Sequence record: OP172790
DNA: 64,000 nt
Strand: one strand, 5' to 3'
Source of the DNA: Escherichia phage ECO319P1
Part shown: positions 1-64,000 of the stretch, in pieces
How the letters are laid out: each line of letters begins with the position of its first letter
Position numbering within the stretch: position 1 is the first letter of the stretch
Program-made: the position numbers and the translations under genes
The notes under the pieces: generated by a model
Seen by the model: the letters and a program-made list of their open reading frames with translations, nothing else
Database searches by the model: none
Told to the model about the DNA's origin: nothing

Positions 1-301
1 AAAATCCCGCCTCTGTTACAAGGCATCCGCCACGTTGCATAAGTATTCACTTCTCCGCATAGTTGAGTATGAAATATTCCGTATGATTTAACATTCTTTT
101 GACCTTTTCTTTTCAGTGTAAGCAATTGATTTGTATGGGATAACATCTCACACGTTAATCATAGTGTTAATTCTATGTTAAATTCGTGTGGTTTATGTGG
201 GTTGATATGTTATTGAATTGTATAGAATCCTTATGAATCAATAGGTTAGCGATAGGGCAATCAAGCTCGCATCAATTAAAGTGAACGGGTATCATTATTC
301 C

Positions 302-490
302 TGTGGATAAGTTAAGGATTAATGAGAAGTTATCCACAATCTGAAGAAATCCACCTTCCCGAAATCCCTGTGGATAACTCACTAACTATCTGTTTTATAT
401 AATCTTTTATCACTGAAATAAGTTATACATTTAACGAAAAAGTTAAGCTAGACGTAGACCTGTGGATAACTAACGTTTCAATGTGGATAA
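302..490. promoter_or_regulatory. cluster of five perfect DnaA boxes with adjacent AT-rich tract; candidate origin or DnaA-binding control region
   Basis: TGTGGATAA at 302-310, 369-377, 461-469, 482-490 and TTATCCACA at 330-338; AT-rich stretch about 380-440; no ORF. Confidence 0.6.
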
Positions 491-683
491 GATGAAAGTT
501 ATACATGAGATAATGATTGACAAGTGATAGGAATGTATGTTAATCAAAGACTTATTCATATTATCAAGATAAGACAAGGTGATAAAAGTCTATATAAATC
601 AATAAGTTATAGAATGAATACACTTTATGACTAACTAAAATCCTTTATAAATCAGTGAGTTAGTAAATAGTTTAAAATACTTG

Positions 684-712
684 TTGCAATCCCTAAACGT
701 TATCCCTAATAT
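684..712 (+). promoter_or_regulatory. sigma70-like early promoter candidate
   Basis: TTGCAA (684-689), 17 bp spacer, TAATAT (707-712). Confidence 0.4.
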
Positions 713-928
713 AGCCAGCGTTGACACGGCAACGGGTTAACAAGAAAGATTAATCAGATAATGATTGACTTTCTCTGATAGGTTAGTAATACTATCAACG
801 CTCTTTAATAATCTGGCTTGTTACTGTTAAATCATTATGATTCTTTCAGTTACCTATAATGTGAGCTTAACTGTTTAAATGTACAGTGTACGGGTGAACT
901 AGGAATTGAAAAAGAATTTAAAAAGTGG

Positions 929-958
929 TTGACAGTGTGAAACAAGCTAGGTTAGAAT
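929..958 (+). promoter_or_regulatory. sigma70-like early promoter candidate
   Basis: TTGACA (929-934), 18 bp spacer, TAGAAT (953-958); upstream of the first plus-strand genes. Confidence 0.5.
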
Positions 959-1011
959 GAGCATCAAGTTAACAGAACAACGTTAACGAGTGAGAGACAA
1001 GAAATTATCTC

Positions 1012-1034
1012 TTATTATAATGTGCAATAATTAC
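1012..1034 (-). promoter_or_regulatory. phage promoter element TAATTATTGCACATTATAATAAG, inverted copy firing leftward
   Basis: reverse complement of 1012-1034 is identical to the element at 40331-40353. Confidence 0.5.
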
Positions 1035-1045
1035 GGGGTAACAGT

Positions 1046-1153
1046 ATGGTTACTTACAGCAATGAATTAACGTCTAAACAGATGTTAAAATCAGCCAACA
1101 AATTTTGGTTGATTGTAGGGTTGACAGTCGCCGCATTGATTGTTATCCTGTAA
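1046..1153 (+). CDS. small hydrophobic peptide (35 aa), hypothetical
   Basis: ATG 1046, stop 1151-1153, predicted TM segment FWLIVGLTVAALIVIL; not in ORF track (under 60 aa). Confidence 0.25.
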   Translation: MVTYSNELTSKQMLKSANKFWLIVGLTVAALIVIL

Positions 1154-1775
1154 GCACAAATTGAGGCGTAGTCACTGCCTCGCTGGTTACTAAGCTGCCA
1201 GTATAATTCGCGGGTCTTTAAACACTTGATTGTGTACCTGTGTATCTGGATTGGTGGAGTATAAAGGCAAATAGTACGCCGCAAATCATCGCGGTAAAGT
1301 CTGCTCAATAGTGTTAGCATGGCGGCTAGTATTGCGTCACTGGTGAAACTCCAGCTAGTGTTAACATATGACTATAAACAAAACAGTGCTGAGGCTGGCT
1401 GTGAGCAAATAGGGCAAAACATCGCCTAACATCCGAGCGTTTCCATTCTCACTTTGAGTTGTGAGACTGACAAGGCGTAGACCTGTCGGGGCGTTCCCAG
1501 CAATACGGGAAAATATGGGGCAAGAGTTTTACGCTTGCAGTTTAAGCGGTTCTCTTGTGTCAATGGTGAGAGGTTTTTGACTCACTAACGACAAACTAAA
1601 AACATGGCGATAAGTTAACAGGTTGATTGAGACTCCGTATACAATAAAGCTCCGCCATTGCCCTACTTGCTAGGGGTCAGAAATAACGGCAAGGATGTTT
1701 GAGTTATGCAATTAGTTAGGCGGCTGTTACATACTAACGATTGCATAGCCCGTCAAACATTAACGAGGAATAGTT

Positions 1776-2120
1776 ATGAGTAAGAAACGTGCAATCGGTC
1801 GCATGATTCATAACGGTGTACAAATTAACAAGATTGTTACGCCGAACATGGTTAAGGCAATCAAACGCCGTGAAAACCTTGTTAAAGAATTGAATACGGT
1901 TATTGACAATGTTGATAAACGTTTCACCTTTGAGCAAGTGATGCGAGCTAAAACGGCTCTGCGTAAATTGTATGCTCAAAGTCATGCGCTTGATGAAAAG
2001 CCACTGACTAACAATAAAGATAGTTGGTGTGCGAAAGGCAAGCGTTACGCAACTGGTAAACAAAAAGCTAAACGTTTACCGTCACAACCACGCGTTGAAT
2101 TTTCACGCAAATCTAAATAA
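1776..2120 (+). CDS. hypothetical basic early protein
   Basis: ORF with AGGAA RBS upstream; Lys/Arg-rich. Confidence 0.5.
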   Translation: MSKKRAIGRMIHNGVQINKIVTPNMVKAIKRRENLVKELNTVIDNVDKRFTFEQVMRAKTALRKLYAQSHALDEKPLTNNKDSWCAKGKRYATGKQKAKRLPSQPRVEFSRKSK

Positions 2121-2147
2121 CTTTTTCATACAATCGAGGATTATCAA

Positions 2148-2735
2148 ATGACTACTATCTCTACTTCTGCTCTGGTTCGCGGTCAGTCTAACATCAACAA
2201 CGCTTTTGCTGCACTGACTGGCAAACGCTCTGAAATCATCGCAGAAACTAACCTGCTGCTGGTATCTTCCATCGTTCACGCTCACGAACATGGTGATGTT
2301 ACTGTCCTGAATGCGTGGGCTACTGCTTTCCCTGCTAAATCCACAAGCAACGCGCAAGTAATGGCATTCATCAAGAAATTTGCGCCTGCAAAATGGGTGA
2401 AAGCTGATGGTGCGTTCAAGCTGGATAAAAACAACCGCGTAGCTGAGGGCTTCACTGAGTCCGAGTTAGGCCAACTGCTGCTGTCCTCCTCTTATCATGA
2501 CTTCATGAAAGAGAAGAAAGAGAAAACCGAAAAGGTTTACAACGCCGACCTGATGGCGTGGAATGCTGTTAAATCTCTGGAAGCGTCATTCGAAAAACAG
2601 GGCGTAGCTCTGAGTGCTGAGGCACTGGCACACCTGAACGCTTTCAAAGAAGCGGTTAAACGTGGTGCGGTTGACTTTACTCTGGCTGAGTCTGAGAAGG
2701 CTAACCGTGAGAAAGCTCTGAAGAAATTCGCTTAA
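2148..2735 (+). CDS. hypothetical early protein
   Basis: 195 aa ORF, GAGGA RBS, codon usage typical of expressed genes. Confidence 0.6.
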   Translation: MTTISTSALVRGQSNINNAFAALTGKRSEIIAETNLLLVSSIVHAHEHGDVTVLNAWATAFPAKSTSNAQVMAFIKKFAPAKWVKADGAFKLDKNNRVAEGFTESELGQLLLSSSYHDFMKEKKEKTEKVYNADLMAWNAVKSLEASFEKQGVALSAEALAHLNAFKEAVKRGAVDFTLAESEKANREKALKKFA

Positions 2736-2762
2736 TCTTACAGTGTAATCATCAAGCTCGTG

Positions 2763-2774
2763 ACTACGGTGACG
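2763..2774 (+). repeat. copy 1 of over-represented 12-mer ACTACGGTGACG (intergenic)
   Basis: exact match. Confidence 0.9.
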
Positions 2775-2802
2775 GGCTTTATTGGTAGCATTGGAGGATT
2801 CG

Positions 2803-3180
2803 ATGGCACGACTGACTAAGGCGCAACGTTCTGAACTGCGTCACGTTCGCAATGAAGCATTCAAACGTAACAATATCAAAGGCGCTCAATCTCGCCACCC
2901 TGATAAACCTGTCACTGAGTATAAGCGACGGGCTAATTGTGTACGTCTGGAAAGCGACAAGGCACGACGTCCAGATAAAAGTAACGTTGTCTTTGGTGAT
3001 GTTGAGCCGCCGTCTGAAAAGCCAGACACTAACATTGAATCATTCCGCAACGCTTTCAGTGATAAGCTGGCAGCATTGGGTTGGACTCGTGACGATTGGG
3101 CTTTGTGGAAGCAAGCACGTAACGATAATCCGTCTTTAACTTTGCACGACTATAGAGAATCATTAAAGGTATCAAAATGA
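2803..3180 (+). CDS. hypothetical protein
   Basis: start moved to ATG 2803 preceded by GGAGGA; track ORF began at an upstream TTG. Confidence 0.5.
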   Translation: MARLTKAQRSELRHVRNEAFKRNNIKGAQSRHPDKPVTEYKRRANCVRLESDKARRPDKSNVVFGDVEPPSEKPDTNIESFRNAFSDKLAALGWTRDDWALWKQARNDNPSLTLHDYRESLKVSK

Positions 3181-3359
3181 GTAAGGCCGCACACATTGGC
3201 ATGACTGAGAGCGCACTAGACCGCCGTGAACGTCTGCTTAACGCTTACACCAAACCTAAGCGCCCTGTGAGTGAGAACGTTCGCATCAACAACGAAAACC
3301 AATACACGACTCGTAAAGAGTACGCCACCAAAAATCAAGCGTTCGGTGCTGTATGGTAA
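3177..3359 (+). CDS. hypothetical small protein
   Basis: ATGA overlap with upstream gene. Confidence 0.4.
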   Translation: MSKAAHIGMTESALDRRERLLNAYTKPKRPVSENVRINNENQYTTRKEYATKNQAFGAVW

Positions 3360-3502
3360 ACTATAACGTTGGTCATTTTGATACAGAGAAAATGTCTCTG
3401 AAAGAATTTGTCGCCTATTGCAAGGCGCAAGACTCAATCCACACCTGCCCGACTCGTGAAGTTGCTGAGTTAGGCGCAATCATTGAGGCGTTAGGTTACT
3501 AA
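3353..3502 (+). CDS. hypothetical small protein (49 aa)
   Basis: ATG overlapping upstream stop; under 60 aa. Confidence 0.3.
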   Translation: MVNYNVGHFDTEKMSLKEFVAYCKAQDSIHTCPTREVAELGAIIEALGY

Positions 3503-3621
3503 TGGCTACTCGTAATTCAGAAGTTACTACGGTGACGGCTCGCGTGGTGTCTGGTGTGCTGTCGTTGTCTGCATTCGGTGCGTTCTTTGGTCTGCTGATT
3601 GGTGGATTCATTGGACTTTGA
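3502..3621 (+). CDS. small single-TM membrane peptide (39 aa)
   Basis: hydrophobic C-terminal half; contains 12-mer copy 2. Confidence 0.3.
   Translation: MATRNSEVTTVTARVVSGVLSLSAFGAFFGLLIGGFIGL
3526..3537 (+). repeat. copy 2 of 12-mer ACTACGGTGACG
   Basis: exact match, read as T-T-V-T. Confidence 0.9.
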
Positions 3622-3801
3622 CAAGCATATAAAGCTCGCTGATTTGATGCACGAATCGACGGGCTTTGCTCATTGTGTCGTGCAGCGTGGTGGCGAGTTG
3701 AAAGTGATTGAACATCGTCGTCATAAAAATAAACCTGTACACGGTGTTGTGTACTCGTCTAAACTTGGCAAGGAGAAGCGGGAATTTTTGAGAGGTAAAT
3801 A

Positions 3802-4062
3802 ATGGCGGCTGGTTATCTTGGTGGTGACTGTGTACAAGCGCAGATTGACGCGACTATTGACAGCGCGATTGATTTTGCACGTTCGCAGATTAGCAAAGGT
3901 GAGTCGTTAGAATTTTGTGCGGATTGTGATGAAGAAATTCCAGAGGCTAGACGTAAGATTATTACTGGCTGCCGTTACTGCGTTCTTTGTCAATCCAAAC
4001 ACGACCAAAAGGTTAGCTCTGGCTATAATCGTCGGGGTTCAAAGGATAGTCAAATAAGGTGA
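3802..4062 (+). CDS. TraR/DksA-type C4 zinc-finger protein (probable RNAP-binding regulator)
   Basis: CADC...(x17)...CRYC spacing typical of the DksA/TraR zinc finger. Confidence 0.55.
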   Translation: MAAGYLGGDCVQAQIDATIDSAIDFARSQISKGESLEFCADCDEEIPEARRKIITGCRYCVLCQSKHDQKVSSGYNRRGSKDSQIR

Positions 4063-4283
4063 ACGAAATGCGTATTCCATTACCGTATTATCTCGAAGAG
4101 AAAGAAATTACAGACATTGAGGACTTGAAAGGTACTCGTGTTCTGTACCGTTACCACCGTCAAAGCCGTAAAGTATACGGTAAAATTGACCAATTTTCTT
4201 TCAAAACGGGTAAGGCTTATGTGCTGTGGGAAGATGGTAAACAGCAATGGGTTTGTGCTGTATCTCTTGAGGTAATCGTATGA
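4059..4283 (+). CDS. hypothetical protein
   Basis: ORF overlapping upstream stop. Confidence 0.4.
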   Translation: MNEMRIPLPYYLEEKEITDIEDLKGTRVLYRYHRQSRKVYGKIDQFSFKTGKAYVLWEDGKQQWVCAVSLEVIV

Positions 4284-4687
4284 AGAAGCAATTTGTTAAG
4301 TCAATGTTAATCGCATTGACTATCGCCGGTTGTCACCCTGTACCAGCCAGTGCGTCCCCATTAAAGGGAGAGATGCGCGAGATGGCTCTTGAGTTGTGCG
4401 CTAAGTCTGTCGCTGCTAATGACCTGATGCTTGAGTGCATCGAAATGGTGAGCAGTGACTACTATGACGCCGCCATGCAGGGTGGTCAACGTGTGCTTGA
4501 CAAGCGCATTCCCTCTGACAACGAGATTGTGGCTATCACTCGCCAACATCTTGACTGTGATGTTGCTAGTCCAATCTGTCAGCAAACGCAATACAACTAC
4601 ATGACGTGGTTCAAGTATGGAGCCATGTCTATTATGGACAACGACAAAGAGTTTAAGAGCGAAGTTAAAGCTTATTACTCTGAATGA
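4280..4687 (+). CDS. putative lipoprotein (early)
   Basis: N-terminal signal with lipobox LTIAGC; Cys-rich mature part. Confidence 0.5.
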   Translation: MKKQFVKSMLIALTIAGCHPVPASASPLKGEMREMALELCAKSVAANDLMLECIEMVSSDYYDAAMQGGQRVLDKRIPSDNEIVAITRQHLDCDVASPICQQTQYNYMTWFKYGAMSIMDNDKEFKSEVKAYYSE

Positions 4688-4703
4688 TAGAAGGTAATAC
4701 AAG

Positions 4704-5138
4704 ATGAAGTTCTCGCCTGAAATGTATGAGGCTTACCAAACTATCAAACCAATGATGATGGATTTGTATCCGCTTGCTATGAAGCCGAACGACCCATTGC
4801 CATTGACGATTGAAGCTCAACAGAAAATGCAGACCGACCCATACATTCGTTTCAGTGATAACGAGTTGGCTTGGTTCTTTACTATCTGGCTGGCTCGCCG
4901 TGAGTACACTATGAACATCTGCCGCTTGCAAAAGCTGTATGATGAAAATGGTGTTGAAGTTTGTGATGTTCCTCATGAAGTTCTTGCTGACCGTGCGTAC
5001 CATCTAGCCAGATTCACCCGTACATTGGATATGTCCAATCGTACATGGAAAAGGTTAAAAGCAAAGGCACATGGCTACAGTAAACAGACAACAGGTAAAG
5101 ATGATTTCAACCCTTGGGGCAGACGAAGCGACGTGTGA
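4704..5138 (+). CDS. hypothetical protein
   Basis: 144 aa ORF. Confidence 0.45.
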   Translation: MKFSPEMYEAYQTIKPMMMDLYPLAMKPNDPLPLTIEAQQKMQTDPYIRFSDNELAWFFTIWLARREYTMNICRLQKLYDENGVEVCDVPHEVLADRAYHLARFTRTLDMSNRTWKRLKAKAHGYSKQTTGKDDFNPWGRRSDV

Positions 5139-5362
5139 CCGTTACGAACGTCTAAGCCAACGCCGCTATGAGCGTCGAATCTCTGAGAATTTGGAGAAGC
5201 GATTGCTTGAAGCGGCTAAAGATAGTGTTGATAAGTCGAAAGCCAATGTTATTAATGGGAGTCGTTGGTAATGATTGACCGTAAAGGTTTTGGTATTCGT
5301 ATGCCTGATGGTTCTATCTTCTGGTTCCACAATTCTAATCCACGAGCTAAAAAGGTGTAGTC

Positions 5363-5659
5363 ATGGATATCGTAATGCAAGAGTACGAGGACGCTCTAGT
5401 TACCATGCAGTTAGCGGTAACGGCTGAACAGATAAATGCACGTATGGACAAGCGTATGTCCAAACCTAATCGCGCATTAACAGCCTGCATTAATGAAGTG
5501 TTGAAGCGCATCACCTCTGACCAAGTTCGTCGTGTGATGATTGGTATATCTTTTCAGGGGCAGCCAGTAGCAGGTCTTACAAAGACTGTGCGTGAGTATC
5601 TGGAAGTCAAGGCTAAGATTGAACGCGATGGATATGTGATTTTAAAAATGAAGGATTAA
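5363..5659 (+). CDS. hypothetical protein
   Basis: 98 aa ORF. Confidence 0.45.
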   Translation: MDIVMQEYEDALVTMQLAVTAEQINARMDKRMSKPNRALTACINEVLKRITSDQVRRVMIGISFQGQPVAGLTKTVREYLEVKAKIERDGYVILKMKD

Positions 5660-5662
5660 CTT

Positions 5663-6163
5663 ATGTTAGCTTCTGATGTGCCATTCAACACTGTAATAAT
5701 TAAAATGGGTGAGAAGATTAAGAATGCGAACAATCGCCACCTTGTCTTTGATTTTACTGTCGCCCAATTTCAGCGTCTCTTTGTCCGTGGCACCTGTGCT
5801 TACAGTGATAAAGAGTTTCAGAGTACGTCTGATATGACTATTGAACGTCTCGACCCACTAATCGGTTACGTGCATGGTAACTGTGTACTCGTGTGTAACA
5901 GGCTGAATCAGTTACGCAAGCCAATTGATGAATTCCTCAAAGACGTTCGCGTTGACGACGAGGATAAGATTCGCATGTTAGAGCTTGCACTGAAGACTGT
6001 TAAACGTCGAGTCGTTGAAGCTGGTCGTGCTGAACAAGAAGCTATCATGGCTAAACAAATCCGAGCGTCTAACCTCGCTGCGATGGCGAATGATATGAAG
6101 CGTAAGCGCTTTACTACGGTGACGCCCGCCAATGGAGAGTCCCCAAATGAATCATCATGCTGA
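5663..6163 (+). CDS. hypothetical protein with degenerate HNH-like motif
   Basis: segment YVHGNCVLVCNRLNQLRK resembles the distal half of an HNH motif; first His not evident. Confidence 0.4.
   Translation: MLASDVPFNTVIIKMGEKIKNANNRHLVFDFTVAQFQRLFVRGTCAYSDKEFQSTSDMTIERLDPLIGYVHGNCVLVCNRLNQLRKPIDEFLKDVRVDDEDKIRMLELALKTVKRRVVEAGRAEQEAIMAKQIRASNLAAMANDMKRKRFTTVTPANGESPNESSC
6113..6124 (+). repeat. copy 3 of 12-mer ACTACGGTGACG
   Basis: exact match, read as T-T-V-T. Confidence 0.9.
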
Positions 6164-6383
6164 ACTGCATAACGCAACGCTGTATAAACATGACGGTGGT
6201 GCATGGCTTGAAGGTCGTATTTATAACGACACCCATACCCACGGCAATCATCCGTTCCGTGATGGTACTCCAGTCACCACAACTAATGTGAGTGATGAAG
6301 TTCTGGATGGTGGCAACACCTATATGATTACCCGCAACACGACTTATAAAATGGTCGGTGTGGTTCGTGAGGTGGAGTTATGA
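6132..6383 (+). CDS. hypothetical protein
   Basis: 83 aa ORF, start uncertain. Confidence 0.35.
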   Translation: MESPQMNHHAELHNATLYKHDGGAWLEGRIYNDTHTHGNHPFRDGTPVTTTNVSDEVLDGGNTYMITRNTTYKMVGVVREVEL

Positions 6384-7267
6384 TTAAGCTGCTGCTTAAC
6401 AATGTGGAAATGCACTTGAATCGTAAGCGTTTCCCTGATATGGCCACCGGTATTGAAATCGTTGGTCAAGTTCCTGCCCGTGTTGAAGTGGCAACTATTG
6501 ACGCCCGCTTTGATGGAGTTGCAAGCCCAAATGACATGCTCTTTGACATTGCGCAAGCGGTTGATGTGGTGCGCTCTATTAACAGTACTGCGGTTATTCG
6601 TCTGTTTATTCCGTATCTCCCATACGCAAGACAAGACCGCCGCATGACCAAGCATGACGCTTTCAGTTTGAAAGTGTTCGGTAACCTGTTGAATTCATTG
6701 AAGATTAACACAATCATGTGCTTCGATGCTCATTCAGATGTTGCCGCAGGTATCATTGATAACCTGACTGTGATTGGTCAAGACCGAATCATGGGCATCA
6801 GTGAAGTCAGTCACGCATTGACTGTCAACGACCCGCTGATTGTTGCGCCTGATATGGGTGCTGTGAAGAAGATTCACAAAGTCTGTGCGAGCCTTAACCG
6901 TGCTGATTCACCGATTGTCATGGACAAAGAGCGTGAGCCGTCAACTGGTAAGATTGGTAATCATAAGATTATCTTTGGTACTGAGCGTGTTGATGGTCGT
7001 AACTGCTTGATTGTAGACGACATTTGTGATGGTGGTCGTACATTCATTAGCGCAGCGACTGAGTTAAAAGCTGCTGGGGCTGCAACAGTTAGTCTGTATG
7101 TAACTCACGGCATCTTCTCTCAGGGCATTGACGCTCTGTTAGGTGGTGGTATTGATAAAGTATTCACCACTGACTCTTTAATCGACACTGGAACTCTGGC
7201 ATCTGAAAAGGTGCGTGTGTTTAAGTGTAACGATATTCTTTCTGCCTTTTCGATGGGACGTATCTAA
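6380..7267 (+). CDS. adps: PRPP-synthetase-family kinase; candidate ADP-ribose pyrophosphokinase (Adps-like)
   Basis: Prs motifs PYARQDRR, DAHS and PRPP-binding loop LIVDDICDGGRTF; GAGGTGGAG RBS. Confidence 0.75.
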   Translation: MIKLLLNNVEMHLNRKRFPDMATGIEIVGQVPARVEVATIDARFDGVASPNDMLFDIAQAVDVVRSINSTAVIRLFIPYLPYARQDRRMTKHDAFSLKVFGNLLNSLKINTIMCFDAHSDVAAGIIDNLTVIGQDRIMGISEVSHALTVNDPLIVAPDMGAVKKIHKVCASLNRADSPIVMDKEREPSTGKIGNHKIIFGTERVDGRNCLIVDDICDGGRTFISAATELKAAGAATVSLYVTHGIFSQGIDALLGGGIDKVFTTDSLIDTGTLASEKVRVFKCNDILSAFSMGRI

Positions 7268-8932
7268 ATGAAACTGAATCCTCTGTTTGCTGTTGATGGT
7301 TATAAGTTCTCTCATGGCCCGGCCTATCCGAAAGGCACTAACAAGCTGTATGATGTGTTCACACCTCGCAGCGATAAGTATTTCAACAGTCCGTTCTTTA
7401 AGAACTTGGACATTCGTAGCCCGCTGATTTGGGTTGGTATGCAAACCTTCATTCAGCATTGGTTAGTGGACGAGTTCAATGAGAGCTTCTTCAAAGCTGA
7501 TAAAGGTGCTGCTGTTGCCGAATTCAAGGAATTCCTTGATGCTTACTTCGGCGCAGATGCTGTATCTACAGATAACATCGCTGGTCTTCATGACCTTGGT
7601 TATCTGCCACTTGTAATCAAGACGATTCCTGAAGGTTGCAATGTGGATATGAAGGTTGCGACCTGCACCTTCGTCAACACCCATGACGACTTCGCATGGC
7701 TGGTTGGCTATCTCGAAACTTTGGTCAGTGCTGAACTGTGGCCTGCTGCAACTGCTGCCACTATCGCAATGAACTACAAGGCAATCGGCACCTATTGGGC
7801 TGAACTGACTTGTGAAACCAAAGACCACCTGCTGTGGCAATTCCACGACTTCAGTGCTCGTGGTGACATGGGCATGTGGGCTTGTAGCTTAGTTGGCCTC
7901 GGTCACTTAGCATCTTTCCGTGGTACTGACTCGGTGTTCGCACTGAAACGTACAATGACGCACTATGCTGTGCCTAATGTTCCTGCGACTGGCTACCTGT
8001 ACGGTGGTTCTGTTCCGGCAACTGAGCACTCAGTAATGTGCATGGGAGAAAAAGTAAGTGAACTCGAAACGTTCTCGCGGCTCATTCAAGAAGTATATCC
8101 AACGGGAATCGTCAGTATTGTCTCGGACACATGGGATTACTGGAAGGTTATCACCGAATTCCTCCCGACCCTTGCTGACACGATTAATGAACGTGACGGC
8201 AAAGTGGTCATTCGTCCAGATTCTGGTGACCCTATTGATATCATTTGTGGACGCCTATTTACTGACCTGAATGGTTGTGAACATCTGGGTCATGTACAGA
8301 CTGTGCTCATGTCAAAACCGGGTGCTGTTGGTCTGTACAAAGGAACCTATTATGAGTTCAAACGTGCAAGCGAAGAACTTGTAGTTGTGCCTGAGCATGT
8401 AGTTGCTGGCTCAATCGAAATGATGTGGCGTACCTTTGGTGGCACCATCAATAAGAAAGGCTTCAAGGTTCTGAATCCGAAGATTGGCCTGATTTATGGT
8501 GATTCAATCACTATGGAACGTGCCGAAGAAATCTTTGCTCGCCTCGCCGCGAAGGATTTCGCATCTTCAAACGTTGTGCTGGGCATCGGTTCATACACTT
8601 ATCAGTATGTGACCCGTGACACCTTCGGCTTCGCCATGAAAGCAACTTATGGTGAAGTAGACGGCGTTGGTCGTGAAATCTTTAAAGACCCTGCGACTGA
8701 CGATGGCACTAAGAAGTCCGCCAAAGGTCTGCTGAAACACGCATTCATTGATGGCGTATGGACTCAGACAGACATGGCATCTGCTCGTGAAGAACAAGAC
8801 ACTGAGCTGTTGACAGTGTTCCGCGACGGTGTTGCATATCCACATTGCGACATTGAAGTTGTTCGTCAGCGTGTAGACGCTCTGGTCGATGGTCTGGTTT
8901 ACTATCGCATGAAGAAGGAAGGACTGATTTAA
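7268..8932 (+). CDS. namat: Nampt-family phosphoribosyltransferase; candidate nicotinamide ADP-ribose transferase (Namat-like)
   Basis: N-terminus LFAVDGYKFSHG typical of nicotinamide phosphoribosyltransferases; 554 aa; immediately follows the Prs-like gene. Confidence 0.75.
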   Translation: MKLNPLFAVDGYKFSHGPAYPKGTNKLYDVFTPRSDKYFNSPFFKNLDIRSPLIWVGMQTFIQHWLVDEFNESFFKADKGAAVAEFKEFLDAYFGADAVSTDNIAGLHDLGYLPLVIKTIPEGCNVDMKVATCTFVNTHDDFAWLVGYLETLVSAELWPAATAATIAMNYKAIGTYWAELTCETKDHLLWQFHDFSARGDMGMWACSLVGLGHLASFRGTDSVFALKRTMTHYAVPNVPATGYLYGGSVPATEHSVMCMGEKVSELETFSRLIQEVYPTGIVSIVSDTWDYWKVITEFLPTLADTINERDGKVVIRPDSGDPIDIICGRLFTDLNGCEHLGHVQTVLMSKPGAVGLYKGTYYEFKRASEELVVVPEHVVAGSIEMMWRTFGGTINKKGFKVLNPKIGLIYGDSITMERAEEIFARLAAKDFASSNVVLGIGSYTYQYVTRDTFGFAMKATYGEVDGVGREIFKDPATDDGTKKSAKGLLKHAFIDGVWTQTDMASAREEQDTELLTVFRDGVAYPHCDIEVVRQRVDALVDGLVYYRMKKEGLI

Positions 8933-9126
8933 TGTTCGAAGCCTTAAAGAAATTCTTTAACTGGCTTGACACAAAGACAGCAGACCGTGTGTTTGCTGTT
9001 CTCTTTGCTGTCTTCGCTGTCCTTGACTTGAGCAAAGGTCATTATTGGTCTGCATTGTTCGATGTAGTCCTGATGTTACTGAGCATCTGGTCACTCAAAC
9101 GCAAACTCGCTAAAGGTAAAAACTAA
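8932..9126 (+). CDS. small two-TM membrane protein (holin-like topology)
   Basis: two hydrophobic segments and charged C-terminus KRKLAKGKN. Confidence 0.4.
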   Translation: MFEALKKFFNWLDTKTADRVFAVLFAVFAVLDLSKGHYWSALFDVVLMLLSIWSLKRKLAKGKN

Positions 9127-10053
9127 ATGGAACATATCGCACTGTTCGGTGTGCTCGCTGTTGTACTCGTTCTGAGTATCGGCATTGACTTCTTTGGTCA
9201 CAAAGATGGTCACGAAATGTCGTTCAAAGAGAGTGCCATGTGGTCTCTGTTCTGGATTGCAATGGGCATTGGTGTTGGCGGCTTCATCTGGTTTGACTAC
9301 GGTGACGTTGCCGCTAGTGAGTACTTCGCTGGCTACGCAATGGAAAAGGCTCTGTCAATCGACAACCTGATGGTGTTCATGGCAATCTTTACGTTCTTCG
9401 GAATTAAAGATAGCGCTCGTGAGCATAAGATTCTGTTGTGGGGTATCGCTGGTGCATTGGTATTCCGTGGCATCTTTGTTGCTGCTGGTTCTGCCTTGTT
9501 CCATCTGTGGTGGCCTATTCAGGTATTCTTCGGTCTGGTCGTAATCTGGTCGGCTCGTGGCATCCTTGGTGGTGGAGATGATGATGAAGAAGTGGACTTT
9601 AGCCAGAAATGGTTTGTACGTGCAATCAAGAAGTTCTATCCTGTTAGCACTGACAATACAACTTCTAAGTTTTTCACTCGCATCGGCGGTCGTCGCGCTG
9701 TTACTGTTATGTTCCTGTGCTTGGTCACTATTGAACTGTGTGACGTCATGTTCTCGTTCGATAGCGTACCGGCTGTTATCGGCGTAACCAAAGAGCCTGC
9801 ACTTATCTACGCAGCCATGATTATGGCAGTGCTGGGTTTACGTGCTCTGTTCTTCGTGTTAGGTTCACTGATGAAGCACCTGACCCGTCTCGACTTCTTT
9901 GTTGCGATTGTTCTGGTGTTTGTTGGTGTCAAACTTATCGCGGCTCCGTTCGGCTATGAGATGGACGCTATTAGTAGTCTGTGTGTAGTCCTCGGATTGC
10001 TGGGCGCTGGTGTGGTAACATCTCTGGCTTTCCCAAAGCGTGAAAGTTACTAA
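9127..10053 (+). CDS. terC: TerC-family integral membrane protein
   Basis: multi-TM with EKALSIDNLMVFMAIF signature; contains 12-mer copy 4. Confidence 0.7.
   Translation: MEHIALFGVLAVVLVLSIGIDFFGHKDGHEMSFKESAMWSLFWIAMGIGVGGFIWFDYGDVAASEYFAGYAMEKALSIDNLMVFMAIFTFFGIKDSAREHKILLWGIAGALVFRGIFVAAGSALFHLWWPIQVFFGLVVIWSARGILGGGDDDEEVDFSQKWFVRAIKKFYPVSTDNTTSKFFTRIGGRRAVTVMFLCLVTIELCDVMFSFDSVPAVIGVTKEPALIYAAMIMAVLGLRALFFVLGSLMKHLTRLDFFVAIVLVFVGVKLIAAPFGYEMDAISSLCVVLGLLGAGVVTSLAFPKRESY
9296..9307 (+). repeat. copy 4 of 12-mer ACTACGGTGACG
   Basis: exact match, read as D-Y-G-D. Confidence 0.9.
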
Positions 10054-10110
10054 GTAATATCTTCGGAGTCGCTCAATGAGCGGCTTCTATAGGTGTTTCT
10101 TGGAGGTCAT

Positions 10111-10317
10111 ATGAAATATATGTTATTGATTCTTATAGCTTTTAATTGTTATGGGTATCAAACTGACGAAACTGATATGCTGTTCAGTGCTGAGGATTAT
10201 GCACAAGAGCGTCATGTTCAGCGAGTTAAGCCTCACAAAGAAGACAAGAAAGTTATTGTTGTAACTCAAGAGGAACTCGACCGAGTCCTCAAATCAACCA
10301 AAGAAGGAAGTAAATAA
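10111..10317 (+). CDS. small secreted or membrane protein
   Basis: start at ATG 10111 after GGAGGT RBS; N-terminal hydrophobic segment. Confidence 0.45.
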   Translation: MKYMLLILIAFNCYGYQTDETDMLFSAEDYAQERHVQRVKPHKEDKKVIVVTQEELDRVLKSTKEGSK

Positions 10318-10892
10318 TGGCTGTTGTTCTCCGTAAAAACGCATCCCTGAACCTGTCCAAATCTGTAGCGGCTCTGACCACTTACCGTTTCGGCCTGTCT
10401 TGGGACGAAAGCGCTGACCTCGATGCTGTTGCAATGGTTGTTGATGAAAACGGTAAGCTGTTCCCGCCTGTTGAAAACAACATGGCATACTACGGCAACT
10501 GCACCGCTAACAAATTCGGCAATGCTGAAAACCCTGTTCCAGGTCTGACTCACTCCGGTGATGCTCGTGACGGCTCTGCTGCTGGCGACGACGAAACCAT
10601 CGTTATCGACACCACTAAGCTTCAGAAAGACCGCATCATCATTGCTGTAACCTCTTACAGTGAAAATGGCCCGGTTCCGTTCGCTGCTTCCGTTAATCCG
10701 GTTGCTAAACTGTACGACGACAAAGGCAATGTACTGGTCGAAGTTAAGCTGGACGAAAACGTTGCATTCAGCACCGCTGTTGAGTTCGTAGAGATTGCGA
10801 AAGTTAATGGCGACTGGACTGTAACCAACCTGACCAACCCGGCTGGTAACTCCGAAAACGGCCTGACCGACCTGCTGGCTGCACGTAGCTAA
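10317..10892 (+). CDS. terD: TerD-family protein
   Basis: GLSWDESADLDA and HSGDARDG...GDDE motifs align with E. coli TerD as recalled; length 191 aa. Confidence 0.75.
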   Translation: MAVVLRKNASLNLSKSVAALTTYRFGLSWDESADLDAVAMVVDENGKLFPPVENNMAYYGNCTANKFGNAENPVPGLTHSGDARDGSAAGDDETIVIDTTKLQKDRIIIAVTSYSENGPVPFAASVNPVAKLYDDKGNVLVEVKLDENVAFSTAVEFVEIAKVNGDWTVTNLTNPAGNSENGLTDLLAARS

Positions 10893-11154
10893 TGTGGGGC
10901 AGCGGTCGCAGGGCTAACAGCATGTCCAAAGGGCGTGTTGGGCATACTTCGATTCGCAGACCCTCAACTGGTACTGAAACCCCGTTCGGACAACTCCGGG
11001 CGGGTGACTTCTTTACCCACAACGGGCGTCTGTTCTTAAAGACCAACCTGATTGATGCTGTTGAAGTCCCTGACGGGTCTGACGCAATGATAGGGACTAA
11101 TCAGTTCTCTGAAGAGTTCTTAGTTCAGGTTGAAAATGTGGTAATCCACATCCA

Positions 11155-11180
11155 ATAATTATTGCACATTATTATAAGGA
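11155..11180 (+). promoter_or_regulatory. phage promoter element (TAATTATTGCACATTATTATAAGGAG)
   Basis: one of five copies of the conserved element; directly upstream of a gene. Confidence 0.5.
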
Positions 11181-11187
11181 GTATCTC

Positions 11188-11283
11188 ATGCAACTTCCTA
11201 CTGGATTCATAGTGCTCCTTGTTATCTTGTATACACTGAATGCACTGCAACAAGAAGGATATCTTTCATGGCTCTCATTCTGA
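11188..11283 (+). CDS. small hydrophobic leader peptide (31 aa)
   Basis: strong AAGGAG RBS straight after the promoter element; overlaps the start of the following TerD-family gene. Confidence 0.3.
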   Translation: MQLPTGFIVLLVILYTLNALQQEGYLSWLSF

Positions 11284-11927
11284 AGAAGAACCAATCCACT
11301 GACCTCGTATCTGATAAAGGTACTCCGGTTCTGAACCTCACTGTTGGTGCTAATTGGGGTATGATTAGCAAAACTGGTGATAGCAAAGCGGCTGGCTTCT
11401 TCAACCGTATGGCATCTGCTCTGGGTGCTGGAGATACAGTGAAAACCGCTGTTGACCTTGACCTGTCAATGGTCTTCGCTAACGCCAAAGGCGAACTGGT
11501 AGACATGTGCTACTACGGCAATAAGCGTCTGTTCAGTGGTGCAGTTCTGCACTCTGGTGACGACCTCGTTGGTGACGACGAGCAGAACGAAGATGATAAC
11601 GAACTGATTAAGTTCGAAGGCATGAAGGTTCCGTTCGATGTTACCACTGTGTACGTTGTACTGAACTCCTTCCGCCATCAGATGTTCGATGAAATCCCAT
11701 ACATCGGCATCTCTTTCTACGAAGGTCTGGTGAACAAGGGCTCCAAAGGTCTGCGATTCGCTGAGGCTCGTGTTGAGAAAGAGAAAGAAGCTGCTGGCAA
11801 AGAGTGCTGCATCCTCGCTAAGATTGTCCGTACTGGCAAAGGCTGGAACGTGACTCCGCTGTTCGACTACACCTCGGACACCAATCTGCGCGACCTTGCT
11901 CGCACTGCAATTCGTAAGCACGGCTAA
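11268..11927 (+). CDS. TerD-family paralog
   Basis: VDLDLS and HSGDDLVGDDE motifs. Confidence 0.65.
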   Translation: MALILKKNQSTDLVSDKGTPVLNLTVGANWGMISKTGDSKAAGFFNRMASALGAGDTVKTAVDLDLSMVFANAKGELVDMCYYGNKRLFSGAVLHSGDDLVGDDEQNEDDNELIKFEGMKVPFDVTTVYVVLNSFRHQMFDEIPYIGISFYEGLVNKGSKGLRFAEARVEKEKEAAGKECCILAKIVRTGKGWNVTPLFDYTSDTNLRDLARTAIRKHG

Positions 11928-11986
11928 TCGTGCCAAGCCCACTTTAGGATAGAGGTGGGCAACAACTATAAGGAGAGTAATCCCCG

Positions 11987-12412
11987 ATGAGTTGGTTTAT
12001 GTGCTGGTTAGCACTAACTCTTAACATTTACACGGAGGCAGGTGGAGAGGGTGAGCAAGGTATGAGGATGATTGCTGATGTAGCGGTCACTCGTACTACG
12101 CACAAAGATTACCCAGATAACATTAGCAAAGTTATTCTTCAACCGGGTCAATTTTCTTGGACTTATAACTTAAAGTCGAGGTCTGAGAAAGGATTAGTTG
12201 CTTATAATAAGCGTCTCTTAAAGTCTAAGAGAATGACTAATCCAAAAGAAAGAGAAGCATATGCCATAGCGATGAAAGTCGCGTACAGAGCTTTACAGCC
12301 GGGGTATAAACCCAAGTACAGGTATACTCACTTCTACAGTGGGACAGACAAGCCCAAGTGGGCTAAAAACAAACGTGCCGTCAAACACGGCAACCATTAC
12401 TTTATCAAATAA
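11987..12412 (+). CDS. SleB-like cell wall hydrolase
   Basis: NIYTEAGGEGEQG...VAVTRTTH...QPGQFSW pattern of the Hydrolase_2 family; no signal peptide. Confidence 0.55.
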   Translation: MSWFMCWLALTLNIYTEAGGEGEQGMRMIADVAVTRTTHKDYPDNISKVILQPGQFSWTYNLKSRSEKGLVAYNKRLLKSKRMTNPKEREAYAIAMKVAYRALQPGYKPKYRYTHFYSGTDKPKWAKNKRAVKHGNHYFIK

Positions 12413-12421
12413 GGATTCACA

Positions 12422-12634
12422 ATGTTCTCCTCCAACAAACCAACCTTCTCCTCGGCAATGAAGATGTTCACCAAAGCTCAGGAAGAACTGAAAGCTGCTG
12501 GTGAAGTGAATGCTGCCGAACTGGCAGAAGCCGAAGCCGCTGTAGCTGCTGCGAAAGAAGAACGTGATAACATCAATCGCGTTACCTCTTTCTTCGACAA
12601 CCTGCTGGGTAAAGGCCCGGAGTTGACTAAGTAA
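12422..12634 (+). CDS. hypothetical Ala-rich small protein
   Basis: 70 aa ORF. Confidence 0.4.
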   Translation: MFSSNKPTFSSAMKMFTKAQEELKAAGEVNAAELAEAEAAVAAAKEERDNINRVTSFFDNLLGKGPELTK

Positions 12635-13182
12635 TGCGTAAAGTTGCAATCATTGGAGCCTGTATCGGCTCCTTGTTCCTTCTGAGTGGTTGTGATGATA
12701 ACACTTCCAAGCTGACCGCTGACCAACAGTTCCAACTGAAACAGATGGAAATGCAGCAAGCTGAGAAGATGCGCAACCAACGTCATGAGTTGGAAATGGC
12801 TCGTGCCATGAATCCTGCTCCTGTTATTCAATCTGAGACTCGCTATGTTGAGTCAGAGCCACAGGTGATTTACCGCGATGTTCCAGCACAACCTGCACCT
12901 CAACCCCATTCTGTCAGCCCTGATAGCTATGGGTACAGTAGCAGCAATAGTGATTCTGGGAGCGGTATTGGCTCACACGTCGCAACGGCAGCCGTAGGTG
13001 CTGCTGCTGGCTATTATGCTGGCAAGTACACCTCAACGCCGAAAGGCCAGCAACAAGTACAGACGATGAAGTCTAAGACTAAATCAATGTACGACACTGG
13101 TAAGAAGAAAGCCTACACAGGCTATCGCTTTACCAAAAGCAAAACAACCTCAGCGTATCGCTCATTCAAGAAACGAAAGTAA
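12634..13182 (+). CDS. lipoprotein with Gly/Ala-zipper segment
   Basis: lipobox LLSGC; Pro-rich linker; basic C-terminus. Confidence 0.5.
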   Translation: MRKVAIIGACIGSLFLLSGCDDNTSKLTADQQFQLKQMEMQQAEKMRNQRHELEMARAMNPAPVIQSETRYVESEPQVIYRDVPAQPAPQPHSVSPDSYGYSSSNSDSGSGIGSHVATAAVGAAAGYYAGKYTSTPKGQQQVQTMKSKTKSMYDTGKKKAYTGYRFTKSKTTSAYRSFKKRK

Positions 13183-13194
13183 CGGAGATTCAAC

Positions 13195-13563
13195 ATGAAC
13201 CTGATTGAAGTACTGAAAGACCAACTGGATAAAGAAGGCGCGATTCTGGACAACGCAAAGCGTGACGATAAAAACGTTCGTGCTGCGATTCAAGTCTCGA
13301 AAGAGATTCGTAAAGTGCTGGCTGAAAACATTCGCGGCATCAAAGCGCAGATTAAAGAGTCTGACCGTGCATCGAATGGTGCTAAGTCAAGCCTGCTGCG
13401 TCGCTCTCTGGCGTTCTTCCGTGAACAGTACAACGACCTGTTCGAAGAAATCTACATGCTTCGTGCTCAGAAGGGCATGATTACTTCCTATCTGAAAACT
13501 CAGACGGAACTGGTTGTGTCGCTGGATGCCGAATGGGAGAAAGCGAAACGTGAAGCTCAGTAA
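13195..13563 (+). CDS. hypothetical coiled-coil protein
   Basis: 122 aa charged helical ORF. Confidence 0.45.
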   Translation: MNLIEVLKDQLDKEGAILDNAKRDDKNVRAAIQVSKEIRKVLAENIRGIKAQIKESDRASNGAKSSLLRRSLAFFREQYNDLFEEIYMLRAQKGMITSYLKTQTELVVSLDAEWEKAKREAQ

Positions 13564-13798
13564 GTTCAACATCTTTAAGTTGTGCTTTGTAGCTGTGTTG
13601 GCGGCCTTAATGGCTGCCTTCTTCTACTTCCGTGGCATCGACTTCAAAGACTGTCTCATGGCGAAGTATGACCTTCAGCGTGAAACAACCTTCCGCATCC
13701 TGACTGGTGCTTGCACTACGAAGGGCAAAGACGGAAGTCTGATTTATGTTAAGCAACTTCGTGGCTTCGGCGATGATGTTGTTGACGACCATCAATAA
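13526..13798 (+). CDS. small membrane protein
   Basis: TM segment LCFVAVLAALMAAFFYF; start uncertain (TTG 13514, ATG 13526 or GTG 13550). Confidence 0.3.
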   Translation: MPNGRKRNVKLSKFNIFKLCFVAVLAALMAAFFYFRGIDFKDCLMAKYDLQRETTFRILTGACTTKGKDGSLIYVKQLRGFGDDVVDDHQ

Positions 13799-13808
13799 GA
13801 GGTGACAA

Positions 13809-14681
13809 ATGGTTTGGGCAGTTATTGAAAACCACAAAGGCCAACGGGAAGATTTCCGTAAGCCGTGCTTTGGTTTCATGTCCTACATTCATCAGTGGTA
13901 CGAAACTGACGAGTGGGACGACGAAGAGGACGATTGGGAATACGAATACCTTGAAGGTTTCGAACCCGCCGAACTCAACCTCATGCACTACTTCCCTGAT
14001 TTCCGCAACCATATGCCGAGTCAGGATTTGCCTGAGTTCCGTGAGAAGTATCTGCCTGTGCTGTTGGAAGCTGTGAAGCTTCTGCCTCAGTATTACTCGA
14101 ACGTTGAGTACACTGCTCCAACTGATAGCACTCAGGAGACGTTTACGTTCGCCCTGCAAGATGCGAACATGCAAACGACAATCATCGGTGCTATGATGCT
14201 GCGTAACATTGCTCAGTATTCTGGTATGCGTCGCGTGTTCCGTCTTTGCGTTGACGCTGGCCTTGACCCTGTAACCTGCTTCGTTATGGGTAACATGTAC
14301 AGCAGCAACTACTGCTCGTTTGGTGCTGATGCTGGTAAGTATCTGGCAAACCCTGTTCACTACGGTGACGAGTCAATCTTCCCAGATGAAACTCGCGCTT
14401 GTGATATCCAGGCGTTCATTGACGGTAAGCTCGGTCACATCTACCAAGGTGTGTGGGGCGATACTGAAAATGGTTATGGTCGTTATGGTGAGTATGACGG
14501 TGATACCGCACCTCGCTTTGAACGTACCGGTAATCGTTCAACCATCACTGACACTCTGCTGTTGGCTGATGATTACGTTGACTCACCATTGCTGATGGAT
14601 ATCGAAATCGGTGTTTGTTCATCGGCTCGCTTCAGTGATGAAGAGTTGATTGTTCTTGCTGGTAAAATTACTGGTAAATAA
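13809..14681 (+). CDS. hypothetical protein with acidic N-terminal tract (part of ligase cluster)
   Basis: 290 aa ORF; contains 12-mer copy 5. Confidence 0.5.
   Translation: MVWAVIENHKGQREDFRKPCFGFMSYIHQWYETDEWDDEEDDWEYEYLEGFEPAELNLMHYFPDFRNHMPSQDLPEFREKYLPVLLEAVKLLPQYYSNVEYTAPTDSTQETFTFALQDANMQTTIIGAMMLRNIAQYSGMRRVFRLCVDAGLDPVTCFVMGNMYSSNYCSFGADAGKYLANPVHYGDESIFPDETRACDIQAFIDGKLGHIYQGVWGDTENGYGRYGEYDGDTAPRFERTGNRSTITDTLLLADDYVDSPLLMDIEIGVCSSARFSDEELIVLAGKITGK
14359..14370 (+). repeat. copy 5 of 12-mer ACTACGGTGACG
   Basis: exact match, read as H-Y-G-D. Confidence 0.9.
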
Positions 14682-14692
14682 AGGATAAAACA

Positions 14693-15637
14693 ATGTCAGT
14701 AAAATTCGACGTAGTTTACAAGGATGGATTCAAATTGAAAATGACCTCAATTTGTTTCGGTGTAATGGAGAAGGGGCGCTGGAATGAAATCAACGGGTAT
14801 CGCAATATGCCCGCTGAGAATCATCAGGATGCAGACCAGCGCTTCATTCAGTTCTACACCAACGCTTACATTCACCCGATGTGGGCGTATGAAGAAGGTA
14901 TTAAGCGCGATTGGCCTCGTGGTGAAGATAACCAAGAAGGTCGAAACAAAGCTTCGAAGAACTTCATCAATGAGATGAAAGAACTTCAGAAAGACATGCC
15001 GTTCCTGCAAGGGCTTGTCACCTTCCATCCATTGTTACACGTTGCCCGTGTGCATATCAAAAATCACACGGTTGACCAGATTATGCTGGCATTGTTTTTG
15101 GTACGTAACATGTGCCATTACAGCAACAACTGTTTCACTTACCGCTGGTTACGTGAGACATACAACATGCGTCCAATGCTGGCGGCAGTAATGTGCCATC
15201 AGTTCTCAATGGACTTAGGCTCGTTCGGGCGTCATTCGTTCTCTCCAGCATGTCTGGGTGAGTACAACTGGATTAACCCCCAGACGTTCGGTAAAGAGTC
15301 GTTGCTTCGTTTCATGACCCATACGAAAGAAACAGAATTCGAATATCGTCAGGGCATGTGGAAGGACAGTAAAGGTTATCGTCGTGACGACCACTTTGCT
15401 CGTAACGATGTTATCTTCGACAGCGAAATCGGCGGCTCGAACAAATACTGGAAGATGGTAGCACCATTCAGTATTCCGGGCGACGAAGCGATTAATGCCA
15501 ATCAATGTAAAGACCGTTATAGCGGTATGGTGATTGGTCGCAGTTGGAACCACGAACTGAGCCAAGGTGAAGTAGAGAACTACATCAGTGGTGTTCTCGA
15601 ACTTCTGGCAGAAAACAATATCCCAGCAACTCTCTAA
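14693..15637 (+). CDS. hypothetical protein (part of ligase cluster)
   Basis: 314 aa ORF with RBS; no recognisable motif. Confidence 0.5.
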   Translation: MSVKFDVVYKDGFKLKMTSICFGVMEKGRWNEINGYRNMPAENHQDADQRFIQFYTNAYIHPMWAYEEGIKRDWPRGEDNQEGRNKASKNFINEMKELQKDMPFLQGLVTFHPLLHVARVHIKNHTVDQIMLALFLVRNMCHYSNNCFTYRWLRETYNMRPMLAAVMCHQFSMDLGSFGRHSFSPACLGEYNWINPQTFGKESLLRFMTHTKETEFEYRQGMWKDSKGYRRDDHFARNDVIFDSEIGGSNKYWKMVAPFSIPGDEAINANQCKDRYSGMVIGRSWNHELSQGEVENYISGVLELLAENNIPATL

Positions 15638-15649
15638 GGTAATAAAGAC

Positions 15650-16447
15650 ATGCGTAAGATTTACTTAGGTTCAGACCCAGAGCTGTTTACTCGTGATGCA
15701 AACGGCCTCGTATCATCTGTAGCTGGTAAGCTCGGTGCTGATAAGTATCACAAACGCCATGTCACGGACGACATTCGCATTCAGGAAGATAACGTGCTGG
15801 TTGAATTTGATATCAACCCGCATGGCACATTTGCAGGGTTCAACGATAACATGATGCGTGGTATCGCTGCCTGTAATGACGCTGCGAAATCTGTCGGTCA
15901 CGAAGTTGACCTGACTATCTGCTCTCACGTTTTCAGCGATGCAGAGCTTCGTACTTTCCACAAAGACGCATTCGTGTTTGGCTGTGAGCCAGACTTCAAT
16001 GCCCTGACTGGTTCTCGTAATGCGAAACCGGCTGCTGCGGATGTAGGTCTGCGTACTGCCGGTGGTCATATTCATATCGGTTATAACGAAGACCGCAACG
16101 TTGACTCTGAATCTCAGAAGATTCTGGGTGTAATGTGTGATTACTTCCTCGGTATGCCAGCTATCCTTCTGGATGGTGACGACCGTCGTAAAGAACTGTA
16201 TGGTAAAGCTGGAGCTTGCCGCTTCAAAACCTACGGTATCGAGTATCGTGTTCTGTCCAACTTCTGGACTCTGGACGATAAGATGCGTCTGTGGGCTTGG
16301 GAACAGGCTCATAAAGCATACGACTTCACTGTTGGTGATGCAATGGTGTTGGCGTCAATTGTTGACCCGGAAGAAATTCAGCGTGTCATTAATAACAATG
16401 ACAAGGCAATGGCTGAACATTACATCAAGCTGCTGGAGATTATGTAA
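15650..16447 (+). CDS. predicted COOH-NH2 ligase (GCS2-like, phage type)
   Basis: N-terminal GSDPELF and central GGHIHIGY resemble the phage COOH-NH2 ligase type 2 family as I recall it; not verified by search. Confidence 0.5.
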   Translation: MRKIYLGSDPELFTRDANGLVSSVAGKLGADKYHKRHVTDDIRIQEDNVLVEFDINPHGTFAGFNDNMMRGIAACNDAAKSVGHEVDLTICSHVFSDAELRTFHKDAFVFGCEPDFNALTGSRNAKPAAADVGLRTAGGHIHIGYNEDRNVDSESQKILGVMCDYFLGMPAILLDGDDRRKELYGKAGACRFKTYGIEYRVLSNFWTLDDKMRLWAWEQAHKAYDFTVGDAMVLASIVDPEEIQRVINNNDKAMAEHYIKLLEIM

Positions 16448-17025
16448 TGGCTTTACACGATGATTTTGCAATGTACTATAATGGTACATATGTTGGTTAT
16501 CGTAAAGATGGGGATGTAGTCCCCTTCTACATCGAAGCGGTTGATACTGACCGCTCAATCTTTGATTACTCAGAAGCGTCTGAGTCAGAGATGTTCGGTG
16601 ACCAAGCGCTGAGTGCGTTGACCTTCTACGGAAGTATCGACGGCAACCGTGCAACGATTAACCACGACGACCCGAATCTGGTTCTTGAAATGCCAGATAG
16701 TAAGTACATCCAGTTCCGTGGACGTTACTATTGGGTTCAATGGCGAGCGAACCGTTCCACTAAGAAGGGAATGGGTCAGCGTCGTCTCTCAGGCATTCCG
16801 CAATTCAACCATGAAGTCGCTCGTGCGATGTTCTCGGAGCGGTCTGCACCAAACGTAATCGCAGGATGCTTGTTACGTCAGAATAATGAACTTCACTACA
16901 AGGGTGTGGTGGTCGGTTCAATCAATGGCAACGAAGTTGTGTTGGTTTCCGAAGCTGCTCACCTGTTACGTTTTGTATCACGGGAGATGCAGGAATGCCA
17001 AGTTTCGGTAGCACAAGCGGGCTAA
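16447..17025 (+). CDS. hypothetical protein (part of ligase cluster)
   Basis: 192 aa ORF; overlaps the next gene by 31 nt. Confidence 0.4.
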   Translation: MALHDDFAMYYNGTYVGYRKDGDVVPFYIEAVDTDRSIFDYSEASESEMFGDQALSALTFYGSIDGNRATINHDDPNLVLEMPDSKYIQFRGRYYWVQWRANRSTKKGMGQRRLSGIPQFNHEVARAMFSERSAPNVIAGCLLRQNNELHYKGVVVGSINGNEVVLVSEAAHLLRFVSREMQECQVSVAQAG

Positions 17026-18506
17026 GTGAGTCGTCATTAGCAACCCTCCGCGAAGCGGGGGTGATTGACTCAGAAGGTAACTGGTTAACTGGTAACATGC
17101 CTTCACCTTTTGGTGGAGGTTTGGTTGGTTATAACACTGCTGATGTTATTCCTGACACACCACCACCAAGACCAGCACGGACAAGACACGATGGGCGACC
17201 ATTGCGTTCAAGTTCGTATGCCGACATGTTCGGTGGTCTTCGTGCTCAGCCGGTTGCTATGGATGAAATGCCTGAGACTTCAGGTGATTATTATATTTCT
17301 GGTAATGTAGAGGCCGATTCAGAAATGCAAACTATTGCGCAAATTGTTGGGCACCGTGCAACTTATCCAACTCTTGAGAAGCATCCGCTGATTGTAGGTA
17401 CAAATTTGGCAGGTGTTGAGATTGAGTTGGAGGGCATCACTGCTCGTGCTCCACGTTTCAACTACTGGACAGCAAAAGGTGATGGCTCTCTCCGTAACCG
17501 TGGGATGGAATTTGTTTGTTCATCTCCGTGGGGTGGTCGTGACCTGTACAATGCAGCCATTGAAATTGATGGTTGGTTGTTCACTGCTCAGCCAGAAGAT
17601 ACTTGGCGTTGTTCTACTCACGTACACATTGATGTTCGTGATATGACTGTGCCGCAGTTGAAGCGAATGATTCTGGCATATGCAGTTTACGAACGTATTC
17701 TGTTCAAATGCTCAGGCTTCCATCGTTACAAGAATAACTTCTGTGTAGCGTTGGGCTTCGCTCAGGAGTTGGTAACAACTCTGTCTAATGCGTGGGCACT
17801 TCCTGATAACCAGTTCATCAGTCGTTTGACTGGAAATTGGGATAAGTATTCCAGCATCAACATGCTTCCGATTCAGCAGTTCGGCTCTGTCGAATTCCGT
17901 ATCAGTGAAGCGAAGTGGCGCAAAGGTCGTCTGATTCGTTTGGTTAACCGCTTCCTGTCTCTGAAAGAGATTGCGATGCAGCCATTCGAGGGTTCAGAGT
18001 CTGAATTCATTCAGATGCTGGTCAATACCCCGATTAGCAAAATCATTCGTAAAGGTCTGCCGAAGGTTCTTCCAGATGCAGAGATGGATATCGAGATTGG
18101 TTATAAACTGGCTCACGATATCATTAGCATGGCGGCCTTGCGTCGCCTGTCTATCCGCCCTCTGGTTCCGAATCTGTCAGATGATTCACGACAGTTTAAC
18201 GTTGAAATCTTCGAGCCGGGTTATGAGCATATTATGACTCGTATCAACCGCTCAGATAATAACGTTGAGTTGCCTCGTGAAGCCCCTGCAACTATCAACT
18301 TTAGTTGGTGGTATGAAGTTGAGAATCTGATGCTTCAGATGGGTCATACCTACGAGCGCAGTTGGTTCACAGCATCAAGCAACAACCGTCAGATTCACTC
18401 ACTGTTCGAAGAGTATTGTCGTGAACGTCGTGCTGAGCGTCGTCGTCAGGATGAAATCGTTGAACGTGAAGATGATGAAGACGATACCTCTCCAGAGTTC
18501 TGGTAA
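16995..18506 (+). CDS. predicted amidoligase (glutamine-synthetase-like)
   Basis: GVEIELEG...RNRGMEFV...STHVHIDV pattern; 503 aa. Confidence 0.6.
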   Translation: MPSFGSTSGLSESSLATLREAGVIDSEGNWLTGNMPSPFGGGLVGYNTADVIPDTPPPRPARTRHDGRPLRSSSYADMFGGLRAQPVAMDEMPETSGDYYISGNVEADSEMQTIAQIVGHRATYPTLEKHPLIVGTNLAGVEIELEGITARAPRFNYWTAKGDGSLRNRGMEFVCSSPWGGRDLYNAAIEIDGWLFTAQPEDTWRCSTHVHIDVRDMTVPQLKRMILAYAVYERILFKCSGFHRYKNNFCVALGFAQELVTTLSNAWALPDNQFISRLTGNWDKYSSINMLPIQQFGSVEFRISEAKWRKGRLIRLVNRFLSLKEIAMQPFEGSESEFIQMLVNTPISKIIRKGLPKVLPDAEMDIEIGYKLAHDIISMAALRRLSIRPLVPNLSDDSRQFNVEIFEPGYEHIMTRINRSDNNVELPREAPATINFSWWYEVENLMLQMGHTYERSWFTASSNNRQIHSLFEEYCRERRAERRRQDEIVEREDDEDDTSPEFW

Positions 18507-18565
18507 GAATAAATGTGGGGTGTAAAAGCCCCAACTTCAATGTAAATAGATGAAAGGATTTTTGT

Positions 18566-20536
18566 ATGTGTGGGATTGTTCTCGCTGGTGGTAACTTAAT
18601 CGCTCGTGATGTTGAACTGTTCGGTCGTCTACTGTATGCAGATATCGTTCGTGGTGAGCATTCAACGGGTGTGTTCGCAGGGTTTCGTCCTTTTGGTCAT
18701 GACCCAATCCTGAAACTTCGTAAAGCCGCTGTTCCGGCAGATATCTTCTTACGCCGCAAAGAGTTATGGGGTGAAGTGCGTGAACACGCAGTTCCTTCAA
18801 AGACTGTTGCAAATTCTTTCACAACTGCCTATCCGAAATTTATGGTAGGCCACAACCGTTATGCAACTCAGGGTGCAATTAACGATACGAACGCTCACCC
18901 GTTCAACCACGGTAAAATCACTCTGGTTCACAATGGTACATTGACTGACCAGTCTCTGCTCCCAGACCATAAGAACTTCGCTGTTGACAGTGAAAACGTC
19001 GCATGGTCAATCAACAAAATCGGTATTGATGAAACTATTCAGAAATTGAATGGTGCATTCACTCTGGTTTGGCATAACGCCGAAGACAGCACGGTGAACA
19101 TCATCCGTAACGAAGAACGTCCATTCCATCTGGTTGAAACAACTGGTGGTGATTGGTTCGGTGCTTCGGAAGAAGACATGCTTCTGTGGTTAATTAACCG
19201 CAAGAAGTTTGCTCCAACAATCAAACGTCACTTTGAATGTGAAGTAGGTGTTCAGTACGTCTTTGACGTATCCGAAGGCTTCAAGTTCAAGGAGGAACGG
19301 AAGCATACGCTTCCAACCTTTCGCTCATATTCCTACACTGGAAGAACTGGTGGTTATTGGTATGACCAGTGGGATGATGACTATGGGTACGGAAACGGAC
19401 GAGGAACTTCAACAACTTCTCGCAACCAATCCAATAGCCAGAGCTTTAGCTCAAGCTCTTCTAGCGTAACACCGGACAGCCGTTACAAGCAGTTCAATGA
19501 TATGCTGGAAAGCCACGGCATCAACGTCAAAATGGGTGAGCAACTCCGCTTCGAGAGCTTCCAGTTTGACCAGTATCCTAAGTCTCTGGGCAAGGGTAAA
19601 ATGACCGGGTATACTGGCACTGGCGAGTATATTGAGGTTCAGGCTCACGGCACTGATATGGGCATCTTTGTTGAAGGTGCTGAGTACGATGGTAAGATTA
19701 TCTCGTGCTATGAGCAGAATTACATTCTGACAATTATCGTTCAAGACCCAAAACCTGCTCATGTTAATCAGACACTGACCCTCGGTGATTTGGTTAACTC
19801 GGCGGCAAAGGAAACTCCAATTCCTGATACAGGGATTAGTCAGGAAGAGTTGAACGAAGAGTACTACGGTGACGAGGAAGAAGACGACGGCAACGAAGTC
19901 GAAGTAACCTTGAACGGTGAGGTGTACTCAAAAAAGGAATGGGAGGGAAACGACTCATTAAATACTTGCGCAAACTGTTCCTCTCCAATCCCCTTCGACG
20001 ACGTGATTGATACGGTTGTCGATAATGGCGCTGCATTCTGCCATGATTGCGCAAAGCATTACAACCTGTTACCCCCTGAGACGGAGGAGCCAATTGCTCC
20101 TAACCGTTTCGTCTGCCAAAGCTGTGCCAACGAATTGCCGGAAGATTTAGAATCGGCAAAGCCGGGTGTCTGCATTCCTTGTCTTTGCGCTGTAACTAAA
20201 GACAACAATACGGAAATGGCACGTCAACAGTTAATCGAAAAGTACGACCGTTGGGAATCCAATTTGATGCCAGAGGAAGTGGTCACTCCACTGCTTCCGA
20301 AACCAACTGAAGTCTCTCTCGGTGAAATTTCACTGATTCGCAAGAAGTTGAAAAACAACTTGCTGGTTACTGTTAAGCAGTGGATGAAGATGAACAACTG
20401 TGGTTGGTGTCAAAAGCCAATCCAGTGGGTTGATGCTGAAGCCACTGAATTTGTTGGTCAGCAGCCATGCTGTCCGGGATGCTCCAAGAAATTAGAGATG
20501 GGCATCCTTCCAAAACCTATCAATAAGGATAAATGA
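18566..20536 (+). CDS. class II glutamine amidotransferase (Ntn) domain fused to Ser-rich linker and three C-terminal zinc ribbons
   Basis: MCGI N-terminal nucleophile, GHNRYATQG, VHNGTL; CxxC pairs in the C-terminal 200 aa; contains 12-mer copy 6. Confidence 0.7.
   Translation: MCGIVLAGGNLIARDVELFGRLLYADIVRGEHSTGVFAGFRPFGHDPILKLRKAAVPADIFLRRKELWGEVREHAVPSKTVANSFTTAYPKFMVGHNRYATQGAINDTNAHPFNHGKITLVHNGTLTDQSLLPDHKNFAVDSENVAWSINKIGIDETIQKLNGAFTLVWHNAEDSTVNIIRNEERPFHLVETTGGDWFGASEEDMLLWLINRKKFAPTIKRHFECEVGVQYVFDVSEGFKFKEERKHTLPTFRSYSYTGRTGGYWYDQWDDDYGYGNGRGTSTTSRNQSNSQSFSSSSSSVTPDSRYKQFNDMLESHGINVKMGEQLRFESFQFDQYPKSLGKGKMTGYTGTGEYIEVQAHGTDMGIFVEGAEYDGKIISCYEQNYILTIIVQDPKPAHVNQTLTLGDLVNSAAKETPIPDTGISQEELNEEYYGDEEEDDGNEVEVTLNGEVYSKKEWEGNDSLNTCANCSSPIPFDDVIDTVVDNGAAFCHDCAKHYNLLPPETEEPIAPNRFVCQSCANELPEDLESAKPGVCIPCLCAVTKDNNTEMARQQLIEKYDRWESNLMPEEVVTPLLPKPTEVSLGEISLIRKKLKNNLLVTVKQWMKMNNCGWCQKPIQWVDAEATEFVGQQPCCPGCSKKLEMGILPKPINKDK
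19863..19874 (+). repeat. copy 6 of 12-mer ACTACGGTGACG
   Basis: exact match, read as Y-Y-G-D. Confidence 0.9.
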
Positions 20537-20537
20537 T

Positions 20538-20771
20538 ATGGATAATTCAATGAGTGAAGTGAAGGTTTTGCGTCTGGATTCACCTGTGGTGGTTCGAAAA
20601 GTTCCAATGACTGACTTCGGTAGTGATATGCTCCGAGCCATTCGTCGCTTCCAAACTGAGGCGTATGAACGTGCAAAAGGTCAGAAGGTGGAAATCCCTT
20701 ATCCTGTGTGTATTCACATGATGATGTCGGATTACTGCAAGCTGAAAGGCATCCAAGTAACCAATGGCTGA
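20538..20771 (+). CDS. hypothetical protein
   Basis: 77 aa ORF. Confidence 0.4.
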   Translation: MDNSMSEVKVLRLDSPVVVRKVPMTDFGSDMLRAIRRFQTEAYERAKGQKVEIPYPVCIHMMMSDYCKLKGIQVTNG

Positions 20772-20976
20772 TAAAGATGTCGAAAAGGCTCGCAAGGAAA
20801 GCGAGTCTTGGCACAACCGTCAGATTGGAAACTTGTTAGAAGAAGAGTGGGAGTACGCAAAACAAATGGGTACTCAGGAGGGCCAAGAGGCCATCTGGTA
20901 TCTCACTCTTTCTTATGAAACACTGGAAGCAGAAATCATGGAACACAAACGTGATATCCGTGAACTTCATCTTTGA
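20764..20976 (+). CDS. hypothetical protein
   Basis: 70 aa ORF. Confidence 0.4.
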   Translation: MADKDVEKARKESESWHNRQIGNLLEEEWEYAKQMGTQEGQEAIWYLTLSYETLEAEIMEHKRDIRELHL

Positions 20977-21046
20977 GTGAGTTATTTATAGGGTGTCGGT
21001 GAAGCGCCCTATGTGAAATTCATTCTCAACTAAAAGGTACTTATCA

Positions 21047-22246
21047 ATGGCACGTTTAGCAATCTACTCCCACGCTCCTTCTGATTCTGTTAATGCACTT
21101 AAAGCGCACTTATCAGTGGAAGGCGTTGACCTGATTAAAATCAAGCGTCAGAACAGCCGCTTCGCTGGTCGTGAAGGCGATGTAATCATTAACTATGGTT
21201 CATCCTCTTTCCCAATGGAACGTGTTGGTCGTGGTCGTCTGCTGAACAATCCGGGAGCAATCTCTCTGGCTTCTAACAAACTTCGTGCATTCGAGGTGTT
21301 CCAGAACGCTGGGGTTAAGACTGTAGAGTGGACTAATCAACACTCAATCGCTCAAGGTTGGGTAGAACAAGGTGGTATGGTTTATGCAAGAACAACGCTT
21401 CAAGGACATTCTGGTGCCGGTATCGTTATTGGCTACGGAAATCCTGCCGGAGTGGGAGATGCGGGCGACGTACAGGTTACTAGCACCCTTCCTCGCGCAC
21501 AACTGTACACCAAAGCAATCCTGCAAGAACGTCGAGAGTTCCGAATCCATGTAATGGATGGTAAGATTACTTACGTTCAGCAGAAACGTCGTCGTGATGG
21601 TTTCCGTGAGAATGAAACCTACAGCAATCTGGTTCGTAACCACCACACTGGTTGGATTTATGCAACTCAGAACGCTGATGTGTGTGACGAAGCGAAGCGC
21701 GAAGCAATCAAAGCAATCGAAGCTTTAGGTCTGGACTTCGGTGCAGTAGATGTAATCACACGCCGTGGTGAAGCATGGGTTCTCGAAGTCAACACTGCTC
21801 CGGGCATGTCTGGCACTAACCTCGAAACTTATGCAAACAACTTCACTCGCCTGATGAACGGTGAACCCGTTGAAGGTGTAGTGGTTGATATGTCTATCCC
21901 TGTGGAGACGAACAATGATAACCGCAACACCCGTAATGAACGCCAGTCTGGCAATCGCAATACACAACCTCAACCAGAACAACCTCAACCAGAACAACCG
22001 ACGCCAACCCCTGTCGCTACCCCAGCGCCAACAGCACCAGCCGAAGCGCCGGTTTCCTCAGCGACAACCCGCAACACCAATGGTACTGCATTAATTGATA
22101 ACGGTGTTTACAAACTGTTGGTTGATGGTAATGCCACTGTTGGTAAATTCGTTCAAGATTGTGCCCACTTCGAAATTCTTGGCTGGGAGGTTCCGGTCGA
22201 GCATGAAGATGCAACTATTGGGGAACTCCTGTGCACTTTGAACTAA
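21047..22246 (+). CDS. ATP-grasp ligase (RimK/glutathione-synthetase-like) with Pro/Glu-rich linker and extra C-terminal domain
   Basis: GAVDVITRRGEAWVLEVNTAPGMSG ATP-grasp core; QPQPEQPQPEQPTPTP linker. Confidence 0.65.
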   Translation: MARLAIYSHAPSDSVNALKAHLSVEGVDLIKIKRQNSRFAGREGDVIINYGSSSFPMERVGRGRLLNNPGAISLASNKLRAFEVFQNAGVKTVEWTNQHSIAQGWVEQGGMVYARTTLQGHSGAGIVIGYGNPAGVGDAGDVQVTSTLPRAQLYTKAILQERREFRIHVMDGKITYVQQKRRRDGFRENETYSNLVRNHHTGWIYATQNADVCDEAKREAIKAIEALGLDFGAVDVITRRGEAWVLEVNTAPGMSGTNLETYANNFTRLMNGEPVEGVVVDMSIPVETNNDNRNTRNERQSGNRNTQPQPEQPQPEQPTPTPVATPAPTAPAEAPVSSATTRNTNGTALIDNGVYKLLVDGNATVGKFVQDCAHFEILGWEVPVEHEDATIGELLCTLN

Positions 22247-22476
22247 GTAATGGTGACAGTGTAGAACTGCGGGGAAACTCACAGGCTGCACGTTTCATCT
22301 ACTTGGCTATGCCCTTCCAAGGACTCCAGTTTGCGGAGGGGCAAGAGAAGCCAAGAATTACAATGACCCCAGAGGTCAAGGCAATCATCCGGTTGTCTGA
22401 AAAGTTTCGTGCTCGCTTAATTGAGCGGGCTTTGAAAGTCGAGGACTTGTTCCAAGACGAAGACATTCCCTTTTAA
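22231..22476 (+). CDS. hypothetical protein
   Basis: 81 aa ORF. Confidence 0.35.
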   Translation: MHFELSNGDSVELRGNSQAARFIYLAMPFQGLQFAEGQEKPRITMTPEVKAIIRLSEKFRARLIERALKVEDLFQDEDIPF

Positions 22477-22484
22477 GGTGTGAA

Positions 22485-23018
22485 ATGGAAACTGCACATA
22501 GTTTAATTCATAATGGATTCTTAAAAGTACATTCAACAACTGTTGATGGTAAAACTTATGAGTATCTGGAAAGCAAGCCGACTGTCTCTACGCTTCTTGT
22601 GGAACAACAAGGGAACCCTCTGGATGATATCCTCACCATTGGTGTTCAACATCGTATTGGTGCATCTGCTGGGGAGTTGAAAGAAAATGCTATCTACACA
22701 CTCGCCTCTGGTTACGTTGATGGTAATGAGACCACAACTGATGCTGCGCATCGTGAAGCCGAGGAAGAATTTGGGGCACGGGGTCATGTTTTTAAATTGG
22801 GAGCAGGATATAACTCGCCTGGAATCTCAACTCAAATTACGGAAATGTTCTGGATGAATGTCCAAGAATGGCATGAGCCGATTGACCCCGGCGAAGGTGT
22901 GAAGCCTATCAAGTTAACTCTTGGTCAGGTTCTGCACATGGTTAAATCCCCGTTCACAGTGCTCAGTATGCCACTGACGAACACAATCCTGCTTTATGCT
23001 GCAATGCGTGGTGTCTAA
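22485..23018 (+). CDS. Nudix hydrolase (ADP-ribose pyrophosphatase-like)
   Basis: Nudix box GYVDGNETTTDAAHREAEEEFGA. Confidence 0.7.
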   Translation: METAHSLIHNGFLKVHSTTVDGKTYEYLESKPTVSTLLVEQQGNPLDDILTIGVQHRIGASAGELKENAIYTLASGYVDGNETTTDAAHREAEEEFGARGHVFKLGAGYNSPGISTQITEMFWMNVQEWHEPIDPGEGVKPIKLTLGQVLHMVKSPFTVLSMPLTNTILLYAAMRGV

Positions 23019-23245
23019 TGTCTGAACAATACCGCCCGAAACTGATGGTAATGGGTGTTCCACACCGTGTTACCTATACCAACTACAAAGGTGAAACTCG
23101 GGAACGAACCATAATCCCGATTAACATGTGGTTTGGTCACACTGACTTCCATAAAGAAGACCAGTGGTTACTCCGCGCACTTGACAAAGAGAAAGGTCAA
23201 GTACGTGATTTCGCCCTTAACGATATGACTCCCAACTGGAAATAA
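23018..23245 (+). CDS. hypothetical protein
   Basis: 75 aa ORF. Confidence 0.35.
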   Translation: MSEQYRPKLMVMGVPHRVTYTNYKGETRERTIIPINMWFGHTDFHKEDQWLLRALDKEKGQVRDFALNDMTPNWK

Positions 23246-23249
23246 TCAA

Positions 23250-23435
23250 ATGAAAATTCAAGTTACGCTGTGCTCTGGTATTAAACATGAAGCTGATGCT
23301 GATAATATTACTACTGACCCTTCTTGGGTTGTTCTTTCCAAGAAGATTGAAAAGCGTGATACGATTGTTGCCGTATTCCCGGCACACACTGTTGTTGAAG
23401 TTGTTAATAAAACTCATGTTAAGGAAGTGAAATAA
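23250..23435 (+). CDS. hypothetical protein
   Basis: 61 aa ORF. Confidence 0.3.
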   Translation: MKIQVTLCSGIKHEADADNITTDPSWVVLSKKIEKRDTIVAVFPAHTVVEVVNKTHVKEVK

Positions 23436-23947
23436 TGTTGAAACTGATTCCTGCTCGTGGTGGTGTTCGTCATACTTTTGCAAACGGTAGCATCATTAAA
23501 ATTAAACGTGGTGCTGCTCTGACTGGTGAAATCCGAATCGAGTCAGCGCCTCGTGGTAATCGTGCTGTCCTGTACAGCCCAACTGGCGATATCATTCGCT
23601 CTCGTGAGAACACCTTCGCTCTGACCTCTCACAACATCCGTAGCCAGTTCTGGAGCGAGACTTATGGTTGTGCTCTGCATCTGGTTGTACCGGAGCCAAC
23701 TGTTGCTCCTGCTGTCTCTCAGGAACCTGTTGATGATAAGACCAAAGTCATTGACGAGTTCGATGTTGATGGTAAATACATCGTCTGGTGTCCGGGTTCT
23801 GAACTGCCACCTCGCGTAGTTCTGGAAGGTCGTAAACAAGCGAAAGCTGTTGCGATTAGCATGGCTCAACGCCACGGAAAAGAATTCCATTGGTGTCGCC
23901 TGATGGGTTCCGCTAAACCAGTGACCACTATTACTGTAACGGAGTAA
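23435..23947 (+). CDS. hypothetical protein
   Basis: 170 aa ORF. Confidence 0.45.
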   Translation: MLKLIPARGGVRHTFANGSIIKIKRGAALTGEIRIESAPRGNRAVLYSPTGDIIRSRENTFALTSHNIRSQFWSETYGCALHLVVPEPTVAPAVSQEPVDDKTKVIDEFDVDGKYIVWCPGSELPPRVVLEGRKQAKAVAISMAQRHGKEFHWCRLMGSAKPVTTITVTE

Positions 23948-23952
23948 CAGAC

Positions 23953-24918
23953 TTGAAATTCGAGAAATTCCAATCTCTCGTAAATGAGTCTATGAAGAAC
24001 GTTGGAGGTTTCCTTCGGGATTCCTCCTTCGGGAAACGTAAGGCCATTGTTACCGAGAAAATCCACGGTGCTAACTTCTCTGTCTACTTCGGTTGTAAAG
24101 ACAATGTGGTTGGTATCAACTTCGCTTCTCGTTCTCAGATGCTGTGCCCTGAAACTAACTTCATGAATTGCCAACGCTACTTCACTGAAGAAAAGATTCA
24201 GGAATTGCTGGAACATGCTTCCACAATCATGGCTCTGGACAAATGTGAACTTCGTATCATCGGTGAAATTTACGGTGGCATGGATATCGCTGGAATCAAA
24301 CCCGTTCAGCGAGAAGTCCACTACTCCGGTGATATTGGCTTCCGTGTGTTCCATGCACAAATTGCCAACAACGAAACTGGTGAAGTCTTTGACTACAACT
24401 GGAAGAATGTGAAAGCTCTTGCCAAAGATTTTGGCTTTGAGGTCGCACCAATTGTGGCTGAAGGTCTGACCTTTGAACAGGCTTATGCACTTGACCAGAA
24501 GGTTAAGTCTGCTCTGTCTGACAAAGACCAGATTTGTGAAGGTTACTGTATCCGCGTTGATGCAGATGAAGAAGGTCAAGCACCTTTAATCTTCAAGAAG
24601 CGTAATACTGAGTTCCTTGAAACCAAGGGCACTGTGAAGGCTCCTCAGAATACTGTAGAGCAGACGCAACTCGGTATGGAAGCAATGGCACGTATTGGTG
24701 CATTCATCACACCACAGCGTGTTTCTAACGTCAATAGCCACCACGGTTTCGATAGTCCAAAAGACTTCCAGAAACTGATGGAAGCTGTACTTGATGATGT
24801 GCTCAATGAGTACAAAGCCGAGTATGACGTAGACCTTCGCAATGAGTTGGTCTGGAAAGAAATTAAGCGTTCAGTTGGAGCACAGGTAGTGCCGCTGGTA
24901 CGTGAAGTTCTGCTGTAA
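23953..24918 (+). CDS. RNA ligase-like nucleotidyltransferase (Rnl2-type)
   Basis: motif I lysine in TEKIHGANF; TTG start after GGAG RBS. Confidence 0.6.
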   Translation: MKFEKFQSLVNESMKNVGGFLRDSSFGKRKAIVTEKIHGANFSVYFGCKDNVVGINFASRSQMLCPETNFMNCQRYFTEEKIQELLEHASTIMALDKCELRIIGEIYGGMDIAGIKPVQREVHYSGDIGFRVFHAQIANNETGEVFDYNWKNVKALAKDFGFEVAPIVAEGLTFEQAYALDQKVKSALSDKDQICEGYCIRVDADEEGQAPLIFKKRNTEFLETKGTVKAPQNTVEQTQLGMEAMARIGAFITPQRVSNVNSHHGFDSPKDFQKLMEAVLDDVLNEYKAEYDVDLRNELVWKEIKRSVGAQVVPLVREVLL

Positions 24919-24944
24919 TTATTGCACATTAATATAGGTTAAGG
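24916..24944 (+). promoter_or_regulatory. phage promoter element (TAATTATTGCACATTAATATAGG)
   Basis: conserved element copy. Confidence 0.5.
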
Positions 24945-24952
24945 ATAATCTT

Positions 24953-25561
24953 ATGTTTTTACTTCTGAATGGCTCCAACATCACTGGTATTTCTTCAAAC
25001 GTTGCTGACTTGGTTGCTCATATTAAGAACCTTCATGATTCGGAAAAGTTGAAGTTTGAAACTCCGAATGCTATTCCAGCTTATACAGTGAATAGCTACA
25101 ACAACGCTACGAATTATGCAGCACAGATGATTCGTAACTTGAAGATTATGAAAGTTGTGGGTGACAACCTGTTGCCAATCAACAACAATCCATATCTCCA
25201 ACTGATGAACTGGCAAGGTCATATTCTGGTTGATGGTGTTACTGATATTACAAGTCAGTACTTCACTGTTGAGCAGACAACTTATGACGGCCCACAGAAA
25301 GTGTTTGCAACGGTTGCTAAGAAGGGCTTGAAGTCTTCAGGTATGGATGTTATTGTTGACCCTAATCAGGTCGGTCGTGGCGTTCGTACACCAGAGCAGT
25401 ATGAAGAGTTGTGTGGAACCTTTGCGAAAGTTAAGGTGTCACTGAATATCAATGCAAATGGTTGGTATGGTGCTACACTGTTCATGAGTGCTGACTCTCT
25501 GACAAACTATCGAGTTGAAACTCAGCAGGTCACTGGCTTCAAAGCAGTGTTCGCAGAGTAA
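24953..25561 (+). CDS. hypothetical protein
   Basis: 202 aa ORF bracketed by promoter element and hairpin. Confidence 0.5.
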   Translation: MFLLLNGSNITGISSNVADLVAHIKNLHDSEKLKFETPNAIPAYTVNSYNNATNYAAQMIRNLKIMKVVGDNLLPINNNPYLQLMNWQGHILVDGVTDITSQYFTVEQTTYDGPQKVFATVAKKGLKSSGMDVIVDPNQVGRGVRTPEQYEELCGTFAKVKVSLNINANGWYGATLFMSADSLTNYRVETQQVTGFKAVFAE

Positions 25562-25569
25562 TTTGCAAG

Positions 25570-25600
25570 AAGGCTTCTACGGGAGCCTTGTTTCGAATTT
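25570..25600 (+). terminator. candidate intrinsic terminator
   Basis: stem AAGGCT/AGCCTT with 8-nt loop followed by GTTTCGAATTT. Confidence 0.4.
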
Positions 25601-25616
25601 GTAAAAGGAAAACAGA

Positions 25617-25973
25617 ATGTTAGTAAAAGATGAAAGAGGTAGTATCAATTTTATCGACGAAGAAGATAACTTCGTTGGTTTCAGAAGCTACCAGTGCTGC
25701 TGTGAAAACTTCGGTTGGCATATTACTGACTCGAACGACGAGCACATAAACATTGTGGAAAATGACCCAGAGTTTCTCCGTGGATTCCTCTTCAACACTG
25801 ACAAAGAGCCGACTGAATCTGCTGACTCTGATTATGGTGATGGTGGTAGCGTTAGCTTCCAACTGATAAACAGTATGACAGGTGAAACACTTTGCCTGAC
25901 CCTGTATAACCACCACAACGGTTATTATAGTCACGGATGGCAATCATCCTTTGGTGGAAGTGGCTCCCTCTAA
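25617..25973 (+). CDS. hypothetical protein
   Basis: 118 aa ORF. Confidence 0.4.
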   Translation: MLVKDERGSINFIDEEDNFVGFRSYQCCCENFGWHITDSNDEHINIVENDPEFLRGFLFNTDKEPTESADSDYGDGGSVSFQLINSMTGETLCLTLYNHHNGYYSHGWQSSFGGSGSL

Positions 25974-25982
25974 AAATTTACT

Positions 25983-26015
25983 AAAGGGTTCTTTTTAAGA
26001 ATCCTTTGTTGAATT
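25983..26015 (+). terminator. candidate hairpin terminator
   Basis: 9-bp stem AAAGGGTTC/GAATCCTTT then TTGTTGAATT. Confidence 0.35.
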
Positions 26016-26039
26016 AACCCAAACTGAATAGGATTTAAA

Positions 26040-26474
26040 ATGAAAGAGTTTATGAACCCAAAAGCTGACCACGTATTCATTGCAACTTATGGCTCACTGC
26101 GTCGTAACATGCAGAACTTCCGAGTCAATGCAAGTGGTGGCGGTGAGTTCATCGGTATGGGTAAGACTGATGATAAATACAATCTGTATCGTTATTCAGG
26201 TTGTTATTTCCCAAGCGTCTCACTGAAACACAGCAGCAATGATAAGCAAGTTGTTGTGGATGTATTTGAAGCTCCGGTGGATGGCATGGAAGGGGCATAT
26301 GATATGCTCGAAGGTTATCCGAGCTTCTACAATCGCACTCAGATTCCGGTGACTCTGGAAGATGGTCGTAGCGTTATGGCGTGGATTTATCACATCGACA
26401 CAGAACAATCTGAACTGATTGAATCTGGTGACTGGTGTGAACATAATGTCGAAGACTACTACAAATCACTGTAA
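26040..26474 (+). CDS. gamma-glutamyl cyclotransferase-like (AIG2/GGCT fold) protein
   Basis: N-terminal YGSL motif and YDMLEGYPSFYNR segment. Confidence 0.55.
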   Translation: MKEFMNPKADHVFIATYGSLRRNMQNFRVNASGGGEFIGMGKTDDKYNLYRYSGCYFPSVSLKHSSNDKQVVVDVFEAPVDGMEGAYDMLEGYPSFYNRTQIPVTLEDGRSVMAWIYHIDTEQSELIESGDWCEHNVEDYYKSL

Positions 26475-26495
26475 GTTTTGATATAGAGGTATCCG

Positions 26496-27005
26496 ATGAA
26501 GAAGATTATTGCTGTTGATATCGAACAGGCTGAAGGTGTAGGCTTTGTTGTCTACAACGAAGGAAGTGAGGTTCCCGTGAAAGCGGGAGTCTTTAAGATT
26601 GGTGATGGTGTTAAGATTAAGAATAATGATATTCTTTCTAATACCACAGCAGGCACCCTACAGGGTTTTAGCTACAGTTCAGCGAAAAACTTACTGGCTC
26701 ATATTCATTGGCTGGCTGGTGCTCCTCCGATTAAAACCCTTTTGTCAAACATTGTCCTCGACCGACCTCAGAAGTTTTGGTTAGTTGCGGGTGATATGGA
26801 GAGTACAGGGCAGCCAGCCCATGCTCACTATACAACTGGCGGTCTTCGTGACGTCCGAGCGGGGACTCATGCTCCTCGTGTTCGCTACTGGTCTGAGCAA
26901 GAAGCCATCCAGCAAGCGACTCAAATGACTAATACCTACGGAATCAGGCACTTAGTCTTTGAGGCCACATTTGGTTGTAATTCTGACAACCACTTTGCAC
27001 TATAA
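26496..27005 (+). CDS. hypothetical protein
   Basis: 169 aa ORF. Confidence 0.45.
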   Translation: MKKIIAVDIEQAEGVGFVVYNEGSEVPVKAGVFKIGDGVKIKNNDILSNTTAGTLQGFSYSSAKNLLAHIHWLAGAPPIKTLLSNIVLDRPQKFWLVAGDMESTGQPAHAHYTTGGLRDVRAGTHAPRVRYWSEQEAIQQATQMTNTYGIRHLVFEATFGCNSDNHFAL

Positions 27006-27054
27006 TCGGATACGGTGCAACTAGGAATAATTTTCTGACACGGAATAATGGAAT

Positions 27055-28854
27055 ATGTCAAAAGTATACGGAGCTAAACGGATTATCGGTGACTCACCTT
27101 GCCCAACTTGTACAGCGGCAGGTCGTGACAGAACCGGTAATCACTTGCAACACTGGATTAACGATGATACAGGCGAAGAGTGGGTTTATTGCGGACGTGA
27201 TGGTTACTATGAAAAGGTAACTGATGCAAACCGTGCTGACCTTGAATCTGTTCGTCATGTTCATCGTGAATTAACTGATGAAGAACGTGCAGCGGTTCTC
27301 GCTGAGGTTGACGAGTTGCCAATTCAGGAACTCACATCTCGTGGTATCCGAAAGGAAATCGCTGAACGTTATGGTGTTCGTGTTGGCCTGTCCAGCACTA
27401 ACCGTGAACAAATCTCTCACTTCTATCCGAAAGAGAAAGATGGTGAGGTGGTCGCTTATAAAGTTCGTAGTCTTGAGCCGAAGTATTTCTATGCGGTTGG
27501 TTCAGGTAGCGGATGTGATTTCTTTGGCATGTCTCAGGCTCGTCTGGGTGATGTGTACAGTGGCAAACTGTTCGTATTCGAAGATGAACTGAGTGCAATG
27601 TCAGGTTTCCAAGCTCTCATTGACGCATCCAAGTCAACTTACAAACCAGCATGTGTGGCTTTGCCAGATGGTGCAGGTTCGGCAGCAAGTGCATTTGCAC
27701 GTTGTCGTCAGTTTGTTGAGTCATTCCAAGATATCGTGGTCTGTATGGATAACGATGAAGCGGGTGATGATGCAGTTAACAAGCTGAGAGCGATGTATCC
27801 AAACATCAAGATTGCTCGTATTCCGAAGGGTATCTACGGTGACGGTAAGCATATCAAAGACGCCAATGACATGATTATGGCTAAGCGTTCTTTGGAGTTA
27901 AACAACTGCTTACGCTTCAATGCTGCAAAAGAATCTCCAGCAGGTTCAACAACTGTAGCGGAATGTATTGAAGATGCGCTGAAGAAACCTGAATGGGGTC
28001 TGAGTTATCCGTGGAAAGGTCTTACTGACTTAACCTTTGGTTTACGTTATGGTGAGGTGATTGCAATTGGTGGTGGTGTAGGTGGTGGTAAAACATTACT
28101 GGCACACGAACTGAGTGCTCACTTAATCAACGTTCACAAAGAGAAAGTTGGTGCATTCATGTTGGAAGAAACTGTAGGTAATACCATCAAGAACATTGCT
28201 GGTAAATCTGCAAATATTCCATTCCATCGTCCAGATGCTGAGTTCGACCCAGAACTGCTGAAAAGCGAAGCACTGAAATACGATGGTCACTTGTTCCTGT
28301 ATCGTAACTTCGGTCAAAACGATTGGGAAGATATCAAACGTTGTATGCGTTTCTGGGTTGTTGAACATGGTGTCAAGTTCATCTTCCTCGATAACATCAC
28401 AGCATTGGTATCACACTTGACAGCAACTGAGATTAACACTGAAGTTGCGAAGATTGCTGTTGAGTTGGCAGGTATGTGTAACGAGTTGGACTTCACTTGT
28501 TTTGTATTTAGCCACTTGAACCCACCGAAAGGTGGTGCTCCTCACGAGGAAGGTGGTCAAGTACAAGAGGTGCAGTTCACGGGTTCCCGTGCTCTGATGC
28601 GTTTCTCTCAGTTAATTCTGGGCTTTGAACGCAACAAGCAGGCAGATGGTGATGCTCGTAACCTTTCTCAGATTCGTCTGTTGAAAGACCGTAACTTCGG
28701 GCAGACAGGTCTTGTACCAACATCTTATAATCCAGTGACAGGCCGCTTAACACAGCGTCGTGATGAAGATTATGACCCGAAAAATCCGTTCCGCTTACCG
28801 GGTGAGCATGAGGACGACATGCAGGAAGATAATGGAAAGGATAAACCATTTTGA
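27055..28854 (+). CDS. bifunctional primase-helicase (T7 gp4-like)
   Basis: N-terminal Zn-binding Cys cluster, Toprim acidic motifs (FEDE, MDNDEAGDD), Walker A GGGVGGGKT. Confidence 0.85.
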   Translation: MSKVYGAKRIIGDSPCPTCTAAGRDRTGNHLQHWINDDTGEEWVYCGRDGYYEKVTDANRADLESVRHVHRELTDEERAAVLAEVDELPIQELTSRGIRKEIAERYGVRVGLSSTNREQISHFYPKEKDGEVVAYKVRSLEPKYFYAVGSGSGCDFFGMSQARLGDVYSGKLFVFEDELSAMSGFQALIDASKSTYKPACVALPDGAGSAASAFARCRQFVESFQDIVVCMDNDEAGDDAVNKLRAMYPNIKIARIPKGIYGDGKHIKDANDMIMAKRSLELNNCLRFNAAKESPAGSTTVAECIEDALKKPEWGLSYPWKGLTDLTFGLRYGEVIAIGGGVGGGKTLLAHELSAHLINVHKEKVGAFMLEETVGNTIKNIAGKSANIPFHRPDAEFDPELLKSEALKYDGHLFLYRNFGQNDWEDIKRCMRFWVVEHGVKFIFLDNITALVSHLTATEINTEVAKIAVELAGMCNELDFTCFVFSHLNPPKGGAPHEEGGQVQEVQFTGSRALMRFSQLILGFERNKQADGDARNLSQIRLLKDRNFGQTGLVPTSYNPVTGRLTQRRDEDYDPKNPFRLPGEHEDDMQEDNGKDKPF

Positions 28855-29345
28855 TTAAACTTGCAGCCACGGATATTGAAACGAATGGATTGTACTTTGA
28901 TGTAAATCTATTTCACTGTGCATGGATTGTGGAGCCATTAACCGGAAAACGGTTTGGCTTCCGTCCAGACCAACTTAAAGAATACGTTGAGAAGTTAATG
29001 ACTTATGACATTCTCATTGGTCACAACGTAATCGACTATGACTTCCCAACTATTAAGAAACTTTGTCCGGGATTTGAATGTCCGGCTGTTTTTGATACGT
29101 TGGTTCTTAGTCGTATGTTGGAACCAGACAGACCACAAGGTCACTCGTTGAAATCTTGGGGTGTAGCTCTTGGTTTGCTGAAAGGTGATTATGGTGAACA
29201 GGAAGATGCGTGGGACGTATTCACAGAGGACATGTATGTTTACTGTGAACGAGACGTTGACGTAACGGTTCTGCTCTATAAACACCTGTGTGAAAAGGCC
29301 GGTTTTGACTGGCAAAATCCACCATCAAATACTTTCAAATTCTGA
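28851..29345 (+). CDS. 3'-5' exonuclease domain of T7-type DNA polymerase, encoded as a separate gene
   Basis: Exo I DIETNGL, Exo II HNVIDYDF, Exo III YCERDVD; close to my recollection of T7 gp5 N-terminus; TTG start overlapping upstream stop. Confidence 0.75.
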   Translation: MIKLAATDIETNGLYFDVNLFHCAWIVEPLTGKRFGFRPDQLKEYVEKLMTYDILIGHNVIDYDFPTIKKLCPGFECPAVFDTLVLSRMLEPDRPQGHSLKSWGVALGLLKGDYGEQEDAWDVFTEDMYVYCERDVDVTVLLYKHLCEKAGFDWQNPPSNTFKF

Positions 29346-29361
29346 GTAAGGATACTCTGCG

Positions 29362-29383
29362 TTGGGTACTATAATATGTACCC
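29362..29383 (+). promoter_or_regulatory. variant promoter-like element inside a short palindrome
   Basis: TTGGGTACTATAATAT resembles the TTGCACATTATAATA core; GGGTAC/GTACCC inverted repeat around TATAAT. Confidence 0.3.
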
Positions 29384-29488
29384 TCGCTATTTTATTATGG
29401 ATAGCCTAATGGAAATCGCTGGAATCATGTTCCAGTATGATAGCGACCTTGATATTATTTTCGTAACTGATGAAATGGAGATTCTATA

Positions 29489-30043
29489 ATGTTACTTTCT
29501 GCACCCCAACTGCATAACTTAATCGACGATGGTGTTATTGATGCGTTACATGAAAACGTTAACTCAGCAAGTATCGACGTTCGTATTGGCTCTGAAATTC
29601 TGGTGGAAGCTAAGGTCAGCGAACTCACCGCTCCCGTGGACATCGCAGCTAAGGAATCTCCTCAGTTCGACAAAGTGACAATCCCCGAAGAAGGCGTTGT
29701 TATTAAGCCGGGTCAGTGCTTCTTGGCTCACACCGTTGAGACATTTAACCTGCCCGACACTATCAGTGGTCAATTCATTGAACGTTCCACTGTTGCTCGT
29801 TGTTTCCTTGAACACATGCAGGCTGGTTGGGCTGATGCTGGTTGGCATGGCGCTCAGCTCACTCTTGAGTTCAAGAACATGAACGAACACCACTCCCTGT
29901 TAATCAAGCCGGGTATGCGTATCGGTCAGATGGTATTCTTCCAGCACGAAACTGTTGGTGAGGATTCCTATGCTGTAAAAGGCAACTACAACAACCAACG
30001 TGGTGCAACTCAAGCTTACTCAGGAGAAGGTCATAATGTATAA
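29489..30043 (+). CDS. dcd: dCTP deaminase
   Basis: dUTPase-fold Dcd-like N-terminus; 184 aa. Confidence 0.7.
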   Translation: MLLSAPQLHNLIDDGVIDALHENVNSASIDVRIGSEILVEAKVSELTAPVDIAAKESPQFDKVTIPEEGVVIKPGQCFLAHTVETFNLPDTISGQFIERSTVARCFLEHMQAGWADAGWHGAQLTLEFKNMNEHHSLLIKPGMRIGQMVFFQHETVGEDSYAVKGNYNNQRGATQAYSGEGHNV

Positions 30044-30320
30044 GATTATTAAGTTCTACAGCGACACTTGTGCGCCTTGTAAAGCAATGGCTCCAATCTT
30101 TGACGACATTGCAGAAGAACTGTCCACAGATACTGTGGTATTCGGTTCAACCAACATCGGTGAAAGTGACAACCGCGCTGTTGCTCAGTCATTCGGTGTT
30201 CGTGGTCTTCCGACTGTTGTGATTCTGAAAGATGATGAAGCAGTTGGCATCAAAACTGGTGCTCAGACTAAAGATTCACTGAAGAAATTCATTACCGACA
30301 CAATTGGGGAGGCCAGCTAA
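30036..30320 (+). CDS. thioredoxin
   Basis: CAPC active site; start at ATG 30036 after GGAGAAGG RBS. Confidence 0.7.
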   Translation: MYKIIKFYSDTCAPCKAMAPIFDDIAEELSTDTVVFGSTNIGESDNRAVAQSFGVRGLPTVVILKDDEAVGIKTGAQTKDSLKKFITDTIGEAS

Positions 30321-30589
30321 TGGCCTTACTTAATCACATCCACCGCGACATGCTTAATCGTGTTATCAAACATGAAGATATTGTCGTCTGGTCAAATGGT
30401 AAGTACAACCAAAAGATGCGCTTAGCGCGTGTGGTTGATACTACACCTCAGAAGGTTCGCATCCAGTTGATTGACTCCCAGACAACCACACTGGCTCGCC
30501 CTCGGAATTTAATCGTTATCAGTGCTCAGATTGCTGCTAATCTGGAAGGTAACGTTGGTGCTAACATGGATATGGAGGCCACCCGATGA
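30320..30589 (+). CDS. hypothetical protein
   Basis: 89 aa ORF. Confidence 0.4.
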   Translation: MALLNHIHRDMLNRVIKHEDIVVWSNGKYNQKMRLARVVDTTPQKVRIQLIDSQTTTLARPRNLIVISAQIAANLEGNVGANMDMEATR

Positions 30590-31038
30590 TTCCTACGAAA
30601 CCTAAATCTTCAAGCAAGTCAAGTACAGACACTCTGCAAAGTTTGACTGGCAACCTGACTCTGCTTTACATCAAAGCAAAGAACTATCACTGGAATACAA
30701 CCGGCCCGAACTTCTACGGAGACCATCACACCTTTGATGGGATTCAGGATGGAGCATTGGACTGGATTGATACAGTTGGTGAACGTATTCGTGCACTGCA
30801 ACAGGGCATCTGTGCTTGTGCTGCTGCGTATCTTGAAGATGCGTGGTTCCCAGAAGGTGACTTTGAGTTAGACGCCGAGGGAATGAAAGCGGATATGGTT
30901 AAAACTCTTGACTGTATCAGTGCTCATATCATGGACATGATTAAGAGCGGCGAATTCGATGAAGTAACCTCTAACATCCTTCAGGATTTATGTGCATTCA
31001 TTGATAAGCAGAATTACTTTGTACGTAGTTCTCTGTAA
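30586..31038 (+). CDS. Dps-like ferritin-fold protein
   Basis: LYIKAKNYHWNTTGPNFYGDHHTFDGIQDG...VGERIRAL pattern of Dps. Confidence 0.55.
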   Translation: MIPTKPKSSSKSSTDTLQSLTGNLTLLYIKAKNYHWNTTGPNFYGDHHTFDGIQDGALDWIDTVGERIRALQQGICACAAAYLEDAWFPEGDFELDAEGMKADMVKTLDCISAHIMDMIKSGEFDEVTSNILQDLCAFIDKQNYFVRSSL

Positions 31039-31044
31039 GTAATA

Positions 31045-31070
31045 GGCTGGCGGATGCTGGCCTTTTCTGT
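31045..31070 (+). terminator. intrinsic terminator
   Basis: 7-bp stem (two G-U pairs), GGAT loop, TTTT tail. Confidence 0.5.
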
Positions 31071-31088
31071 CTATACAAGGAGTGTATA

Positions 31089-33212
31089 ATGGTTCGTGTA
31101 ACTAAACGTGATGGTAAGAACGTCGAGTTTGATATTAACCGTGTGATTAATGCCATTATGGCTGCTCAAAGCAATTTGGGTAAATCAAACTTTGATGAAG
31201 CACTGTCGATTGCAATGGCTGTGCAAGACCGATACATCAACGAAGAAAGTGTAACGATTGCTGATATTCAGAGTATGGTTGAAGACCTGCTGATGGTGAA
31301 AGACCCAGAGGTGGCTCGTAAGTATATCGAATATCGTGCAAAGCGTGACCGTGCTCGTGAGGAACAGTCCCCATTGGCGGTTGCCATTCGTGGATTAGTG
31401 GAGCAGACGGATGAATCAATCCTCAAAGAAAACGCTAACAAGGACGCAAAAGTCTTCCCTGTACAGCGAGATTTACTGGCAGGCGTGGTGTCTAAGCACT
31501 TCGCTCGCAATTACCTTCTTCCTCGTGATATTGTTGATGCTCACGAGAGAGGCGAAATTCATTACCACGATTTGGACTACTCTCCATTCCTACCTATGAC
31601 CAACTGTTGTTTGGTTGACCTCAAGGGTATGTTGAAGAATGGTTTCAAGTTAGGTAACGCTCAGATTGAGTCACCGAAATCTATTGGTGTGGCATGTGCA
31701 GTAATGGCTCAGATTACCGCTCAAGTTGCTTCTCACCAGTACGGTGGGACGACGTTCGCTAATATTGACCAAGTACTCGCACCGTATGCAGAGACAACCT
31801 TTAATAAGCACATGCAACGTGGTTATGATTGGGGGGTTTCAGATACGGAAGCCTATGCCAAAGAACTCACTGTTAAAGAAATTTATGATGGGATTCAAGC
31901 ATATGAATACGAAATTAATACCCTCTTCACCACAAATGGACAGCAACCATTCGTTACTGTTACATTCGGTATGGGAACTAGCTGGTTCGAACGAGAAATC
32001 CAGAAAGCAATCCTCAAGGTTCGTATTAAGGGTCTCGGCGCGGAAGGTCTCACTGCGGTTTTCCCGAAACTCGTAATGTTCATGGACGAGGGTATCAACC
32101 TTAAACCGGAAGACCCGAATTATGATATTAAGCAGCTTGCACTTGAATGCTCCTCCAAGCGTCTGTATCCAGATATTATCAGCGCGAAAGCTAACAGAGC
32201 TATCACTGGCTCAAACGTACCTGTTAGTCCTATGGGGTGTCGTTCTTTCCTCAGTGTGTGGAAGGACGGAGATGGAAATGAGGTGCTCGACGGACGCAAC
32301 AACCTCGGCGTTGTTAGTCTCAACCTTCCTCGTATTGCCATCGAATCAGGGAAGGATTTCAACAAATTCCTCACTATCCTTGACGAACGCCTTACACTTG
32401 CTAAAAGAGCACTTGATACCCGCATTGAACGCTTACGTGGTGTTAAAGCTGCTGTTGCCCCAATTCTCTACACCGAGGGAGCGTTTGGAGTTCGTCTCCA
32501 ACCCGATGATGATATCATCAATATCTTCAAGCACGGTCGAAGCTCTATTAGCTTGGGATACATCGGACTCCATGAAGTCGGACTTCTGATGTGGGATAAG
32601 TCCCCTTCGGATGATGAAGAAGTTGCACGTTCTTGTCGAGCAATTATTCGTCATTTAGCTAATGCTACTGAGAGGTGGAAGGAAGAGTCTGAAGAGGGCT
32701 GGGGTTATAGCTTATACGCTACACCTTCAGAGTCTCTGTGTGACCGATTCTGTCGTTTGGATAAAGAACAATTTGGGGAGATTGCTGGTGTCACTGACAA
32801 AGATTATTACACTAATAGTTTCCATCAGGATGTTTATAAGCATTCTAACCCTTTCGACAAGATTGACCATGAAGCGCCTTATCACTTTATTTCAAGTGCG
32901 GGTCATATTAGCTATGCTGAGTTTCCGAATGTTCGTAACAACCTCCAAGGTTTGGAAACAGTTTGGGACTACGCAATGAGCCATCTGGACTACTTCGGGA
33001 CAAACACTCCGAGCGATAAATGCTTGAAGTGCCACTTCGAAGGTGAGTTCAAGATTAACAGTGAAGGTTTCCACTGTCCGAATTGCGGCAATCATGACAG
33101 CAAATCAATGTCAGTGATTCGTCGTGTATGTGGGTATTTGGGTTCTCCAAATGCTCGTGGATTTAACCACGGAAAGAACGAGGAGGTCATTCGTCGTGTC
33201 AAACATGTCTGA
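31089..33212 (+). CDS. nrdD: anaerobic ribonucleoside-triphosphate reductase
   Basis: ATP-cone N-terminus, C-terminal glycyl-radical motif RRVCGYLGS and Zn ribbon CLKC...CPNC. Confidence 0.9.
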   Translation: MVRVTKRDGKNVEFDINRVINAIMAAQSNLGKSNFDEALSIAMAVQDRYINEESVTIADIQSMVEDLLMVKDPEVARKYIEYRAKRDRAREEQSPLAVAIRGLVEQTDESILKENANKDAKVFPVQRDLLAGVVSKHFARNYLLPRDIVDAHERGEIHYHDLDYSPFLPMTNCCLVDLKGMLKNGFKLGNAQIESPKSIGVACAVMAQITAQVASHQYGGTTFANIDQVLAPYAETTFNKHMQRGYDWGVSDTEAYAKELTVKEIYDGIQAYEYEINTLFTTNGQQPFVTVTFGMGTSWFEREIQKAILKVRIKGLGAEGLTAVFPKLVMFMDEGINLKPEDPNYDIKQLALECSSKRLYPDIISAKANRAITGSNVPVSPMGCRSFLSVWKDGDGNEVLDGRNNLGVVSLNLPRIAIESGKDFNKFLTILDERLTLAKRALDTRIERLRGVKAAVAPILYTEGAFGVRLQPDDDIINIFKHGRSSISLGYIGLHEVGLLMWDKSPSDDEEVARSCRAIIRHLANATERWKEESEEGWGYSLYATPSESLCDRFCRLDKEQFGEIAGVTDKDYYTNSFHQDVYKHSNPFDKIDHEAPYHFISSAGHISYAEFPNVRNNLQGLETVWDYAMSHLDYFGTNTPSDKCLKCHFEGEFKINSEGFHCPNCGNHDSKSMSVIRRVCGYLGSPNARGFNHGKNEEVIRRVKHV

Positions 33213-33237
33213 TGAACATCCGGATTTTTAGTATCGA

Positions 33238-33266
33238 GGGGCTCCTGCGGGAGCCTTTTCTTTTTG
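33238..33266 (+). terminator. intrinsic terminator after nrdD
   Basis: GGCTCC-TGCG-GGAGCC hairpin followed by TTTTCTTTTT. Confidence 0.7.
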
Positions 33267-33276
33267 GAGGTTTAAA

Positions 33277-33429
33277 TGATTGTTCGTAACCGATTGACTG
33301 GTCAATTCGAAAATGCCACTTTCAAAGATGGCTGTTGGGGTTTCCATGAAACTGACGTACAAGAAGGGCTGCCTGATTGCAGCACTGAAGAACAAAGAAG
33401 TGGAAGCGATAGCTCACCAAGCTAATTGC
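33277..33429 (+). CDS. small upstream ORF (50 aa) overlapping the macro gene start
   Basis: strong GGAGG RBS 5 nt upstream of ATG 33277; different frame from macro gene. Confidence 0.3.
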
Positions 33430-33816
33430 TTTTGCACCATGAAGTCTGGCATAGCACCACAGATTGCTAATGCTTGGCCTCAAGTCCGTGAAGTCGATAA
33501 GTTGACTAACTACGGTGACAAGGATAAGATGGGTTCATACTCACTTGCCACTGTTCCCGAAGGTTTTGTGTTCAACATCTATGGTCAATACCATTGGAAT
33601 CGGAGAAACGCTGGTTATGGCACTTCTTATGAGCATCTTGGGATGGGGCTGTCTAGCGTCGCTGACTTTATGGTTAATCATAAGGTTCAAACTTTGGGTC
33701 TGCCTCGAATTGGTTGTGGACTTGCTGGAGGCGATTGGGGGATTGTAGAACACCTAATCAAACACCACTTTGCACACACCGACATTGAAGTAATTGTCTA
33801 CGAACTGGAGAAGTAA
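33346..33816 (+). CDS. macro domain protein
   Basis: KLTYKKGCLIAALKNKEVEAIAHQAN aligns with the macro N-terminal G...AN motif; start placed at ATG 33346. Confidence 0.65.
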   Translation: MKLTYKKGCLIAALKNKEVEAIAHQANCFCTMKSGIAPQIANAWPQVREVDKLTNYGDKDKMGSYSLATVPEGFVFNIYGQYHWNRRNAGYGTSYEHLGMGLSSVADFMVNHKVQTLGLPRIGCGLAGGDWGIVEHLIKHHFAHTDIEVIVYELEK

Positions 33817-34943
33817 TGTTAAAGTTAAAAGTACTGGAAGAACTCGGTAAGCCATACAAAATCTTCACAGACCATGTGGAGAGCAGTGCTATTGAGCAGT
33901 TTGTTGCAGTGATGCAGCAGCCTGATGTGAAACAAGGTGCATTAATGCCTGATGTTCATGCAGGTTATGTTCTGCCAATTGGTGGTGTAGTTGCTACTGA
34001 GTGGACAATCTACCCATCGTTTGTCGGTTACGACATTGGTTGTGGTGTCTGCACCATGCCAACGGATATCAGTGCTCTCGACTTACTGGAAAACCCAGCT
34101 AAGTATAAAGCAGCAGTTGAAAAGGTTGTACCTGTGGGCTTCACTGTCCATCAGCAACCATTCGACTTAGCTGAACTGGAACGCCACATTGGTCGTGCTC
34201 CAGAAAGTATTCGTGACATTGCTGAGAGCCATCTGACTCAGGTTGGTACTCTTGGTGGTGGTAATCACTTTGTTGAAATCGGTATCGCTGAGAAAGATGG
34301 TCGTGTTCACATCAGCATTCACTCAGGCTCTCGTGGCATGGGTGCTCGTGTTGCTGAGAAATACATGCAGCTTTCAGGTGGTGAAGGTATCAACCCAATT
34401 GACACTCGTGAACCACTTGGTCGTGAGTATCTGGCTGCTATGAATTACTGCTTACGTTGGGCATTGTTCAACCGTAAGATGATGGTTAAGAATATTATGG
34501 AAGAGTTAGGTCTGGAGTTTAACACCTATCGTACACCTGATATCTTCATCAACCGTAATCATAACCACGCAGAATTCAAGGATGGTTTGTGGATTCATCG
34601 TAAGGGAGCTACACATGCTGAAGATGGAATGTTCGGCGTTATCCCAGCTAACATGCGTGATGGAGTTTACATTGTACGTGGGCGCGGTAACCCTGACTCT
34701 CTTTGCTCTTCTTCTCACGGCGCTGGTCGTGTCATGTCTCGGTCAAAAGCCAAAAAGACTTTCTCTCTGGAAGACTTCCAGTATCAGATGGGTAATGTCG
34801 ATGCTGATGGGTTTACTATTGATGAAAAGCGTATTGACGAAGCACCGGGTGCATATAAAGACATTCACGAAGTGATGAAAAATCAGACTGACTTGATTGA
34901 CATCATTGACCATGTTAAACCAGTTGTAAACGTTAAGGGTTAA
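33816..34943 (+). CDS. rtcB: RtcB-type RNA ligase
   Basis: GGNHF, HNHAEF and SSSHGAGR motifs. Confidence 0.8.
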   Translation: MLKLKVLEELGKPYKIFTDHVESSAIEQFVAVMQQPDVKQGALMPDVHAGYVLPIGGVVATEWTIYPSFVGYDIGCGVCTMPTDISALDLLENPAKYKAAVEKVVPVGFTVHQQPFDLAELERHIGRAPESIRDIAESHLTQVGTLGGGNHFVEIGIAEKDGRVHISIHSGSRGMGARVAEKYMQLSGGEGINPIDTREPLGREYLAAMNYCLRWALFNRKMMVKNIMEELGLEFNTYRTPDIFINRNHNHAEFKDGLWIHRKGATHAEDGMFGVIPANMRDGVYIVRGRGNPDSLCSSSHGAGRVMSRSKAKKTFSLEDFQYQMGNVDADGFTIDEKRIDEAPGAYKDIHEVMKNQTDLIDIIDHVKPVVNVKG

Positions 34944-34945
34944 TT

Positions 34946-35194
34946 ATGAGCTTCACAACAATGCCAACTTGTCCACGCTGTAGCTTCAAGATGCACATCA
35001 GTGCTCGCGGTCAGTATAGTTGTTCCAATTGTGGACACCGTAAGGATATTCCGGGAAGTTCTTCTAACAGTGGAACTCCGGCATATGACCCTTGGGTTAT
35101 GAGTCAGTACGACTCTACTCCGAGCTATGACCCAACACCATCTTACTCAAGTGACTGCTCAAGCTCTGACTTTGGCAGTTGCTCTTTCGACTAA
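34946..35194 (+). CDS. small zinc-ribbon protein with Ser/Pro-rich tail
   Basis: CPRC...CSNC. Confidence 0.4.
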   Translation: MSFTTMPTCPRCSFKMHISARGQYSCSNCGHRKDIPGSSSNSGTPAYDPWVMSQYDSTPSYDPTPSYSSDCSSSDFGSCSFD

Positions 35195-35203
35195 GGCGGA
35201 ATA

Positions 35204-35704
35204 ATGAATTACCATCAATATTACCCAACGGATATGCTAAATGGGCCGGGAATCAGGAACGTACTCTTCGTCAGTGGTTGCACACACGGATGCAAAGGTT
35301 GTTACAATGAGTCTACTTGGAATCCAAAATCGGGTATGGCCTTCACAAAAGAGTTGGAAGACCAGATTATCCGAGACCTCCAAGATACGCGAATCAAGCG
35401 TGATGGACTCACCCTCTCCGGAGGTGACCCGCTTCATGAAAGAAATATTCTACCCCTCATTCAGTTAGTACAGCGAGTGAGAAAAGAGTGCCCCGATAAG
35501 ACAATCTGGATGTGGACTGGATATACGCTTCCTGAACTGGAGGCTATGCGTGACCACACTCAGGTTCACAGTGACCGGTATTATCTGGCAACACTTGTTG
35601 ATGTTCTTGTTGATGGTAAGTTTGTTCAAGAGTTGCATGACCCTACGCTGAAGTTTGTTGGGTCGTCCAATCAAAACATTATCGAAATTAAAAATGTATC
35701 GTAA
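35204..35704 (+). CDS. nrdG: anaerobic RNR activating enzyme (radical SAM)
   Basis: C-x3-C-x2-C cluster in GCTHGCKGC near N-terminus; 166 aa. Confidence 0.75.
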   Translation: MNYHQYYPTDMLNGPGIRNVLFVSGCTHGCKGCYNESTWNPKSGMAFTKELEDQIIRDLQDTRIKRDGLTLSGGDPLHERNILPLIQLVQRVRKECPDKTIWMWTGYTLPELEAMRDHTQVHSDRYYLATLVDVLVDGKFVQELHDPTLKFVGSSNQNIIEIKNVS

Positions 35705-35867
35705 CCTGCAACGTCGAAATCCAGAATGTGACTGGTGTTTTTGTCTCTTACAAGTTGTAAGGGGTGAAGATTATAATGACTATTATAAATGTCCGCAATG
35801 TGGTGAGACTACTCCAATGCCTCAACCCAACTTCGACGATTACGACGATTTAGATTACTTAAATTAA
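35694..35867 (+). CDS. small zinc-ribbon protein
   Basis: CDWCFC...CPQC; start uncertain. Confidence 0.3.
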   Translation: MYRNLQRRNPECDWCFCLLQVVRGEDYNDYYKCPQCGETTPMPQPNFDDYDDLDYLN

Positions 35868-35881
35868 GGGAGAAGAGATTC

Positions 35882-36027
35882 ATGGAAGATAAACAATCAA
35901 TTGCGGAATGGTGCTATACTCAGCGTGACTTGGCTTTTGCAGAAGGTCGTGTTGATGATGGCAATAATTATCAACGCCTCGGCGCAATGTGGCAAGAGCG
36001 CGAGGAGAAGAAAGCTAAGGAGGCATA
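35882..36027 (+). CDS. hypothetical small protein (48 aa)
   Basis: GGGAGAAGAG RBS; under 60 aa. Confidence 0.3.
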
Positions 36028-36369
36028 ATGCCTAGCTCTCCGGGATACGTCCGCAATTATAAACAAGAACGCTTGACAGCCATTAAACGCGGTGAAACAA
36101 GCGTAGGTGCCAAGTCTAAGGATGCAATGCGACACAAAGCTCGTCGTCTTGTTGAGAAACGACTTGGTAAGAAGTTGCCAACATCAGTTCAGGTTGACCA
36201 TAAGAAAACACTGAAATCTGGTGGTGGTAATACGAGTTCAAACTTACGAGTCCGTGATGCACATAGCAATATGTCGGCGGGTGGTAAGTCAGGTTCTCGT
36301 GCTGGTAAGGCTGCTGGTGGTCGCAAAGGTGCTAGCAAACGTTTACCGGTAAAGAAACCTAGCAAATAA
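36028..36369 (+). CDS. basic protein with HNH-like segment
   Basis: VDHKKTLKSGGGNTSSNLRVRDAHSN; Lys/Arg-rich. Confidence 0.4.
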   Translation: MPSSPGYVRNYKQERLTAIKRGETSVGAKSKDAMRHKARRLVEKRLGKKLPTSVQVDHKKTLKSGGGNTSSNLRVRDAHSNMSAGGKSGSRAGKAAGGRKGASKRLPVKKPSK

Positions 36370-36372
36370 GGA

Positions 36373-36397
36373 AGCTGCCTTCGGGCGGCTTTTGTTG
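36373..36397 (+). terminator. intrinsic terminator (UUCG tetraloop)
   Basis: AGCTGCC-TTCG-GGCGGCT then TTTTGTTG. Confidence 0.65.
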
Positions 36398-36539
36398 TCT
36401 ATGAGATTCAAGTTCTGTAAATGTTGTAACAAGTGGCTTATGCCATTTGATTTTAAACTCTCTGAGAATTCGGATGATGGACGCTTTCCGATTTGCAAAG
36501 AGTGTGTTGAAGATTTATACTTAACTCAGGTAGAAAACT

Positions 36540-36815
36540 ATGAAAGATATTATGCGTGATATGGAAATCCGTACTTACTCCACTAAAGGTCATTTTGTTG
36601 AAGCGGAAGCTCTGACAATTCTGTACCCGAGTGAAGTTGACCTGTTCGTTGAGGCATTTGTTGATGCCACTGAAAGTGAGTTAAGCTTTGCAGCTAAGCT
36701 GTATCGCTCGCAAGGTAAGCTGGACACCAACGACCATGTAGCACGTACACTCCGCACTAACATCGCAATCCGTGACCCTAAGACTGGTCGCTTTCTGCCG
36801 TGGAGCAAGAAATAA
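36540..36815 (+). CDS. hypothetical protein
   Basis: 91 aa ORF. Confidence 0.35.
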   Translation: MKDIMRDMEIRTYSTKGHFVEAEALTILYPSEVDLFVEAFVDATESELSFAAKLYRSQGKLDTNDHVARTLRTNIAIRDPKTGRFLPWSKK

Positions 36816-37123
36816 TGATTGGCGAAATCATCACTACAGCACGAGTAATGAATCAGAGCCGCGACACAAGAAGTGTTGCGCTCAAAGTTGCTGAAGAAAC
36901 TGGTGAGTTGGCTCAAGCAGTCAACAAGAATCAGGGATATGATGAAATCGTTAGTGAAGTTGCTGACGTTATCATCGCAGTGACAGATGTGGGCTGGCAA
37001 GCTTTCCTCGATAAGTGGGGTAAATATGCACTTGACAATGATGTTAAAGAAAAATACGAAGCCGACTTAATGACCGCTATTGGTGAGAAACTGAACAAAT
37101 GGGTTCAGGTGTACGGCGAGTAA
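36815..37123 (+). CDS. MazG-like nucleotide pyrophosphohydrolase
   Basis: EETGELAQAV...VSEVADVIIAV helix pair; ATG overlaps upstream stop. Confidence 0.55.
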   Translation: MIGEIITTARVMNQSRDTRSVALKVAEETGELAQAVNKNQGYDEIVSEVADVIIAVTDVGWQAFLDKWGKYALDNDVKEKYEADLMTAIGEKLNKWVQVYGE

Positions 37124-37137
37124 ACTAAGGAGAAGAT

Positions 37138-38973
37138 ATGGAAATCACATCAAGCTGGGACAAACCGTTCCAACTCGAACAGAAAGTGGCTCACATTATT
37201 AGCCAACAAGCAAAGCATGGATGCGACTTCAATAGTCGTAATGCTCATTGGTATGTTCATCTGTTAACTGAACGTATCATCAACATTGATTTGCAGTTGG
37301 TTCCAACTCTGCCACCTATGATGCACAAAGGCACTGAATACAAGGCTCCGTTCAAGATGAATGGTAAGCCGAAGGTGTTTGTCCAGAAGTATATGGACGC
37401 TCAAGGTCTGACAGAGGATATGGTAGGTGGCCCGTTTACAGCGGTGTGGTTTACCCCGTTCGACCCAAGTAAAACTTCACGTCTAAAAGATGTGATGTTG
37501 GACATGGGGTGGATGCCTACTGAATGGAACCAGAAGAAGATGCCGTTTCAACTTTGGACGTATAAAAAGCGTCTGGAGAAGACGACCTTCCGCAAGTTCA
37601 TGGAAGAGCAGACAAGTACCGACGAACGTGAACTATTTCTTCCCTTAGTTAATGGTTTTGTTGCTCAACATTTTGTTGGGAAATCAAAAGGTTACATGAA
37701 AGCAATCCTCAGTGCTCTGGGGTTTGATTTAAAGCGTGTACCGAATTTTGACCAGATTAAGAAGCGTCTTTTGTTGAGTCAGTTCTGGCCGACTTCTCCA
37801 AAAATCACTGAAGATTCATTTGAGTCAGTAAGTGAGGAAGAAGGTCATTCACTGAAACTCCTGAAAGAGCGTATGGTGTGGTCGCACCGTCGTTCACTGA
37901 TTCAGGGTTTGATTGAACTGACTCGTCAGGATGGTAAAATCTCTGGTGAAGCTAACCCATGTGCAACTCCGACAGCACGTATGAGACACAAGGGTATTGT
38001 AAACATTCCAGCCGCAGGTGCTCCTTTCGGTGAAGAGTGTCGCTCATTGTTCCGTGGTAATAAACGTACTGGAACAAAAGCAAAGATTATTCATAAACTT
38101 ACTGCACAGATGGTTGAATCTGGTAAGTTTCGTCGTAAACCGTTCACTAATATCATGCAGGTTTCAAATGGTAAAGGTGGATGGGAAGACGAAGGTCATG
38201 TATCATTCCTGATTCCAGCGGGGCAAGATGCTTTCGTTGGTGGTGATGGTGCAGGTCTTGAACTTCGAATGTTGACTCACTACCTGATTGCAGTATCCAA
38301 AATGCTTCTGAAAGACGCTGAGGAAGCGGGTAATGATAAGTTAATCCGTTACTACGGTGCCGCTTTACAGTCAGCATATGAGTATCGTGAGGTTCTTCTG
38401 AATGGTGATATTCACAGTCACAACCAGAAGCTCGCAGGTCTGCCAACTCGTAAGTCAGCTAAGACGTTTATCTACGCATTCTTATATGGTGCTGGTGATG
38501 CGAACTTGGGTGGTCAACTTGGTGCAGGCCGTGAAGAGGGTGCAGCTTTACGTGCTCGATTCTTGAAAGAATGTCCTTGTATTCCAGTTCTGATTGAGTG
38601 GGTTCAGGATTTTGCCAAGAAGAATGGTTGGGTTCCGGCAATTGATGGTCGTAAACTTATCATGCGTCGTGACCCTTTCAGTGGCGAAGTTATGGCTCAC
38701 AAAGCACTGAATACAATGTTACAAGCAGCAGGTTCAATCGTGATGAAATATGCAGGTTGTTATCTGACTTCTTGGAATGCTCGTGATTGCTTAGATGCAC
38801 ATCAGGTTATCATGATGCACGATGAATATCAGTTCACTTGCAAATGGGAAGATGTTGAAGCTTTACGTCGTAACATTGACTCGTGTGTTAAGAAAGCTGG
38901 TGAATATTTGAAAATGGAATGTCCATTAGCGTCTGACTCAATGTTAGGTGCAAACTGGCTTCATACCCACTAA
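37138..38973 (+). CDS. family A DNA polymerase, polymerase domain only (T7 gp5-like)
   Basis: motif A DGAGLELRM, motif B KTFIYAFLYGAG, motif C HDEYQF. Confidence 0.85.
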   Translation: MEITSSWDKPFQLEQKVAHIISQQAKHGCDFNSRNAHWYVHLLTERIINIDLQLVPTLPPMMHKGTEYKAPFKMNGKPKVFVQKYMDAQGLTEDMVGGPFTAVWFTPFDPSKTSRLKDVMLDMGWMPTEWNQKKMPFQLWTYKKRLEKTTFRKFMEEQTSTDERELFLPLVNGFVAQHFVGKSKGYMKAILSALGFDLKRVPNFDQIKKRLLLSQFWPTSPKITEDSFESVSEEEGHSLKLLKERMVWSHRRSLIQGLIELTRQDGKISGEANPCATPTARMRHKGIVNIPAAGAPFGEECRSLFRGNKRTGTKAKIIHKLTAQMVESGKFRRKPFTNIMQVSNGKGGWEDEGHVSFLIPAGQDAFVGGDGAGLELRMLTHYLIAVSKMLLKDAEEAGNDKLIRYYGAALQSAYEYREVLLNGDIHSHNQKLAGLPTRKSAKTFIYAFLYGAGDANLGGQLGAGREEGAALRARFLKECPCIPVLIEWVQDFAKKNGWVPAIDGRKLIMRRDPFSGEVMAHKALNTMLQAAGSIVMKYAGCYLTSWNARDCLDAHQVIMMHDEYQFTCKWEDVEALRRNIDSCVKKAGEYLKMECPLASDSMLGANWLHTH

Positions 38974-38982
38974 GGTGATAAC

Positions 38983-39156
38983 ATGCACGGATATGGTGAC
39001 AACAGAAAGGTAGACTGGATGTGGTGCTCTTGTAAGAAGTGCATGAAGTCCAGTAGCTACAAACTTTCAAACGACTACAAGGCTGAGAAGAAGCTCGGTC
39101 GTAGTAAAGCTCGTCAAATTGCTAAACAAGAATGTCAGGAGTTAAGTTATGAGTAA
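38983..39156 (+). CDS. small Cys-rich protein (57 aa)
   Basis: CSCKKC motif; under 60 aa. Confidence 0.3.
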   Translation: MHGYGDNRKVDWMWCSCKKCMKSSSYKLSNDYKAEKKLGRSKARQIAKQECQELSYE

Positions 39157-39391
39157 GACACTCACTAAAACCACTTGGGAAGTCGTCACAACGTTTTCTT
39201 GGGGTAACCAAGTCAAATCCTCATACCCAACAAGAAGTCAAGCCAGAAGTGGTCTGAAGAGCGCTAAAGCTACTTATGTGAATGGTAAACCACCTTCATA
39301 TATTGAATCAGTTGATTTATTCCGAGTTAAGACTCTCACTGATGTTGTTGGTACTGGCGAAGCAGTTGCATTTTATAAGAAGGCGCGTTAA
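39149..39391 (+). CDS. hypothetical protein
   Basis: 80 aa ORF. Confidence 0.35.
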   Translation: MSKTLTKTTWEVVTTFSWGNQVKSSYPTRSQARSGLKSAKATYVNGKPPSYIESVDLFRVKTLTDVVGTGEAVAFYKKAR

Positions 39392-39541
39392 TATGGAAAA
39401 GAAATTTTATTGGTTACACAGTTTCCTCGTTTCCTCTGGCAAAGAGCGTAAGCTGATTCAAAAGATTTACGACGATGAAAAGGTTGCTAATGAAAACCTA
39501 GTGCTGATGGGTGGCGCTTTAAATAAACTTGTGGAGGTATA

Positions 39542-39751
39542 ATGCAGTACATTGATAAATATAGTGGTGAGAAGGGTGAAGAAACCCTGTTTATCTTTAA
39601 AACAGATTGTCTGGAGCAAGGTCAGTTGATTAACTTCACTGAACTGGCTAACCTGAAAGAAGAGATTGACCGCTTGTATGGTGATGAACAGTCTCGTATC
39701 CTGAACGAATCACTTCTTGGTGATTACACTTGTGATGGTTGCACAATATGA
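39542..39751 (+). CDS. hypothetical protein
   Basis: 69 aa ORF. Confidence 0.3.
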   Translation: MQYIDKYSGEKGEETLFIFKTDCLEQGQLINFTELANLKEEIDRLYGDEQSRILNESLLGDYTCDGCTI

Positions 39752-39951
39752 GTCTTGCAAAAGAGTTCATGGACTTTATCGTTGACAATGAAATACCACT
39801 ATCAGACAGGGCTGCTGCCCTGATTGGTAAGCTTGGTGTTGCTGACGAAGAACTTGAGTGGCTTTCCTGTCTCAATGCTGCTGGTGTTGATAATTGGGAA
39901 GGCTGTGACTATGCTGCTGACTTGCTGAGGGAGAGAACAGATGAATGTTAA
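39739..39951 (+). CDS. hypothetical protein
   Basis: 70 aa ORF. Confidence 0.3.
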   Translation: MHNMSLAKEFMDFIVDNEIPLSDRAAALIGKLGVADEELEWLSCLNAAGVDNWEGCDYAADLLRERTDEC

Positions 39952-40333
39952 ACTAAGTAAGAAAGGTCAGGCTCTTCTGGCTACTCGTAAACAGGCACTT
40001 CAAGATGTGATTAATAAGTCCTTTGAGAAGATGCCGTTCGATATCACAATTCTCGCAAGTACAGTGCGTACTGAAGAGGAGCAACGAGCTAACATAGCCA
40101 AAGGTGTGTCTTGGACAATGAAGTCTAAGCACCTCACTGGAGAGGCCGTGGACATGGCTCCTTATCCGGTTGACTGGAACAACCTTGAACGGTTTGTACA
40201 GATGGCTGAAGTGGTTCTGACTACTGCCAAAGAAATGGGTATTCCCATTGTCTGGGGTGGTACTTGGAAAGAAACCACTGAAGGTTGGAAACAGAATAAA
40301 CGGTTCGATGGGCCTCATTTCGAACTGAAATAA
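39941..40333 (+). CDS. peptidase M15 (VanY-like) endolysin
   Basis: SKHLTGEAVD and DGPHFE zinc-binding motifs. Confidence 0.7.
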   Translation: MNVKLSKKGQALLATRKQALQDVINKSFEKMPFDITILASTVRTEEEQRANIAKGVSWTMKSKHLTGEAVDMAPYPVDWNNLERFVQMAEVVLTTAKEMGIPIVWGGTWKETTEGWKQNKRFDGPHFELK

Positions 40334-40355
40334 TTATTGCACATTATAATAAGAG
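40331..40355 (+). promoter_or_regulatory. phage promoter element (TAATTATTGCACATTATAATAAGAG)
   Basis: conserved element copy. Confidence 0.55.
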
Positions 40356-40360
40356 TCACT

Positions 40361-40816
40361 ATGGCAAGAAAACCCACTGTAATTGATAACTCATTCCTTG
40401 TTGATATGTTCAATTCTATTGACGGTATCGGAGATTTGGGAAGTTGGATGCAAGATGTAATTTATGGAAGTGCTCGTCTTGGTCATTCTAACCCATCAGC
40501 AGCAGTGGCAATTTTCAAGGCTTTAGCGACTCTTCCAGTTATTAGCTTTGACACTGTAAAGCACTTCGTAAACAACAGGTCAGAGGTAATTGACCAACGT
40601 ACATTCAGTGACAGACATGTTTATGCCTTCATGAACAGAGTCTTATCAGCACGGAAAGGTATTGAGTTTTACTATGAACGTAAGACTGGTCAGAAATTTC
40701 ATAGCATTGAACCAGTGGAAGATGTTGATTCTACTGATTTTGTCTATGCTGATGGTGTAAAAGCCAGTGAATTAGTTTACGAAAATGTTGTAAGAAATCA
40801 TGGAACCGAACACTAA
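40361..40816 (+). CDS. hypothetical protein
   Basis: start at ATG 40361 downstream of promoter element. Confidence 0.5.
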   Translation: MARKPTVIDNSFLVDMFNSIDGIGDLGSWMQDVIYGSARLGHSNPSAAVAIFKALATLPVISFDTVKHFVNNRSEVIDQRTFSDRHVYAFMNRVLSARKGIEFYYERKTGQKFHSIEPVEDVDSTDFVYADGVKASELVYENVVRNHGTEH

Positions 40817-40891
40817 TGTATAGTGTCTAATGAGCGAAGGACGTTTTAACTGAGCCTTCACAATTGAGTTTTATATAAGGAAATATATCAT

Positions 40892-41659
40892 ATGTCTACT
40901 GCAATCCCTTCTACCTCCTCTTCTAAAAAATCTCGCACTGTTTATGATGCAATTGAAAACGATGTTTACGACGCACGTATCGTCCGCTTCATTGGTCTGG
41001 GTGTTCAGGAACAACCTGAATGGCAGGGTGAGAAGAAATCTCCAGCCTTTAAATGCTCCATCTCTTTTGAACTGATTGATATCGACGCAACTGGTCGCAC
41101 TTTCGAAGGTGATGAAGATAAAGTCGGTAAGCCGATTGACCCTCGTCCTTCTTGCATGTTCAAAGATTACTACCTGTTCCCAGGCGCTAAACGTGGCGGT
41201 GTGTTCGACCTGTGTAAAGCAATCGACCCATCAATCACTGAAGTTCCTCGTAATCTGGAATGGTTCATGGATAAGCTGGGTGAAGTTGTGAGTGTTGGTG
41301 TTGGTTCTTATACTACCAAAGCTGGTGTAACTCGTAACAAAGTTACTTCTGTTGGTGCTGTAAGTTCTCGTAACAAGCCTAAAGTTGGTGAAGCACGTTC
41401 TGAACTGGTTGGTTTCAACCCGTATGTAGATTCTCCGGAAATGGTTCAGGCCTACGGTAAAGTTTACAAATTCCAGCGTGACATGCTGACTGAAGCACAC
41501 GATAAAGCGAATATCCCGTTTGCTGGTAAAGAGCCAGTTAACGACAGCGGTGATGGTGAGCGTCCAAGCAACACTGAAACTCGTGAAGAGCAGAAGTACT
41601 CCAAGACTTCTAATCAAACTCCTAACGATGTTCCTTTCGACGACGATATCCCGTTCTAA
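40892..41659 (+). CDS. ssb: single-stranded DNA-binding protein with host-type acidic tail
   Basis: C-terminus ends DDDIPF as in E. coli SSB; followed by terminator. Confidence 0.6.
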   Translation: MSTAIPSTSSSKKSRTVYDAIENDVYDARIVRFIGLGVQEQPEWQGEKKSPAFKCSISFELIDIDATGRTFEGDEDKVGKPIDPRPSCMFKDYYLFPGAKRGGVFDLCKAIDPSITEVPRNLEWFMDKLGEVVSVGVGSYTTKAGVTRNKVTSVGAVSSRNKPKVGEARSELVGFNPYVDSPEMVQAYGKVYKFQRDMLTEAHDKANIPFAGKEPVNDSGDGERPSNTETREEQKYSKTSNQTPNDVPFDDDIPF

Positions 41660-41684
41660 TTTAACGCGTTGCACCGTTAAGACT

Positions 41685-41707
41685 GAGGCCTTCGGGCCTC
41701 TTTATTT
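41685..41707 (+). terminator. intrinsic terminator (UUCG tetraloop)
   Basis: GAGGCC-TTCG-GGCCTC then TTTATTT. Confidence 0.7.
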
Positions 41708-41731
41708 GGATTGTAATAACAAGGATGTGTT

Positions 41732-42289
41732 ATGGCAAAGCGACTAAGTGCTCCAGTTCCAAAGAAGGAACATTATAAAGACTTCGATGAATTATATCGT
41801 GAGTATTGGGCACCACTTCAGAAACAATTCTTCTACATGGAAAAGGATTATCAGCTTGCTGAGGATTTAGCTCAGGAAACGATGCTCCGAGTGTGGCAGT
41901 ATTGGGACAGAATCCAGTGGGATAAACTTGGTGGTGTGATTGGTACAATTGCCAACAACGTCCGGTACGGTTATGTTCGAAAAGAATTTGACCGAGTTGA
42001 TACAGAGATGTACGACAACATTCTGGATTTTGAATGTCATGATGATGGCTTAACTGACCCAATTCGTGATGTATTAAATAATGAGGCAAGCACTTTTGTT
42101 CAGTATGCTTTTGAGAAGCTTAAACCACAGGAACGTGAGTTGTTCTCGGATGTTTATCTGAAGAACCTGAAAACAAAAGATGTTGCAAAGAAACATGGTA
42201 TGACTACTGGCCATATCTATGTTCAATTGTTCCGTATTCGAACTCAACTGGTTACTAACCTTGAGCGTCACGATATTGGAACAAACTAA
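41732..42289 (+). CDS. phage sigma factor (sigma70 family, ECF-like size)
   Basis: region 2-like AEDLAQETMLRVWQYW and region 4 HTH-like LKTKDVAKKHGMTTGHIYVQLFRIR. Confidence 0.6.
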   Translation: MAKRLSAPVPKKEHYKDFDELYREYWAPLQKQFFYMEKDYQLAEDLAQETMLRVWQYWDRIQWDKLGGVIGTIANNVRYGYVRKEFDRVDTEMYDNILDFECHDDGLTDPIRDVLNNEASTFVQYAFEKLKPQERELFSDVYLKNLKTKDVAKKHGMTTGHIYVQLFRIRTQLVTNLERHDIGTN

Positions 42290-42301
42290 GGAGAATATAA
42301 C

Positions 42302-42502
42302 ATGGAAGTTGTATACCAGAACGGCATGTATGAAGTAAAAGTTAATCGGTACGATAATGAGTACCTAGTTGTTAACGTGAAGACTGATGTGGTTGAGGCT
42401 CGTGAATCGGCATTGCCCACAGCAGAATACAAAGCTGATGCTCTTCGTGAAGTTACGCTGAAACGTAATGAAGTTAAGGGTAAAGCGGAGGCAGCACAAT
42501 AA
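42302..42502 (+). CDS. hypothetical protein
   Basis: 66 aa ORF. Confidence 0.35.
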   Translation: MEVVYQNGMYEVKVNRYDNEYLVVNVKTDVVEARESALPTAEYKADALREVTLKRNEVKGKAEAAQ

Positions 42503-43398
42503 TGCGAGTCCTCCTTGATTGCGACATTCTAAGATATCAAATCGGTTCAGTGAAAGCTGCTCACCCATTCTTAAAGGGAGAGTTTGTTCCTGCTCCTGAG
42601 TCGGAGATTTGTCGGTTGGTCGAGGATTTGATTCAGCATGTGATTAAGATTAATAAGGCAGACAGTTATGTCTGTCCTTTATCCGGTAAAGGTAATTTCC
42701 GATTGGACATTGCCAAACAGGAACCCTATAAGGGTAATCGAGACCCAAACGTAACACGACCTTTTCACTATGACACTGTTGGTGACTACATCATTAAGAA
42801 CCACCCTCACGTAATTGTTGATGGGATGGAAGCAGATGATTGGCTAGGCATCGAGCAGCGTAAAGACCCAGAGAATACTTGTATTGCGTCAAGGGATAAA
42901 GACCTTGGAACCGTATTTGGTTATCACTACCGTTGGGCTTGTGGCGAATATCAGCCAGAAAGAACAATTCACTGGATAACTCCATACGAAGCAACTGAGT
43001 TCTTCTTCCACCAAATGCTCACAGGCGACAACACAGATAATATTCTTGGGTGTGGTAAGCGTGAGATGGTTAAGTGGGGAGGCAAAATGATGCTTCGCCG
43101 CAAGGGTGTTGGTAAGGGTGCTGCTGATAAGATTTTAGCAACTTGCTCAACCGTACAAGAAATGTATGATGCTGTTAAGGCTGAATACGAAAAAATTTTT
43201 AGTGACGAGCACGAGGATGTGATGCTCGAAAATGCCAGATTGCTCTACATTGGGCAAACACCAGACAAACTGTTTGAGTGGGACTGGCTTGACTACCAAC
43301 TAAGTAAGGATACTAACGATGAACTTTTACCAACTGAACAGCCTGAATGCACCGGACACCCTACTGATGGTGAATCTGAGCCTTATCACGAAGATTGA
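42502..43398 (+). CDS. 5'-3' exonuclease / flap endonuclease
   Basis: N-terminal VLLDCDILRY and SRDKDLGTV motifs. Confidence 0.65.
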   Translation: MRVLLDCDILRYQIGSVKAAHPFLKGEFVPAPESEICRLVEDLIQHVIKINKADSYVCPLSGKGNFRLDIAKQEPYKGNRDPNVTRPFHYDTVGDYIIKNHPHVIVDGMEADDWLGIEQRKDPENTCIASRDKDLGTVFGYHYRWACGEYQPERTIHWITPYEATEFFFHQMLTGDNTDNILGCGKREMVKWGGKMMLRRKGVGKGAADKILATCSTVQEMYDAVKAEYEKIFSDEHEDVMLENARLLYIGQTPDKLFEWDWLDYQLSKDTNDELLPTEQPECTGHPTDGESEPYHED

Positions 43399-43738
43399 AG
43401 AGTTTGATGAATTCTTCCGAATCTATCTGGTAAGCGGTGATGTGGAAGAGATTGAGCATGATTCATTTATGAGTGCATTGAATGCTTCCGAGACTGGCTA
43501 CTTCAAGTATCAGGTTCAAGCAAAAGAAGTAAACACAGCGATGATGGGCGTCTCCGATGATGATATTGAAGACATGACCAATCTGAGTACTGTAGAAGTT
43601 GTTCCAGAGAGTGCTCTTTCTGATGGTAACACAGGTAATGCATATGCAGAAGGTAGTAGCGCAGTAGATGTTCGTGATGTGATTAATAACATGTCCAAAG
43701 ATGAACTTATTGCACTTCTGTCCAAATTGCAGAAGTAA
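43319..43738 (+). CDS. hypothetical acidic protein
   Basis: 139 aa ORF, overlaps upstream gene by 80 nt. Confidence 0.4.
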   Translation: MNFYQLNSLNAPDTLLMVNLSLITKIEEFDEFFRIYLVSGDVEEIEHDSFMSALNASETGYFKYQVQAKEVNTAMMGVSDDDIEDMTNLSTVEVVPESALSDGNTGNAYAEGSSAVDVRDVINNMSKDELIALLSKLQK

Positions 43739-43746
43739 TCAAATAA

Positions 43747-43772
43747 GGCTGTCTTCGGACGGCCTTTCTTTT
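43747..43772 (+). terminator. intrinsic terminator (UUCG tetraloop)
   Basis: GGCTGTC-TTCG-GACGGCC then TTTCTTTT. Confidence 0.7.
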
Positions 43773-43792
43773 ACCCAAAATTTGAGTGTATT

Positions 43793-44881
43793 ATGAAAAA
43801 AGAGCTATTTGCTGTTGATAAGAACGACAACATTAAACATTGGACTGTCGAAACTAATGGTGCTGAGATTATTGTCTGTCATGGACGATACCAAGGCAAG
43901 ATGCAGAAGAAAGTGACAGTCTGTAAAGCTAAGAATATTGGGAGGGCGAATGAAACAACACCCGAAGACCAAGCGATTCTGGAAGCAGAAGCTAAGTACA
44001 CCAAGCAAATCGACAAGTGCTATCGGGCGACTATTGAAGAGGCAAGACGAGTCGGTCAAGTCCTTCCTATGCTCGCTCATAATTTCCTTGACCACGGGCA
44101 TCGTATTAGCTTTCCTTGCTATGTCAGTGCTAAGCTGGATGGTGTACGATGCGTTGCAACTGTGGAAGATGGTGCTGTCACACTAACAAGTCGTGGTGGT
44201 AAGGAATATCCTTGCCCAGAGGCAATTCATGATGAACTGGTTCACCTTAGTTATCTCACTGGAATTACTAAGTTTGATGGCGAGCTTTATATTCATGGTA
44301 CGAAGCTTCAACACATTGTGTCGGCTGTTAAAAAACCTAACGACTTGACTCCGAAGTTGAAGTATTGTATCTTTGACTTACCGAACACTGATAAGTGGGA
44401 AGACCGTTGGTTAAAGCTCAAAGACATTAAGAATAAATATCGTCTTGACCACATGGAAATCGTTGATTGTATCAAAGTTGAGAACAAACTCTCAGCGGAA
44501 ATGATGCTTCACAAATACATGGGTCAAGGTTACGAGGGTCTGATGCTTCGTAATCTGGATGGGAAGTATGAATACAACCATCGTTCAGCAGATTTACAGA
44601 AGTGGAAAATCATGCAAGACCTCGAAGCCAAGGTAATTAGTGTTGCAGAAGATAAGAATGGTGAGGGTGTCCTGACTTGCCATATAGCGGGTGAACCCGA
44701 TAAAATCTTCGATGTTAAAATGCGTGGGACACATGAGGAACGTCTGGTTGACAATCAGAAGAAGTTGATTGGCAAGTGGATTGTTGTTATTTATCAGGCA
44801 TTTACAGAAGCAGGGTTGCCTCAGTTCCCGGTAGGCAGCCATGTCCGTGAATGTGATGAAGAGGGGAACCCAATTGAATAA
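43793..44881 (+). CDS. ATP-dependent DNA ligase
   Basis: motif I KLDGVR; 362 aa. Confidence 0.8.
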   Translation: MKKELFAVDKNDNIKHWTVETNGAEIIVCHGRYQGKMQKKVTVCKAKNIGRANETTPEDQAILEAEAKYTKQIDKCYRATIEEARRVGQVLPMLAHNFLDHGHRISFPCYVSAKLDGVRCVATVEDGAVTLTSRGGKEYPCPEAIHDELVHLSYLTGITKFDGELYIHGTKLQHIVSAVKKPNDLTPKLKYCIFDLPNTDKWEDRWLKLKDIKNKYRLDHMEIVDCIKVENKLSAEMMLHKYMGQGYEGLMLRNLDGKYEYNHRSADLQKWKIMQDLEAKVISVAEDKNGEGVLTCHIAGEPDKIFDVKMRGTHEERLVDNQKKLIGKWIVVIYQAFTEAGLPQFPVGSHVRECDEEGNPIE

Positions 44882-45197
44882 TGTAGCCGAAGGTGTTCTG
44901 AGAGAATTAGAACGTGCTGTAGCAATCGCAGAAGTTGATGGTGTTCATGAGAAAGTTGCTCTGATTACACTGTTAACTTCAGTGAAACGTGTTGTTCGTG
45001 AAATGCGGACTCACTCTACAACGTGTCCTTCCTGTGGTCAACCTAATATGGGTGCTCACTATTGTGTCGGTTCAATGCAAACTGCAAAGACTGGACTGAG
45101 GGATTTGCTCGGTAAAGAAGGTTATTATCGAGACAGTTCTGAGATACTCAAGGACGTTTGGCCCGGTTGTGATACGAGTAAGATTGGAGCTTGGTAA
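44841..45197 (+). CDS. hypothetical Cys-containing protein
   Basis: 118 aa ORF; start uncertain. Confidence 0.35.
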   Translation: MSVNVMKRGTQLNNVAEGVLRELERAVAIAEVDGVHEKVALITLLTSVKRVVREMRTHSTTCPSCGQPNMGAHYCVGSMQTAKTGLRDLLGKEGYYRDSSEILKDVWPGCDTSKIGAW

Positions 45198-45409
45198 TGG
45201 CTCGAAAACCACGTAAACCAAAAGTTAAACCGATTATCAATGTTTGGGACATGGATGAAGAAACGATTCAGAAGGTTATTACGCATCTGGAGAAGGATTT
45301 CCCGCTCTCAGGAATGTTAATCCGTTACAAAGCAGAGATTGGTCGTCGTAATGACGGCCTTTCCGTTGAAGATTTCTATAAAGTTAAGGAAGACGATGAA
45401 GATTTATAA
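45191..45409 (+). CDS. hypothetical protein
   Basis: 72 aa ORF. Confidence 0.35.
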   Translation: MVMARKPRKPKVKPIINVWDMDEETIQKVITHLEKDFPLSGMLIRYKAEIGRRNDGLSVEDFYKVKEDDEDL

Positions 45410-45953
45410 TGCCGGTCATATGCTTACCCGTGGTGCTCAGTTCCAACGTCAAGTTGAAAAAGATGAACTGAATAGTGTTGCTGATGATTTACAGTGGTAC
45501 GACCCGAAGGAAAATAAAGAAATCAACGATAAGGCTAATCTGGATAATAACGATGGACTCGCTGAGAAGATTGTTCGCCAAGACACAAATGCTCTGTTTT
45601 GGGCTGATACTGTGGTCATTGAGCCCCTACCTGAAGCTCTTGGAACTCATGTCGAACTCGGACAGCTCAAAGGCATGCGGGATATGGCGATTGCGATTGT
45701 TAATCTTATCAATAACGCTACCTCCGTCGATGATGCTTTTATGCAAATCGGTGCTCTCTGTGACAAACAAATAACTCGTTCTGTATACCCACACTATGAG
45801 GATATCCGCAGATTCAAAGGGGCGAATGAGTCCGAAGACCGTCGTTCTTGGGGTATCAATCAATATGTGTATGGTGTATGCCTTGACTTAACAGACGGTA
45901 AGGGTTTATACGACTGGAGCGAGGTTCTGAGGGAACTTAGCAATGAAGATTGA
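45396..45953 (+). CDS. nucleoside 2-deoxyribosyltransferase-like protein
   Basis: N-terminus MKIYNAGHM resembles the NDT-family start; AAGGA RBS 6 nt upstream of ATG 45396. Confidence 0.45.
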   Translation: MKIYNAGHMLTRGAQFQRQVEKDELNSVADDLQWYDPKENKEINDKANLDNNDGLAEKIVRQDTNALFWADTVVIEPLPEALGTHVELGQLKGMRDMAIAIVNLINNATSVDDAFMQIGALCDKQITRSVYPHYEDIRRFKGANESEDRRSWGINQYVYGVCLDLTDGKGLYDWSEVLRELSNED

Positions 45954-46347
45954 TATCTACCGCAAGAGAGAGGGGGAAAACGTCGTAGGCTTTCCTATGG
46001 CGTTTGCCAGAAAGGTTTATGAGGGTTGCCCCATTTTCCAACACCGGGATTTCTCCGAGTTTTTCTTTTCAACATCAATGACAATTCGTAATACCCTTCG
46101 TTGGGAGTACGTTGTTACAGATGATGATGGCAATGTGACGGCCTCTATGGCTGTCTACAAAGACTTTGATATGCATGTAGGCGAATGCCTTAGTGTATTG
46201 GTAGCGTTCAGCACAGACGACCACAGCTTGTTTAAAGCGTACCGTTGGTTGATGAAGCTGGCAAAAGAAGAGATGTGCCCTTTCGTAGCTTATACACGGA
46301 AGACTGGTGATTTTACAATGGATTTAGTTTACAGGAAGGTTTCATGA
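45943..46347 (+). CDS. hypothetical protein
   Basis: 134 aa ORF. Confidence 0.4.
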   Translation: MKIDIYRKREGENVVGFPMAFARKVYEGCPIFQHRDFSEFFFSTSMTIRNTLRWEYVVTDDDGNVTASMAVYKDFDMHVGECLSVLVAFSTDDHSLFKAYRWLMKLAKEEMCPFVAYTRKTGDFTMDLVYRKVS

Positions 46348-46613
46348 GCGCATTAGATACTATGGTAGGTGGTTCACATTATCAAGCTGAAGGTGGTATT
46401 CAGCCAATTCAGTTCTATCATGCAAATCCACAGCTTGACTTTCAACAGTGTAATATGATTAAATACGCATATCGACACAAAGATAAGAACGGTTTGCAGG
46501 ACTTACTGAAGGTTATTCACTATGCGCTGCTCGAAGCTGAGTTTGACTACGGTGACGACAAAGATAAGTTCGAAGCGTTTAAGGAGCAAGTACGTGGCCT
46601 CGTCAAAATCTAA
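46344..46613 (+). CDS. hypothetical phage protein
   Basis: 89 aa ORF; contains 12-mer copy 7. Confidence 0.4.
   Translation: MSALDTMVGGSHYQAEGGIQPIQFYHANPQLDFQQCNMIKYAYRHKDKNGLQDLLKVIHYALLEAEFDYGDDKDKFEAFKEQVRGLVKI
46546..46557 (+). repeat. copy 7 of 12-mer ACTACGGTGACG
   Basis: exact match, read as D-Y-G-D. Confidence 0.9.
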
Positions 46614-46706
46614 AAAGAAAGAAAAGAAAGAGGAGGCTCCGAAGGAGTTCTCCCCTGAAGTGATAGAAGCTGTACGAAAAGAACTCGAATCGCTTCCATT
46701 TTAATC

Positions 46707-46732
46707 AAATAATTATTGCACATTATAATAGA
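46707..46732 (+). promoter_or_regulatory. phage promoter element (AATAATTATTGCACATTATAATAGAG)
   Basis: conserved element copy. Confidence 0.55.
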
Positions 46733-46772
46733 GTTCTTTCTTAACACAATTCAAAAGGATTTGTCAATACTT

Positions 46773-47393
46773 ATGTTAAAATTTATTTGGTCTATTATAG
46801 CCACTGTAGGTGTACTTGCTTCCTGTTACATATCTGATGCTTCTCCTATCATCACAACAGCTTCTGTCATTGGTGTCTTATTTGTTCTTGGTGTAGCTTT
46901 CAAGAATGCTTGGACAAACCTGTTAGGTGCTGCATTAACGCTGATATATGGATACCTTTCTTACAGTGCAGGTTATTATGCTAACGCACTGATAAATGTG
47001 ACAGTGCTATTCCCACTACAGTTAATAGCTTTCTGGTTCTGGAAGAAGACAGAAGGTAAGACGTTTACATTAACTGAAGATTGGAAGAAAGCAATCATAG
47101 TGTTATCTGGTATAGGTATCCTCATTTCCTGCACACTGACTAAATCCTATGGTTCACATCTTTGGCTTCATGATGGAATCTCAGCGGTATTAGTTATTGT
47201 TGCTACTTTCCTCCTGATGTTAAAAGTGAAAGAACAGTGGTATGCTTGGATTCCTTATAATGCACTTGAAGTGTTTATGTGGTTCATGGCTGCTTCTTTA
47301 AATCCTGATATGTTGGCTATCTTTGTGATGCGTAGCATCTTCTTTGCTAACTCTCTGATTGGTGCTTACGAGTGGTTCGGTAAGAAATCTTAA
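46773..47393 (+). CDS. pnuC: PnuC-like nicotinamide riboside transporter candidate
   Basis: multi-TM protein of about 206 aa with W...N..G and LINVT segments; start at ATG 46773, not the TTG inside the promoter element. Confidence 0.5.
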   Translation: MLKFIWSIIATVGVLASCYISDASPIITTASVIGVLFVLGVAFKNAWTNLLGAALTLIYGYLSYSAGYYANALINVTVLFPLQLIAFWFWKKTEGKTFTLTEDWKKAIIVLSGIGILISCTLTKSYGSHLWLHDGISAVLVIVATFLLMLKVKEQWYAWIPYNALEVFMWFMAASLNPDMLAIFVMRSIFFANSLIGAYEWFGKKS

Positions 47394-47450
47394 TAACATT
47401 CACTATTATATAATGTCATGGTTTTAATCCTCATATGTAATGGTGAATTT

Positions 47451-47579
47451 ATGAAAGTCAAAGATTATAATGAAGAACGTTGGGAACGCAACTCTGAATC
47501 AAACAAAGAGCGTAAGATTGCTAAGAAACGTTTTAAAGAGAAACATAATCCTTGGGCTAGTTTGAGTAATAAAAAATAA
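47451..47579 (+). CDS. small basic protein (42 aa)
   Basis: ORF followed directly by a terminator. Confidence 0.3.
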   Translation: MKVKDYNEERWERNSESNKERKIAKKRFKEKHNPWASLSNKK

Positions 47580-47583
47580 GTTA

Positions 47584-47609
47584 GGGCTGCCTTCGGGCGG
47601 CCTTTTTTC
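47584..47609 (+). terminator. intrinsic terminator (UUCG tetraloop)
   Basis: GGCTGCC-TTCG-GGCGGCC then TTTTTT. Confidence 0.75.
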
Positions 47610-47626
47610 GTTTATGGAGGCCAAGG

Positions 47627-48064
47627 ATGGCAAGAAAGTTTAAGAAGCGCTATGCACCAAAGAAGCAGAATCTAATCAAGGGAACACCTTATGATTCACT
47701 GTTCGAGAAGGAAATTCACGAGAGGCTCCTTCAAGACGCACGTTTTCACGATAAATCGGATAGAGTTGACTATAAAGTTCCCCATTATTACGAACCCGAC
47801 TTCGTGCTTGAAAAGGACGGTAAGACCTTTTATATTGAGACGAAAGGGAGATTTCGTGATTCGAGCGAGGCTAGGAAATATCTATTTGTTCGGGAGAATT
47901 TGCCGGAAGATGCAGAGCTAGTCTTCATTTGGGAGAAAGCCAACACTGTATTCCCGTTCGCTAAGAAGCGCAAAGACGGAACTAAGGCGACTCACGGAGA
48001 GTGGGCAGACAAGAATGGTTTTCGTAATTGGGTACAGACGGAGTTTACAGTGGAGAAATTATGA
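47627..48064 (+). CDS. endonuclease I-like Holliday junction resolvase (T7 gp3-like)
   Basis: YYEPDFVLEKDGKTFYIETKG PD-(D/E)xK core. Confidence 0.65.
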   Translation: MARKFKKRYAPKKQNLIKGTPYDSLFEKEIHERLLQDARFHDKSDRVDYKVPHYYEPDFVLEKDGKTFYIETKGRFRDSSEARKYLFVRENLPEDAELVFIWEKANTVFPFAKKRKDGTKATHGEWADKNGFRNWVQTEFTVEKL

Positions 48065-48504
48065 TTAAATATATTGTCGCTGTTCTTGCAATAGTGGCAT
48101 CATACACAGGGACATTCTATCTGGGAGTAAGTCACGGTGTGATTGAAACTCAGAATGGGATGTTAAAGAAGAATACTGAACAGTTAGAAGATTTGATTTC
48201 TAATGTTCAAACAGTTGACACGAAACTGAATAACAATGCTATGGTTCAAGAAGAAATCAAAGCGAAGCTCAGTTTGAGACAGAATGAAGTAACGAAGGAG
48301 GTTATTAAATATGCTCAAAGGCCTGATGCTAACGATGTTGTGCTTGATGATGATTGGGTGCGGGTCTACAACGATTCCAACGCCTCAGCAGGAACCGGAG
48401 ATACCAGTTCCAGCCAAGTACAAGGTCAAACCGGAAGAGCCAGTAGCGATGCCTCTAAGCCCCTCAAAATTGAAGTCTCTGGAAGTAGTAAAGGACAACA
48501 ATGA
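48061..48504 (+). CDS. i-spanin (Rz-like)
   Basis: N-terminal TM anchor, coiled-coil periplasmic region; embedded o-spanin ORF. Confidence 0.55.
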   Translation: MIKYIVAVLAIVASYTGTFYLGVSHGVIETQNGMLKKNTEQLEDLISNVQTVDTKLNNNAMVQEEIKAKLSLRQNEVTKEVIKYAQRPDANDVVLDDDWVRVYNDSNASAGTGDTSSSQVQGQTGRASSDASKPLKIEVSGSSKGQQ

Positions 48505-48580
48505 TGCTTGGGCACGGCTGAGACAGCGATATCTTGATTTGCTCGAATGGACTGAATCTGTTAAGCATACCAGAAAATAA
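48311..48580 (+). CDS. o-spanin (Rz1-like lipoprotein), overlapping the i-spanin
   Basis: signal with MMIGC lipobox-like site, Pro-rich mature region. Confidence 0.5.
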   Translation: MLKGLMLTMLCLMMIGCGSTTIPTPQQEPEIPVPAKYKVKPEEPVAMPLSPSKLKSLEVVKDNNDAWARLRQRYLDLLEWTESVKHTRK

Positions 48581-48583
48581 GAA

Positions 48584-48608
48584 AGGGGCGCAATGCCCCT
48601 ATTCTTTT
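48584..48608. terminator. bidirectional intrinsic terminator between convergent gene blocks
   Basis: AGGGGC-GCAAT-GCCCCT hairpin with U-rich tract on both strands. Confidence 0.7.
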
Positions 48609-51600
48609 ATTTAATGTCTGGTGCATCAATACCAAACTCACCAATTGCCCCTTCCCCAATCGTAGCGGCTTTCTGACGTTTACGCTCCTCAGCCATCAAT
48701 TCTTTCAACTTCTTAGTTGTGTGAACAACCATATCAGAAGTATTACTCGAACCAAACACTGCAAGACGAGCACGAACACCCAAATCACCCATATACGTTG
48801 AAGTCTGGTCAGGACGACGTTTCAATGCATCATTAACTGCTCGCATATCAGACTGAGACAACCACAGGTCTGGATTGTTAGGGAACTCTTCTTTACGTTT
48901 TAGTGCATCACGAATCGCATCACGGGTCAGGCGAATTGCTTTCGCATCATCACGAAGACCTACACGGTTCAGACTACCTGCCAACGTATTAACAGAGGTA
49001 TCAAACATCTGATAACCAATGTCAGAAGTAGAACTCAGGTTTTCAGGAATATTGTTAACCAGAGCCTCAGAGATAGCACCCACTTCATCTGGATTCTTAC
49101 CCTTCATCTCAGCTTCAATAGCTTTCTTCATACTCTCTTCCACATTCCCACCTTTCACCTCAGCCTTGTCGATAGCTTCATTGAGTTTAGCTTCATCAGC
49201 TTTCTTCTTCGCAGCTTCCATACGTTCAGCTTTGGCTTTAGCTTTTTCCTGAGCAAGTTCAACACGACGAGTCTGAGCATCATTTGCTTTCTTAACATTA
49301 TCACGGAACAACTCAAGGTTATTCACCTGACGACGCCAGTTAGCAACTTCAGTAGGCTGTGCCGTATTTGGCTTAGCAAGAGCAGCTTGTAAGGCTTCCA
49401 GTTCATTATCAATGTAGCTGTGCATTTTATTCATGACACTCTTCATGCCAGAATCACTCAGGCCTACACCTTTGTTACCACGATTACGAGTACGTGTAGC
49501 TTTCTCGATTTCCTGACGGATTTCACGAGGAATTGAAACATTACCTTCACCATCTACAAACAGGTCACGAGCATATTCATTCAACTCATTGTAACTGTCT
49601 TGAGCAGTTGGTTTTGGTTTAGCCTCTGGCTTAGCAGCTTTTGACTTAGTTTCAGTCTTAGCTGGAGCTTCCTCAGCGAGCAAACGCTTAACAAAGTTAC
49701 CAACCTGACGAGCAGTATACATCTGACCTTCTGGTGCATTATCCTCAGCCATACGTACAGCACGGGAGAACAATTCATCAGTAACCATGTCAGAAGCAGA
49801 ACGCATATCAGTTTTAAGCTGTGCTACAGCCTCATCACGCTGTTTAATTGTCTTGGCCTGAGTAGACTCTTCAACATTATCAACAACACGTTGAGCGGCT
49901 GCTTTCGCATCTTCTGCCAGCTTAACCTTATACTCAGCAACAACAGAAGGCAGAGCCTCTTTAACACTGGAGTAACCACGCTCTTCCATTGTACGAGTCA
50001 GAGCATCCATACCACCGTGATAGTCGATAGCAGCATAAATACCTTGTTCAGAGATACCTGAGTTTGGCTGTGCAGCATAACGTTTGATGTTCTGCTCAGT
50101 GCTTTCACGGAACTCTTTAGCTTTACGCCATTCTGGAGTACGTGGCATTGCAGAAGAAACATCTTTGTTACGAACTTTTGAGAACTCAGCTTCACGTTGT
50201 TTCAGTGGTAGCATTACCTTCTCTTTATAGTCCACAGGTTCGCTAGGAGCCTCTGTACGGGCTTCTGGAGCTTCGGTAGTAGAAGTGCCTTCTGTAGCGG
50301 CTGGAGCTTCTTGTGGAGCCTCTGGTGCAGTCTCAACAGGTTCTTCTGCTGGAGCACGACGCTGAGAATCAACACGAGCATCCTGAGCCATCTGTTCTTG
50401 ACGAGCAGCACGTTCAGCAGCTACCACTTCTGGGTCAACTACAGGCTCATTCACAGGCGCTTCACGGCTTGGAGTACGTGCCATAGTATCATCCATAGGT
50501 GCACGAGGTGTTGGCTCTACAGGAGCTTCTACAGGCGTTTCTACAGGTGCTACAGGTTCTACTGGAGCAGTTTCCATTGGAGCAGTCGTATCTGCTGGGT
50601 TGATACCCATATCACGCAGGTTATTAGCTGCTTCATCAGCGGCTGCTGCTGTGTTACCTTGTTCCAAATGTTCCTGCATACGTGCTTGAGAAGTATTCTG
50701 TGCATTTTCGATGAATTCATCAGCCTCAGAACGTGCTTGGTCAAACGCCTTACGATTACGCATAGGGCGGAGTGCACCACGAGCCAGACGGGTTACTGTA
50801 CGTACTGGAGGAAGGCCAAACTTCATCAGGAGAGCATCAGAAGCTAAATCACCAGCAACAGCACCTTTACTATTCTCTTTACCTTCCTGTTTCAGAGTAT
50901 TTGGATTATACTCATGAATACTTGGATTCTGCGCATGGAATACATCAGAGTAAGTATAAGCTGCTTTTGCAGTCTTAACAGGGTTGAATGCAGTACCATC
51001 AAAGTTTTTCAGGTCTTTCAGCATACCAACTTCATTCAAAGCTCGCATTAGGGTGATAGAGTTGTTACGAAGTGAACCATCATCTAGTTTATGCAAAGAT
51101 TTACCAGAAGAGTATTTACTAATACCATCATCCAAGGCTTTAGCAGCATTCAGTGCAACGTTATAGTTAGGGTCAATACGACCATCAGAATATAGAGAAC
51201 TGTTTTTATCCTGAATTAAGTTAGTCAGGTTGTTACGAAGAGAACGAATAGGAGACAGAATCTCAGCATAACCTTCATCGAAAGAGTTACGGAGGTTTTT
51301 CATCTGAATTTCAGAGTTATAACCTTGTTCTTTAGCTTTCTCTTTACCGAACATCAATGGAGACATATCAGCGTACAGAGTACCACCTGCCTGTTCCAAT
51401 TCACGCTCTGATTTACCCATAATATCACGGGCTAAGTTACGACCACCAACTTCCACATCCATTGCTTTAGCAGTTAATGGAGCACCTTTACGCTGAGCAA
51501 GAGCCAAAGCTGAGAGGGCTGCATCATCTGCACCTGCCGCACTCATAGACACATCAACCATATCATTGATTTTTGCACTAGAGTCTGCTGTGATTGGCAT

Positions 51601-52521
51601 ATCCATCAATTCATTGAACTGGTTACCATATTCGTTAGCATGCTCTGCTGCGTTGTTACCAAAGTCTGAATGAACACCACCAGTTTCCTGATTGATTACA
51701 TTCACATCACTCTGAACACGACGACCATCATCATTGATTGGTCGCTGGAAACGCTGAGCAAAACCACCCATATTACGGGCTGCCATATTAGCACCATGTA
51801 AACCAGCACCTGCAACAGCACCAATACCAAATGCTTCACCTACGTTTTCGTCCCAAGGACGACCCATAGCGATGTTCTGATAAGCTGTCATAGCTGCGTT
51901 ACTTGAACCAGCCTGTGCTGCCTGAGCACCTAATTCACCTGCCACACGAGCAGTAGGACGGGTCAGACCACGAGCAATATTAACACCTTTACTTGCCAGA
52001 CCTGCTGTAGCATAGTCTGTAACACCAGATGCAATACCAGTCGTTAATGCGTTACCCATGTCGTAATTCTGACCAGCTTCCTGCTGTTGAGCAAGAGTAT
52101 CTGCTGTTGCCAGACCACCAAGAGCCACAGCACCTGCTTCTGGAGCCGCAATACCCGCTGCAACTACTGGAGCATAAGTACCAACATCAGCCGCAAAACC
52201 TGAAATAGTACCTAATTTACTACGCTCTTGCTGGTACTCTTTACTTGCAATTTTAGCTTTAGCCAGTTCATAGTCAGACGCATCTTGGTCTGTTACAGTG
52301 GCTGCTAGTACGTTACGACCCATACGTGACCAACCAGACGTCATAGTGTCCCAGATGGAACCATCATCTGCTGGCTGTGCTTGAGGAGCTTCTTGAGGGG
52401 CTTGCTGAGGGGCTGGAGTATCACTATAACCGTTTTGGTTGTTAATGTACTCAATCATCTGGTCTTGAGACGTTCCTTCCGGGAAGTTGTAAGTCTGACC
52501 ATTAAAAGTAGCACTAGGCAT
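48607..52521 (-). CDS. large virion protein (1304 aa), internal/ejection-protein-like
   Basis: GGAG RBS; long Gly/Ala-rich and coiled-coil regions; last gene of minus-strand block. Confidence 0.55.
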   Translation of the reverse strand: MPSATFNGQTYNFPEGTSQDQMIEYINNQNGYSDTPAPQQAPQEAPQAQPADDGSIWDTMTSGWSRMGRNVLAATVTDQDASDYELAKAKIASKEYQQERSKLGTISGFAADVGTYAPVVAAGIAAPEAGAVALGGLATADTLAQQQEAGQNYDMGNALTTGIASGVTDYATAGLASKGVNIARGLTRPTARVAGELGAQAAQAGSSNAAMTAYQNIAMGRPWDENVGEAFGIGAVAGAGLHGANMAARNMGGFAQRFQRPINDDGRRVQSDVNVINQETGGVHSDFGNNAAEHANEYGNQFNELMDMPITADSSAKINDMVDVSMSAAGADDAALSALALAQRKGAPLTAKAMDVEVGGRNLARDIMGKSERELEQAGGTLYADMSPLMFGKEKAKEQGYNSEIQMKNLRNSFDEGYAEILSPIRSLRNNLTNLIQDKNSSLYSDGRIDPNYNVALNAAKALDDGISKYSSGKSLHKLDDGSLRNNSITLMRALNEVGMLKDLKNFDGTAFNPVKTAKAAYTYSDVFHAQNPSIHEYNPNTLKQEGKENSKGAVAGDLASDALLMKFGLPPVRTVTRLARGALRPMRNRKAFDQARSEADEFIENAQNTSQARMQEHLEQGNTAAAADEAANNLRDMGINPADTTAPMETAPVEPVAPVETPVEAPVEPTPRAPMDDTMARTPSREAPVNEPVVDPEVVAAERAARQEQMAQDARVDSQRRAPAEEPVETAPEAPQEAPAATEGTSTTEAPEARTEAPSEPVDYKEKVMLPLKQREAEFSKVRNKDVSSAMPRTPEWRKAKEFRESTEQNIKRYAAQPNSGISEQGIYAAIDYHGGMDALTRTMEERGYSSVKEALPSVVAEYKVKLAEDAKAAAQRVVDNVEESTQAKTIKQRDEAVAQLKTDMRSASDMVTDELFSRAVRMAEDNAPEGQMYTARQVGNFVKRLLAEEAPAKTETKSKAAKPEAKPKPTAQDSYNELNEYARDLFVDGEGNVSIPREIRQEIEKATRTRNRGNKGVGLSDSGMKSVMNKMHSYIDNELEALQAALAKPNTAQPTEVANWRRQVNNLELFRDNVKKANDAQTRRVELAQEKAKAKAERMEAAKKKADEAKLNEAIDKAEVKGGNVEESMKKAIEAEMKGKNPDEVGAISEALVNNIPENLSSTSDIGYQMFDTSVNTLAGSLNRVGLRDDAKAIRLTRDAIRDALKRKEEFPNNPDLWLSQSDMRAVNDALKRRPDQTSTYMGDLGVRARLAVFGSSNTSDMVVHTTKKLKELMAEERKRQKAATIGEGAIGEFGIDAPDIK

Positions 52522-52567
52522 GTTAATCTCCTTTGGAAGGGGCTGTTACACCCCTTTAGATTTTAGA

Positions 52568-54217
52568 TTAATGAAACGTCACGTTGTTACGAGACGCTTT
52601 TGGTTCCCAATTCCCGATACCAGAGCCATTAGCTTGGAACTTAACTGCTGCACGAGCACGGTCGGCACCAATCTTAGGAATAAGGTTTTCGTACATTGAC
52701 TGAAGGTTGTCAACAACAACTTGGTGTTCAGTGTTGATACCACGGTTAGAAGATGCAATAGCACGTTCAATCTCACCAGAGGTAGGAGCACCACGTACAC
52801 CACGAACAACTGCGTTAGAAGCCTGACCCCACCAAGTACGTGGGCCTGCAATATCAGACGCATCATGACGGTCGATTTTACCCAAACCACCCTGCATTGC
52901 TTTACCATATGATTCCTCATACTGGTCATAAGCTGCTGCTGCACCTGCGGTATCACCTGCTTCAAGTAACTGTTTCGCTTTCTGGGCTGCTTCTTGAGCA
53001 ACTGCCATACGAGAACGTTTAAGGTTACTATCATCGGTAAATTTCTTACCTTGCTGGAGAACCATACGTGCTTCTGGGTTTGTAATACCCCACTCTGGGT
53101 CTTCACCTGCTGCTGCCTGTTTAGCTGCATACTTCGATTTCTCAAAGTTGAGACGCTCACGAGACAGACCAAGCTGAGCATTAGAGTTCGCAATTGAGTT
53201 ACGAATCTGCGCTTCAGTGAGAGCATCTTTACGCTGTTCACGACCAAGCTGATACTGACGCATTTCAGGAGAACCTTCGTACAGTGCATTATCAAGCTGC
53301 TGCATCTGGAGTCTCTGCTGAATCATCTTCATCTGTTTCTCTTGTGGAGAAGTCAGAACTTTAGAATCACCAGTACGTTTCCACTCTTCGATTTCAACAG
53401 GGTCATAGCCTTGCTTAGCCAAATCTTCAGCCCAATAGCTTCGACGTTCTTCACCATACATCTGGTTGAACGCTTCACCTGCTGCACCAAAAGATGTTGC
53501 CAAATCATTACCGCTTAACAGGTTCAGACCAAAAGAGATAAGACCCATGTTAAAAGAGTTAGATTTGTACCAAGCAGGAATCTTGTTCTGGTCAAAAGCA
53601 GCCTGTTTACCTTGAGCATTCAAATTCATATCCTGAACTTGAGTCTGAGTAGGAGGAGTTGGTAATGGTGTATTTACATTACCTGAGAAGCCACCAACAC
53701 CTTTTGATTTATTTTCATTCAGTGCTGAGATGTGACCAACGGGGTCTTGACCTGCATCTGGGACTTGTTTATATCCCTGAGCCTGTAAATCAGCCTGTTT
53801 CTGCTGACTCTCTTGGATACCCGCTTGAATCTCATTCTGCTTATCCTGTGCCTGAGTTGCTGGAGTACTTAAAGCACCTTGCATATCCTTTGCTTTATAG
53901 CTTTTATAAGCTGCAAGCTCCTCTGGAGAGGCTGGATACTGACCACCATGTTCTGCTGCATAATCACGTTCAGCCATAGAATCTGATACATAGTTTGCTG
54001 TTGGGCCGACTACATAATCAGACAATGGTTGAGCAACATACCTGTTTGTCAAATCATTTGCATATAAATACGCATCTTTAGGTACATTAAGAACAGCCTT
54101 ACCAGCATCAATCAAGCTGTTAAGTGTAGACTTACTATTAGAAGTCTGAGGGTTATAGTTACCAGAAATGGTATCAATCATACCACTTGCGGAAACACCA
54201 TCATACATGCCAGCCAT
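52568..54217 (-). CDS. virion protein (549 aa)
   Basis: AAGGAGG RBS; Gln-rich coiled-coil. Confidence 0.5.
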   Translation of the reverse strand: MAGMYDGVSASGMIDTISGNYNPQTSNSKSTLNSLIDAGKAVLNVPKDAYLYANDLTNRYVAQPLSDYVVGPTANYVSDSMAERDYAAEHGGQYPASPEELAAYKSYKAKDMQGALSTPATQAQDKQNEIQAGIQESQQKQADLQAQGYKQVPDAGQDPVGHISALNENKSKGVGGFSGNVNTPLPTPPTQTQVQDMNLNAQGKQAAFDQNKIPAWYKSNSFNMGLISFGLNLLSGNDLATSFGAAGEAFNQMYGEERRSYWAEDLAKQGYDPVEIEEWKRTGDSKVLTSPQEKQMKMIQQRLQMQQLDNALYEGSPEMRQYQLGREQRKDALTEAQIRNSIANSNAQLGLSRERLNFEKSKYAAKQAAAGEDPEWGITNPEARMVLQQGKKFTDDSNLKRSRMAVAQEAAQKAKQLLEAGDTAGAAAAYDQYEESYGKAMQGGLGKIDRHDASDIAGPRTWWGQASNAVVRGVRGAPTSGEIERAIASSNRGINTEHQVVVDNLQSMYENLIPKIGADRARAAVKFQANGSGIGNWEPKASRNNVTFH

Positions 54218-54750
54218 TACTGACCTCCTTGCATCTGAGCAGCCTGTTCAGGGGTAACACCCTCTGGAGGAACACCTTGAGGCTCCTGCTGCTGAGGTTG
54301 CTGACCTGAGAATTGGTTGATAATACCCATAATCTGCTGCTGTTCTTGTTCTGCTTTTGCTTTTTCCATGAGAGGTTTCTCATTACGCTGGAAATGGGCA
54401 GCAGAGTCTTGTACAAACTGACGAAGACGTTGTTCAGCGATTGGCTGTGGCATATAACCCTGTTTAACCTGTTCACGAAGACCAGTGGCAAGCTGTGTTA
54501 ATTCATCCATGACACCACCAAAATACGGGTCATTCTGTTTGAAGTGGTCAAAGTTTTGATAGAAAGTAGATTCTTTATAGGAATTATCTTCTTCTGGCTT
54601 TGGTGACTGTCCCGTAGGAACACCACTTGGGGGTTGATTGGTTTGGGGACGATTGATAGGAAGGCCAGAAGCCTGAGCAATTTCGTCAGCACGTTGACGA
54701 CGCTGAGCCTCTAGTTCTCCCATTCGTTCCAAATAAGCATTAGTGGCCAT
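54217..54750 (-). CDS. Gln-rich structural or assembly protein
   Basis: 177 aa ORF. Confidence 0.45.
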   Translation of the reverse strand: MATNAYLERMGELEAQRRQRADEIAQASGLPINRPQTNQPPSGVPTGQSPKPEEDNSYKESTFYQNFDHFKQNDPYFGGVMDELTQLATGLREQVKQGYMPQPIAEQRLRQFVQDSAAHFQRNEKPLMEKAKAEQEQQQIMGIINQFSGQQPQQQEPQGVPPEGVTPEQAAQMQGGQ

Positions 54751-54760
54751 CTAATTCTCC

Positions 54761-55609
54761 TTATTTGATTCTTAACGGGGAATACATTGGTTGACTATAA
54801 ATATCATTCATAGTTCTAGTTAGTAGCTGATTTTCCATTTTATTACCACGGAAGTTGGCCCTGTACGCTGGAGCAAGTTGTGGGGCACTAACACGCTGCT
54901 GTTCTTGCTCATTTGGTTTCACACTATTAATAACACGAGAAACCTGACTCCAAGTATTTGGGTCACTTAGTGCAGAACCACTAGAAGCACCAGTTGATGT
55001 AGGAACAGTGCCAAGAGCGCTTGCGGATGCTGGAGCACTTGCTGCACCATAAGTACCACCTGATGCTGCTGCACCTTGAGTTGTTAACATAGCAGGCGTG
55101 AAAGAAGATGCACCAGCAGTAGAACCAGCAGCACCGACACCAGCATGACCCATGCTAAGCAAAGACGAGGTTGCTGGCGCTGAGCTTGCCAATGCACCAC
55201 CTGTGGTAGAAACACCACCGGCTGCTGTAGGAGCCATATAAGCACCTGCACCCACACCGCCAACTGCACTAGCACCTGTACCTGCTGCTCCAGCACCACC
55301 CGCCCCTGCTGCACCTGCCGTACCAGCAGCACCCGCACCATAAGCACCAGCCGCAGCCCAACCACCAAAGATTGTACCAACAACTGCTGCTGCTGTTTCT
55401 TGTGGGTGTTTACCTACCCAACCACCAATCCCACCCTTACCAAGCATCTGACTATCATTTCGCTCGTTCTGACCCGGAATCTTCTTCAGCGTATCAAAAC
55501 CATGCTTTGGGTCTTTGATAATATCACGAGTTACTTGAAAAGGTTGTTCAATAAGTTCACCTGCACGATGAATACCACCTTTAAACAGACCACCTAAATC
55601 GAATCCCAT
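54761..55609 (-). CDS. Gly/Ala-rich virion protein
   Basis: start at ATG 55609 after GGAGG; track start was a TTG inside the RBS. Confidence 0.5.
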   Translation of the reverse strand: MGFDLGGLFKGGIHRAGELIEQPFQVTRDIIKDPKHGFDTLKKIPGQNERNDSQMLGKGGIGGWVGKHPQETAAAVVGTIFGGWAAAGAYGAGAAGTAGAAGAGGAGAAGTGASAVGGVGAGAYMAPTAAGGVSTTGGALASSAPATSSLLSMGHAGVGAAGSTAGASSFTPAMLTTQGAAASGGTYGAASAPASASALGTVPTSTGASSGSALSDPNTWSQVSRVINSVKPNEQEQQRVSAPQLAPAYRANFRGNKMENQLLTRTMNDIYSQPMYSPLRIK

Positions 55610-55621
55610 TATAACCTCCAA

Positions 55622-55645
55622 AAGAGGGCCGAAGCCCCCTTATTA
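55622..55645 (-). terminator. intergenic hairpin (UUCG loop), partial terminator or processing site
   Basis: GGGGGC-TTCG-GCCCTC then TTTTGG on the minus strand. Confidence 0.45.
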
Positions 55646-56881
55646 TTTGCGTTTACGTTTACTGTTCTTAGGTTTGACACCGACTTTATCGTAGTCAACT
55701 GCGAGAGCACCAGTTTTCTTGTCTTTAACAACAGCTTCAGGTTTGTCCTTCATGACCTGCTGAGCAAGTACGCCAGAACCCTTACCTTTCATGCCTTGTT
55801 TCTTACCAGATTCGTTCCACTCCCAATCATACGTTGAAGTACCATCAGCAGTTTCACCAGTTTTCTTCACATTCTTCTTCATAGAAGCATCTGACCACCA
55901 ACCAGCTTGAGCACCAGCACCGATAACACCAGCACCAGTAGAAGCAGCGCCAAGAATGTTACCAAACATACCACCACCGCCACCAGAAGCTGTAGTCTTA
56001 CCAGTGGAGTTGGAAGTACCACCCATCCCACCAATAGAACCAACCATATTCAGGTAGTTCTGTAGGTTCTGCCAACCAGCCTGAGATTGACCGTACTGGT
56101 TGAAGTAATCATTCAGTGCCTTGTTCTGCTCTTGAGTCTGACCAATGTTAGCTGCACCAAACTGGTTTTCAAGCATCTGTTGATAGATACTCTGGCTCCC
56201 CGCTGCAAGTTGGCCCTGATTCATACCTAACTGACCAAGAGAGTTGGCAGCATTCAAATTAGTCTGCTGATTACCCTGCAAAGTGCCAAGAGCTTGGTTA
56301 TAAGCATTAGTACGAGCAGTATTCTGAATATCAGCAGTACCTTTCGCTAATGCCTCGTTAGCTTTACCAGACATTACACCCTGAGCAACACCGGCACGAG
56401 AAGAACCCATATTACCAGATGCTGTAGCCTGCTGGTTGAGCTGATTAACCTGACCCTCGTATGCCTGATTTACATCTTGAGCAAGTTGTGCAGTCTGTGA
56501 TTTTACAGTGTCACTGTCATACAACTGACCTGCAAGTTCATTAACCTGCTGACCTGTAATACCACCTGAAGTCATACCACCAAGTGCATTTGATGCATTA
56601 TTGACGTTAGAAGCACCACTAGAAGTGATATTATTAATCTGGTTTGCAACATTCTGCAAGTTACCAGAGCTAGCCATATTCTGTAGGGCACTTTTCATAT
56701 CGTCTGTCAAATCTGGATAGTTTTTATCAATCCAGTTACCATCAAGACCACCAGTTTTCTCATACTCTTTTTGAGCTTCTGAAAGAATATCTTTTAGCTG
56801 GTCTTGGGCAGGTGCCCACGGATTATTCTCGGTCTTGGACTCGGTTTTCTGAGTCTGGGATTTTTTCTTACCCATTTTCAA
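55643..56881 (-). CDS. Gly/Asn/Gln-rich virion protein
   Basis: 412 aa ORF. Confidence 0.5.
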   Translation of the reverse strand: MKMGKKKSQTQKTESKTENNPWAPAQDQLKDILSEAQKEYEKTGGLDGNWIDKNYPDLTDDMKSALQNMASSGNLQNVANQINNITSSGASNVNNASNALGGMTSGGITGQQVNELAGQLYDSDTVKSQTAQLAQDVNQAYEGQVNQLNQQATASGNMGSSRAGVAQGVMSGKANEALAKGTADIQNTARTNAYNQALGTLQGNQQTNLNAANSLGQLGMNQGQLAAGSQSIYQQMLENQFGAANIGQTQEQNKALNDYFNQYGQSQAGWQNLQNYLNMVGSIGGMGGTSNSTGKTTASGGGGGMFGNILGAASTGAGVIGAGAQAGWWSDASMKKNVKKTGETADGTSTYDWEWNESGKKQGMKGKGSGVLAQQVMKDKPEAVVKDKKTGALAVDYDKVGVKPKNSKRKRK

Positions 56882-56887
56882 TTCTCC

Positions 56888-57154
56888 TTATTTCTGGTCT
56901 GGATATGGAAGTACAATCGGTGGCTTACCAGATGCAACCAGAAGTACGTTAACGTTATCCACGATGATATTAATCGAGTTAGTAACCCAAATGAGAGCCT
57001 GAGAAATACTCTCAAACTCCCTGTCAAGGTCACGTTTAAAATGATTTTCATCAAGGAACAGTGGTTTATAGATACGATAGGGTTGCTTTGTACGGTCAAC
57101 CGCTGTAGTATCTGCATAGGCATATAAAGCTGCCCTTGAGTTTGTAGGTGTCAT
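56888..57154 (-). CDS. hypothetical structural protein
   Basis: 88 aa ORF. Confidence 0.35.
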   Translation of the reverse strand: MTPTNSRAALYAYADTTAVDRTKQPYRIYKPLFLDENHFKRDLDREFESISQALIWVTNSINIIVDNVNVLLVASGKPPIVLPYPDQK

Positions 57155-58890
57155 TAACGATTCCCCTCTCTGAAGTAATCCACATCATAACCAATCATAT
57201 TCCACTCACCTTCCGCTGTATCAAGAATACGGATTGCAGGGTAACGATAGTTGCTGAAGCAGTCTACCTTGTGGTCAGTTTCAATGTCGAAGTCCTGCCA
57301 AGAATCCCATACAGGTGAACCATTCGGGCTATTAGAACCACCAATGAAGAATCGTACAGTACCTTTACCACCCATCTGGGGGTAAATCGTTCTCCACCAT
57401 TTGTGGTACGAGATATCTGGCTCTTGTTCATCGAAATCCAGTGCATCACGTCGTACTTCACAATAAACAGGTCGAGAAGTTACTGTAGTCTTAGCAGGGT
57501 CTAATGGGTTCCAACCCGGCCCACCAATCTTGGTGTAATCATAATAATCTTGCTTATAACCTGTATCAAGCATGTAGAAACATCTGTCCATCGAAGCACC
57601 AAACATCTGGTGTCGGGTAAATGTTTGTGCATACTGGTTCCAAACATCCTCTTTGATATCTTCTGAGTTCCATGCATAGTCATTAACACCGGAAGGGTCA
57701 TAATGCTCCCATGTACGGGAATCAGTCTCTGGACTAATACCAAGTGCGATATCATAGATGTTAGGTAGGTCTGCAAAAGTCCAAGTGTTATACTCCCAAG
57801 ACCAGATGGCTGCTTTGTCACAAGCATATTTATCTTCTGGAGCACTACCTGCTACTGCTGCTGGAGCATTCGTGGATACATAGGTAATCCAAATCTCTTT
57901 TCGAGTAGGGTAGGAATAAACACGAGTTGCATTAAAGTTCGTACTTGAAATCTGATTCATGAGGTAGTCTTTAATACGACCGGTTGCAACAGATTGACGA
58001 GTAGAACCGTTGTGTACGAAAATATCCTCTTCACTGATAACGAAGTGTTGACCTTCAAATTCTACACAACAGTTAGCTGCCAGAATACCAGAGTCAGAGA
58101 AGATTTTACGGAAGTTGAATACCATTGTACCACCTACATAGTCCATGATAAATGTATCACGGTTAGTGTAGATAACGAAGGAGTCACGAAGTGGACGTCC
58201 ATCAATGATGTGAGATTGTGAGTCAGTCAGGTCGTTAAAGCCGCCATCCTTGGTTTCATCATCTTCAATCCAGTCTGGTGGTAAAGTACCAACATATGCT
58301 GTATTCGACCAACGAACACGCTGAGGATAATTAACACCAGCTTCAGTGATGCCCATGCAAAGCAAGTAGGTTTTATAAGCACGAATACGATTTGTCTTCC
58401 AGTCAATTTTTGCCCCACCAGCTTTCTTAGGTTGTCCCCAACCCGGTAGGTCATGAAAGTTCTTTTCGCTTGGTGCAATACCCTGTGGGTCACTTTTGTT
58501 AGTGTTGAAGATAACTGTGTTGGACAGAGTTGTATACTCCCAAGGCTCACCCGGTTCAACTTCATAACGAACTGGATTATTATCTGAACCTAATTTGGAG
58601 ATATTCTTATGTGATACACCCTCTGCACGGTAAATAGAACCTTTGTTATCCGCAGGATTCCAAGTACCGTAAACAAGAGACTCCGTAATTGGCTGTTGTA
58701 CAACCCCTAGAGGAATCTCTTGTGGCATATCACGAAGAAGAGCAGCTTTAGCGCCTCCGATTTTCTGAACTCGATTAGCTTCAAACCGGACGTTATTAGC
58801 CCAAGACCAATCTGAAGGTGTCAAGTCATATGGTGGGATATCAGTTGTTACACCAGTTTTCCCAACATTACGTAAGCGCATAATTGTCAT
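57154..58890 (-). CDS. tail or baseplate protein
   Basis: 578 aa ORF in structural block. Confidence 0.5.
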   Translation of the reverse strand: MTIMRLRNVGKTGVTTDIPPYDLTPSDWSWANNVRFEANRVQKIGGAKAALLRDMPQEIPLGVVQQPITESLVYGTWNPADNKGSIYRAEGVSHKNISKLGSDNNPVRYEVEPGEPWEYTTLSNTVIFNTNKSDPQGIAPSEKNFHDLPGWGQPKKAGGAKIDWKTNRIRAYKTYLLCMGITEAGVNYPQRVRWSNTAYVGTLPPDWIEDDETKDGGFNDLTDSQSHIIDGRPLRDSFVIYTNRDTFIMDYVGGTMVFNFRKIFSDSGILAANCCVEFEGQHFVISEEDIFVHNGSTRQSVATGRIKDYLMNQISSTNFNATRVYSYPTRKEIWITYVSTNAPAAVAGSAPEDKYACDKAAIWSWEYNTWTFADLPNIYDIALGISPETDSRTWEHYDPSGVNDYAWNSEDIKEDVWNQYAQTFTRHQMFGASMDRCFYMLDTGYKQDYYDYTKIGGPGWNPLDPAKTTVTSRPVYCEVRRDALDFDEQEPDISYHKWWRTIYPQMGGKGTVRFFIGGSNSPNGSPVWDSWQDFDIETDHKVDCFSNYRYPAIRILDTAEGEWNMIGYDVDYFREGNR

Positions 58891-58900
58891 TCTTTACTCC

Positions 58901-59779
58901 TTATGCAGTACGACGGAACATGTAAACCACAATATATGGTTGGATGTTGTTGTGTTTTTGGTTACCACCCGTGGTCTGTACACCACCAGTAATCTGGAGT
59001 GAGTGTTCATGAGCACCATCAGTTGTAGTACGATAAATACCACCATTACCACCGTGAGAACGAGCATCATAGTTAATGTAACGTTCTTTATAGTTAAATG
59101 CTTCCAAACCATCATCACCCATGAACAAGTGATAGTGAGCACCGTTAGAAAGTGCACGACCACCAATATCATGTGGGTGTGAGTGAGCAGGCATTTCACC
59201 AGTAGTTAGTGTGTGATAATATTTACCACCTTGTGCCAGAACAGTGTTGTAGTTAATAGAATCAGTACCATCGTTACCAACACCATAACCAACAAGAACA
59301 CGACCCGGAGCAAACTGCTGCCAAGTACCGAAACCAAACAGGTCGGCTGGGTTTGTTGCAGTCGCTGAAATGTAGATAGAACCTACAGGCCATGATGCCA
59401 CCATACCACCATTACGTTCCAGATAACGACGAGATACCGCATCATCAAGACCAGCATCACCAGCACGAGGCAGTGGGACACCAGTTACAACGTTTTTATT
59501 GGTATTGATACCATCTTTGTTGAAGTTAATGGTCTTAGAAGTACCAGTCATTAAGAAAGTTTTGTTACAGCTAACGGAGTCAGCATCGAACTTCAAGTTT
59601 GCGTCTAACAAGTTCATAGTATCAGAACTGATAGTAAGCTTCTTATTAAAGCTTGAGAAAGTGTTAGTCAGAGTGGTTTTGATAAGACGAATGTGGTCGT
59701 CACCCTCTTTGATTAAGTCACCGCTCAGAGGCCAAGAAGTATTAAGTTCGCTGACAAATCCAGCCTTCTCTACCGTCAT
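58901..59779 (-). CDS. tail fiber protein
   Basis: Gly-rich; HSHPH motif near C-terminus. Confidence 0.5.
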   Translation of the reverse strand: MTVEKAGFVSELNTSWPLSGDLIKEGDDHIRLIKTTLTNTFSSFNKKLTISSDTMNLLDANLKFDADSVSCNKTFLMTGTSKTINFNKDGINTNKNVVTGVPLPRAGDAGLDDAVSRRYLERNGGMVASWPVGSIYISATATNPADLFGFGTWQQFAPGRVLVGYGVGNDGTDSINYNTVLAQGGKYYHTLTTGEMPAHSHPHDIGGRALSNGAHYHLFMGDDGLEAFNYKERYINYDARSHGGNGGIYRTTTDGAHEHSLQITGGVQTTGGNQKHNNIQPYIVVYMFRRTA

Positions 59780-60027
59780 TTATGTTTCTCCCGTTGGTTC
59801 AAATTATTTACTAAATCAGAGAGTGTTTTAATAGTTTCTGATTGAACTGCCTGAGTCTTATCAATCCTATTCAGAATCTCCCTCGTTGTGTTAACGATGC
59901 TCCCCTGTTCAGCCTGTGTGCTTTTGAGAATCTGTACATCCACATATGTGTTTATACCGACACCAATCGAAGCGACAGATAACGAGGTGGCTACACCGAT
60001 AAGAATATTTCTTAGTGCGTCTTCCAT
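59776..60027 (-). CDS. small single-TM protein
   Basis: TM segment ILIGVATSLSVASIGVGI. Confidence 0.4.
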   Translation of the reverse strand: MEDALRNILIGVATSLSVASIGVGINTYVDVQILKSTQAEQGSIVNTTREILNRIDKTQAVQSETIKTLSDLVNNLNQREKHK

Positions 60028-60088
60028 TTCATTTTTTCCTTAATTAACCGCCAATAACATTTCTATTAGTGACGGTTAAGGGAAAAGA

Positions 60089-60565
60089 TTACTTATTACT
60101 CTCTGGGTCAGGGTCTTCTGGGAATTCAGAACGTTTCCACTCTGCATACTTATCAATGAAGTCTTTATACTTAATTAAGAAGTCTGCATACTTAACACCA
60201 AAATCTGTATACTGAGTTGTGAACCCATCAATCATCTTCTGAGTGTTGGTAATCATACCGCTCAATGTGGTAATCTGAGTGTTAGTTTCAGTGACCTGTT
60301 TATCAATCACAGCAACCTGAGCCTGAATGTATTTCAGAGATTCAGCAGCAAAGTCTGCCTGTTCTTGTGCAGATTCAGCAGCCTCCTGAGCCTCTGATAC
60401 CCAAACAGCCAAATCTTTTACACCAGAAAGGTCACGAGAAGTCCAACCAAATTGACCTGCGTTTGGAAGAGAAGCTTCTGTAATCATGACTGCTGAGTTT
60501 GGGTCAGTTGCCATTGGGTTAACACGGAGTACACGACGTACCCCGTTAGAACTATACAAAGCCAT
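60089..60565 (-). CDS. structural protein
   Basis: 158 aa ORF. Confidence 0.45.
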   Translation of the reverse strand: MALYSSNGVRRVLRVNPMATDPNSAVMITEASLPNAGQFGWTSRDLSGVKDLAVWVSEAQEAAESAQEQADFAAESLKYIQAQVAVIDKQVTETNTQITTLSGMITNTQKMIDGFTTQYTDFGVKYADFLIKYKDFIDKYAEWKRSEFPEDPDPESNK

Positions 60566-63483
60566 TATAAGCCTCCTTGTTCGTACATATCATCTCCCGG
60601 TTTGAGATGCTTGTACATCATATATAAGCTAAGTCCGCGGTAAATCTCACCAGACCAGAAACCAAAGAACATGCCATTGTTTTCAGGGCCATTACCAGTG
60701 TTCAAGCGCAAACCCGGACTCCAAGAGCCATTCATTACATGGTTTGGAATACCAGTAATGTGATAGTTTGAAGTCAGTTCATTAACCAACATCTCAATCA
60801 ACCTATCATCGTGTTCAACTTTAGAACCAGCTAAGTGGGCAATACAAGCGCCAGCTAACCACAAACCACACATATGTCCAGTAAAGTCAGTTGGGTCACA
60901 AACAACCTTACCATCTGTAGTGAAATCTGTTGGAGAGACGCCACCATTGGCTTTCATTGTTTTGTACAGGAACTTAGTCCAGTTCTCAACATATGTAACC
61001 AGTTTTGGTGGTACAGGATACTTCTTGATTACCAATTCATACCAAGCACGAGCAGCACTGAAATAAGCACGAGGTTGATAACCAGCCCAAGCATGACCAT
61101 CACCCCAATGGTACATAGTCCAAGTGTTTGGAGTACCATATTTGTAGTTATCCCATCTATCCCAAATATATGCTGATGCACCCGGCCCAAGTTGACCATA
61201 TTTGTTATAGAACCACTGTTGTGATTGATATAAGAACTCAACCATGTTATTCAATTTACGACCATCAACATCACCCGGATTGTCAATCCAAATCATTGGG
61301 TGTTGGTAACCCGGATAAGGCATACCATGCCAACCATCAAACTGACCAGATGCTGATTCATTGTTGTAAATGTTTGAGAATGGAATTGTACCCGGAGTAC
61401 AGAACAGACCACCATCCACAGCGTTAGTAACACGACAATCACCAAGTTTGAAAGTGAAAGCATCACTACCCGCAACAGTTAGGGTGTACATCATGAGAAC
61501 ACGAGTGTTTCCATAGTTGTAAGTGCCCGGTAAGCTGTTTACACAATACCAAGTGGCATAAGCGAGTGGTGCATTATCAAGTTTCTTAGACAAGTTCATC
61601 TGAGTAACTTTCTCCTCACCATTCCACTTTGTAGGTCGAGTAGGCGGAACCCAAGGCTGACCCGGATGTTCAATATCCCAATTAGGTGGCTTCTGCTCAT
61701 TTTCCTGATAATTATTCAAAGTAATCTTTGTCCAATCAAGAGGCGCCTGAGTCCACTGTTCATTAGTGTTTGCAATATCCCAACCCCAAGTCCAATTCTG
61801 AGAATCAGTTACAGAAACTCGCATCGGAGAGTTACACTTGATTGCAATGCTTTCAGGTTTAATCTTCTCCTCTTCAGTCAGCCAGAAGCCAATAACAGTA
61901 CCATCATTGTCAGTTGGCATATTACAGTGGGATACGATAGAGCTACGACCATCCACGACACCAGTTTCATATTGCAGAATTGATTGAGCGTCACCGTAGT
62001 CAACAATGATTCGCTTGTCAGCCATGATGAAGTCTTTACCATTGGCATCAACCAGTTGGTAGAAGTCAGTCATTTTGGTTTCGATTGATACGGGAACAAA
62101 GCCCGGAGAGTACGGAAGTTTTGCCTGCCATGTTTCCCACTGAGATTCTGGGGTTTGGCGAGAGTTTGCAACTTTGATTTTAACAGAAGCTTCAAGGTAA
62201 GTACCAGTTCTGTCTTGACCAGACATTGTGGTTAGTACACTTGATTTATTGTTAACATCAAACCAAACCGATTGCTGTTCAAGGGTGTGTTGTGCAGCCC
62301 TGTCAGCAGCAACATCAATGTAACCTTGAGAATCTCGACCATAAGTAATGTTCACACCATCCGGATAAGTATAATCGTAAGAGATACCGTCAGTGTAAGG
62401 TGAGAGTGCACCAACTTCTTTACGGAAGAAATAGTCATTACTATCAATTCGAGAATACTCGTCAACAGTAACCATTGCACATTTCCAAACCATCTCATAC
62501 TTAGATTTATCTGGGTCACTATCATCAGCAATCTTCCACATCACATACGCAGCATCAAGGAACCACTGTTCTGCATCCGAAGCATTACCAAAGTTCAAAG
62601 TACCTTCAACTGGAACGTTCATTGGGCGGTTATGCCAAGGTTTGTTACGACCCATCAAATAGCCACCATGTTCAACAGGTTGACGGTTACACCAGTTAGC
62701 TTTGTGCTGACCGTTAACAGAAGTGTTCTTCAGTTTGACTGTACCAATCTCCGACAGTGGGTGACCCTCTGAAAGAACATTACCATCCCAATCAATCTTC
62801 TGACCAGTATAAGCAATTACCCAATCAACGTCATATTGAACACCCTTCTTGTTCCAGTCAGTTGTTACACCATCATCTTTCAAACCATAAACAGTAGCAA
62901 CAATTGATTTCCAACCTAAAGCACCATCAAATGCAAAGGTAAACTTATCAAGGTATTCACCCCAAAGAGGAGCACCATGAGGAATCTTAGTCTGTCCATT
63001 TGTCCAGTTAAGCATCTCACCTTGGAAGCCACCATGAGTTGGGTATCCATCTTCAGCCAGAGGCCAGTTAGCCAGAACAGGCTCTTTACCGTTTATAATC
63101 CAGTTACAGATATAACGTTTAGGAGTGTCAGGAATAGGGTTATCACCTGCACTGTTATAGAAATGGTCAATATACGCATCAAAACACTCCTTAGCTGCTG
63201 TACGATACTCCTCTAAGCCTGTGGCCATGTAAGCATACGCAAAACCAAGAATCTGTAGGGATTGACCTTCAGTAGTTGCGTCACCATTAGGTTGAGCTTC
63301 CATCTGAGCACGGGCAATGAAGTGTCGGTTATTGGAGAGGATTTTCTCCGGGTTGAAAACATAATGCTCTTTACTTGCATCATTAGTGAGGCCAGTATTA
63401 ACATCAAGGAATTTTTTGTGCCCACGCATCATCGAGAGCACATCACTCTGCTCAAAATTGCTATTGAAAAAGCTATTAAGCAT
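60565..63483 (-). CDS. tailspike / receptor-binding protein (972 aa)
   Basis: start at ATG 63483 after GGAGG, two nt past upstream stop; Trp/Tyr/Asn-rich. Confidence 0.55.
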   Translation of the reverse strand: MLNSFFNSNFEQSDVLSMMRGHKKFLDVNTGLTNDASKEHYVFNPEKILSNNRHFIARAQMEAQPNGDATTEGQSLQILGFAYAYMATGLEEYRTAAKECFDAYIDHFYNSAGDNPIPDTPKRYICNWIINGKEPVLANWPLAEDGYPTHGGFQGEMLNWTNGQTKIPHGAPLWGEYLDKFTFAFDGALGWKSIVATVYGLKDDGVTTDWNKKGVQYDVDWVIAYTGQKIDWDGNVLSEGHPLSEIGTVKLKNTSVNGQHKANWCNRQPVEHGGYLMGRNKPWHNRPMNVPVEGTLNFGNASDAEQWFLDAAYVMWKIADDSDPDKSKYEMVWKCAMVTVDEYSRIDSNDYFFRKEVGALSPYTDGISYDYTYPDGVNITYGRDSQGYIDVAADRAAQHTLEQQSVWFDVNNKSSVLTTMSGQDRTGTYLEASVKIKVANSRQTPESQWETWQAKLPYSPGFVPVSIETKMTDFYQLVDANGKDFIMADKRIIVDYGDAQSILQYETGVVDGRSSIVSHCNMPTDNDGTVIGFWLTEEEKIKPESIAIKCNSPMRVSVTDSQNWTWGWDIANTNEQWTQAPLDWTKITLNNYQENEQKPPNWDIEHPGQPWVPPTRPTKWNGEEKVTQMNLSKKLDNAPLAYATWYCVNSLPGTYNYGNTRVLMMYTLTVAGSDAFTFKLGDCRVTNAVDGGLFCTPGTIPFSNIYNNESASGQFDGWHGMPYPGYQHPMIWIDNPGDVDGRKLNNMVEFLYQSQQWFYNKYGQLGPGASAYIWDRWDNYKYGTPNTWTMYHWGDGHAWAGYQPRAYFSAARAWYELVIKKYPVPPKLVTYVENWTKFLYKTMKANGGVSPTDFTTDGKVVCDPTDFTGHMCGLWLAGACIAHLAGSKVEHDDRLIEMLVNELTSNYHITGIPNHVMNGSWSPGLRLNTGNGPENNGMFFGFWSGEIYRGLSLYMMYKHLKPGDDMYEQGGL

Positions 63484-64000
63484 CGAACCAACCTCCATTA
63501 TAGAAGCCGAACCACTTAGCACCAGAATCTTTCGTTAACAGTGTGATAACATCAATCTTGCCATTATCATATGACAGGACAGGTTCACGACCATTGTTCC
63601 AGCGAACTGTGGTAGGCCATTTAATTTTGTTAGCACCAGTACCCTGTTGAACCATGAGTGTAATCTGACGACACAGGTCAGGTTCATTGGTTGGTGAGTC
63701 AATTGTCAAAGTCGTAGTTGAAGCTGTCAGTTTCAGAAGTTGTACTGTAGCATCTGTTACGTGAACAGTATGTGATGTACCTTCTGCTTTATCTTCATAA
63801 TACTTATACACTGAAAGCATCTGATATTTCATAATCTCTGCTCGCCAAGCATCAATCTGATTATACTGATTGTTTACTGCAACTTGGATATTTCTTGCTT
63901 CATCAACATACTTATGAATTTCGTTAACATCAACGTTGATTGTGTCAGCGAGTTTCTTCATATCTTCGTACTGTTGGTCAATCTTAACAACAATAGCTTC
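63476..64000 (-). CDS. tail fiber/adaptor protein, 5' end probably beyond window
   Basis: ORF open to the window edge. Confidence 0.4.
   Translation of the reverse strand, partial: EAIVVKIDQQYEDMKKLADTINVDVNEIHKYVDEARNIQVAVNNQYNQIDAWRAEIMKYQMLSVYKYYEDKAEGTSHTVHVTDATVQLLKLTASTTTLTIDSPTNEPDLCRQITLMVQQGTGANKIKWPTTVRWNNGREPVLSYDNGKIDVITLLTKDSGAKWFGFYNGGWFDA

Follow-up and report, generated by a model that had tools for sequence, protein, structure and literature searches.

Escherichia phage ECO319P1 carries on its plus strand two directly adjacent genes for proteins of the Prs and Nampt families, located in the 64,000-nucleotide stretch of sequence record OP172790 (the window):

6380–7267, + strand: candidate adps, a Prs-family open reading frame (ORF) of 295 aa with an ATG start
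7268–8932, + strand: candidate namat, a Nampt-family ORF of 554 aa with an ATG start

Consistent with the initial annotation, which had described a Prs-family gene followed directly by a gene for a 554-aa Nampt-family protein, the adps stop codon TAA is joined to the namat ATG (TAAATG) with no gap between the genes. The Namat homologue starts at the first base past the Adps stop, and thus lies within ten genes of adps, and translational coupling of the pair is tight. A Shine-Dalgarno sequence (GAGGTGGAG) is located upstream of adps, which overlaps the preceding ORF by 4 nt, and no promoter-like or credible terminator-like sites were found inside the pair. Both genes belong to a long same-strand block including Srd-like, DksA-like and nucleotide-metabolism genes, and are flanked by an 83-aa ORF, the Srd-like gene, a 64-aa membrane ORF and TerC.

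The window is collinear with the genomes of the Cronobacter phages (Crifsvirus) A24 (87% nucleotide identity) and GAP52 (vB_CsaP_GAP52). In these, the orthologous pair occupies the equivalent location and is likewise surrounded by a Srd-like gene, a small ORF, TerC and TerD. The Namat proteins of these phages are 95% identical to that of ECO319P1 but the Adps proteins only 71–72%, and a 1.65-kb patch (5600–7250) is far more diverged than its flanks. Comparison with A24 indicates purifying selection on both genes, with a dN/dS of 0.26 for adps and 0.09 for namat. Salmonella phage 7-11, a member of the same family but of a different genus, also keeps the pair at this position. The GenBank entry of ECO319P1 contains the identical Adps protein under the label 'hypothetical protein', and a literature search found no publications on this phage.

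Several neighbouring genes were considered as part of a module with the pair and set aside. The 83-aa ORF (6132–6383), which overlaps the adps start, has no Pfam match even at an E-value of 10. A search of 5.8 billion proteins retrieved just 6 homologues of it, each from a contig of a similar phage, leaving a role as a NARP1 accessory unsupported. TerC (9127–10053) and two TerD genes are tightly packed after the pair; Salmonella phage 7-11, however, has the pair without Ter genes, and these are therefore treated as neighbours only. The 64-aa ORF past namat, which has two hydrophobic stretches and no family match, resembles a small membrane protein and probably goes with TerC. Neither a RyDEP (RyR domain) nor an operon-linked Macro accessory adjoins the pair.

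Family placement of the two proteins

General family models recognise the 554-aa protein as a member of the Nampt family, with matches to Pfam NAPRTase (E 2.4e-35), to NAMPT_N slightly under the cut-off (22.5 against 25 bits) and to phrog_448, 'nicotinamide phosphoribosyl transferase' (E 2.9e-179). The best PDB matches are the SPbetaL1 Namat chains 9w5x/9w5w (E 6e-119), compared with 3e-53 for the Xcc Nampt and 6e-48 for human NAMPT, and Namat-type chains match at E 6e-119 and 5e-107. A KVP40-like Nampt shows the reciprocal pattern, matching Nampts (1e-117 for Xcc, 1e-105 for human) far better than Namat (1.6e-72). The phage protein shares 44–47% identity with validated Namats and 29–33% with Nampts, and the Namat-versus-Nampt split was recovered in all 300 bootstrap trees. 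Three stretches of namat are of interest in this comparison:

7361–7423, + strand: selectivity-clamp loop (SCL) region TPRSDKYFNSPFFKNLDIRSP, from alignment with Bas63 and SPbetaL1 Namat
8252–8392, + strand: 47-aa insertion (residues 329–375) relative to SPbetaL1 Namat
8588–8620, + strand: selectivity-clamp helix (SCH) GSYTYQYVTRD (residues 441–451), an exact fit to the Namat consensus

In alignment, the catalytic core is identical to SPbetaL1 residues D13, Y15, F189, R192, D215, the catalytic His, R306, D308, G360, D361, G390, S391, R399 and D400, the phage equivalents being D10, Y12, F195, R198, D221, the His in PATEHS, R316, D318, G411, D412, G441, S442, R450 and D451, and every residue that contacts NAM or NMN is retained. 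The Namat SCH signature published by Lan et al. 2026 (PMC12774641) is GS-X-phi1-X-phi2-X-phi3-TRD, in which the X residues that stack on adenine are aromatic; in the phage protein these are Tyr443 and Tyr447 according to the alignment. Nampts carry GGGLLQ(K/Q)xxRD at this position, and GGGLLQ-type sequences were found in four of them; the motif was compared on full-length genes from genome records, as the Namat sequences in Table S2 of Osterman et al. 2024 end at 400 characters. The adenine clamp is dispensable for PRPP chemistry and required for the use of ADPR-PP (PMC12774641). The second clamp element is also consistent with a Namat: the stacking residue of the SCL is either a third Arg, or a Lys or Tyr followed by a stacking fourth residue (PMC12774641), and the phage loop reads TPR-S-D-K37-Y38, with Lys37 in third and Tyr38 in fourth place, which by alignment is of the Bas63 type (TPR-S-D-K-W). 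This loop is six residues longer than that of Bas63 (TPRSDKWFNSP), the SPbetaL1 counterpart being TPRTSRVE. The 47-aa insertion divides the 9w5x match into two stretches (query residues 9–328 and 376–489), and Bas63 Namat has a longer insertion at the same site. Together, these features support the product of 7268–8932 as a predicted nicotinamide ADP-ribose transferase (Namat) of the Nampt family.

Membership of the 295-aa protein in the Prs family is likewise evident, as all three Pfam models exceed their gathering cut-offs (Pribosyltran_N, PF13793, E 1.7e-7; Pribosyltran, PF00156, 1.1e-10; Pribosyl_synth, PF14572, 1.5e-8), the TIGR01251 score of 138 bits lies above the 113-bit cut-off, and the PHROG match is phrog_619, 'ribose-phosphate pyrophosphokinase' (E 5.7e-77). 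For both proteins, family matches of this strength greatly exceed what chance would produce. More specific models set it apart from canonical Prs. With PRK01259 it reaches 128 bits, where the cut-off is 297 and E. coli Prs scores 532, and it falls far below every NCBIfam Prs equivalog cut-off, as does the validated Adps of SPbetaL1. An Adps-HMM built without the ECO319P1 and GAP52 proteins scored it at 247 bits against 113 for a Prs-HMM, a margin of 134 bits, with the controls separating as expected from their identity (E. coli Prs 140 for Adps versus 352 for Prs; Bas63 Adps 249 versus 89). In a neighbour-joining tree, a distance method, 19 Adps-type sequences (the phage protein and 18 Namat-associated ones) were split from a small and biased outgroup of seven Prs (six actinobacterial and that of E. 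coli) in 300 of 300 bootstraps, support being the number of bootstrap trees that contain the split. This Adps clade includes the experimentally validated enzymes of Bas63, SPbetaL1 and FADO. The relevant positions in adps are:

6725–6742, + strand: Adps-type motif DAHSDV (residues 116–121), where Prs has DLHxxQIQGFF, in an alignment of 19 Adps-type and seven Prs sequences
6926–6928, + strand: Lys183, aligned with catalytic Lys162 of SPbetaL1 Adps
7016–7042, + strand: ribose-phosphate binding loop DDICDGGRT (residues 213–221), where Prs has DDMIDTGGT in the alignment

The motifs named in the initial annotation, PYARQDRR (residues 81–88), DAHS (116–119) and DDICDGGRT, are all present. Of the 120 nearest homologues, almost all have D-x-H-S-x-V and 68 have the exact loop DDICDGGRT, and further Adps-type motifs include K-x-R-x-x-x-TG-x-I, DDICDGGRTF and PD-GA. 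Replacement of the aligned lysine in SPbetaL1 Adps (K162A) abolishes NARP1 activity (Osterman et al. 2024). Besides scoring below the equivalog cut-offs, the phage protein has neither DLHxxQIQGFF nor DDMIDTGGT, is without the Prs C-terminal extension (~30 aa), and is 20–30 aa shorter than Prs. The N-terminal FxxGE motif common to Prs and most Adps reads FPDMATGIE. Identity to validated Adps enzymes is low (28–34%) and comparable to that with E. coli Prs (30%); it is thus clade placement and motifs, not close similarity, that underpin the assignment, and a literature search found no Adps structure or published specificity determinants. The combined evidence supports the product of 6380–7267 as a predicted ADP-ribose diphosphokinase (ADPR-PP synthetase) of the Prs family.

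Predicted pathway and alternative readings

We posit that the pair is very probably a NARP1 module, with enzymatic functions and an anti-defence role predicted from homology. This agrees with the earlier suggestion that the adjacent genes match the NARP1 architecture, which is supported by clades, motifs, clamp signature, structure matches and adjacency. The accompanying statement that sequence alone cannot separate NARP1 enzymes from Prs/NadV is outdated, as the published Namat signature and the motif differences between Adps and Prs do separate them; the phylogeny and active-site comparison proposed as a check were carried out against Adps/Namat and Prs/Nampt, and all testable sequence features favour NARP1. 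The pair is one more example of a known system, published in 2024 with this lineage already in its tables: the A24 and GAP52 pairs are listed as 'Namat within 10 genes: Yes' and 'Adps-associated' (Osterman et al. 2024, Tables S1/S2). NARP1 is present in about 4% of sequenced phages. A Namat gene lies directly beside 97% of the genes in the Adps clade (Osterman et al. 2024).

In the proposed mechanism, a NAD+-depleting defence of the SIR2, TIR or SEFIR type would split NAD+ into ADP-ribose and nicotinamide. The phage Adps would then transfer pyrophosphate from ATP to the 1'' position of ADP-ribose, yielding ADPR-PP, and Namat would exchange the pyrophosphate for nicotinamide to give NAD+ directly, so that phage replication could continue. 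Some canonical PRPP-to-NMN activity of the phage Namat is conceivable alongside this function, given that Namat enzymes are still able to make NMN from PRPP in vitro (Osterman et al. 2024; PMC12774641).

The arrangement follows the NARP1 loci of Escherichia phage Bas63 (JohannRWettstein, genes 79–80) and Bacillus phage SPbetaL1 (genes 190–191) (Osterman et al. 2024), in which Adps precedes Namat on one strand. The proteins fall in the same clades and share the Adps catalytic Lys, all Namat catalytic residues and the Namat SCH signature; Bas63 additionally shares the SCL type and the site of the Namat insertion. Differences are the limited identity (only 28–34% for Adps, 44–47% for Namat), the virus family (a Grimontviridae podovirus as opposed to Felixounavirus and Spbetavirus), the N-terminal FPDMATGIE of ECO319P1 Adps in place of FPxGE, and the 45 nt between the Bas63 genes, which abut in ECO319P1. 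Vibrio phage KVP40 encodes NARP2 (Nampt and Nmnat), which similarly involves a Nampt-family enzyme and the aim of restoring NAD+; however, where Namats have the aromatic clamp the KVP40-like Nampt reads GMGGGLLQQLDRD, its match to solved Nampts is far stronger than to solved Namats, and no Nmnat was found in the ECO319P1 scans. More specifically, Pfam scans of 43 of the 53 plus-strand ORFs of at least 100 aa in positions 1–48.7 kb revealed no Nmnat (CTP_transf_like), RyR or second Macro domain; the genome further comprises ORFs under 100 aa, a minus-strand structural block and ~11 kb beyond the window. The A24 annotation also lists none of the three, and the combination of Nampt and Nmnat in one genome that defines NARP2 was thus not found in the scanned ORFs or in the A24 annotation. 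A PnuC-like transporter (46716–47393) is encoded, which may contribute precursor import in a dispersed NAD+ toolkit.

An alternative that retains NARP1 chemistry is that the pair recycles ADP-ribose from other NAD+-consuming reactions for phage metabolism rather than for counter-defence. The location of the pair among nucleotide-metabolism and host-takeover genes, with no obvious anti-defence island, fits this reading, as do the other NAD-related genes of the phage (PnuC-like, a weak Nudix match and a Macro gene). We nonetheless consider it improbable, firstly because intermediates of the Bas63 pathway appear only with the defence system present and its deletion has a phenotype only on defended hosts (Osterman et al. 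2024), and secondly because the annotated phage DNA ligase is ATP-dependent, not NAD-dependent.

Slightly less probable still is canonical salvage, in which a true Prs and a true Nampt would make NMN from ribose-5-phosphate, ATP and nicotinamide, host NadR or PncC/NadD/NadE would complete NAD+, and the pair would be an auxiliary metabolic module with no role in ADPR recycling. Pfam, PHROG and NCBIfam name both proteins accordingly, Adps is no less similar to E. coli Prs than to validated Adps, Namats keep PRPP-to-NMN activity in vitro, and a PnuC-like nicotinamide riboside transporter would suit a salvage theme. The pair does resemble bacterial Prs (E. coli) and cellular Nampt/NadV (Xanthomonas, human) in folds and core catalytic chemistry, down to a nearly identical RQDR motif (PYARQDRR) in E. 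coli Prs, but cellular Nampts lack the adenine clamp that the phage Namat carries. Against canonical salvage stand this perfectly conserved signature, needed for ADPR-PP use only, the Adps clade placement (300/300 bootstraps) with its 134-bit HMM margin, the missing Prs-specific motifs and C-terminal extension, and the fact that the reaction it predicts was tested and rejected for the same-family enzymes of Bas63 and SPbetaL1 (Osterman et al. 2024).

An unlinked Macro-domain gene and the reach of NARP1

Beyond the predicted NARP1 pair, the window contains a gene with similarity to the third enzyme of the extended pathway NARP1-AP:

33313–33816, + strand: candidate adpp, a Macro-domain protein and Adpp homologue, with Met12 as the probable true start

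This gene is separated from the pair by ~24 kb; nrdD ends 101 nt before it, and the start of rtcB overlaps its stop codon. Its product matches the Pfam Macro model slightly under the cut-off (E 5.4e-4, 20.3 bits against 22) and belongs to phrog_335 (E 2.5e-53), the PHROG that also holds the Adpp of Vibrio phage Gary, with which it shares 47% identity (E 1e-44); the same genome thus encodes an Adpp homologue together with the pair. Gary Adpp is the biochemically validated ADPR-1''-phosphate phosphatase of NARP1-AP (Osterman et al. 2026 preprint). The loop GLP-IGCGLAGGDW is identical in the two proteins, and a neighbour-joining tree without support values places the phage protein as sister to the Gary clade. 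A24 has the gene as well, with a dN/dS of 0.14 that indicates purifying selection, and for 21 of the 80 nearest IMG/VR relatives Adps/Namat is encoded on the same strand no more than 2.5 kb away. Pseudomonas 93-kb phages were considered as a further case of an unlinked Macro gene and rejected, as IMG/VR loci place their Macro gene 233 nt from Namat.

We tentatively propose that the Macro phosphatase and the Adps/Namat pair may form a dispersed three-enzyme NARP1-AP, a reading to which we give somewhat less credence than to its converse and which extends the NARP1 assignment rather than competing with it. RES defences of the aRES type yield ADPR-1''-phosphate; the Macro protein would remove the 1''-phosphate to give ADPR, from which Adps and Namat would rebuild NAD+. 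Consistent with this, the similarity to Gary Adpp, the shared PHROG and loop, the sister placement and the Macro loci near Adps/Namat in relatives all point in the same direction, and aRES-type defences occur in enterobacterial hosts (E. coli, Klebsiella and Enterobacter). All three protein families of the Gary Adps-Adpp-Namat operon are encoded in ECO319P1, yet its Macro gene sits between nrdD and rtcB outside the adps-namat operon, and the genes on either side of the pair (83-aa ORF, Srd-like, 64-aa ORF and TerC), i.e. those within two genes of it, show no Macro domain. The ~24-kb distance and the position beside nrdD, also seen in phage 7-11, weigh against the proposal, as does the breadth of the Macro family, with 2808 phage records that extend to T4-like phages (33–39% identity); in the consulted part of the NARP1 paper's tables, no NARP1 pair is listed for T4-like phages. 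Macro domains moreover have many substrates, the best PDB relatives of the phage protein being TARG1/SCO6735-type de-ADP-ribosylases, and the tree that places it beside Gary carries no support values.

If a split NARP1-AP exists, the phage would be able to counter both ADPR-producing and RES-type (aRES) defences. The published census of NARP1-AP was confined to a distance of two genes from NARP1, and this phage lineage is absent from it (Osterman et al. 2026 preprint); on the same condition, censuses limited in this way would undercount the extended pathway, and the unlinked Adpp homologue suggests that NARP1-AP may be commoner than operon-based counts indicate. NARP1 itself is still hidden by standard annotation, as illustrated by the names Prs and NAPRTase that curated libraries give to the pair and the 'hypothetical protein' label of the Adps in GenBank. 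The motif set described here, GS-aromatic-x-aromatic-x-aromatic-x-TRD for Namat together with D-x-H-S-x-V and DDICDGGxTF for Adps, sorts such pairs from sequence alone. The predicted module adds an Escherichia phage lineage of the Crifsvirus type to the NARP1 counter-defence pathway, which is of relevance for forecasting which therapeutic phages escape NAD+-depleting defences.

The adps–namat pair and its subfamily assignment

The two adjacent ORFs described in the initial annotation are both present, and the motifs it named (PYARQDRR, DAHS and the PRPP loop) are all found in the 295-aa protein:

6380..7267, plus strand: adps, Prs-like ORF of 295 aa with three Prs-family domains in Pfam (phrog_619, E 5.7e-77)
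7268..8932, plus strand: namat, Nampt-like ORF of 554 aa with Pfam NAPRTase and a NAMPT_N match below threshold (phrog_448, E 2.9e-179)

The adps stop codon TAA occupies 7265-7267 and namat starts at the very next base. The same Pfam pattern in phage Bas63 was the starting point of Osterman et al., and the Pfam-predicted reactions of that pair proved not to be the real ones (bioRxiv 10.1101/2024.02.11.579819). Adps pyrophosphorylates ADP-ribose (ADPR) to ADPR-PP, with no measurable product in a PRPP-synthesis control assay, and Namat joins ADPR-PP and nicotinamide to give NAD+, preferring ADPR-PP to the also usable PRPP (bioRxiv 10.1101/2024.02.11.579819). This NAD+ rebuilding pathway, NARP1, overcomes SIR2-HerA, DSR1/2, type I Thoeris and SEFIR; Adps forms a phage-specific clade with an adjacent Namat in 97% of members, and the pair occurs in 859 phage genomes (4.3%) (bioRxiv 10.1101/2024.02.11.579819).

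The ECO319P1 Prs-like protein was aligned with 18 Adps-type sequences (the validated Bas63, SPbetaL1 and FADO enzymes, other phage proteins from Table S1 of Osterman et al., and one bacterial homologue) and seven bacterial Prs (E. coli and six sequences from Table S1). It falls inside the Adps-type group, split from Prs in 300/300 bootstraps, while pairwise identity is non-discriminating (28–34% to validated Adps, 30% to E. coli Prs). It scores 247 bits with an Adps HMM from which it and the protein of Cronobacter phage GAP52 were excluded, versus 113 bits with a Prs HMM, and leave-one-out controls were all classified correctly. Adps-type motifs are found throughout, namely DAHSDV (DLHxxQIQGFF in Prs), DKEREPSTGKI (K-x-R-x-x-x-TG-x-I), DDICDGGRTF (DDMIDTGGT in Prs) and APDMGA (PD-G-G/R in Prs), and such motifs predominate in the best 120 homologues from a collection of 5.8 billion proteins. 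The Prs C-terminal extension is absent, and Lys183 aligns to SPbetaL1 Lys162, mutation of which kills the pathway (bioRxiv 10.1101/2024.02.11.579819). Among NCBIfam models the protein passes only TIGR01251, a broad subfamily model; every Prs equivalog cut-off lies far above its score (128 bits against the 297 required by PRK01259, a model on which E. coli Prs reaches 532), and validated SPbetaL1 Adps behaves in the same way. At 6428..6454 (residues 17-25), FPDMATGIE replaces the N-terminal FxxGE common to Prs and most Adps. Judged from these sequences, loss of the Glu is a trait of a 7-11-like subclade and not of this adps alone, because relatives in the group of Salmonella phage 7-11 carry FSDGA at this position.

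Namat is 95% identical to its counterparts in Cronobacter phages A24 and GAP52, 44–47% to the validated Namats of Bas63 and SPbetaL1, and 29–33% to four Nampts (KVP40-like Vibrio phage, Klebsiella T4-like phage, Xanthomonas and human), with Namat and Nampt again split in 300/300 bootstraps. Its best PDB matches are 9w5x/9w5w (E 6e-119), which match SPbetaL1 Namat in sequence, then 9ke8 (5e-107), compared with 3e-53 for Xanthomonas Nampt and 6e-48 for human NAMPT; for the KVP40-like Nampt this order is reversed (Nampts 1e-117 and 1e-105, Namat-type chains 1.6e-72 and 6e-59). All reported nicotinamide and NMN-moiety contact residues are kept in the alignment. In the SPbetaL1 Namat structure solved by Lan et al., selectivity is exerted by a clamp that combines a variable loop (SCL) with a helix (SCH); the helix has the consensus GS-X-phi-X-phi-X-phi-TRD, in which aromatics stack on the substrate adenine (PMC12774641). 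The ECO319P1 helix, GSYTYQYVTRD, fits this signature exactly and places Tyr443 and Tyr447 at the stacking sites, whereas the four Nampts have GGGLLQ(K/Q/E)xxRD. Its loop, TPRSDKYF, aligns with the Bas63 type, which is defined by a third-position Lys followed by a stacking aromatic residue (PMC12774641). Residues 329-375 form a 47-aa insertion; Bas63 Namat, an enzyme that functions in vivo, has a longer one at the same site.

The sequence evidence computed for the pair covers its place in the two subfamilies, the conservation of catalytic and specificity residues, its operon structure and the selection acting on it. The comparison with Adps/Namat and Prs/Nampt by phylogeny and active site, as proposed in the initial annotation, identifies both proteins as NARP1-type by clade, motifs and clamp, and the pair is very probably a NARP1 module. 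By analogy with its homologues, Adps would convert ADPR and ATP to ADPR-PP, Namat would combine ADPR-PP with nicotinamide to form NAD+, and the pair may act in counter-defence. It is unlikely that this chemistry serves a housekeeping role, as Bas63 pathway intermediates were seen only with a defence system present (bioRxiv 10.1101/2024.02.11.579819). Some PRPP activity is retained by Namat enzymes in vitro, as a canonical Prs/Nampt pair would have it, but that reading is contradicted by clade, motifs and clamp and is very improbable. NARP2, which combines Nampt with Nmnat, is unsupported since neither the A24 annotation nor Pfam scans of 43 of the 53 plus-strand ORFs of at least 100 aa in 1..48.7 kb revealed an Nmnat; an RyR-domain protein or a Macro protein other than the one at 33313..33816 was likewise absent from both.

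Operon context, relatives and a diverged patch

The NARP1 candidate pair lies among the following genes:

3802..4062: DksA/TraR zinc-finger protein
5663..6163, plus strand: Srd-like gene, second upstream of adps, homologous to anti-sigma / 'decoy of host sigma70' proteins (phrog_4592, E 1.3e-22)
6132..6383, plus strand: 83-aa ORF with a stop codon that overlaps the start of adps
directly after namat, plus strand: 64-aa ORF, a probable small membrane protein judging by its two hydrophobic stretches
9127..10053, plus strand: TerC-family membrane protein (PF03741, E 1.6e-40)
10317..10892 and 11268..11927, plus strand: two TerD-domain proteins

From the Srd-like gene through TerC, consecutive genes overlap or abut, with successive junctions of 32 nt, ATGA, TAAATG, TAATG and TAAATG. 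The plus strand of the pair yielded no sigma-70-like promoter, and the only terminator-like matches are weak and sit inside ORFs; we infer that the pair is co-transcribed in a long same-strand block. The 83-aa ORF, which probably starts at its second Met, has no Pfam match and only six homologues in 5.8 billion proteins, all of 78–81 aa and from related phage contigs; its A24 counterpart is 54% identical. The block 8932..11927 (64-aa ORF, TerC and both TerD genes) is found in Crifsvirus phages and missing from 7-11, which belongs to another genus of the same family. Phage 7-11 has the pair at the equivalent position with other small neighbours and without Ter genes; the conserved unit is thus the pair.

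A24 is collinear with the entire window (63,009 of 64,000 bases aligned, 87.4% identity), and in the pair region the DNA identity to A24 and GAP52 (Grimontviridae, Crifsvirus) is 84–85%; a literature search found no paper on phage ECO319P1. Both adps (dN/dS against A24 of 0.26) and namat (0.09) are under purifying selection. Across 5600..7250 (Srd-like gene, 83-aa ORF and adps), DNA identity to A24 and GAP52 is only 65–78%, compared with about 90% in the flanks, and A24 and GAP52 are themselves 88–97% alike. Identity at the protein level is 71–72% for Adps versus 95% for Namat, dS is also raised in this patch, and contigs of about 75 kb hold a graded series of Adps alleles (72–91% identity), which together suggest that the adps segment has been exchanged independently of namat.

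An unlinked Macro-domain protein and other genes of the window

The annotation 'phosphatase' in A24 pointed to a Macro-domain gene, one of several further genes outside the pair's neighbourhood:

33313..33816, plus strand: Macro-domain protein, Adpp homologue (Pfam E 5.4e-4, 20.3 bits, just below cut-off; phrog_335, E 2.5e-53)
33816..34943, plus strand: RtcB RNA ligase (PF01139, E 7.5e-80)
23953..24918, plus strand: Rnl2-type RNA ligase (PF09414 and PF18043)
22485..23018, plus strand: 177-aa protein with a marginal NUDIX match (PF00293, E 2e-4, 21.8 bits with the cut-off at 21.1; phrog_19657)
26040..26474: gamma-glutamyl cyclotransferase
46716..47393, plus strand: predicted PnuC-like nicotinamide riboside/NMN transporter (PF04973, E 3.4e-25; TIGR01528, 65 bits against a cut-off of 42; phrog_1880)

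The Macro protein, whose true start is likely Met12 (MKLTYKKG), shares 47% identity (E 1e-44) with the Adpp of Vibrio phage Gary. Adpp has been validated as a phosphatase of ADPR-1''-phosphate, and its addition to NARP1 gives NARP1-AP, which overcomes aRES, a RES-domain defence of E. coli, Klebsiella and Enterobacter. In a neighbour-joining tree without support values the Macro protein is sister to the Gary clade. Unlike in NARP1-AP, the gene lies outside the NARP1 operon, about 24 kb downstream of the pair and 101 nt after nrdD, and its stop codon overlaps the start of rtcB. The published NARP1-AP census, which was confined to the two genes flanking NARP1 on each side, has no entry for this lineage. 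Of the best 80 IMG/VR relatives of the Macro protein, 21 are encoded on the same strand as Adps/Namat and no more than 2.5 kb away. Copies of the 7-11 type adjoin nrdD as here. Together with the pair, the Macro protein might complete a split NARP1-AP, a possibility that we put forward tentatively; a dedicated role is countered by the spread of the family through 2808 phage records (T4-like phages among them, at 33–39% identity) and by its closest solved relatives being de-ADP-ribosylases.

The RtcB and Macro genes are inserted between nrdD (31089..33212) and ORF 35204..35704, which matches the annotated nrdG of A24 by position. With RtcB and the Rnl2-type enzyme, the phage carries two different RNA ligases. 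The PnuC-like gene is its third NAD-related gene. Of the proteins encoded just upstream at 45339..46613 (plus strand), one resembles a nucleoside 2-deoxyribosyltransferase (phrog_1817, E 3.5e-61), one of 134 aa falls in phrog_3986 and one has a DUF3310 / nucleotide-kinase-associated domain. A phiEco32-type cluster at 15650..22246 (plus strand) includes a COOH-NH2 ligase, an amidoligase and a RimK-like ATP-grasp protein, and its ORF 18566..20536 matches the annotated glutamine amidotransferase of A24 by position.

Public annotation of the pair

The NARP1 pathway was published in 2024, with tables that already contain the orthologous pairs from the closest relatives: GAP52 and A24 proteins are entered there under the labels 'Namat within 10 genes: Yes' and 'Adps-associated' (Tables S1/S2, bioRxiv 10.1101/2024.02.11.579819); the ECO319P1 pair shows no departure from the family definition. 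In the public record Adps is ECO319P1_00016, a 'hypothetical protein', and a search of NCBIfam release 20.0 with both proteins gave no Adps or Namat model. NCBIfam and PHROG label the pair as ribose-phosphate diphosphokinase and nicotinate/nicotinamide phosphoribosyltransferase, and public annotation of the pair masks the NARP1 pathway.

Follow-up and report, generated by a model that had tools for sequence, protein, structure and literature searches.

The question raised by this locus is why a virulent phage carries one TerC-family and two TerD-family genes. An earlier note on this DNA called their role unknown, as does the paper on Proteus phage Privateer, which lists three ter proteins and regards their role in phages as untested (PMC7881722). 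The window, i.e., the whole stretch of 64 kb that was analyzed, belongs to Crifsvirus (Grimontviridae), and its DNA is approximately 92% identical to that of Cronobacter phage GAP52. It is a distinct isolate, and its Prs is only 72% identical. The block at 8932–13563 is flanked upstream by Prs and Nampt and downstream by a COOH-NH2 ligase (PF14395) and an Amidoligase_2 protein (PF12224), as the earlier note had read it, and all the gene calls within the block hold (Table 1). The treatment of this block as one unit was not upheld: homologues of the 64-aa peptide, the 88-aa protein, the hydrolase, the 70-aa protein, and the coiled-coil protein occur in relatives that have no Ter genes. Three genes of the block, TerC, TerD1, and TerD2, make up its Ter-specific part.

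TABLE 1. Genes and other features of the Ter region, with positions in the window.
Feature	Position	Strand	Description
64-aa two-TM peptide	8932-9126	+	Two hydrophobic segments; coupled to Nampt and TerC
TerC	9127-10053	+	308 aa, inner-membrane protein, 9 hydrophobic segments (hydropathy)
Two-tier RNA hairpin	10050-10103	+	From terC stop codon to ribosome-binding site of next gene
68-aa protein	10111-10317	+	Signal-peptide-like N-terminus; stop overlaps TerD1 start
TerD1	10317-10892	+	191 aa, TerD-type cytosolic beta-sandwich protein with Ca2+-site motif
88-aa protein	10892-11158	+	phrog_22099; interleaved with Ter genes
Candidate sigma-70-like promoter TTGAAA-N18-AATAAT	11130-11159	+	Upstream of 31-aa ORF and TerD2
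31-aa single-TM peptide MQLPTGFIVLLVILYTLNALQQEGYLSWLSF	11188-11283	+	One hydrophobic segment; overlaps TerD2 start by 16 nt
TerD2	11268-11927	+	219 aa, TerZ-type TerD family; flexible Gly/Ala/Phe-rich loop insertion, residues ~36-56
SleB-like hydrolase	11987-12412	+	PF07486 at 1.6e-18
70-aa protein	12422-12634	+	Homologue in 7-11
Lipoprotein, 182 aa	12634-13182	+	Lipobox (LSGC) behind signal sequence, read from translation
Coiled-coil protein, 122 aa	13195-13563	+	Proline-free, 35% charged; coiled-coil family matches weak

The assignment of one TerC and two TerD proteins was confirmed by profile (HMM) searches, in which all three scored well over the Pfam cut-offs. TerC, the membrane core of the module, matched PF03741 (E = 1.6e-40) and the TerC/Alx subfamily model TIGR03718 (297 bits; cut-off, 246), and is 42% identical to the TerC of an IncHI2 plasmid. 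Residues E73, K74, S77, D79, N80, E203, D206, D212, S213, and P215 are invariant in the phage and plasmid TerC. TerD1 and TerD2 matched PF02342 (E = 8e-21 and 1.6e-13, respectively) and the solved TerD structures 2kxt and 3ibz (TerD1 against 2kxt, E = 3.7e-11); TerD1 keeps both the DLD and the GDARDGSAAGDDE motif, and a motif comparison showed that the metal-site residues are invariant in TerD1, TerD2, and TerC. TerD2 is TerZ-type: TerZ is its best match among the IncHI2 paralogues (9e-13), its bacterial relatives carry the name TerZ, and it clusters with TerZ in a neighbor-joining tree. Its AF2 model (pLDDT 86.6, with the loop disordered) retrieved the TerD-family structures 9a6r_B, 3ibz, and 2kxt in Foldseek. 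TerD1 shows no specific grouping with enterobacterial TerD/TerE in the tree, a point against the interpretation favored below.

The other genes of the block differ in their relation to this trio. The 64-aa peptide is a backbone gene and not Ter-specific; its homologues are gp118 of phage 7-11 (E = 8e-7), which comes after Nampt in that Ter-less genome, and a 61-aa ORF of contig L013 (E = 2e-17). The four genes at the downstream end of the block, from the hydrolase to the coiled-coil protein, also belong to the backbone. Three of them have homologues in the Ter-less phage 7-11, at identities of 58% (hydrolase), 56% (70-aa protein), and 24% (coiled-coil protein). For the lipoprotein, the only matches were in GAP52 and A24, and L013 has a 172-aa ORF in the equivalent position. 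The descriptions of a two-TM peptide, a SleB-like hydrolase, and a lipoprotein in the earlier note agree with the features in Table 1; for the coiled-coil protein, the family matches are weak. The 88-aa protein has homologues (41–47% identity) in Kuravirus-like coliphages, which are reported to be without Ter proteins (PMC7881722), and it is 61% identical to an 88-aa ORF of L013 (dN/dS of the window gene, 0.13); it is not Ter-specific. The 68-aa protein (dN/dS 0–0.03) had no family match in profile searches and no conservation was found outside close relatives; a weak similarity (E = 2.6e-4) links it to the equivalent 65-aa signal-bearing ORF of L013, and it may be an accessory of the Ter module.

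A short leader ORF and a phage promoter of its own had also been proposed for one TerD paralogue. The leader ORF exists and encodes a conserved 31-aa membrane peptide. It has the ribosome-binding site AAGGAG, and its substitutions are synonymous in 7 of 8 cases against GAP52 and in 6 of 6 against A24 (dN/dS 0–0.04). The annotation of A24 includes this ORF, whereas that of GAP52 misses it. The promoter is a weak candidate only. It is a 10/12 match to the sigma-70-like pattern and the best between 6 and 16 kb, but the region holds 5 promoter-like matches against 11.7 expected by chance, and both GAP52 and A24 have AGTAAT as the −10 hexamer. A strong sigma-70-like promoter cluster lies on the same strand at 929–1149, approximately 8 kb upstream of the trio. 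The genes from the Ter trio region form a tightly packed run on one strand, with Nampt, the 64-aa peptide, and TerC translationally coupled, and no late-promoter consensus was found near the Ter genes. The region of 7-11 syntenic with the Ter region belongs to the early class (PMC8948821), and from this synteny we infer that the Ter genes are among the early genes of this virulent phage.

The conserved hairpin that follows terC has a free energy of −25.1 kcal/mol (z = −5.4), and none of 200 shuffled sequences was as good. In four alignable relatives, 1 of the 20 predicted pairs is compensatory and the inner stem has no broken pair, and the hairpins following terC in L013, BUCT695, and Privateer have the same shape with a different sequence. 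It is not a canonical terminator, since it has no U-run; a role in processing or stabilizing the mRNA or in tuning its translation is a guess.

The survey of related phages found Ter genes in GAP52, A24, and Privateer and none in 7-11, which retains Prs, Nampt, and the ligases. GAP52 and A24, both Crifsvirus, have the same genes in the same order as the window, with identities of 91–99% for TerC, 98–100% for TerD1, and 96–99% for TerD2. The trio is split in Privateer (Grimontviridae), in which TerD2 directly follows Nampt, approximately 4 kb from TerC and TerD1. The ordered trio TerC-TerD1-TerD2 occurs on unrelated backbones, namely in Grimontviridae podoviruses and Ounavirinae-like myoviruses, and the clades of TerC and TerD1 are almost confined to phage-sized contigs. 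What was observed for the trio covers identities, motifs, purifying selection, spread over phage lineages, composition, and gene context. The presence of Ter genes in such phages is already known: the annotation notes of GAP52 cite similarity to TerC, TerD, and TerZ, the Privateer paper lists the proteins, and superinfection competition has been proposed for phage Ter systems (Iyer et al., 2021). The novelty implied by the earlier note was therefore overstated.

Membrane and ion homeostasis is a reasonable direction for the trio, and the explanation that we consider best, at somewhat less than an even chance, is that the three genes constitute an early, self-sufficient, phage-adapted minimal Ter membrane unit that would control divalent-cation flux and make infected cells more resistant to superinfecting phages and to pore-formers. 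In its favor count the match to the bacterial terZCD minimum, the tie of terZ, terC, and terD to phage inhibition in bacteria, the intact metal sites, the purifying selection, the occurrence on unrelated backbones, and the cation exchangers that accompany Ter proteins in Vibrio phages. In this mechanism, the trio would be transcribed early by the host RNA polymerase, as the synteny with 7-11 suggests. TerC would insert in the inner membrane and move or handle Mn2+, Zn2+, and Ca2+ by way of the conserved acidic site that it has within the membrane; TerD1 and TerD2, as cytosolic Ca2+-binding beta-sandwich proteins, would dock on TerC and regulate it, and the TerZ-type TerD2 would prevent the toxicity of TerC and TerD alone. 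The membrane and ion state of the infected cell would thereby be hardened, and the phage would gain what the ter operon gives to bacteria: other phages would be inhibited, here by competition or superinfection exclusion, and pore-formers would be resisted. Several points count against this explanation. No PADLOC model matches these Ter proteins, Ter may be costly to the phage if productivity falls generally, as smaller plaques on ter+ hosts suggest, and ion transport by TerC of the ter-operon type is contested, because the K. pneumoniae TerC, expressed heterologously, was concluded not to be a Zn/Mn efflux pump (PMC12054061).

The same ion handling could instead serve the phage itself, with cytosolic or periplasmic Mn2+, Zn2+, or Ca2+ tuned for the metalation of phage enzymes or against ion leakage at DNA injection and competitors irrelevant. 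We regard this as unlikely. In its favor, TerC-family proteins of B. subtilis export Mn2+ and metalate exported enzymes (PMC10550928), Mn2+ export has been described for Alx of E. coli (PMC10197570), and the acidic intramembrane residues are kept in the phage TerC. Vibrio phages also combine Ter-family proteins with a K+ channel and a Na+/Ca2+ exchanger, and in Jug phages, three terD genes and the gene for a Ca2+ P-type ATPase are transcribed at high levels (PMC12880540). However, 7-11 and thousands of other Nampt-bearing phages replicate without the module, which marks it as accessory, as genes for competition or defense typically are, and not as part of core metabolism. Mn riboswitches and other metal-sensing elements were looked for, including ahead of terC, and none was found. 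An improbable reading is that the trio is a counter-defense or lysis-timing device that stabilizes membrane energization against pore-forming or depolarizing Abi effectors, premature holin triggering, or lysis from without. The Ter genes lie in the early region beside the NAD+ salvage genes, and NAD+ salvage counters NAD-depleting immunity. In Crifsvirus, BUCT695, L013, L015, and L016, the distance from the Ter genes to a gene for a cell-wall hydrolase or lysozyme is no more than approximately 2.5 kb, and bacteria with the ter operon are protected from pore-forming colicins (Whelan, 1995, as cited in PMC7881722 and PMC12054061). All of this is context alone, no lysis gene lies close to Ter in Privateer, and no known anti-defense family was matched.

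The earlier note had further suggested a pathway shared with the flanking enzymes. Ter would then act with Prs, Nampt, and the amidoligases, in parallel to the biosynthetic module of PRTase and ATP-grasp proteins attached to bacterial Ter systems. In three genera of Grimontviridae, Prs, Nampt, and Ter have stayed linked despite rearrangement, and in Privateer TerD2 directly follows Nampt; the translational coupling from Nampt to TerC also fits this proposal, and PRTases stand beside TerC in bacterial Ter loci and phAPEC8. The distribution largely refutes it, and we consider it very improbable. The adjacency is confined to Grimontviridae and is missing from the Ter modules of Ounavirinae-like and Vibrio phages, 7-11 keeps the enzymes and has no Ter, and Nampt occurs in 2018 phage records versus 42 with TerD1. 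The Prs of the window is a standard PRPP synthetase, unlike a Ter-type PRTase, and tblastn with the PRTase, ATP-grasp, HpcH, and StiP proteins of Ter systems gave no match in the window. That the trio is inert passenger DNA taken from a host ter operon is hardly credible. What lies between Nampt and the hydrolase does vary, with different small genes there in 7-11, but selection and distribution refute this origin: dN/dS is 0–0.11 across the three proteins (TerC against A24, 0.11; TerD1, 0–0.03; TerD2, 0.04–0.05), and identity to plasmid Ter proteins is 26–42% versus 37–76% among phages of different hosts. The GC content equals that of the flanks and the motifs are intact.

Among phage Ter systems, the module of the window, with TerC and two TerD paralogues, is the smallest beside those of phAPEC8, the Caulobacter jumbo phages, and Klebsiella phage phiKp34. 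The TerC of phAPEC8 (Phapecoctavirus; 54% identity) has PRTase_3, HAD phosphatases, a SprT-like protein, and TelA as neighbors and no TerD within a 12.8-kb stretch around it, and phiKp34 and the jumbo phages add TerF vWA and TelA. A set of marine Vibrio and Pseudoalteromonas phages (D93, 1.084.O, J2-1, D69, and K479) combines a Ter protein with a Na+/Ca2+ exchanger, a pairing also found in a metagenome contig. D93 and 1.084.O have orthologues of TerD1 (46–52%) and TerD2 (33–35%) in the order of the window, with a Na_Ca_ex antiporter in place of TerC and a third TerD paralogue; a K+ channel is also present in 1.084.O and D69. The exchanger of D69 is flanked by three TerD-domain proteins that are divergent (27.5% to TerD1), and that of K479-type phages by TerB instead of TerD.

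Compared with the TerC/Alx/MeeF/MeeY Mn2+ exporters, the phage TerC exceeds the subfamily cut-off and keeps the paired acidic motifs, but it travels with TerD paralogues and has no Mn riboswitch upstream. The bacterial terZABCDEF systems (IncHI2 R478, E. coli O157, Klebsiella, and Proteus) have TerC, TerD-type, and TerZ-type proteins and the metal-site motifs in common with the phage. TerA, TerB, TerF, TerW, TerX, TerY, TelA, and the Ter biosynthetic enzymes (PRTase, ATP-grasp, HpcH, and StiP) were not found in the 64 kb, nor was a second TerD/E; the absence of TerB, proposed as a core partner of TerC, speaks against the favored explanation. The bacterial operon is stress-induced, whereas the phage set is under virulent-phage expression. 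In K. pneumoniae, terC deletion gives larger plaques and more Zn/Mn sensitivity, and in R478, insertions in terZ, terC, and terD abolish phage inhibition and colicin resistance, whereas those in terE and terF do not (PMC12054061). The bacterial terCD pair is the functional core and is toxic alone; terZ relieves this toxicity, and terZCD gives full tellurite resistance with healthy growth (PMC8779313). The phage trio is equivalent to terZCD in composition, by type and not by orthology, because TerD1 has no specific TerD/TerE grouping.

The window shared 92.1% identity across its entire length with Cronobacter phage vB_CsaP_GAP52 (GAP52) and 90.8% identity with phage A24, both of which belong to Crifsvirus in the Grimontviridae, in the "7-11 subgroup" of prolate podoviruses. 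Its + strand genes run from the left end to approximately 48 kb. All the genes that the earlier note had placed at 8932-13563 were found there, and its descriptions of a two-TM peptide (p64), a lipoprotein, and a coiled-coil protein fit. The flanks were also as it had described, with a genuine PRPP synthetase (Prs) and Nampt upstream, and a phiEco32-type COOH-NH2 ligase and an Amidoligase_2 protein downstream. Because the Prs protein was 72% identical to those of GAP52/A24 and the adjoining Nampt was 95% identical, the comparison suggests a possible recombination boundary at the Prs/Nampt junction. The early-region lipoprotein combines a lipobox (LSGC) with a Gly/Ala-rich hydrophobic stretch and a strongly basic tail; no family match was obtained for it, and relatives were found only in GAP52 and A24. 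As a guess, it could be a receptor-blocking exclusion factor like Llp of T5.

Coordinates of the Ter genes, neighbouring genes, and sequence elements in the window and in the comparison phage genomes or contigs (L-numbers)
Feature	Source	Position	Strand	Support or content
Sigma-70-like promoters (three)	window	929-1149	+	11/12, 10/12, 10/12
Prs	window	6380-7267
Nampt	window	7268-8932
p64, two-TM peptide	window	8932-9126
TerC	window	9127-10053	+	PF03741, 1.6e-40; nine hydrophobic segments
Post-terC hairpin	window	10050-10103	+
Post-terC hairpin	L013	7355-7405
Post-terC hairpin	L003	5878-5937
Post-terC hairpin	L004	6530-6582
p68, 68-aa ORF	window	10111-10317
TerD1	window	10317-10892	+	PF02342, 8e-21; alignment with 2kxt, 3ibz
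p88, 88-aa ORF	window	10892-11158
Terminator-like hairpin in p88	window	10981-11004	+	GC-rich, then T-rich tail
Promoter candidate near TerD2	window	11130-11159		TTGAAA-N18-AATAAT
TATAAGGAG	window	11173-11181; 11967-11975	+
p31, 31-codon ORF	window	11188-11283
TerD2	window	11268-11927	+	PF02342, 1.6e-13; alignment with 2kxt, 3ibz
SleB-like hydrolase	window	11987-12412	+	PF07486, 1.6e-18
Lipoprotein	window	12634-13182	+
Protein similar to phAPEC8 gp050	window	33352-33807	+	39% identity
Exchanger module	L009	7272-10867
Exchanger module	L010	7221-11521
Exchanger module	L021	2828-8067
Exchanger module	L020	5111-7095
Exchanger module	L019	1289-5743
phAPEC8 Ter set	L011	3057-10243		HAD hydrolases, Ter-type PRTase_3, phosphatase, TerC, SprT-like protein, TelA

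The assignment of one TerC and two TerD proteins withstood the HMM check, in which all three scored above curated cut-offs. TerC reached 139 bits with the Pfam model (cut-off, 27.8) and 297 bits with the TerC/Alx subfamily model TIGR03718 of NCBIfam (cut-off, 246). It is a polytopic, repeated-motif protein that keeps both acidic intramembrane motifs; residues E73, K74, S77, D79, and N80, and E203, D206, D212, S213, and P215, are invariant with plasmid TerC. With PF02342 (cut-off, 25.3), TerD1 scored 74.8 bits and TerD2 51 bits, and phmmer matched them to the solved TerD structures 2kxt and 3ibz, with TerD1 aligning end to end with 2kxt. The AlphaFold (AF2) model of TerD2 is a beta-sandwich (pLDDT 86.6), the top Foldseek matches of which were the TerD-family structures 9a6r_B, 3ibz, and 2kxt (probability 1.00). 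Eight residues (D34, D36, H79, G81, D82, G86, D91, and E93) were invariant in 15/15 aligned phage and plasmid TerD proteins, all of which share the DLD and H-x-GD...G...D-[DN]-E residues; TerD2-type proteins differ by a 3-residue insert and by DNE instead of DDE. We take these invariant residues (DxD and GDxxxG...D[DN]E) to be Ca2+ ligands, as reportedly found in the study of 2kxt.

The proteins were typed against the canonical IncHI2 ter locus. TerC was 42% identical to the plasmid TerC, the best match of TerD1 was TerE (30%, E 3e-19), and that of TerD2 was TerZ (26%, E 9e-13), with TerD and TerE at approximately 1e-5. Similarly, the bacterial relatives of TerD2 carry the TerZ name, and a neighbour-joining tree placed TerD2 with TerZ and TerD1 outside TerD/E. 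A Gly-rich loop insertion is also common to TerD2 and TerZ, and the TerD2 model shows it as disordered. On these sequence comparisons, TerD2 is classed as TerZ-type and TerD1 as a non-TerZ TerD type. When all the IncHI2 Ter proteins were searched against the 64-kb window with tblastn, the only matches were at the TerC, TerD1, and TerD2 genes, and neither TerA, TerB, TerE, and TerF nor the linked PRTase, ATP-grasp, HpcH, and StiP proteins were detectable in it. No match to the PADLOC-DB defence models was obtained among 10 proteins. In bacteria, terC plus terD (or terE) is the functional tellurite-resistance core, which is toxic alone, and the addition of terZ or terA restores growth, making terZCD the minimal healthy unit (Peng et al. 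2022, PMC8779313). By type, the window contains the composition of this unit: TerC, a TerD/E-type protein, and a TerZ-type protein.

The earlier note had treated 8932-13563 as one unit, a view that did not survive comparison with Salmonella phage 7-11, in which Prs, Nampt, the hydrolase, and the ligase cluster are present, and TerC and TerD are not. The two-TM peptide p64 is homologous to gp118 of 7-11, the gene after Nampt in that phage, and homologues in 7-11 also exist for the hydrolase, a 70-aa protein, the coiled-coil protein, and genes downstream. Furthermore, p88, between TerD1 and TerD2, has homologues in Kuravirus-like coliphages, which are reported to have no Ter proteins (PMC7881722). 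Because all these proteins have homologues in Ter-less phages, the Ter-specific set is TerC, TerD1, and TerD2, to which two tiny ORFs may belong as accessories. The slot between Nampt and the hydrolase is variable, and in it the Ter genes are intermingled with early genes of the backbone; because p64 and p88 are such backbone genes, a single clean insertion of a Ter cassette was rejected. We also rejected p64, p68, and p31 as conserved Ter partners, because sequence searches returned only close relatives or Ter-less phages.

The "leader ORF" that the earlier note had assigned to a TerD paralogue does exist: p31 has an AAGGAG ribosome-binding site and overlaps the TerD2 start. It is a single hydrophobic helix, annotated in A24 and missed in GAP52, in which 7/8 substitutions relative to GAP52 and 6/6 relative to A24 are synonymous (dN/dS 0-0.04). 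Because of these near-exclusively synonymous substitutions and the hydrophobic helix, a gene for a small membrane peptide fits better than a regulatory leader. The constraint on p68, which has a signal-like N-terminus, equals that on p31, and it is recognisable in close relatives only. The motif TATAAGGAG precedes p31 and the hydrolase gene, so that its copies bracket the p31/TerD2 pair; 0.21 copies are expected in 64 kb. It was rejected as a phage promoter motif because the window has only two copies, both in a ribosome-binding-site context.

The "phage promoter element" that had been assigned to the same TerD paralogue was not borne out. The sole promoter candidate near TerD2 is sigma-70-like, its -10 hexamer differs in GAP52 and A24, and such matches are no commoner in the Ter region than expected by chance. 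The late promoter of the 7-11 phage group has been defined experimentally as GTAAtg-N16-aCTA (PMC8948821); six 1-mismatch matches to GTAATG-N16-ACTA occurred, no more than expected by chance and none by the Ter genes. At the AT-rich left end (GC 37%), there are three strong sigma-70-like promoters, which are probably early promoters driving the entire early region of the + strand. The syntenic genes of 7-11 are early-class genes, and their long polycistronic transcripts start from terminal sigma-70 promoters (PMC8948821). From Nampt to p88, the stop and start codons overlap or abut, except for a 57-nt gap after terC, an arrangement that makes the Ter genes look like members of a single early transcription unit. 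Within the conserved p88 there is a GC-rich, terminator-like hairpin with a T-rich tail behind it.

Four lineages of Grimontviridae have a stable two-tier hairpin that begins at the terC stop codon (-22 to -27 kcal/mol, z -2.6 to -5.8) and reaches the ribosome-binding site of the gene that follows. Its inner-stem sequences are unrelated among distant lineages; the close relatives show one compensatory change and several one-sided ones. The hairpin has no U-run and no Rfam match. Across the whole window, no riboswitch or known RNA reached the gathering score, the sub-threshold match being AsxR (E 0.23).

The survey of related phages recovered the trio in Crifsvirus relatives and beyond. Phage records with a tblastn match numbered 176 for TerC and 42 for TerD1. 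The trio keeps its order in Crifsvirus, Libingvirus BUCT695, and a 74-kb metagenomic relative, and is split in Privateervirus; it also occurs on an unrelated backbone, in Ounavirinae-like Pectobacterium phages and related contigs, with no Prs/Nampt nearby. For TerD1 and TerC, the nearest 50-120 relatives in the database all lie on phage-sized or short contigs; those with names are phages, with the exception of a few short contigs labelled as bacterial that have the look of contamination. Proteins from bacteria enter the list only once identity falls below approximately 45%. Recent capture from the host was rejected: the GC content equals that of the flanks, the identity to plasmid Ter proteins is 26-42%, and ter is rare in Cronobacter. 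Relative to GAP52/A24, dN/dS was 0-0.03 for TerD1, 0.04-0.05 for TerD2, and 0.11 for TerC, tighter than for two neighbours, the hydrolase (0.2) and the coiled-coil protein (0.3).

A related arrangement was found in marine phages. Two Vibrio phages, D93 and 1.084.O, lack TerC and have, immediately upstream of a Na_Ca_ex antiporter, orthologues of both TerD1 and TerD2 together with a third TerD. The 38 phage records with this exchanger are all Vibrio or Pseudoalteromonas phages, and Ter-family soluble proteins lie beside it in every lineage examined (D93, 1.084.O, J2-1, D69, and K479): D69 has three divergent TerD-domain proteins, K479 has TerB, and J2-1 has a TerD-like match approximately 2.3 kb away, known by coordinates only. 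A K+ channel (Ion_trans_2) is added in 1.084.O and D69, and one metagenomic contig has TerD, TerD, a TerF-like vWA protein, and Na_Ca_ex consecutively. The exchange of TerC for a Na+/Ca2+ exchanger is an independent hint that divalent-cation flux may be the common currency of these modules. In phAPEC8 (Phapecoctavirus), no TerD was found within a 12.8-kb stretch around TerC, and gp054-056, although of the right size, were rejected as divergent TerD paralogues because a TerD match was absent. The gp050 phosphatase adjoins TerC in phAPEC8, and its relative in the window is distant from the Ter genes.

We tentatively favour, at slightly less than even confidence, the reading that the trio is a self-sufficient, early-expressed Ter membrane unit. 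An early class is suggested here by synteny with 7-11 and the upstream sigma-70-like promoters, and TerC is predicted to lie in the membrane. In this reading, TerC would deal with divalent cations, and its partners of the TerD and TerZ types, perhaps in a complex with it, would serve as Ca2+-binding regulators. The benefit would be a toughened membrane and ion state, keeping out competitors or pore-formers. PMC12054061 credits Whelan et al. 1995 with the observation that insertions in terZ, terC, and terD, and not those in terE and terF, abolished phage inhibition and colicin resistance. Deletion of terC in K. pneumoniae gave larger phage plaques and increased Zn/Mn sensitivity (PMC12054061), and phage Ter systems have been proposed to serve in competition with superinfecting phages (Iyer et al. 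2021). Possible, and held with clearly less conviction, is the reading that the trio and its Vibrio exchanger counterpart form a portable cation-gate module, in which Ca2+-binding TerD/TerZ paralogues would regulate a divalent-cation transporter and the infected cell would resist incoming phages and pore-formers.

The same genes might instead serve the phage itself as metal housekeeping, which we regard as rather unlikely; PMC10550928 and PMC10197570 describe TerC-family proteins elsewhere as Mn2+ exporters or metalation factors. Counter-defence or control of lysis timing by these putatively early genes is more doubtful still. The earlier note had also raised a pathway shared with the flanking enzymes, which would join the Ter proteins to Prs, Nampt, and the ligases. 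Adjacency of the Ter genes to Prs/Nampt is confined to Grimontviridae, being absent in Arno18, the comparison sequences L015 and L016, D93, and 1.084.O, and 7-11 has Prs/Nampt without Ter; contradicted by this distribution, a shared pathway is very improbable. Inert cargo is the least credible explanation, since it is contradicted by the selection on all three genes.

The presence of Ter genes in phages has already been annotated and discussed, and is no new discovery here: three ter proteins were noted in Privateer, a Proteus phage (PMC7881722), and the phiKp34 paper mentions earlier reports of such subsets in virulent phages. Our analysis adds to this by separating the Ter genes from the backbone genes, by assigning the second paralogue to the TerZ type and matching the set to the terZCD minimum found experimentally, by tracing the TerD1 and TerC clades almost exclusively to phages, by identifying the marine-phage swap of an exchanger for TerC, and by finding a conserved RNA hairpin downstream of terC. 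Since the 1990s, the bacterial ter operon has been tied to resistance to tellurite and colicins and to the inhibition of phages. That virulent phages of unrelated lineages keep just TerC, a TerD-type protein, and a TerZ-type protein under strong selection points to these three as the working core of Ter, in agreement with bacterial genetics. The trio is a small, clonable system for testing the Ter mechanism and, because the module is self-sufficient in three genes, would be the simplest one available for this approximately 30-year-old question if the cation-gate reading is true. It is also a candidate for superinfection exclusion or envelope protection, of relevance to phage cocktails against Cronobacter, Proteus, and related pathogens.

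Compared with known systems, the window does not hold the complete bacterial terZABCDEF operon. The phAPEC8-type phages have TerC with PRTase_3, HAD phosphatases, and TelA, whereas the window has TerD paralogues instead. The Vibrio phages D93 and 1.084.O differ from it in having Na_Ca_ex in place of TerC, and a third TerD. Relative to the bacterial terZCD minimum, the phage trio keeps exactly the same set by type.

Follow-up and report, generated by a model that had tools for sequence, protein, structure and literature searches.

The stretch of DNA analysed here, hereafter the window, comprises 64,000 nucleotides of Escherichia phage ECO319P1 (sequence record OP172790). All genes between about 1 kb and 48.6 kb of the window are carried by the + strand, and they include a small stand-alone Hydrolase_2 gene, an M15 endolysin gene, and an overlapping pair of spanin genes (Table 1). 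The hydrolase gene is directly preceded by Ter genes, identified with Pfam as one TerC gene (9127-10053) and two TerD genes (10317-10892 and 11268-11927). A sequence-only reading of this DNA had proposed a SleB-like hydrolase and an M15 endolysin at these two places, and both proposals were borne out, the former by the exact open reading frame, its Pfam Hydrolase_2 match and a SleB fold match, and the latter by the Pfam and PHROG matches given in Table 1.

Table 1. Features of the window that bear on the hydrolase gene and on lysis, with positions in the window.
Feature	Position	Strand	Evidence and remarks
Three strong sigma-70-type promoter matches (10-11 of 12 positions)	929..1149	+	Promoter scan; head of early block
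Hairpin GCCCAC-N12-GTGGGC, without T-run, between TerD and hydrolase genes	11937..11960	+	Fold z-score -2.0
Translation initiation region of the hydrolase gene	11970..11986	+	Sequence, alignments
Leaderless single-domain Hydrolase_2 gene	11987..12412	+	ATG, 141 aa, 16.5 kDa, pI 10; probable catalytic residue Glu17
70-aa helical protein	12422..12634	+	phrog_26686 (E 2.9e-37); 3' of hydrolase gene
Late-promoter motif match	35757..35782	+	Motif search; 3' of hydrolase gene, 5' of M15 gene
M15 endolysin (L-Ala-D-Glu peptidase type)	39941..40333	+	Peptidase_M15_4 E 1.9e-7; phrog_465 endolysin E 7.8e-45
i-spanin (Rz-like), N-terminal transmembrane segment and coiled-coil periplasmic domain	48061..48504	+	phrog_8821 E 3.6e-37, transmembrane scan
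o-spanin (Rz1-like lipoprotein, lipobox MIGC), other frame, overlaps i-spanin	48311..48580	+	phrog_1267 E 6.3e-13, sequence

The hydrolase matched Pfam PF07486 (Hydrolase_2) along profile positions 1-99 of 100 (E 1.6e-18; 67.6 bits, with a gathering cut-off of 27) and PHROG 938, 'endolysin' (E 2.5e-16). A sequence search of the PDB was marginal by itself (E 0.016), and the family assignment therefore rests on the Pfam match together with the fold. AlphaFold2, given 19 close homologues, yielded a model with a pLDDT of 90.2 and a pTM of 0.84, whose sole significant PDB matches were the catalytic domains of SleB in 4f55 and 4fet (Foldseek E ~1e-4, probability 1.0, TM 0.59-0.67). The segment YTEAGGEG aligns to the catalytic-Glu motif YGESRGE of SleB. 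The glutamate concerned, E17, is invariant in the 19 close and in 47 diverse homologues, and in the alignment of the latter (n=47) it shares this property only with Arg36. A QFSW motif is also strictly retained in the alignments of hydrolase homologues, and the second cysteine of the pair that is characteristic of the family is gone in the subclade to which the hydrolase belongs. By analogy to SleB, the enzyme is presumably a lytic transglycosylase.

The term SleB-like, as applied in the sequence-only reading, nevertheless holds at the level of the catalytic-domain family and no further, and the protein is, to judge from its sequence, no true SleB. Its score with the NCBIfam equivalog for SleB proper (TIGR02869) was 26.2 bits, with a cut-off of 236.5, and neither a SleB-type signal peptide nor a peptidoglycan-binding domain was found in the protein, nor a YpeB/PepSY match (Pfam) in the neighbouring genes. 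Additionally, some 20 residues of the protein (about 62-84) form a helical insertion that SleB and many homologues lack.

The start of the gene is well defined. An SD-like AAGGAGAG occupies positions 11970-11977, and an in-frame TAA at 11978-11980, 9 nt 5' of the ATG, excludes an N-terminal extension or leader. The sequence CTATAAGGAGRGTAAYCCCCGATGAG in the initiation region is kept in orthologues with just 57-58% protein identity, as seen in alignments, and the hairpin further 5' has counterparts of differing sequence, either hairpins or terminator-like stem-loops, at the same site in relatives (seven loci compared). A basic n-region is absent from the N-terminus itself, and Kyte-Doolittle hydropathy over 19 residues peaks at 0.84, far short of the transmembrane level. 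The absence of a signal peptide, which had been claimed earlier, is thus upheld. The hydrophobic stretch spans no more than about 13-15 residues, with no basic residue ahead of it, compared with about 16-22 residues and a basic n-region in SAR or signal-peptide endolysins, and AlphaFold2 makes residues 3-18 the first helix of the domain, the counterpart of helix 1 of SleB. A SAR-type or other transmembrane N-terminus is therefore unsupported by the hydropathy windows and the model, and it is considered below only as an explanation of low probability.

Over 8 kb around the hydrolase gene, the identity to Cronobacter phage vB_CsaP_GAP52 is 89%, and that to phage A24 is 88%. These two phages are members of the genus Crifsvirus of the Grimontviridae, podophages of the phiEco32/7-11 type whose heads are elongated. 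The GAP52 orthologue, gp023 (YP_006987741), has 87% protein identity to the hydrolase and is named 'endolysin' in RefSeq, with a note citing the 'putative endolysin' AEK82026 of Salmonella phage 7-11; A24 gp025, also 87% identical, is likewise annotated 'endolysin'. The GAP52 annotation contains two 'endolysin' genes in all (gp023 and the M15 gene gp069) and an Rz/Rz1 pair, and no holin. In comparison to GAP52 and A24, the hydrolase gene has a dN/dS of 0.19-0.21, versus 0.03-0.07 for its neighbours; these ratios indicate that it is under purifying selection, with weaker constraint than the neighbouring genes. An apparently fast evolution of a neighbouring lipoprotein (ungapped dN/dS 0.55) was rejected as an artefact of internal indels, its aligned identity being 88-89%.

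The gene order downstream of the hydrolase is conserved, and runs from the hydrolase through a helical protein, a coiled-coil protein and two proteins of 290-366 aa to a phiEco32-type COOH-NH2 ligase. The helical protein is the phrog_26686 member of Table 1, and its gene follows that of the hydrolase, usually directly, in all relatives examined (GAP52, A24, phage 009, and contigs L010 and L011), where the protein has 62-70 aa and the pattern MFSS..PTFASAMKTFTKAQEEL. It may be speculated that this small protein acts as a partner of the hydrolase. The upstream side is less stable: the sequence-only reading had rightly placed the hydrolase in a Ter region, given the TerC and TerD genes directly upstream, but this adjacency is not kept in relatives, as phage 009 and contig L010 have no Ter genes beside their orthologues. 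A functional link between the hydrolase and the Ter genes was rejected on these grounds.

In the close relative 7-11, nearly half of the genome is covered by long polycistronic early transcripts that start from two validated sigma-70 promoters at the genome end, and the late promoters (GTAAtg-N16-aCTA), among them the leftward P69 and P48, are read by the phage sigma factor gp47 (PMC8948821). The promoter cluster at the head of the early block of the window corresponds to the early promoter pair of 7-11, and the hydrolase gene lies about 11 kb downstream of it. The 7-11 accessions run parallel to the gene numbers (the sigma factor gp47 is AEK81962), from which we infer that the SleB-like AEK82026 is gp111, in the early block, and that the M15 protein AEK81965 is gp50, between P69 and P48. 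The late-promoter motif match in Table 1 is at the place expected for P69, as judged by synteny via GAP52 gp059, and no match to this motif was found before 26 kb of the window. The number of late-motif matches in the window (6, versus 3.8 expected by chance) is not significant, and position alone was therefore relied upon. Taken together, these positions make the SleB-like gene early and the M15 gene late.

The M15 endolysin is 98.5% identical to GAP52 gp069 (tblastn) and is conserved across Grimontviridae; its gene is located between the DNA polymerase gene and the SSB/sigma genes. That it is so much closer to its GAP52 counterpart than the hydrolase (98.5% versus 87% identity) suggests that it is probably the main, and a sufficient, lysis enzyme. 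No holin was recognised in the window when all open reading frames were scanned for transmembrane segments and compared with PHROG. A 64-aa protein with two transmembrane segments (8932-9126) has a holin-like topology, but was set aside as its PHROG match is of unknown function, and an 83-aa protein with a single transmembrane segment (59776-60027, - strand) was rejected because it matches a PHROG 'virion structural protein'. The small proteins of the window that were compared with CR3_086, which in CR3 corresponds to a holin candidate of phage CB7, showed no similarity to it. The window thus has no lysis cassette, and its lysis genes are scattered, with the hydrolase gene 28 kb from the M15 gene, 36 kb from the spanin genes, and without an adjoining holin. 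The remark in the sequence-only reading that the hydrolase is far from the lysis genes carries less weight than implied: where lysis genes are scattered anyway, distance from them says little.

Homologues of the hydrolase are found in 874 phage records, so that about 870 sequenced phage genomes, including T5-like, rV5-like, phiEco32-like and GAP52-like groups, have a stand-alone Hydrolase_2 gene in addition to a canonical endolysin, and a profile search of 1.84 billion proteins gave 8,925 matches at E <= 1e-3, whose top representatives comprised about 60 leaderless proteins and 94 with extensions. Export signals are present in most of the phage homologues. The T5.083-type protein of T5-like phages has the Sec signal peptide MKAALLLVAALTFSFSSQA|SH, and Sec signal peptides are also present in the Sugarlandvirus protein, Vequintavirus APECc02 gp001, Certrevirus CR3_087 and the Chaseviridae protein of Erwinia phage EaPF7; several of these signal-bearing homologues are encoded in early regions. 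Among homologous open reading frames of IMG/VR, gathered with an alignment of intermediate diversity (a narrower one matched only phage 7-11), 70 of 79 have an export-type hydrophobic N-terminal segment, that is, a signal peptide, a lipobox or a Gly/Ala/Ser-rich signal anchor, and only about six are truly leaderless. On these counts, the leaderless form is a minority among the phage homologues. It is represented by the GAP52/7-11/009 clade, in which the N-terminus MSWFMCWLALTLNIYTE is nearly invariant, and by phiEco32 gp117, SU10_0116 and CwlQ of Vibrio phage Vp670.

The leaderless and exported forms also differ just before the catalytic glutamate. At positions -16 to -10 relative to this residue, leaderless members are hydrophobic (Kyte-Doolittle mean +1.38), whereas exported members are polar (mean -0.76, with 2.3 charged residues); the Mann-Whitney p-value for this difference in N-terminal hydrophobicity is about 1e-21, with sequences that are not independent of each other. 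The genes of leaderless members are typically found among early, recombination or DNA-metabolism genes, and not in lysis cassettes or beside holins.

Overall, the reading that best fits these observations, with a probability of roughly one half, is that the hydrolase is a second endolysin, kept in the cytoplasm until a holin releases it, which cuts glycan strands in an accessory role and complements the M15 enzyme, and that it is not a component of the virion. It would be transcribed within the long sigma-70-driven early operon and would build up harmlessly in the cytoplasm, reaching the murein only once a holin has permeabilised the inner membrane. There it would cut the glycan backbone while the late M15 peptidase cuts the L-Ala-D-Glu bond of the stem, and the Rz/Rz1 spanins would then disrupt the outer membrane. 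The sequence-only reading had offered an alternative endolysin as one possibility, and this is the one best supported, by the muralytic fold without a leader, the intact catalytic glutamate, the presence of an M15 enzyme and spanins in the same window, and the precedent of CwlQ. As in canonical endolysins, a muralytic domain without secretion signal was found, though neither beside a holin nor in a late cassette. The enzyme would be active on vegetative murein, with a glycan-strand bond as its presumed target, and it is by analogy to Vp670 CwlQ that the enzyme would depend on a holin and contribute to lysis. CB7_83, a homologue with a signal peptide, was reported to be toxic when expressed in E. 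coli, with data not shown there (PMC7344957), which fits muralytic activity once the domain is in the periplasm. The recurrence of an M15 peptidase and a distinct Hydrolase_2 gene in other phages, and the name 'endolysin' given to the GAP52 and A24 orthologues, are also in line with this reading.

Several observations count against a second endolysin. Its gene is part of the early block and lies 28 kb from that for M15, and no holin was recognised beside it or elsewhere in the window; the M15 enzyme is much better conserved and therefore probably sufficient for lysis; most phage homologues carry export signals of their own, so that release by a holin is not the usual mode of the family in phages; and the location of leaderless members among early and DNA-metabolism genes could point to a role other than lysis. 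A further point is that SleB needs the muramic-delta-lactam of cortex peptidoglycan, which Enterobacteria lack, and this dependence also counts against the second-endolysin reading.

A non-lytic or dispensable hydrolase is the alternative that survives best, although it is unlikely. The protein might bind or regulate a host or phage factor in the cytoplasm, as T7 lysozyme binds and regulates T7 RNA polymerase; it might process a glycan-containing metabolite that the neighbouring amidoligase/GATase cluster makes; or it might be a nearly neutral accessory. Such roles would be in keeping with an early block that is shared with host-takeover and metabolic genes, with the neighbourhood from the hydrolase to the COOH-NH2 ligase being kept in all relatives, with the recombination and DNA-metabolism genes around other leaderless members, with the relaxed constraint noted above (dN/dS of about 0.2, versus 0.03-0.07 for the neighbours), and with the loss of the second cysteine in the subclade. 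In contrast, the strict retention of the catalytic glutamate and of QFSW makes it appear that enzymatic activity is selected. Peptidoglycan, the only known substrate of the fold, is not polymeric in the cytoplasm, and the analyses made here indicated no interaction partner or other substrate.

The hydrophobic N-terminus could instead be taken for a weak, uncleaved SAR-like helix (residues 2-16) by which the enzyme exports itself and becomes an early periplasmic enzyme, an explanation that we consider quite improbable. Tethered in an inactive state at the membrane with Glu17 at the interface, it would then weaken or remodel the murein without a canonical holin. The signal-bearing T5-like and rV5-like homologues presumably do likewise from early regions, and export is common in the family, as shown by the Sec signals of the T5-like, Sugarlandvirus, Vequintavirus, Certrevirus and Chaseviridae homologues, several of them early, and by the 70 of 79 IMG/VR homologues. 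The hydrophobicity of positions -16 to -10 in leaderless members and the near invariance of the N-terminus in the clade would also agree with a membrane role. The stretch is, however, short and without N-terminal positive charge, with a best window of only 0.84, and the AlphaFold2 model buries it as helix 1, matching helix 1 of SleB. Known SAR endolysins lyse cells without a holin, whereas CwlQ, with a similar N-terminus, was without effect when expressed alone. Additionally, phiEco32 gp117 begins even later, with MLTLTIYYE.

An extension of this idea, to which we attach very little weight, is that the leaderless Hydrolase_2 proteins of virulent enterobacterial phages form a distinct class, in which the strongly hydrophobic helix 1, with the catalytic glutamate at its end, tethers an inactive early enzyme to the membrane and, upon release, refolds into the active site. 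The class would thus possess a SAR-like switch within the catalytic domain, possibly controlled by the downstream 70-aa protein; this, too, we think very doubtful. If such a class exists, it would provide an early-loaded function in lysis or murein remodelling that is independent of a holin or triggered by a pinholin.

The least probable explanation is that the hydrolase is packaged and digests murein locally at DNA ejection. This virion-associated or entry lysin, the other possibility raised by the sequence-only reading, would fill a gap, as no peptidoglycan-hydrolase domain was found with Pfam in the structural proteins of the window, including one of 1303 aa, which leaves an entry lysin unaccounted for, and elsewhere Hydrolase_2 domains are part of phage proteins longer than 1000 aa (in Atu_ph03, Palo and an uncultured phage), in which they probably serve entry; yet the idea is scarcely tenable, given that the gene is in the early sigma-70 block with no late-promoter motif nearby, that the 7-11 orthologue would be within the experimentally defined early block (by the gene assignment made above), that the protein is a small stand-alone one of 141 aa without a structural or anchoring domain, that SU10_0116 is absent from the 34 proteins of a PEG-concentrated SU10 preparation which did contain several early and middle contaminants, and that the cleavable Sec signals of the T5-like and rV5-like homologues are incompatible with cytoplasmic packaging. 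None of the features by which virion hydrolases are recognised (late expression, a place in a structural module, or fusion to a structural protein) was found for the hydrolase.

If the hydrolase is a true second endolysin, it would be a small and very basic (pI 10) glycan-cleaving enzyme, which might be combined with M15 peptidases in enzybiotic mixtures for use against Cronobacter and other Enterobacteriaceae. Otherwise, its early expression points to an unexplored early function directed at murein. For stand-alone phage Hydrolase_2 proteins, no report of muralytic activity of a purified enzyme or of a knock-out phenotype was found.

Comparison with known systems places the hydrolase among several lines of related enzymes. 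Bacillus SleB/CwlJ (4f55, 4fet) have the same catalytic-domain fold and the same position of the catalytic glutamate; relative to Bacillus SleB, the hydrolase lacks the signal peptide, the N-terminal peptidoglycan-binding domain and YpeB, and adds the helical insertion. The Kuravirus proteins phiEco32 gp117 and SU10_0116 are leaderless homologues, 34% identical, from the early region of related podophages of the C3 morphotype, and they are the best match of the hydrolase model in BFVD, a collection of predicted viral protein structures (TM 0.72/0.79). They differ in a shorter N-terminus, which starts with MLTLTIYYEAGNQ, and in the replacement of the second acidic residue of the motif, and Kuravirus lysis relies on a late lysozyme and a holin, not on an M15 enzyme.

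The T5.083-type proteins (DT57C_000061, AKFV33 ORF81) and those of Vequintavirinae (APECc02 gp001, CR3_087, CB7_83) share the catalytic domain at about 30-34% identity. As in the window, their genes lie in early or non-structural parts of the genome and a long way from that of the canonical endolysin, likewise an M15 L-Ala-D-Glu peptidase in T5-like phages and CB7. The difference lies in export, as these proteins carry cleavable Sec signals and so reach the periplasm unaided, whereas the leaderless hydrolase of the window probably cannot. That T5-like phages and CB7 have both an M15 peptidase and a separate gene for a Hydrolase_2 protein has already been noted in print (PMC11180984, PMC3326045, PMC7344957).

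CwlQ of Vibrio phage Vp670 is the closest functional precedent considered here. Like the hydrolase, it consists of a single Hydrolase_2 domain without a leader, in about 130 aa; its N-terminus, MFVEAILWLSLNVHHEARGE, is of the same type, with the catalytic glutamate at the end of a hydrophobic helix 1, and its gene is also apart from that of the holin. Alone, CwlQ had no effect on growth or morphology in E. coli or Vibrio, but in combination with the holin the damage was much worse and led to bursting of the cells (Luo et al. 2018, PMC6180450). The resemblance has its limits: the alignment is confined to the N-terminal half (residues 8-77, 33% identity), CwlQ lacks the helical insertion of about 20 residues seen in the GAP52 clade, and it is the only recognisable endolysin of Vp670, whereas the window also has the conserved M15 enzyme.

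The nearest counterparts are GAP52 gp023, A24 gp025 and 7-11 AEK82026, which, like the hydrolase, are leaderless proteins of 141 aa in genomes with a separate M15 endolysin. They also share its locus, between NAD-salvage/Ter genes and the COOH-NH2 ligase cluster. No functional difference between them and the hydrolase is evident. In nucleotide sequence the window phage differs from GAP52 by about 11%, and the more distant orthologue of the 7-11 type has about 57% protein identity to the hydrolase. The hydrolase is thus an orthologue of an already annotated kind of gene and does not represent a new kind of system, and the combination of a canonical endolysin with a distant SleB-fold gene is both widespread, given the 874 phage records with a homologue, and already described in the literature. 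Measured against these systems, the one mildly new point is that the family divides into leaderless and exported forms, which differ in N-terminal hydrophobicity.

Two Cys are conserved as a pair in the Hydrolase_2 family, one lying in helix 1 and the other before the VVxQ strand; in exported members they probably form a disulfide in the periplasm. The subclade comprising the window protein and its relative from Cronobacter phage GAP52 retains Cys6, and the partner is replaced by Ser, Gly or Thr (S47 in the window protein). Both Cys are retained in other leaderless members of the clade, which likewise have no export signal. Besides the window protein, these observations on the Cys pair concern proteins P0009, P0013, P0016, and P0017.

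A stem-loop lies shortly 5' of the hydrolase gene in every lineage (window; GAP52; L015, which is Salmonella phage 7-11; and homologous loci L010, L011, and L016), and its sequence differs from lineage to lineage. A T-run comes after the stem-loop of 7-11, L010, and L016, giving it the appearance of an intrinsic terminator; the stem-loops of the window and GAP52 lack one. The translation initiation region of the hydrolase gene is kept between orthologues with just 57-58% protein identity. Its GGAG is able to pair with the CCCC preceding the AUG, and this pairing may throttle expression.

Features of the window around the hydrolase gene and elsewhere
Feature	Coordinates	Strand	Remarks
NAD+ salvage set and amidoligase cluster (one entry)	6380-8932, 46716-47393	+	homology to GAP52 annotation
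Two-hydrophobic-segment protein, 64 aa	8932-9126	+	early block, immediately 5' of TerC
Stem-loop	11937-11960		just 5' of hydrolase gene
Translation initiation region of hydrolase gene	11970-11989 (entry coordinates)		26 nt, CTATAAGGAGRGTAAYCCCCGATGAG
Predicted lipoprotein, 182 aa	12634-13182	+	lipobox LLSGC
Type II membrane protein, 82 aa	13550-13798	+	basic N-terminus, one transmembrane segment
Overlapping Rz/Rz1-type spanin pair	48061-48504, 48311-48580	+	end of + strand block

The predicted lipoprotein and the type II membrane protein are encoded downstream of the hydrolase gene. The start codon of the lipoprotein gene overlaps the stop codon of the 70-aa gene that directly follows the hydrolase gene. 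Its lipobox has Asp at both +2 and +3, a classical inner-membrane retention signal in lipoproteins, and the protein also contains a segment rich in Gly and Ala, AAVGAAAGYYAG, and ends in a strongly basic tail of 50 residues. Counterparts with 88-89% identity occur in GAP52 and in phage A24, and none is present at the corresponding position in the related phage 009, L010, or L011. The product may act in superinfection exclusion or modify the envelope. The gene for the type II membrane protein, 1.1 kb 3' of the hydrolase gene, has conserved counterparts in both A24 and phage 009, and the C-terminal domain of its product (approximately 55 aa) has two conserved Cys.

No holin gene is recognisable within the whole window. 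The 64-aa protein is class II holin-like in topology and has a basic C-terminus (KRKLAKGKN); its sole family match is a PHROG of unknown function (E 1e-4). The spanin pair forms the very last part of the + strand block, immediately 3' of an endonuclease gene and 8 kb from the M15 endolysin gene. By homology to the GAP52 annotation, the NAD+ salvage set comprises a ribose-phosphate pyrophosphokinase, a nicotinamide phosphoribosyltransferase, and a PnuC-like transporter, and a phiEco32-type amidoligase/GATase/ATP-grasp cluster is located 3' of the hydrolase gene.

Many Hydrolase_2 proteins of uncultured phages open with a Gly/Ala/Ser/Thr-rich signal-anchor, e.g. MSKTINIASGLLTMSGLAAVAVTLTMM (IMG/VR loci L055-L064, L070, L074-L075, L085-L087, and others). 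Since these N-termini resemble signal-anchor-release (SAR) domains, endolysins of the SAR type whose catalytic domain is Hydrolase_2 may be common yet undescribed.
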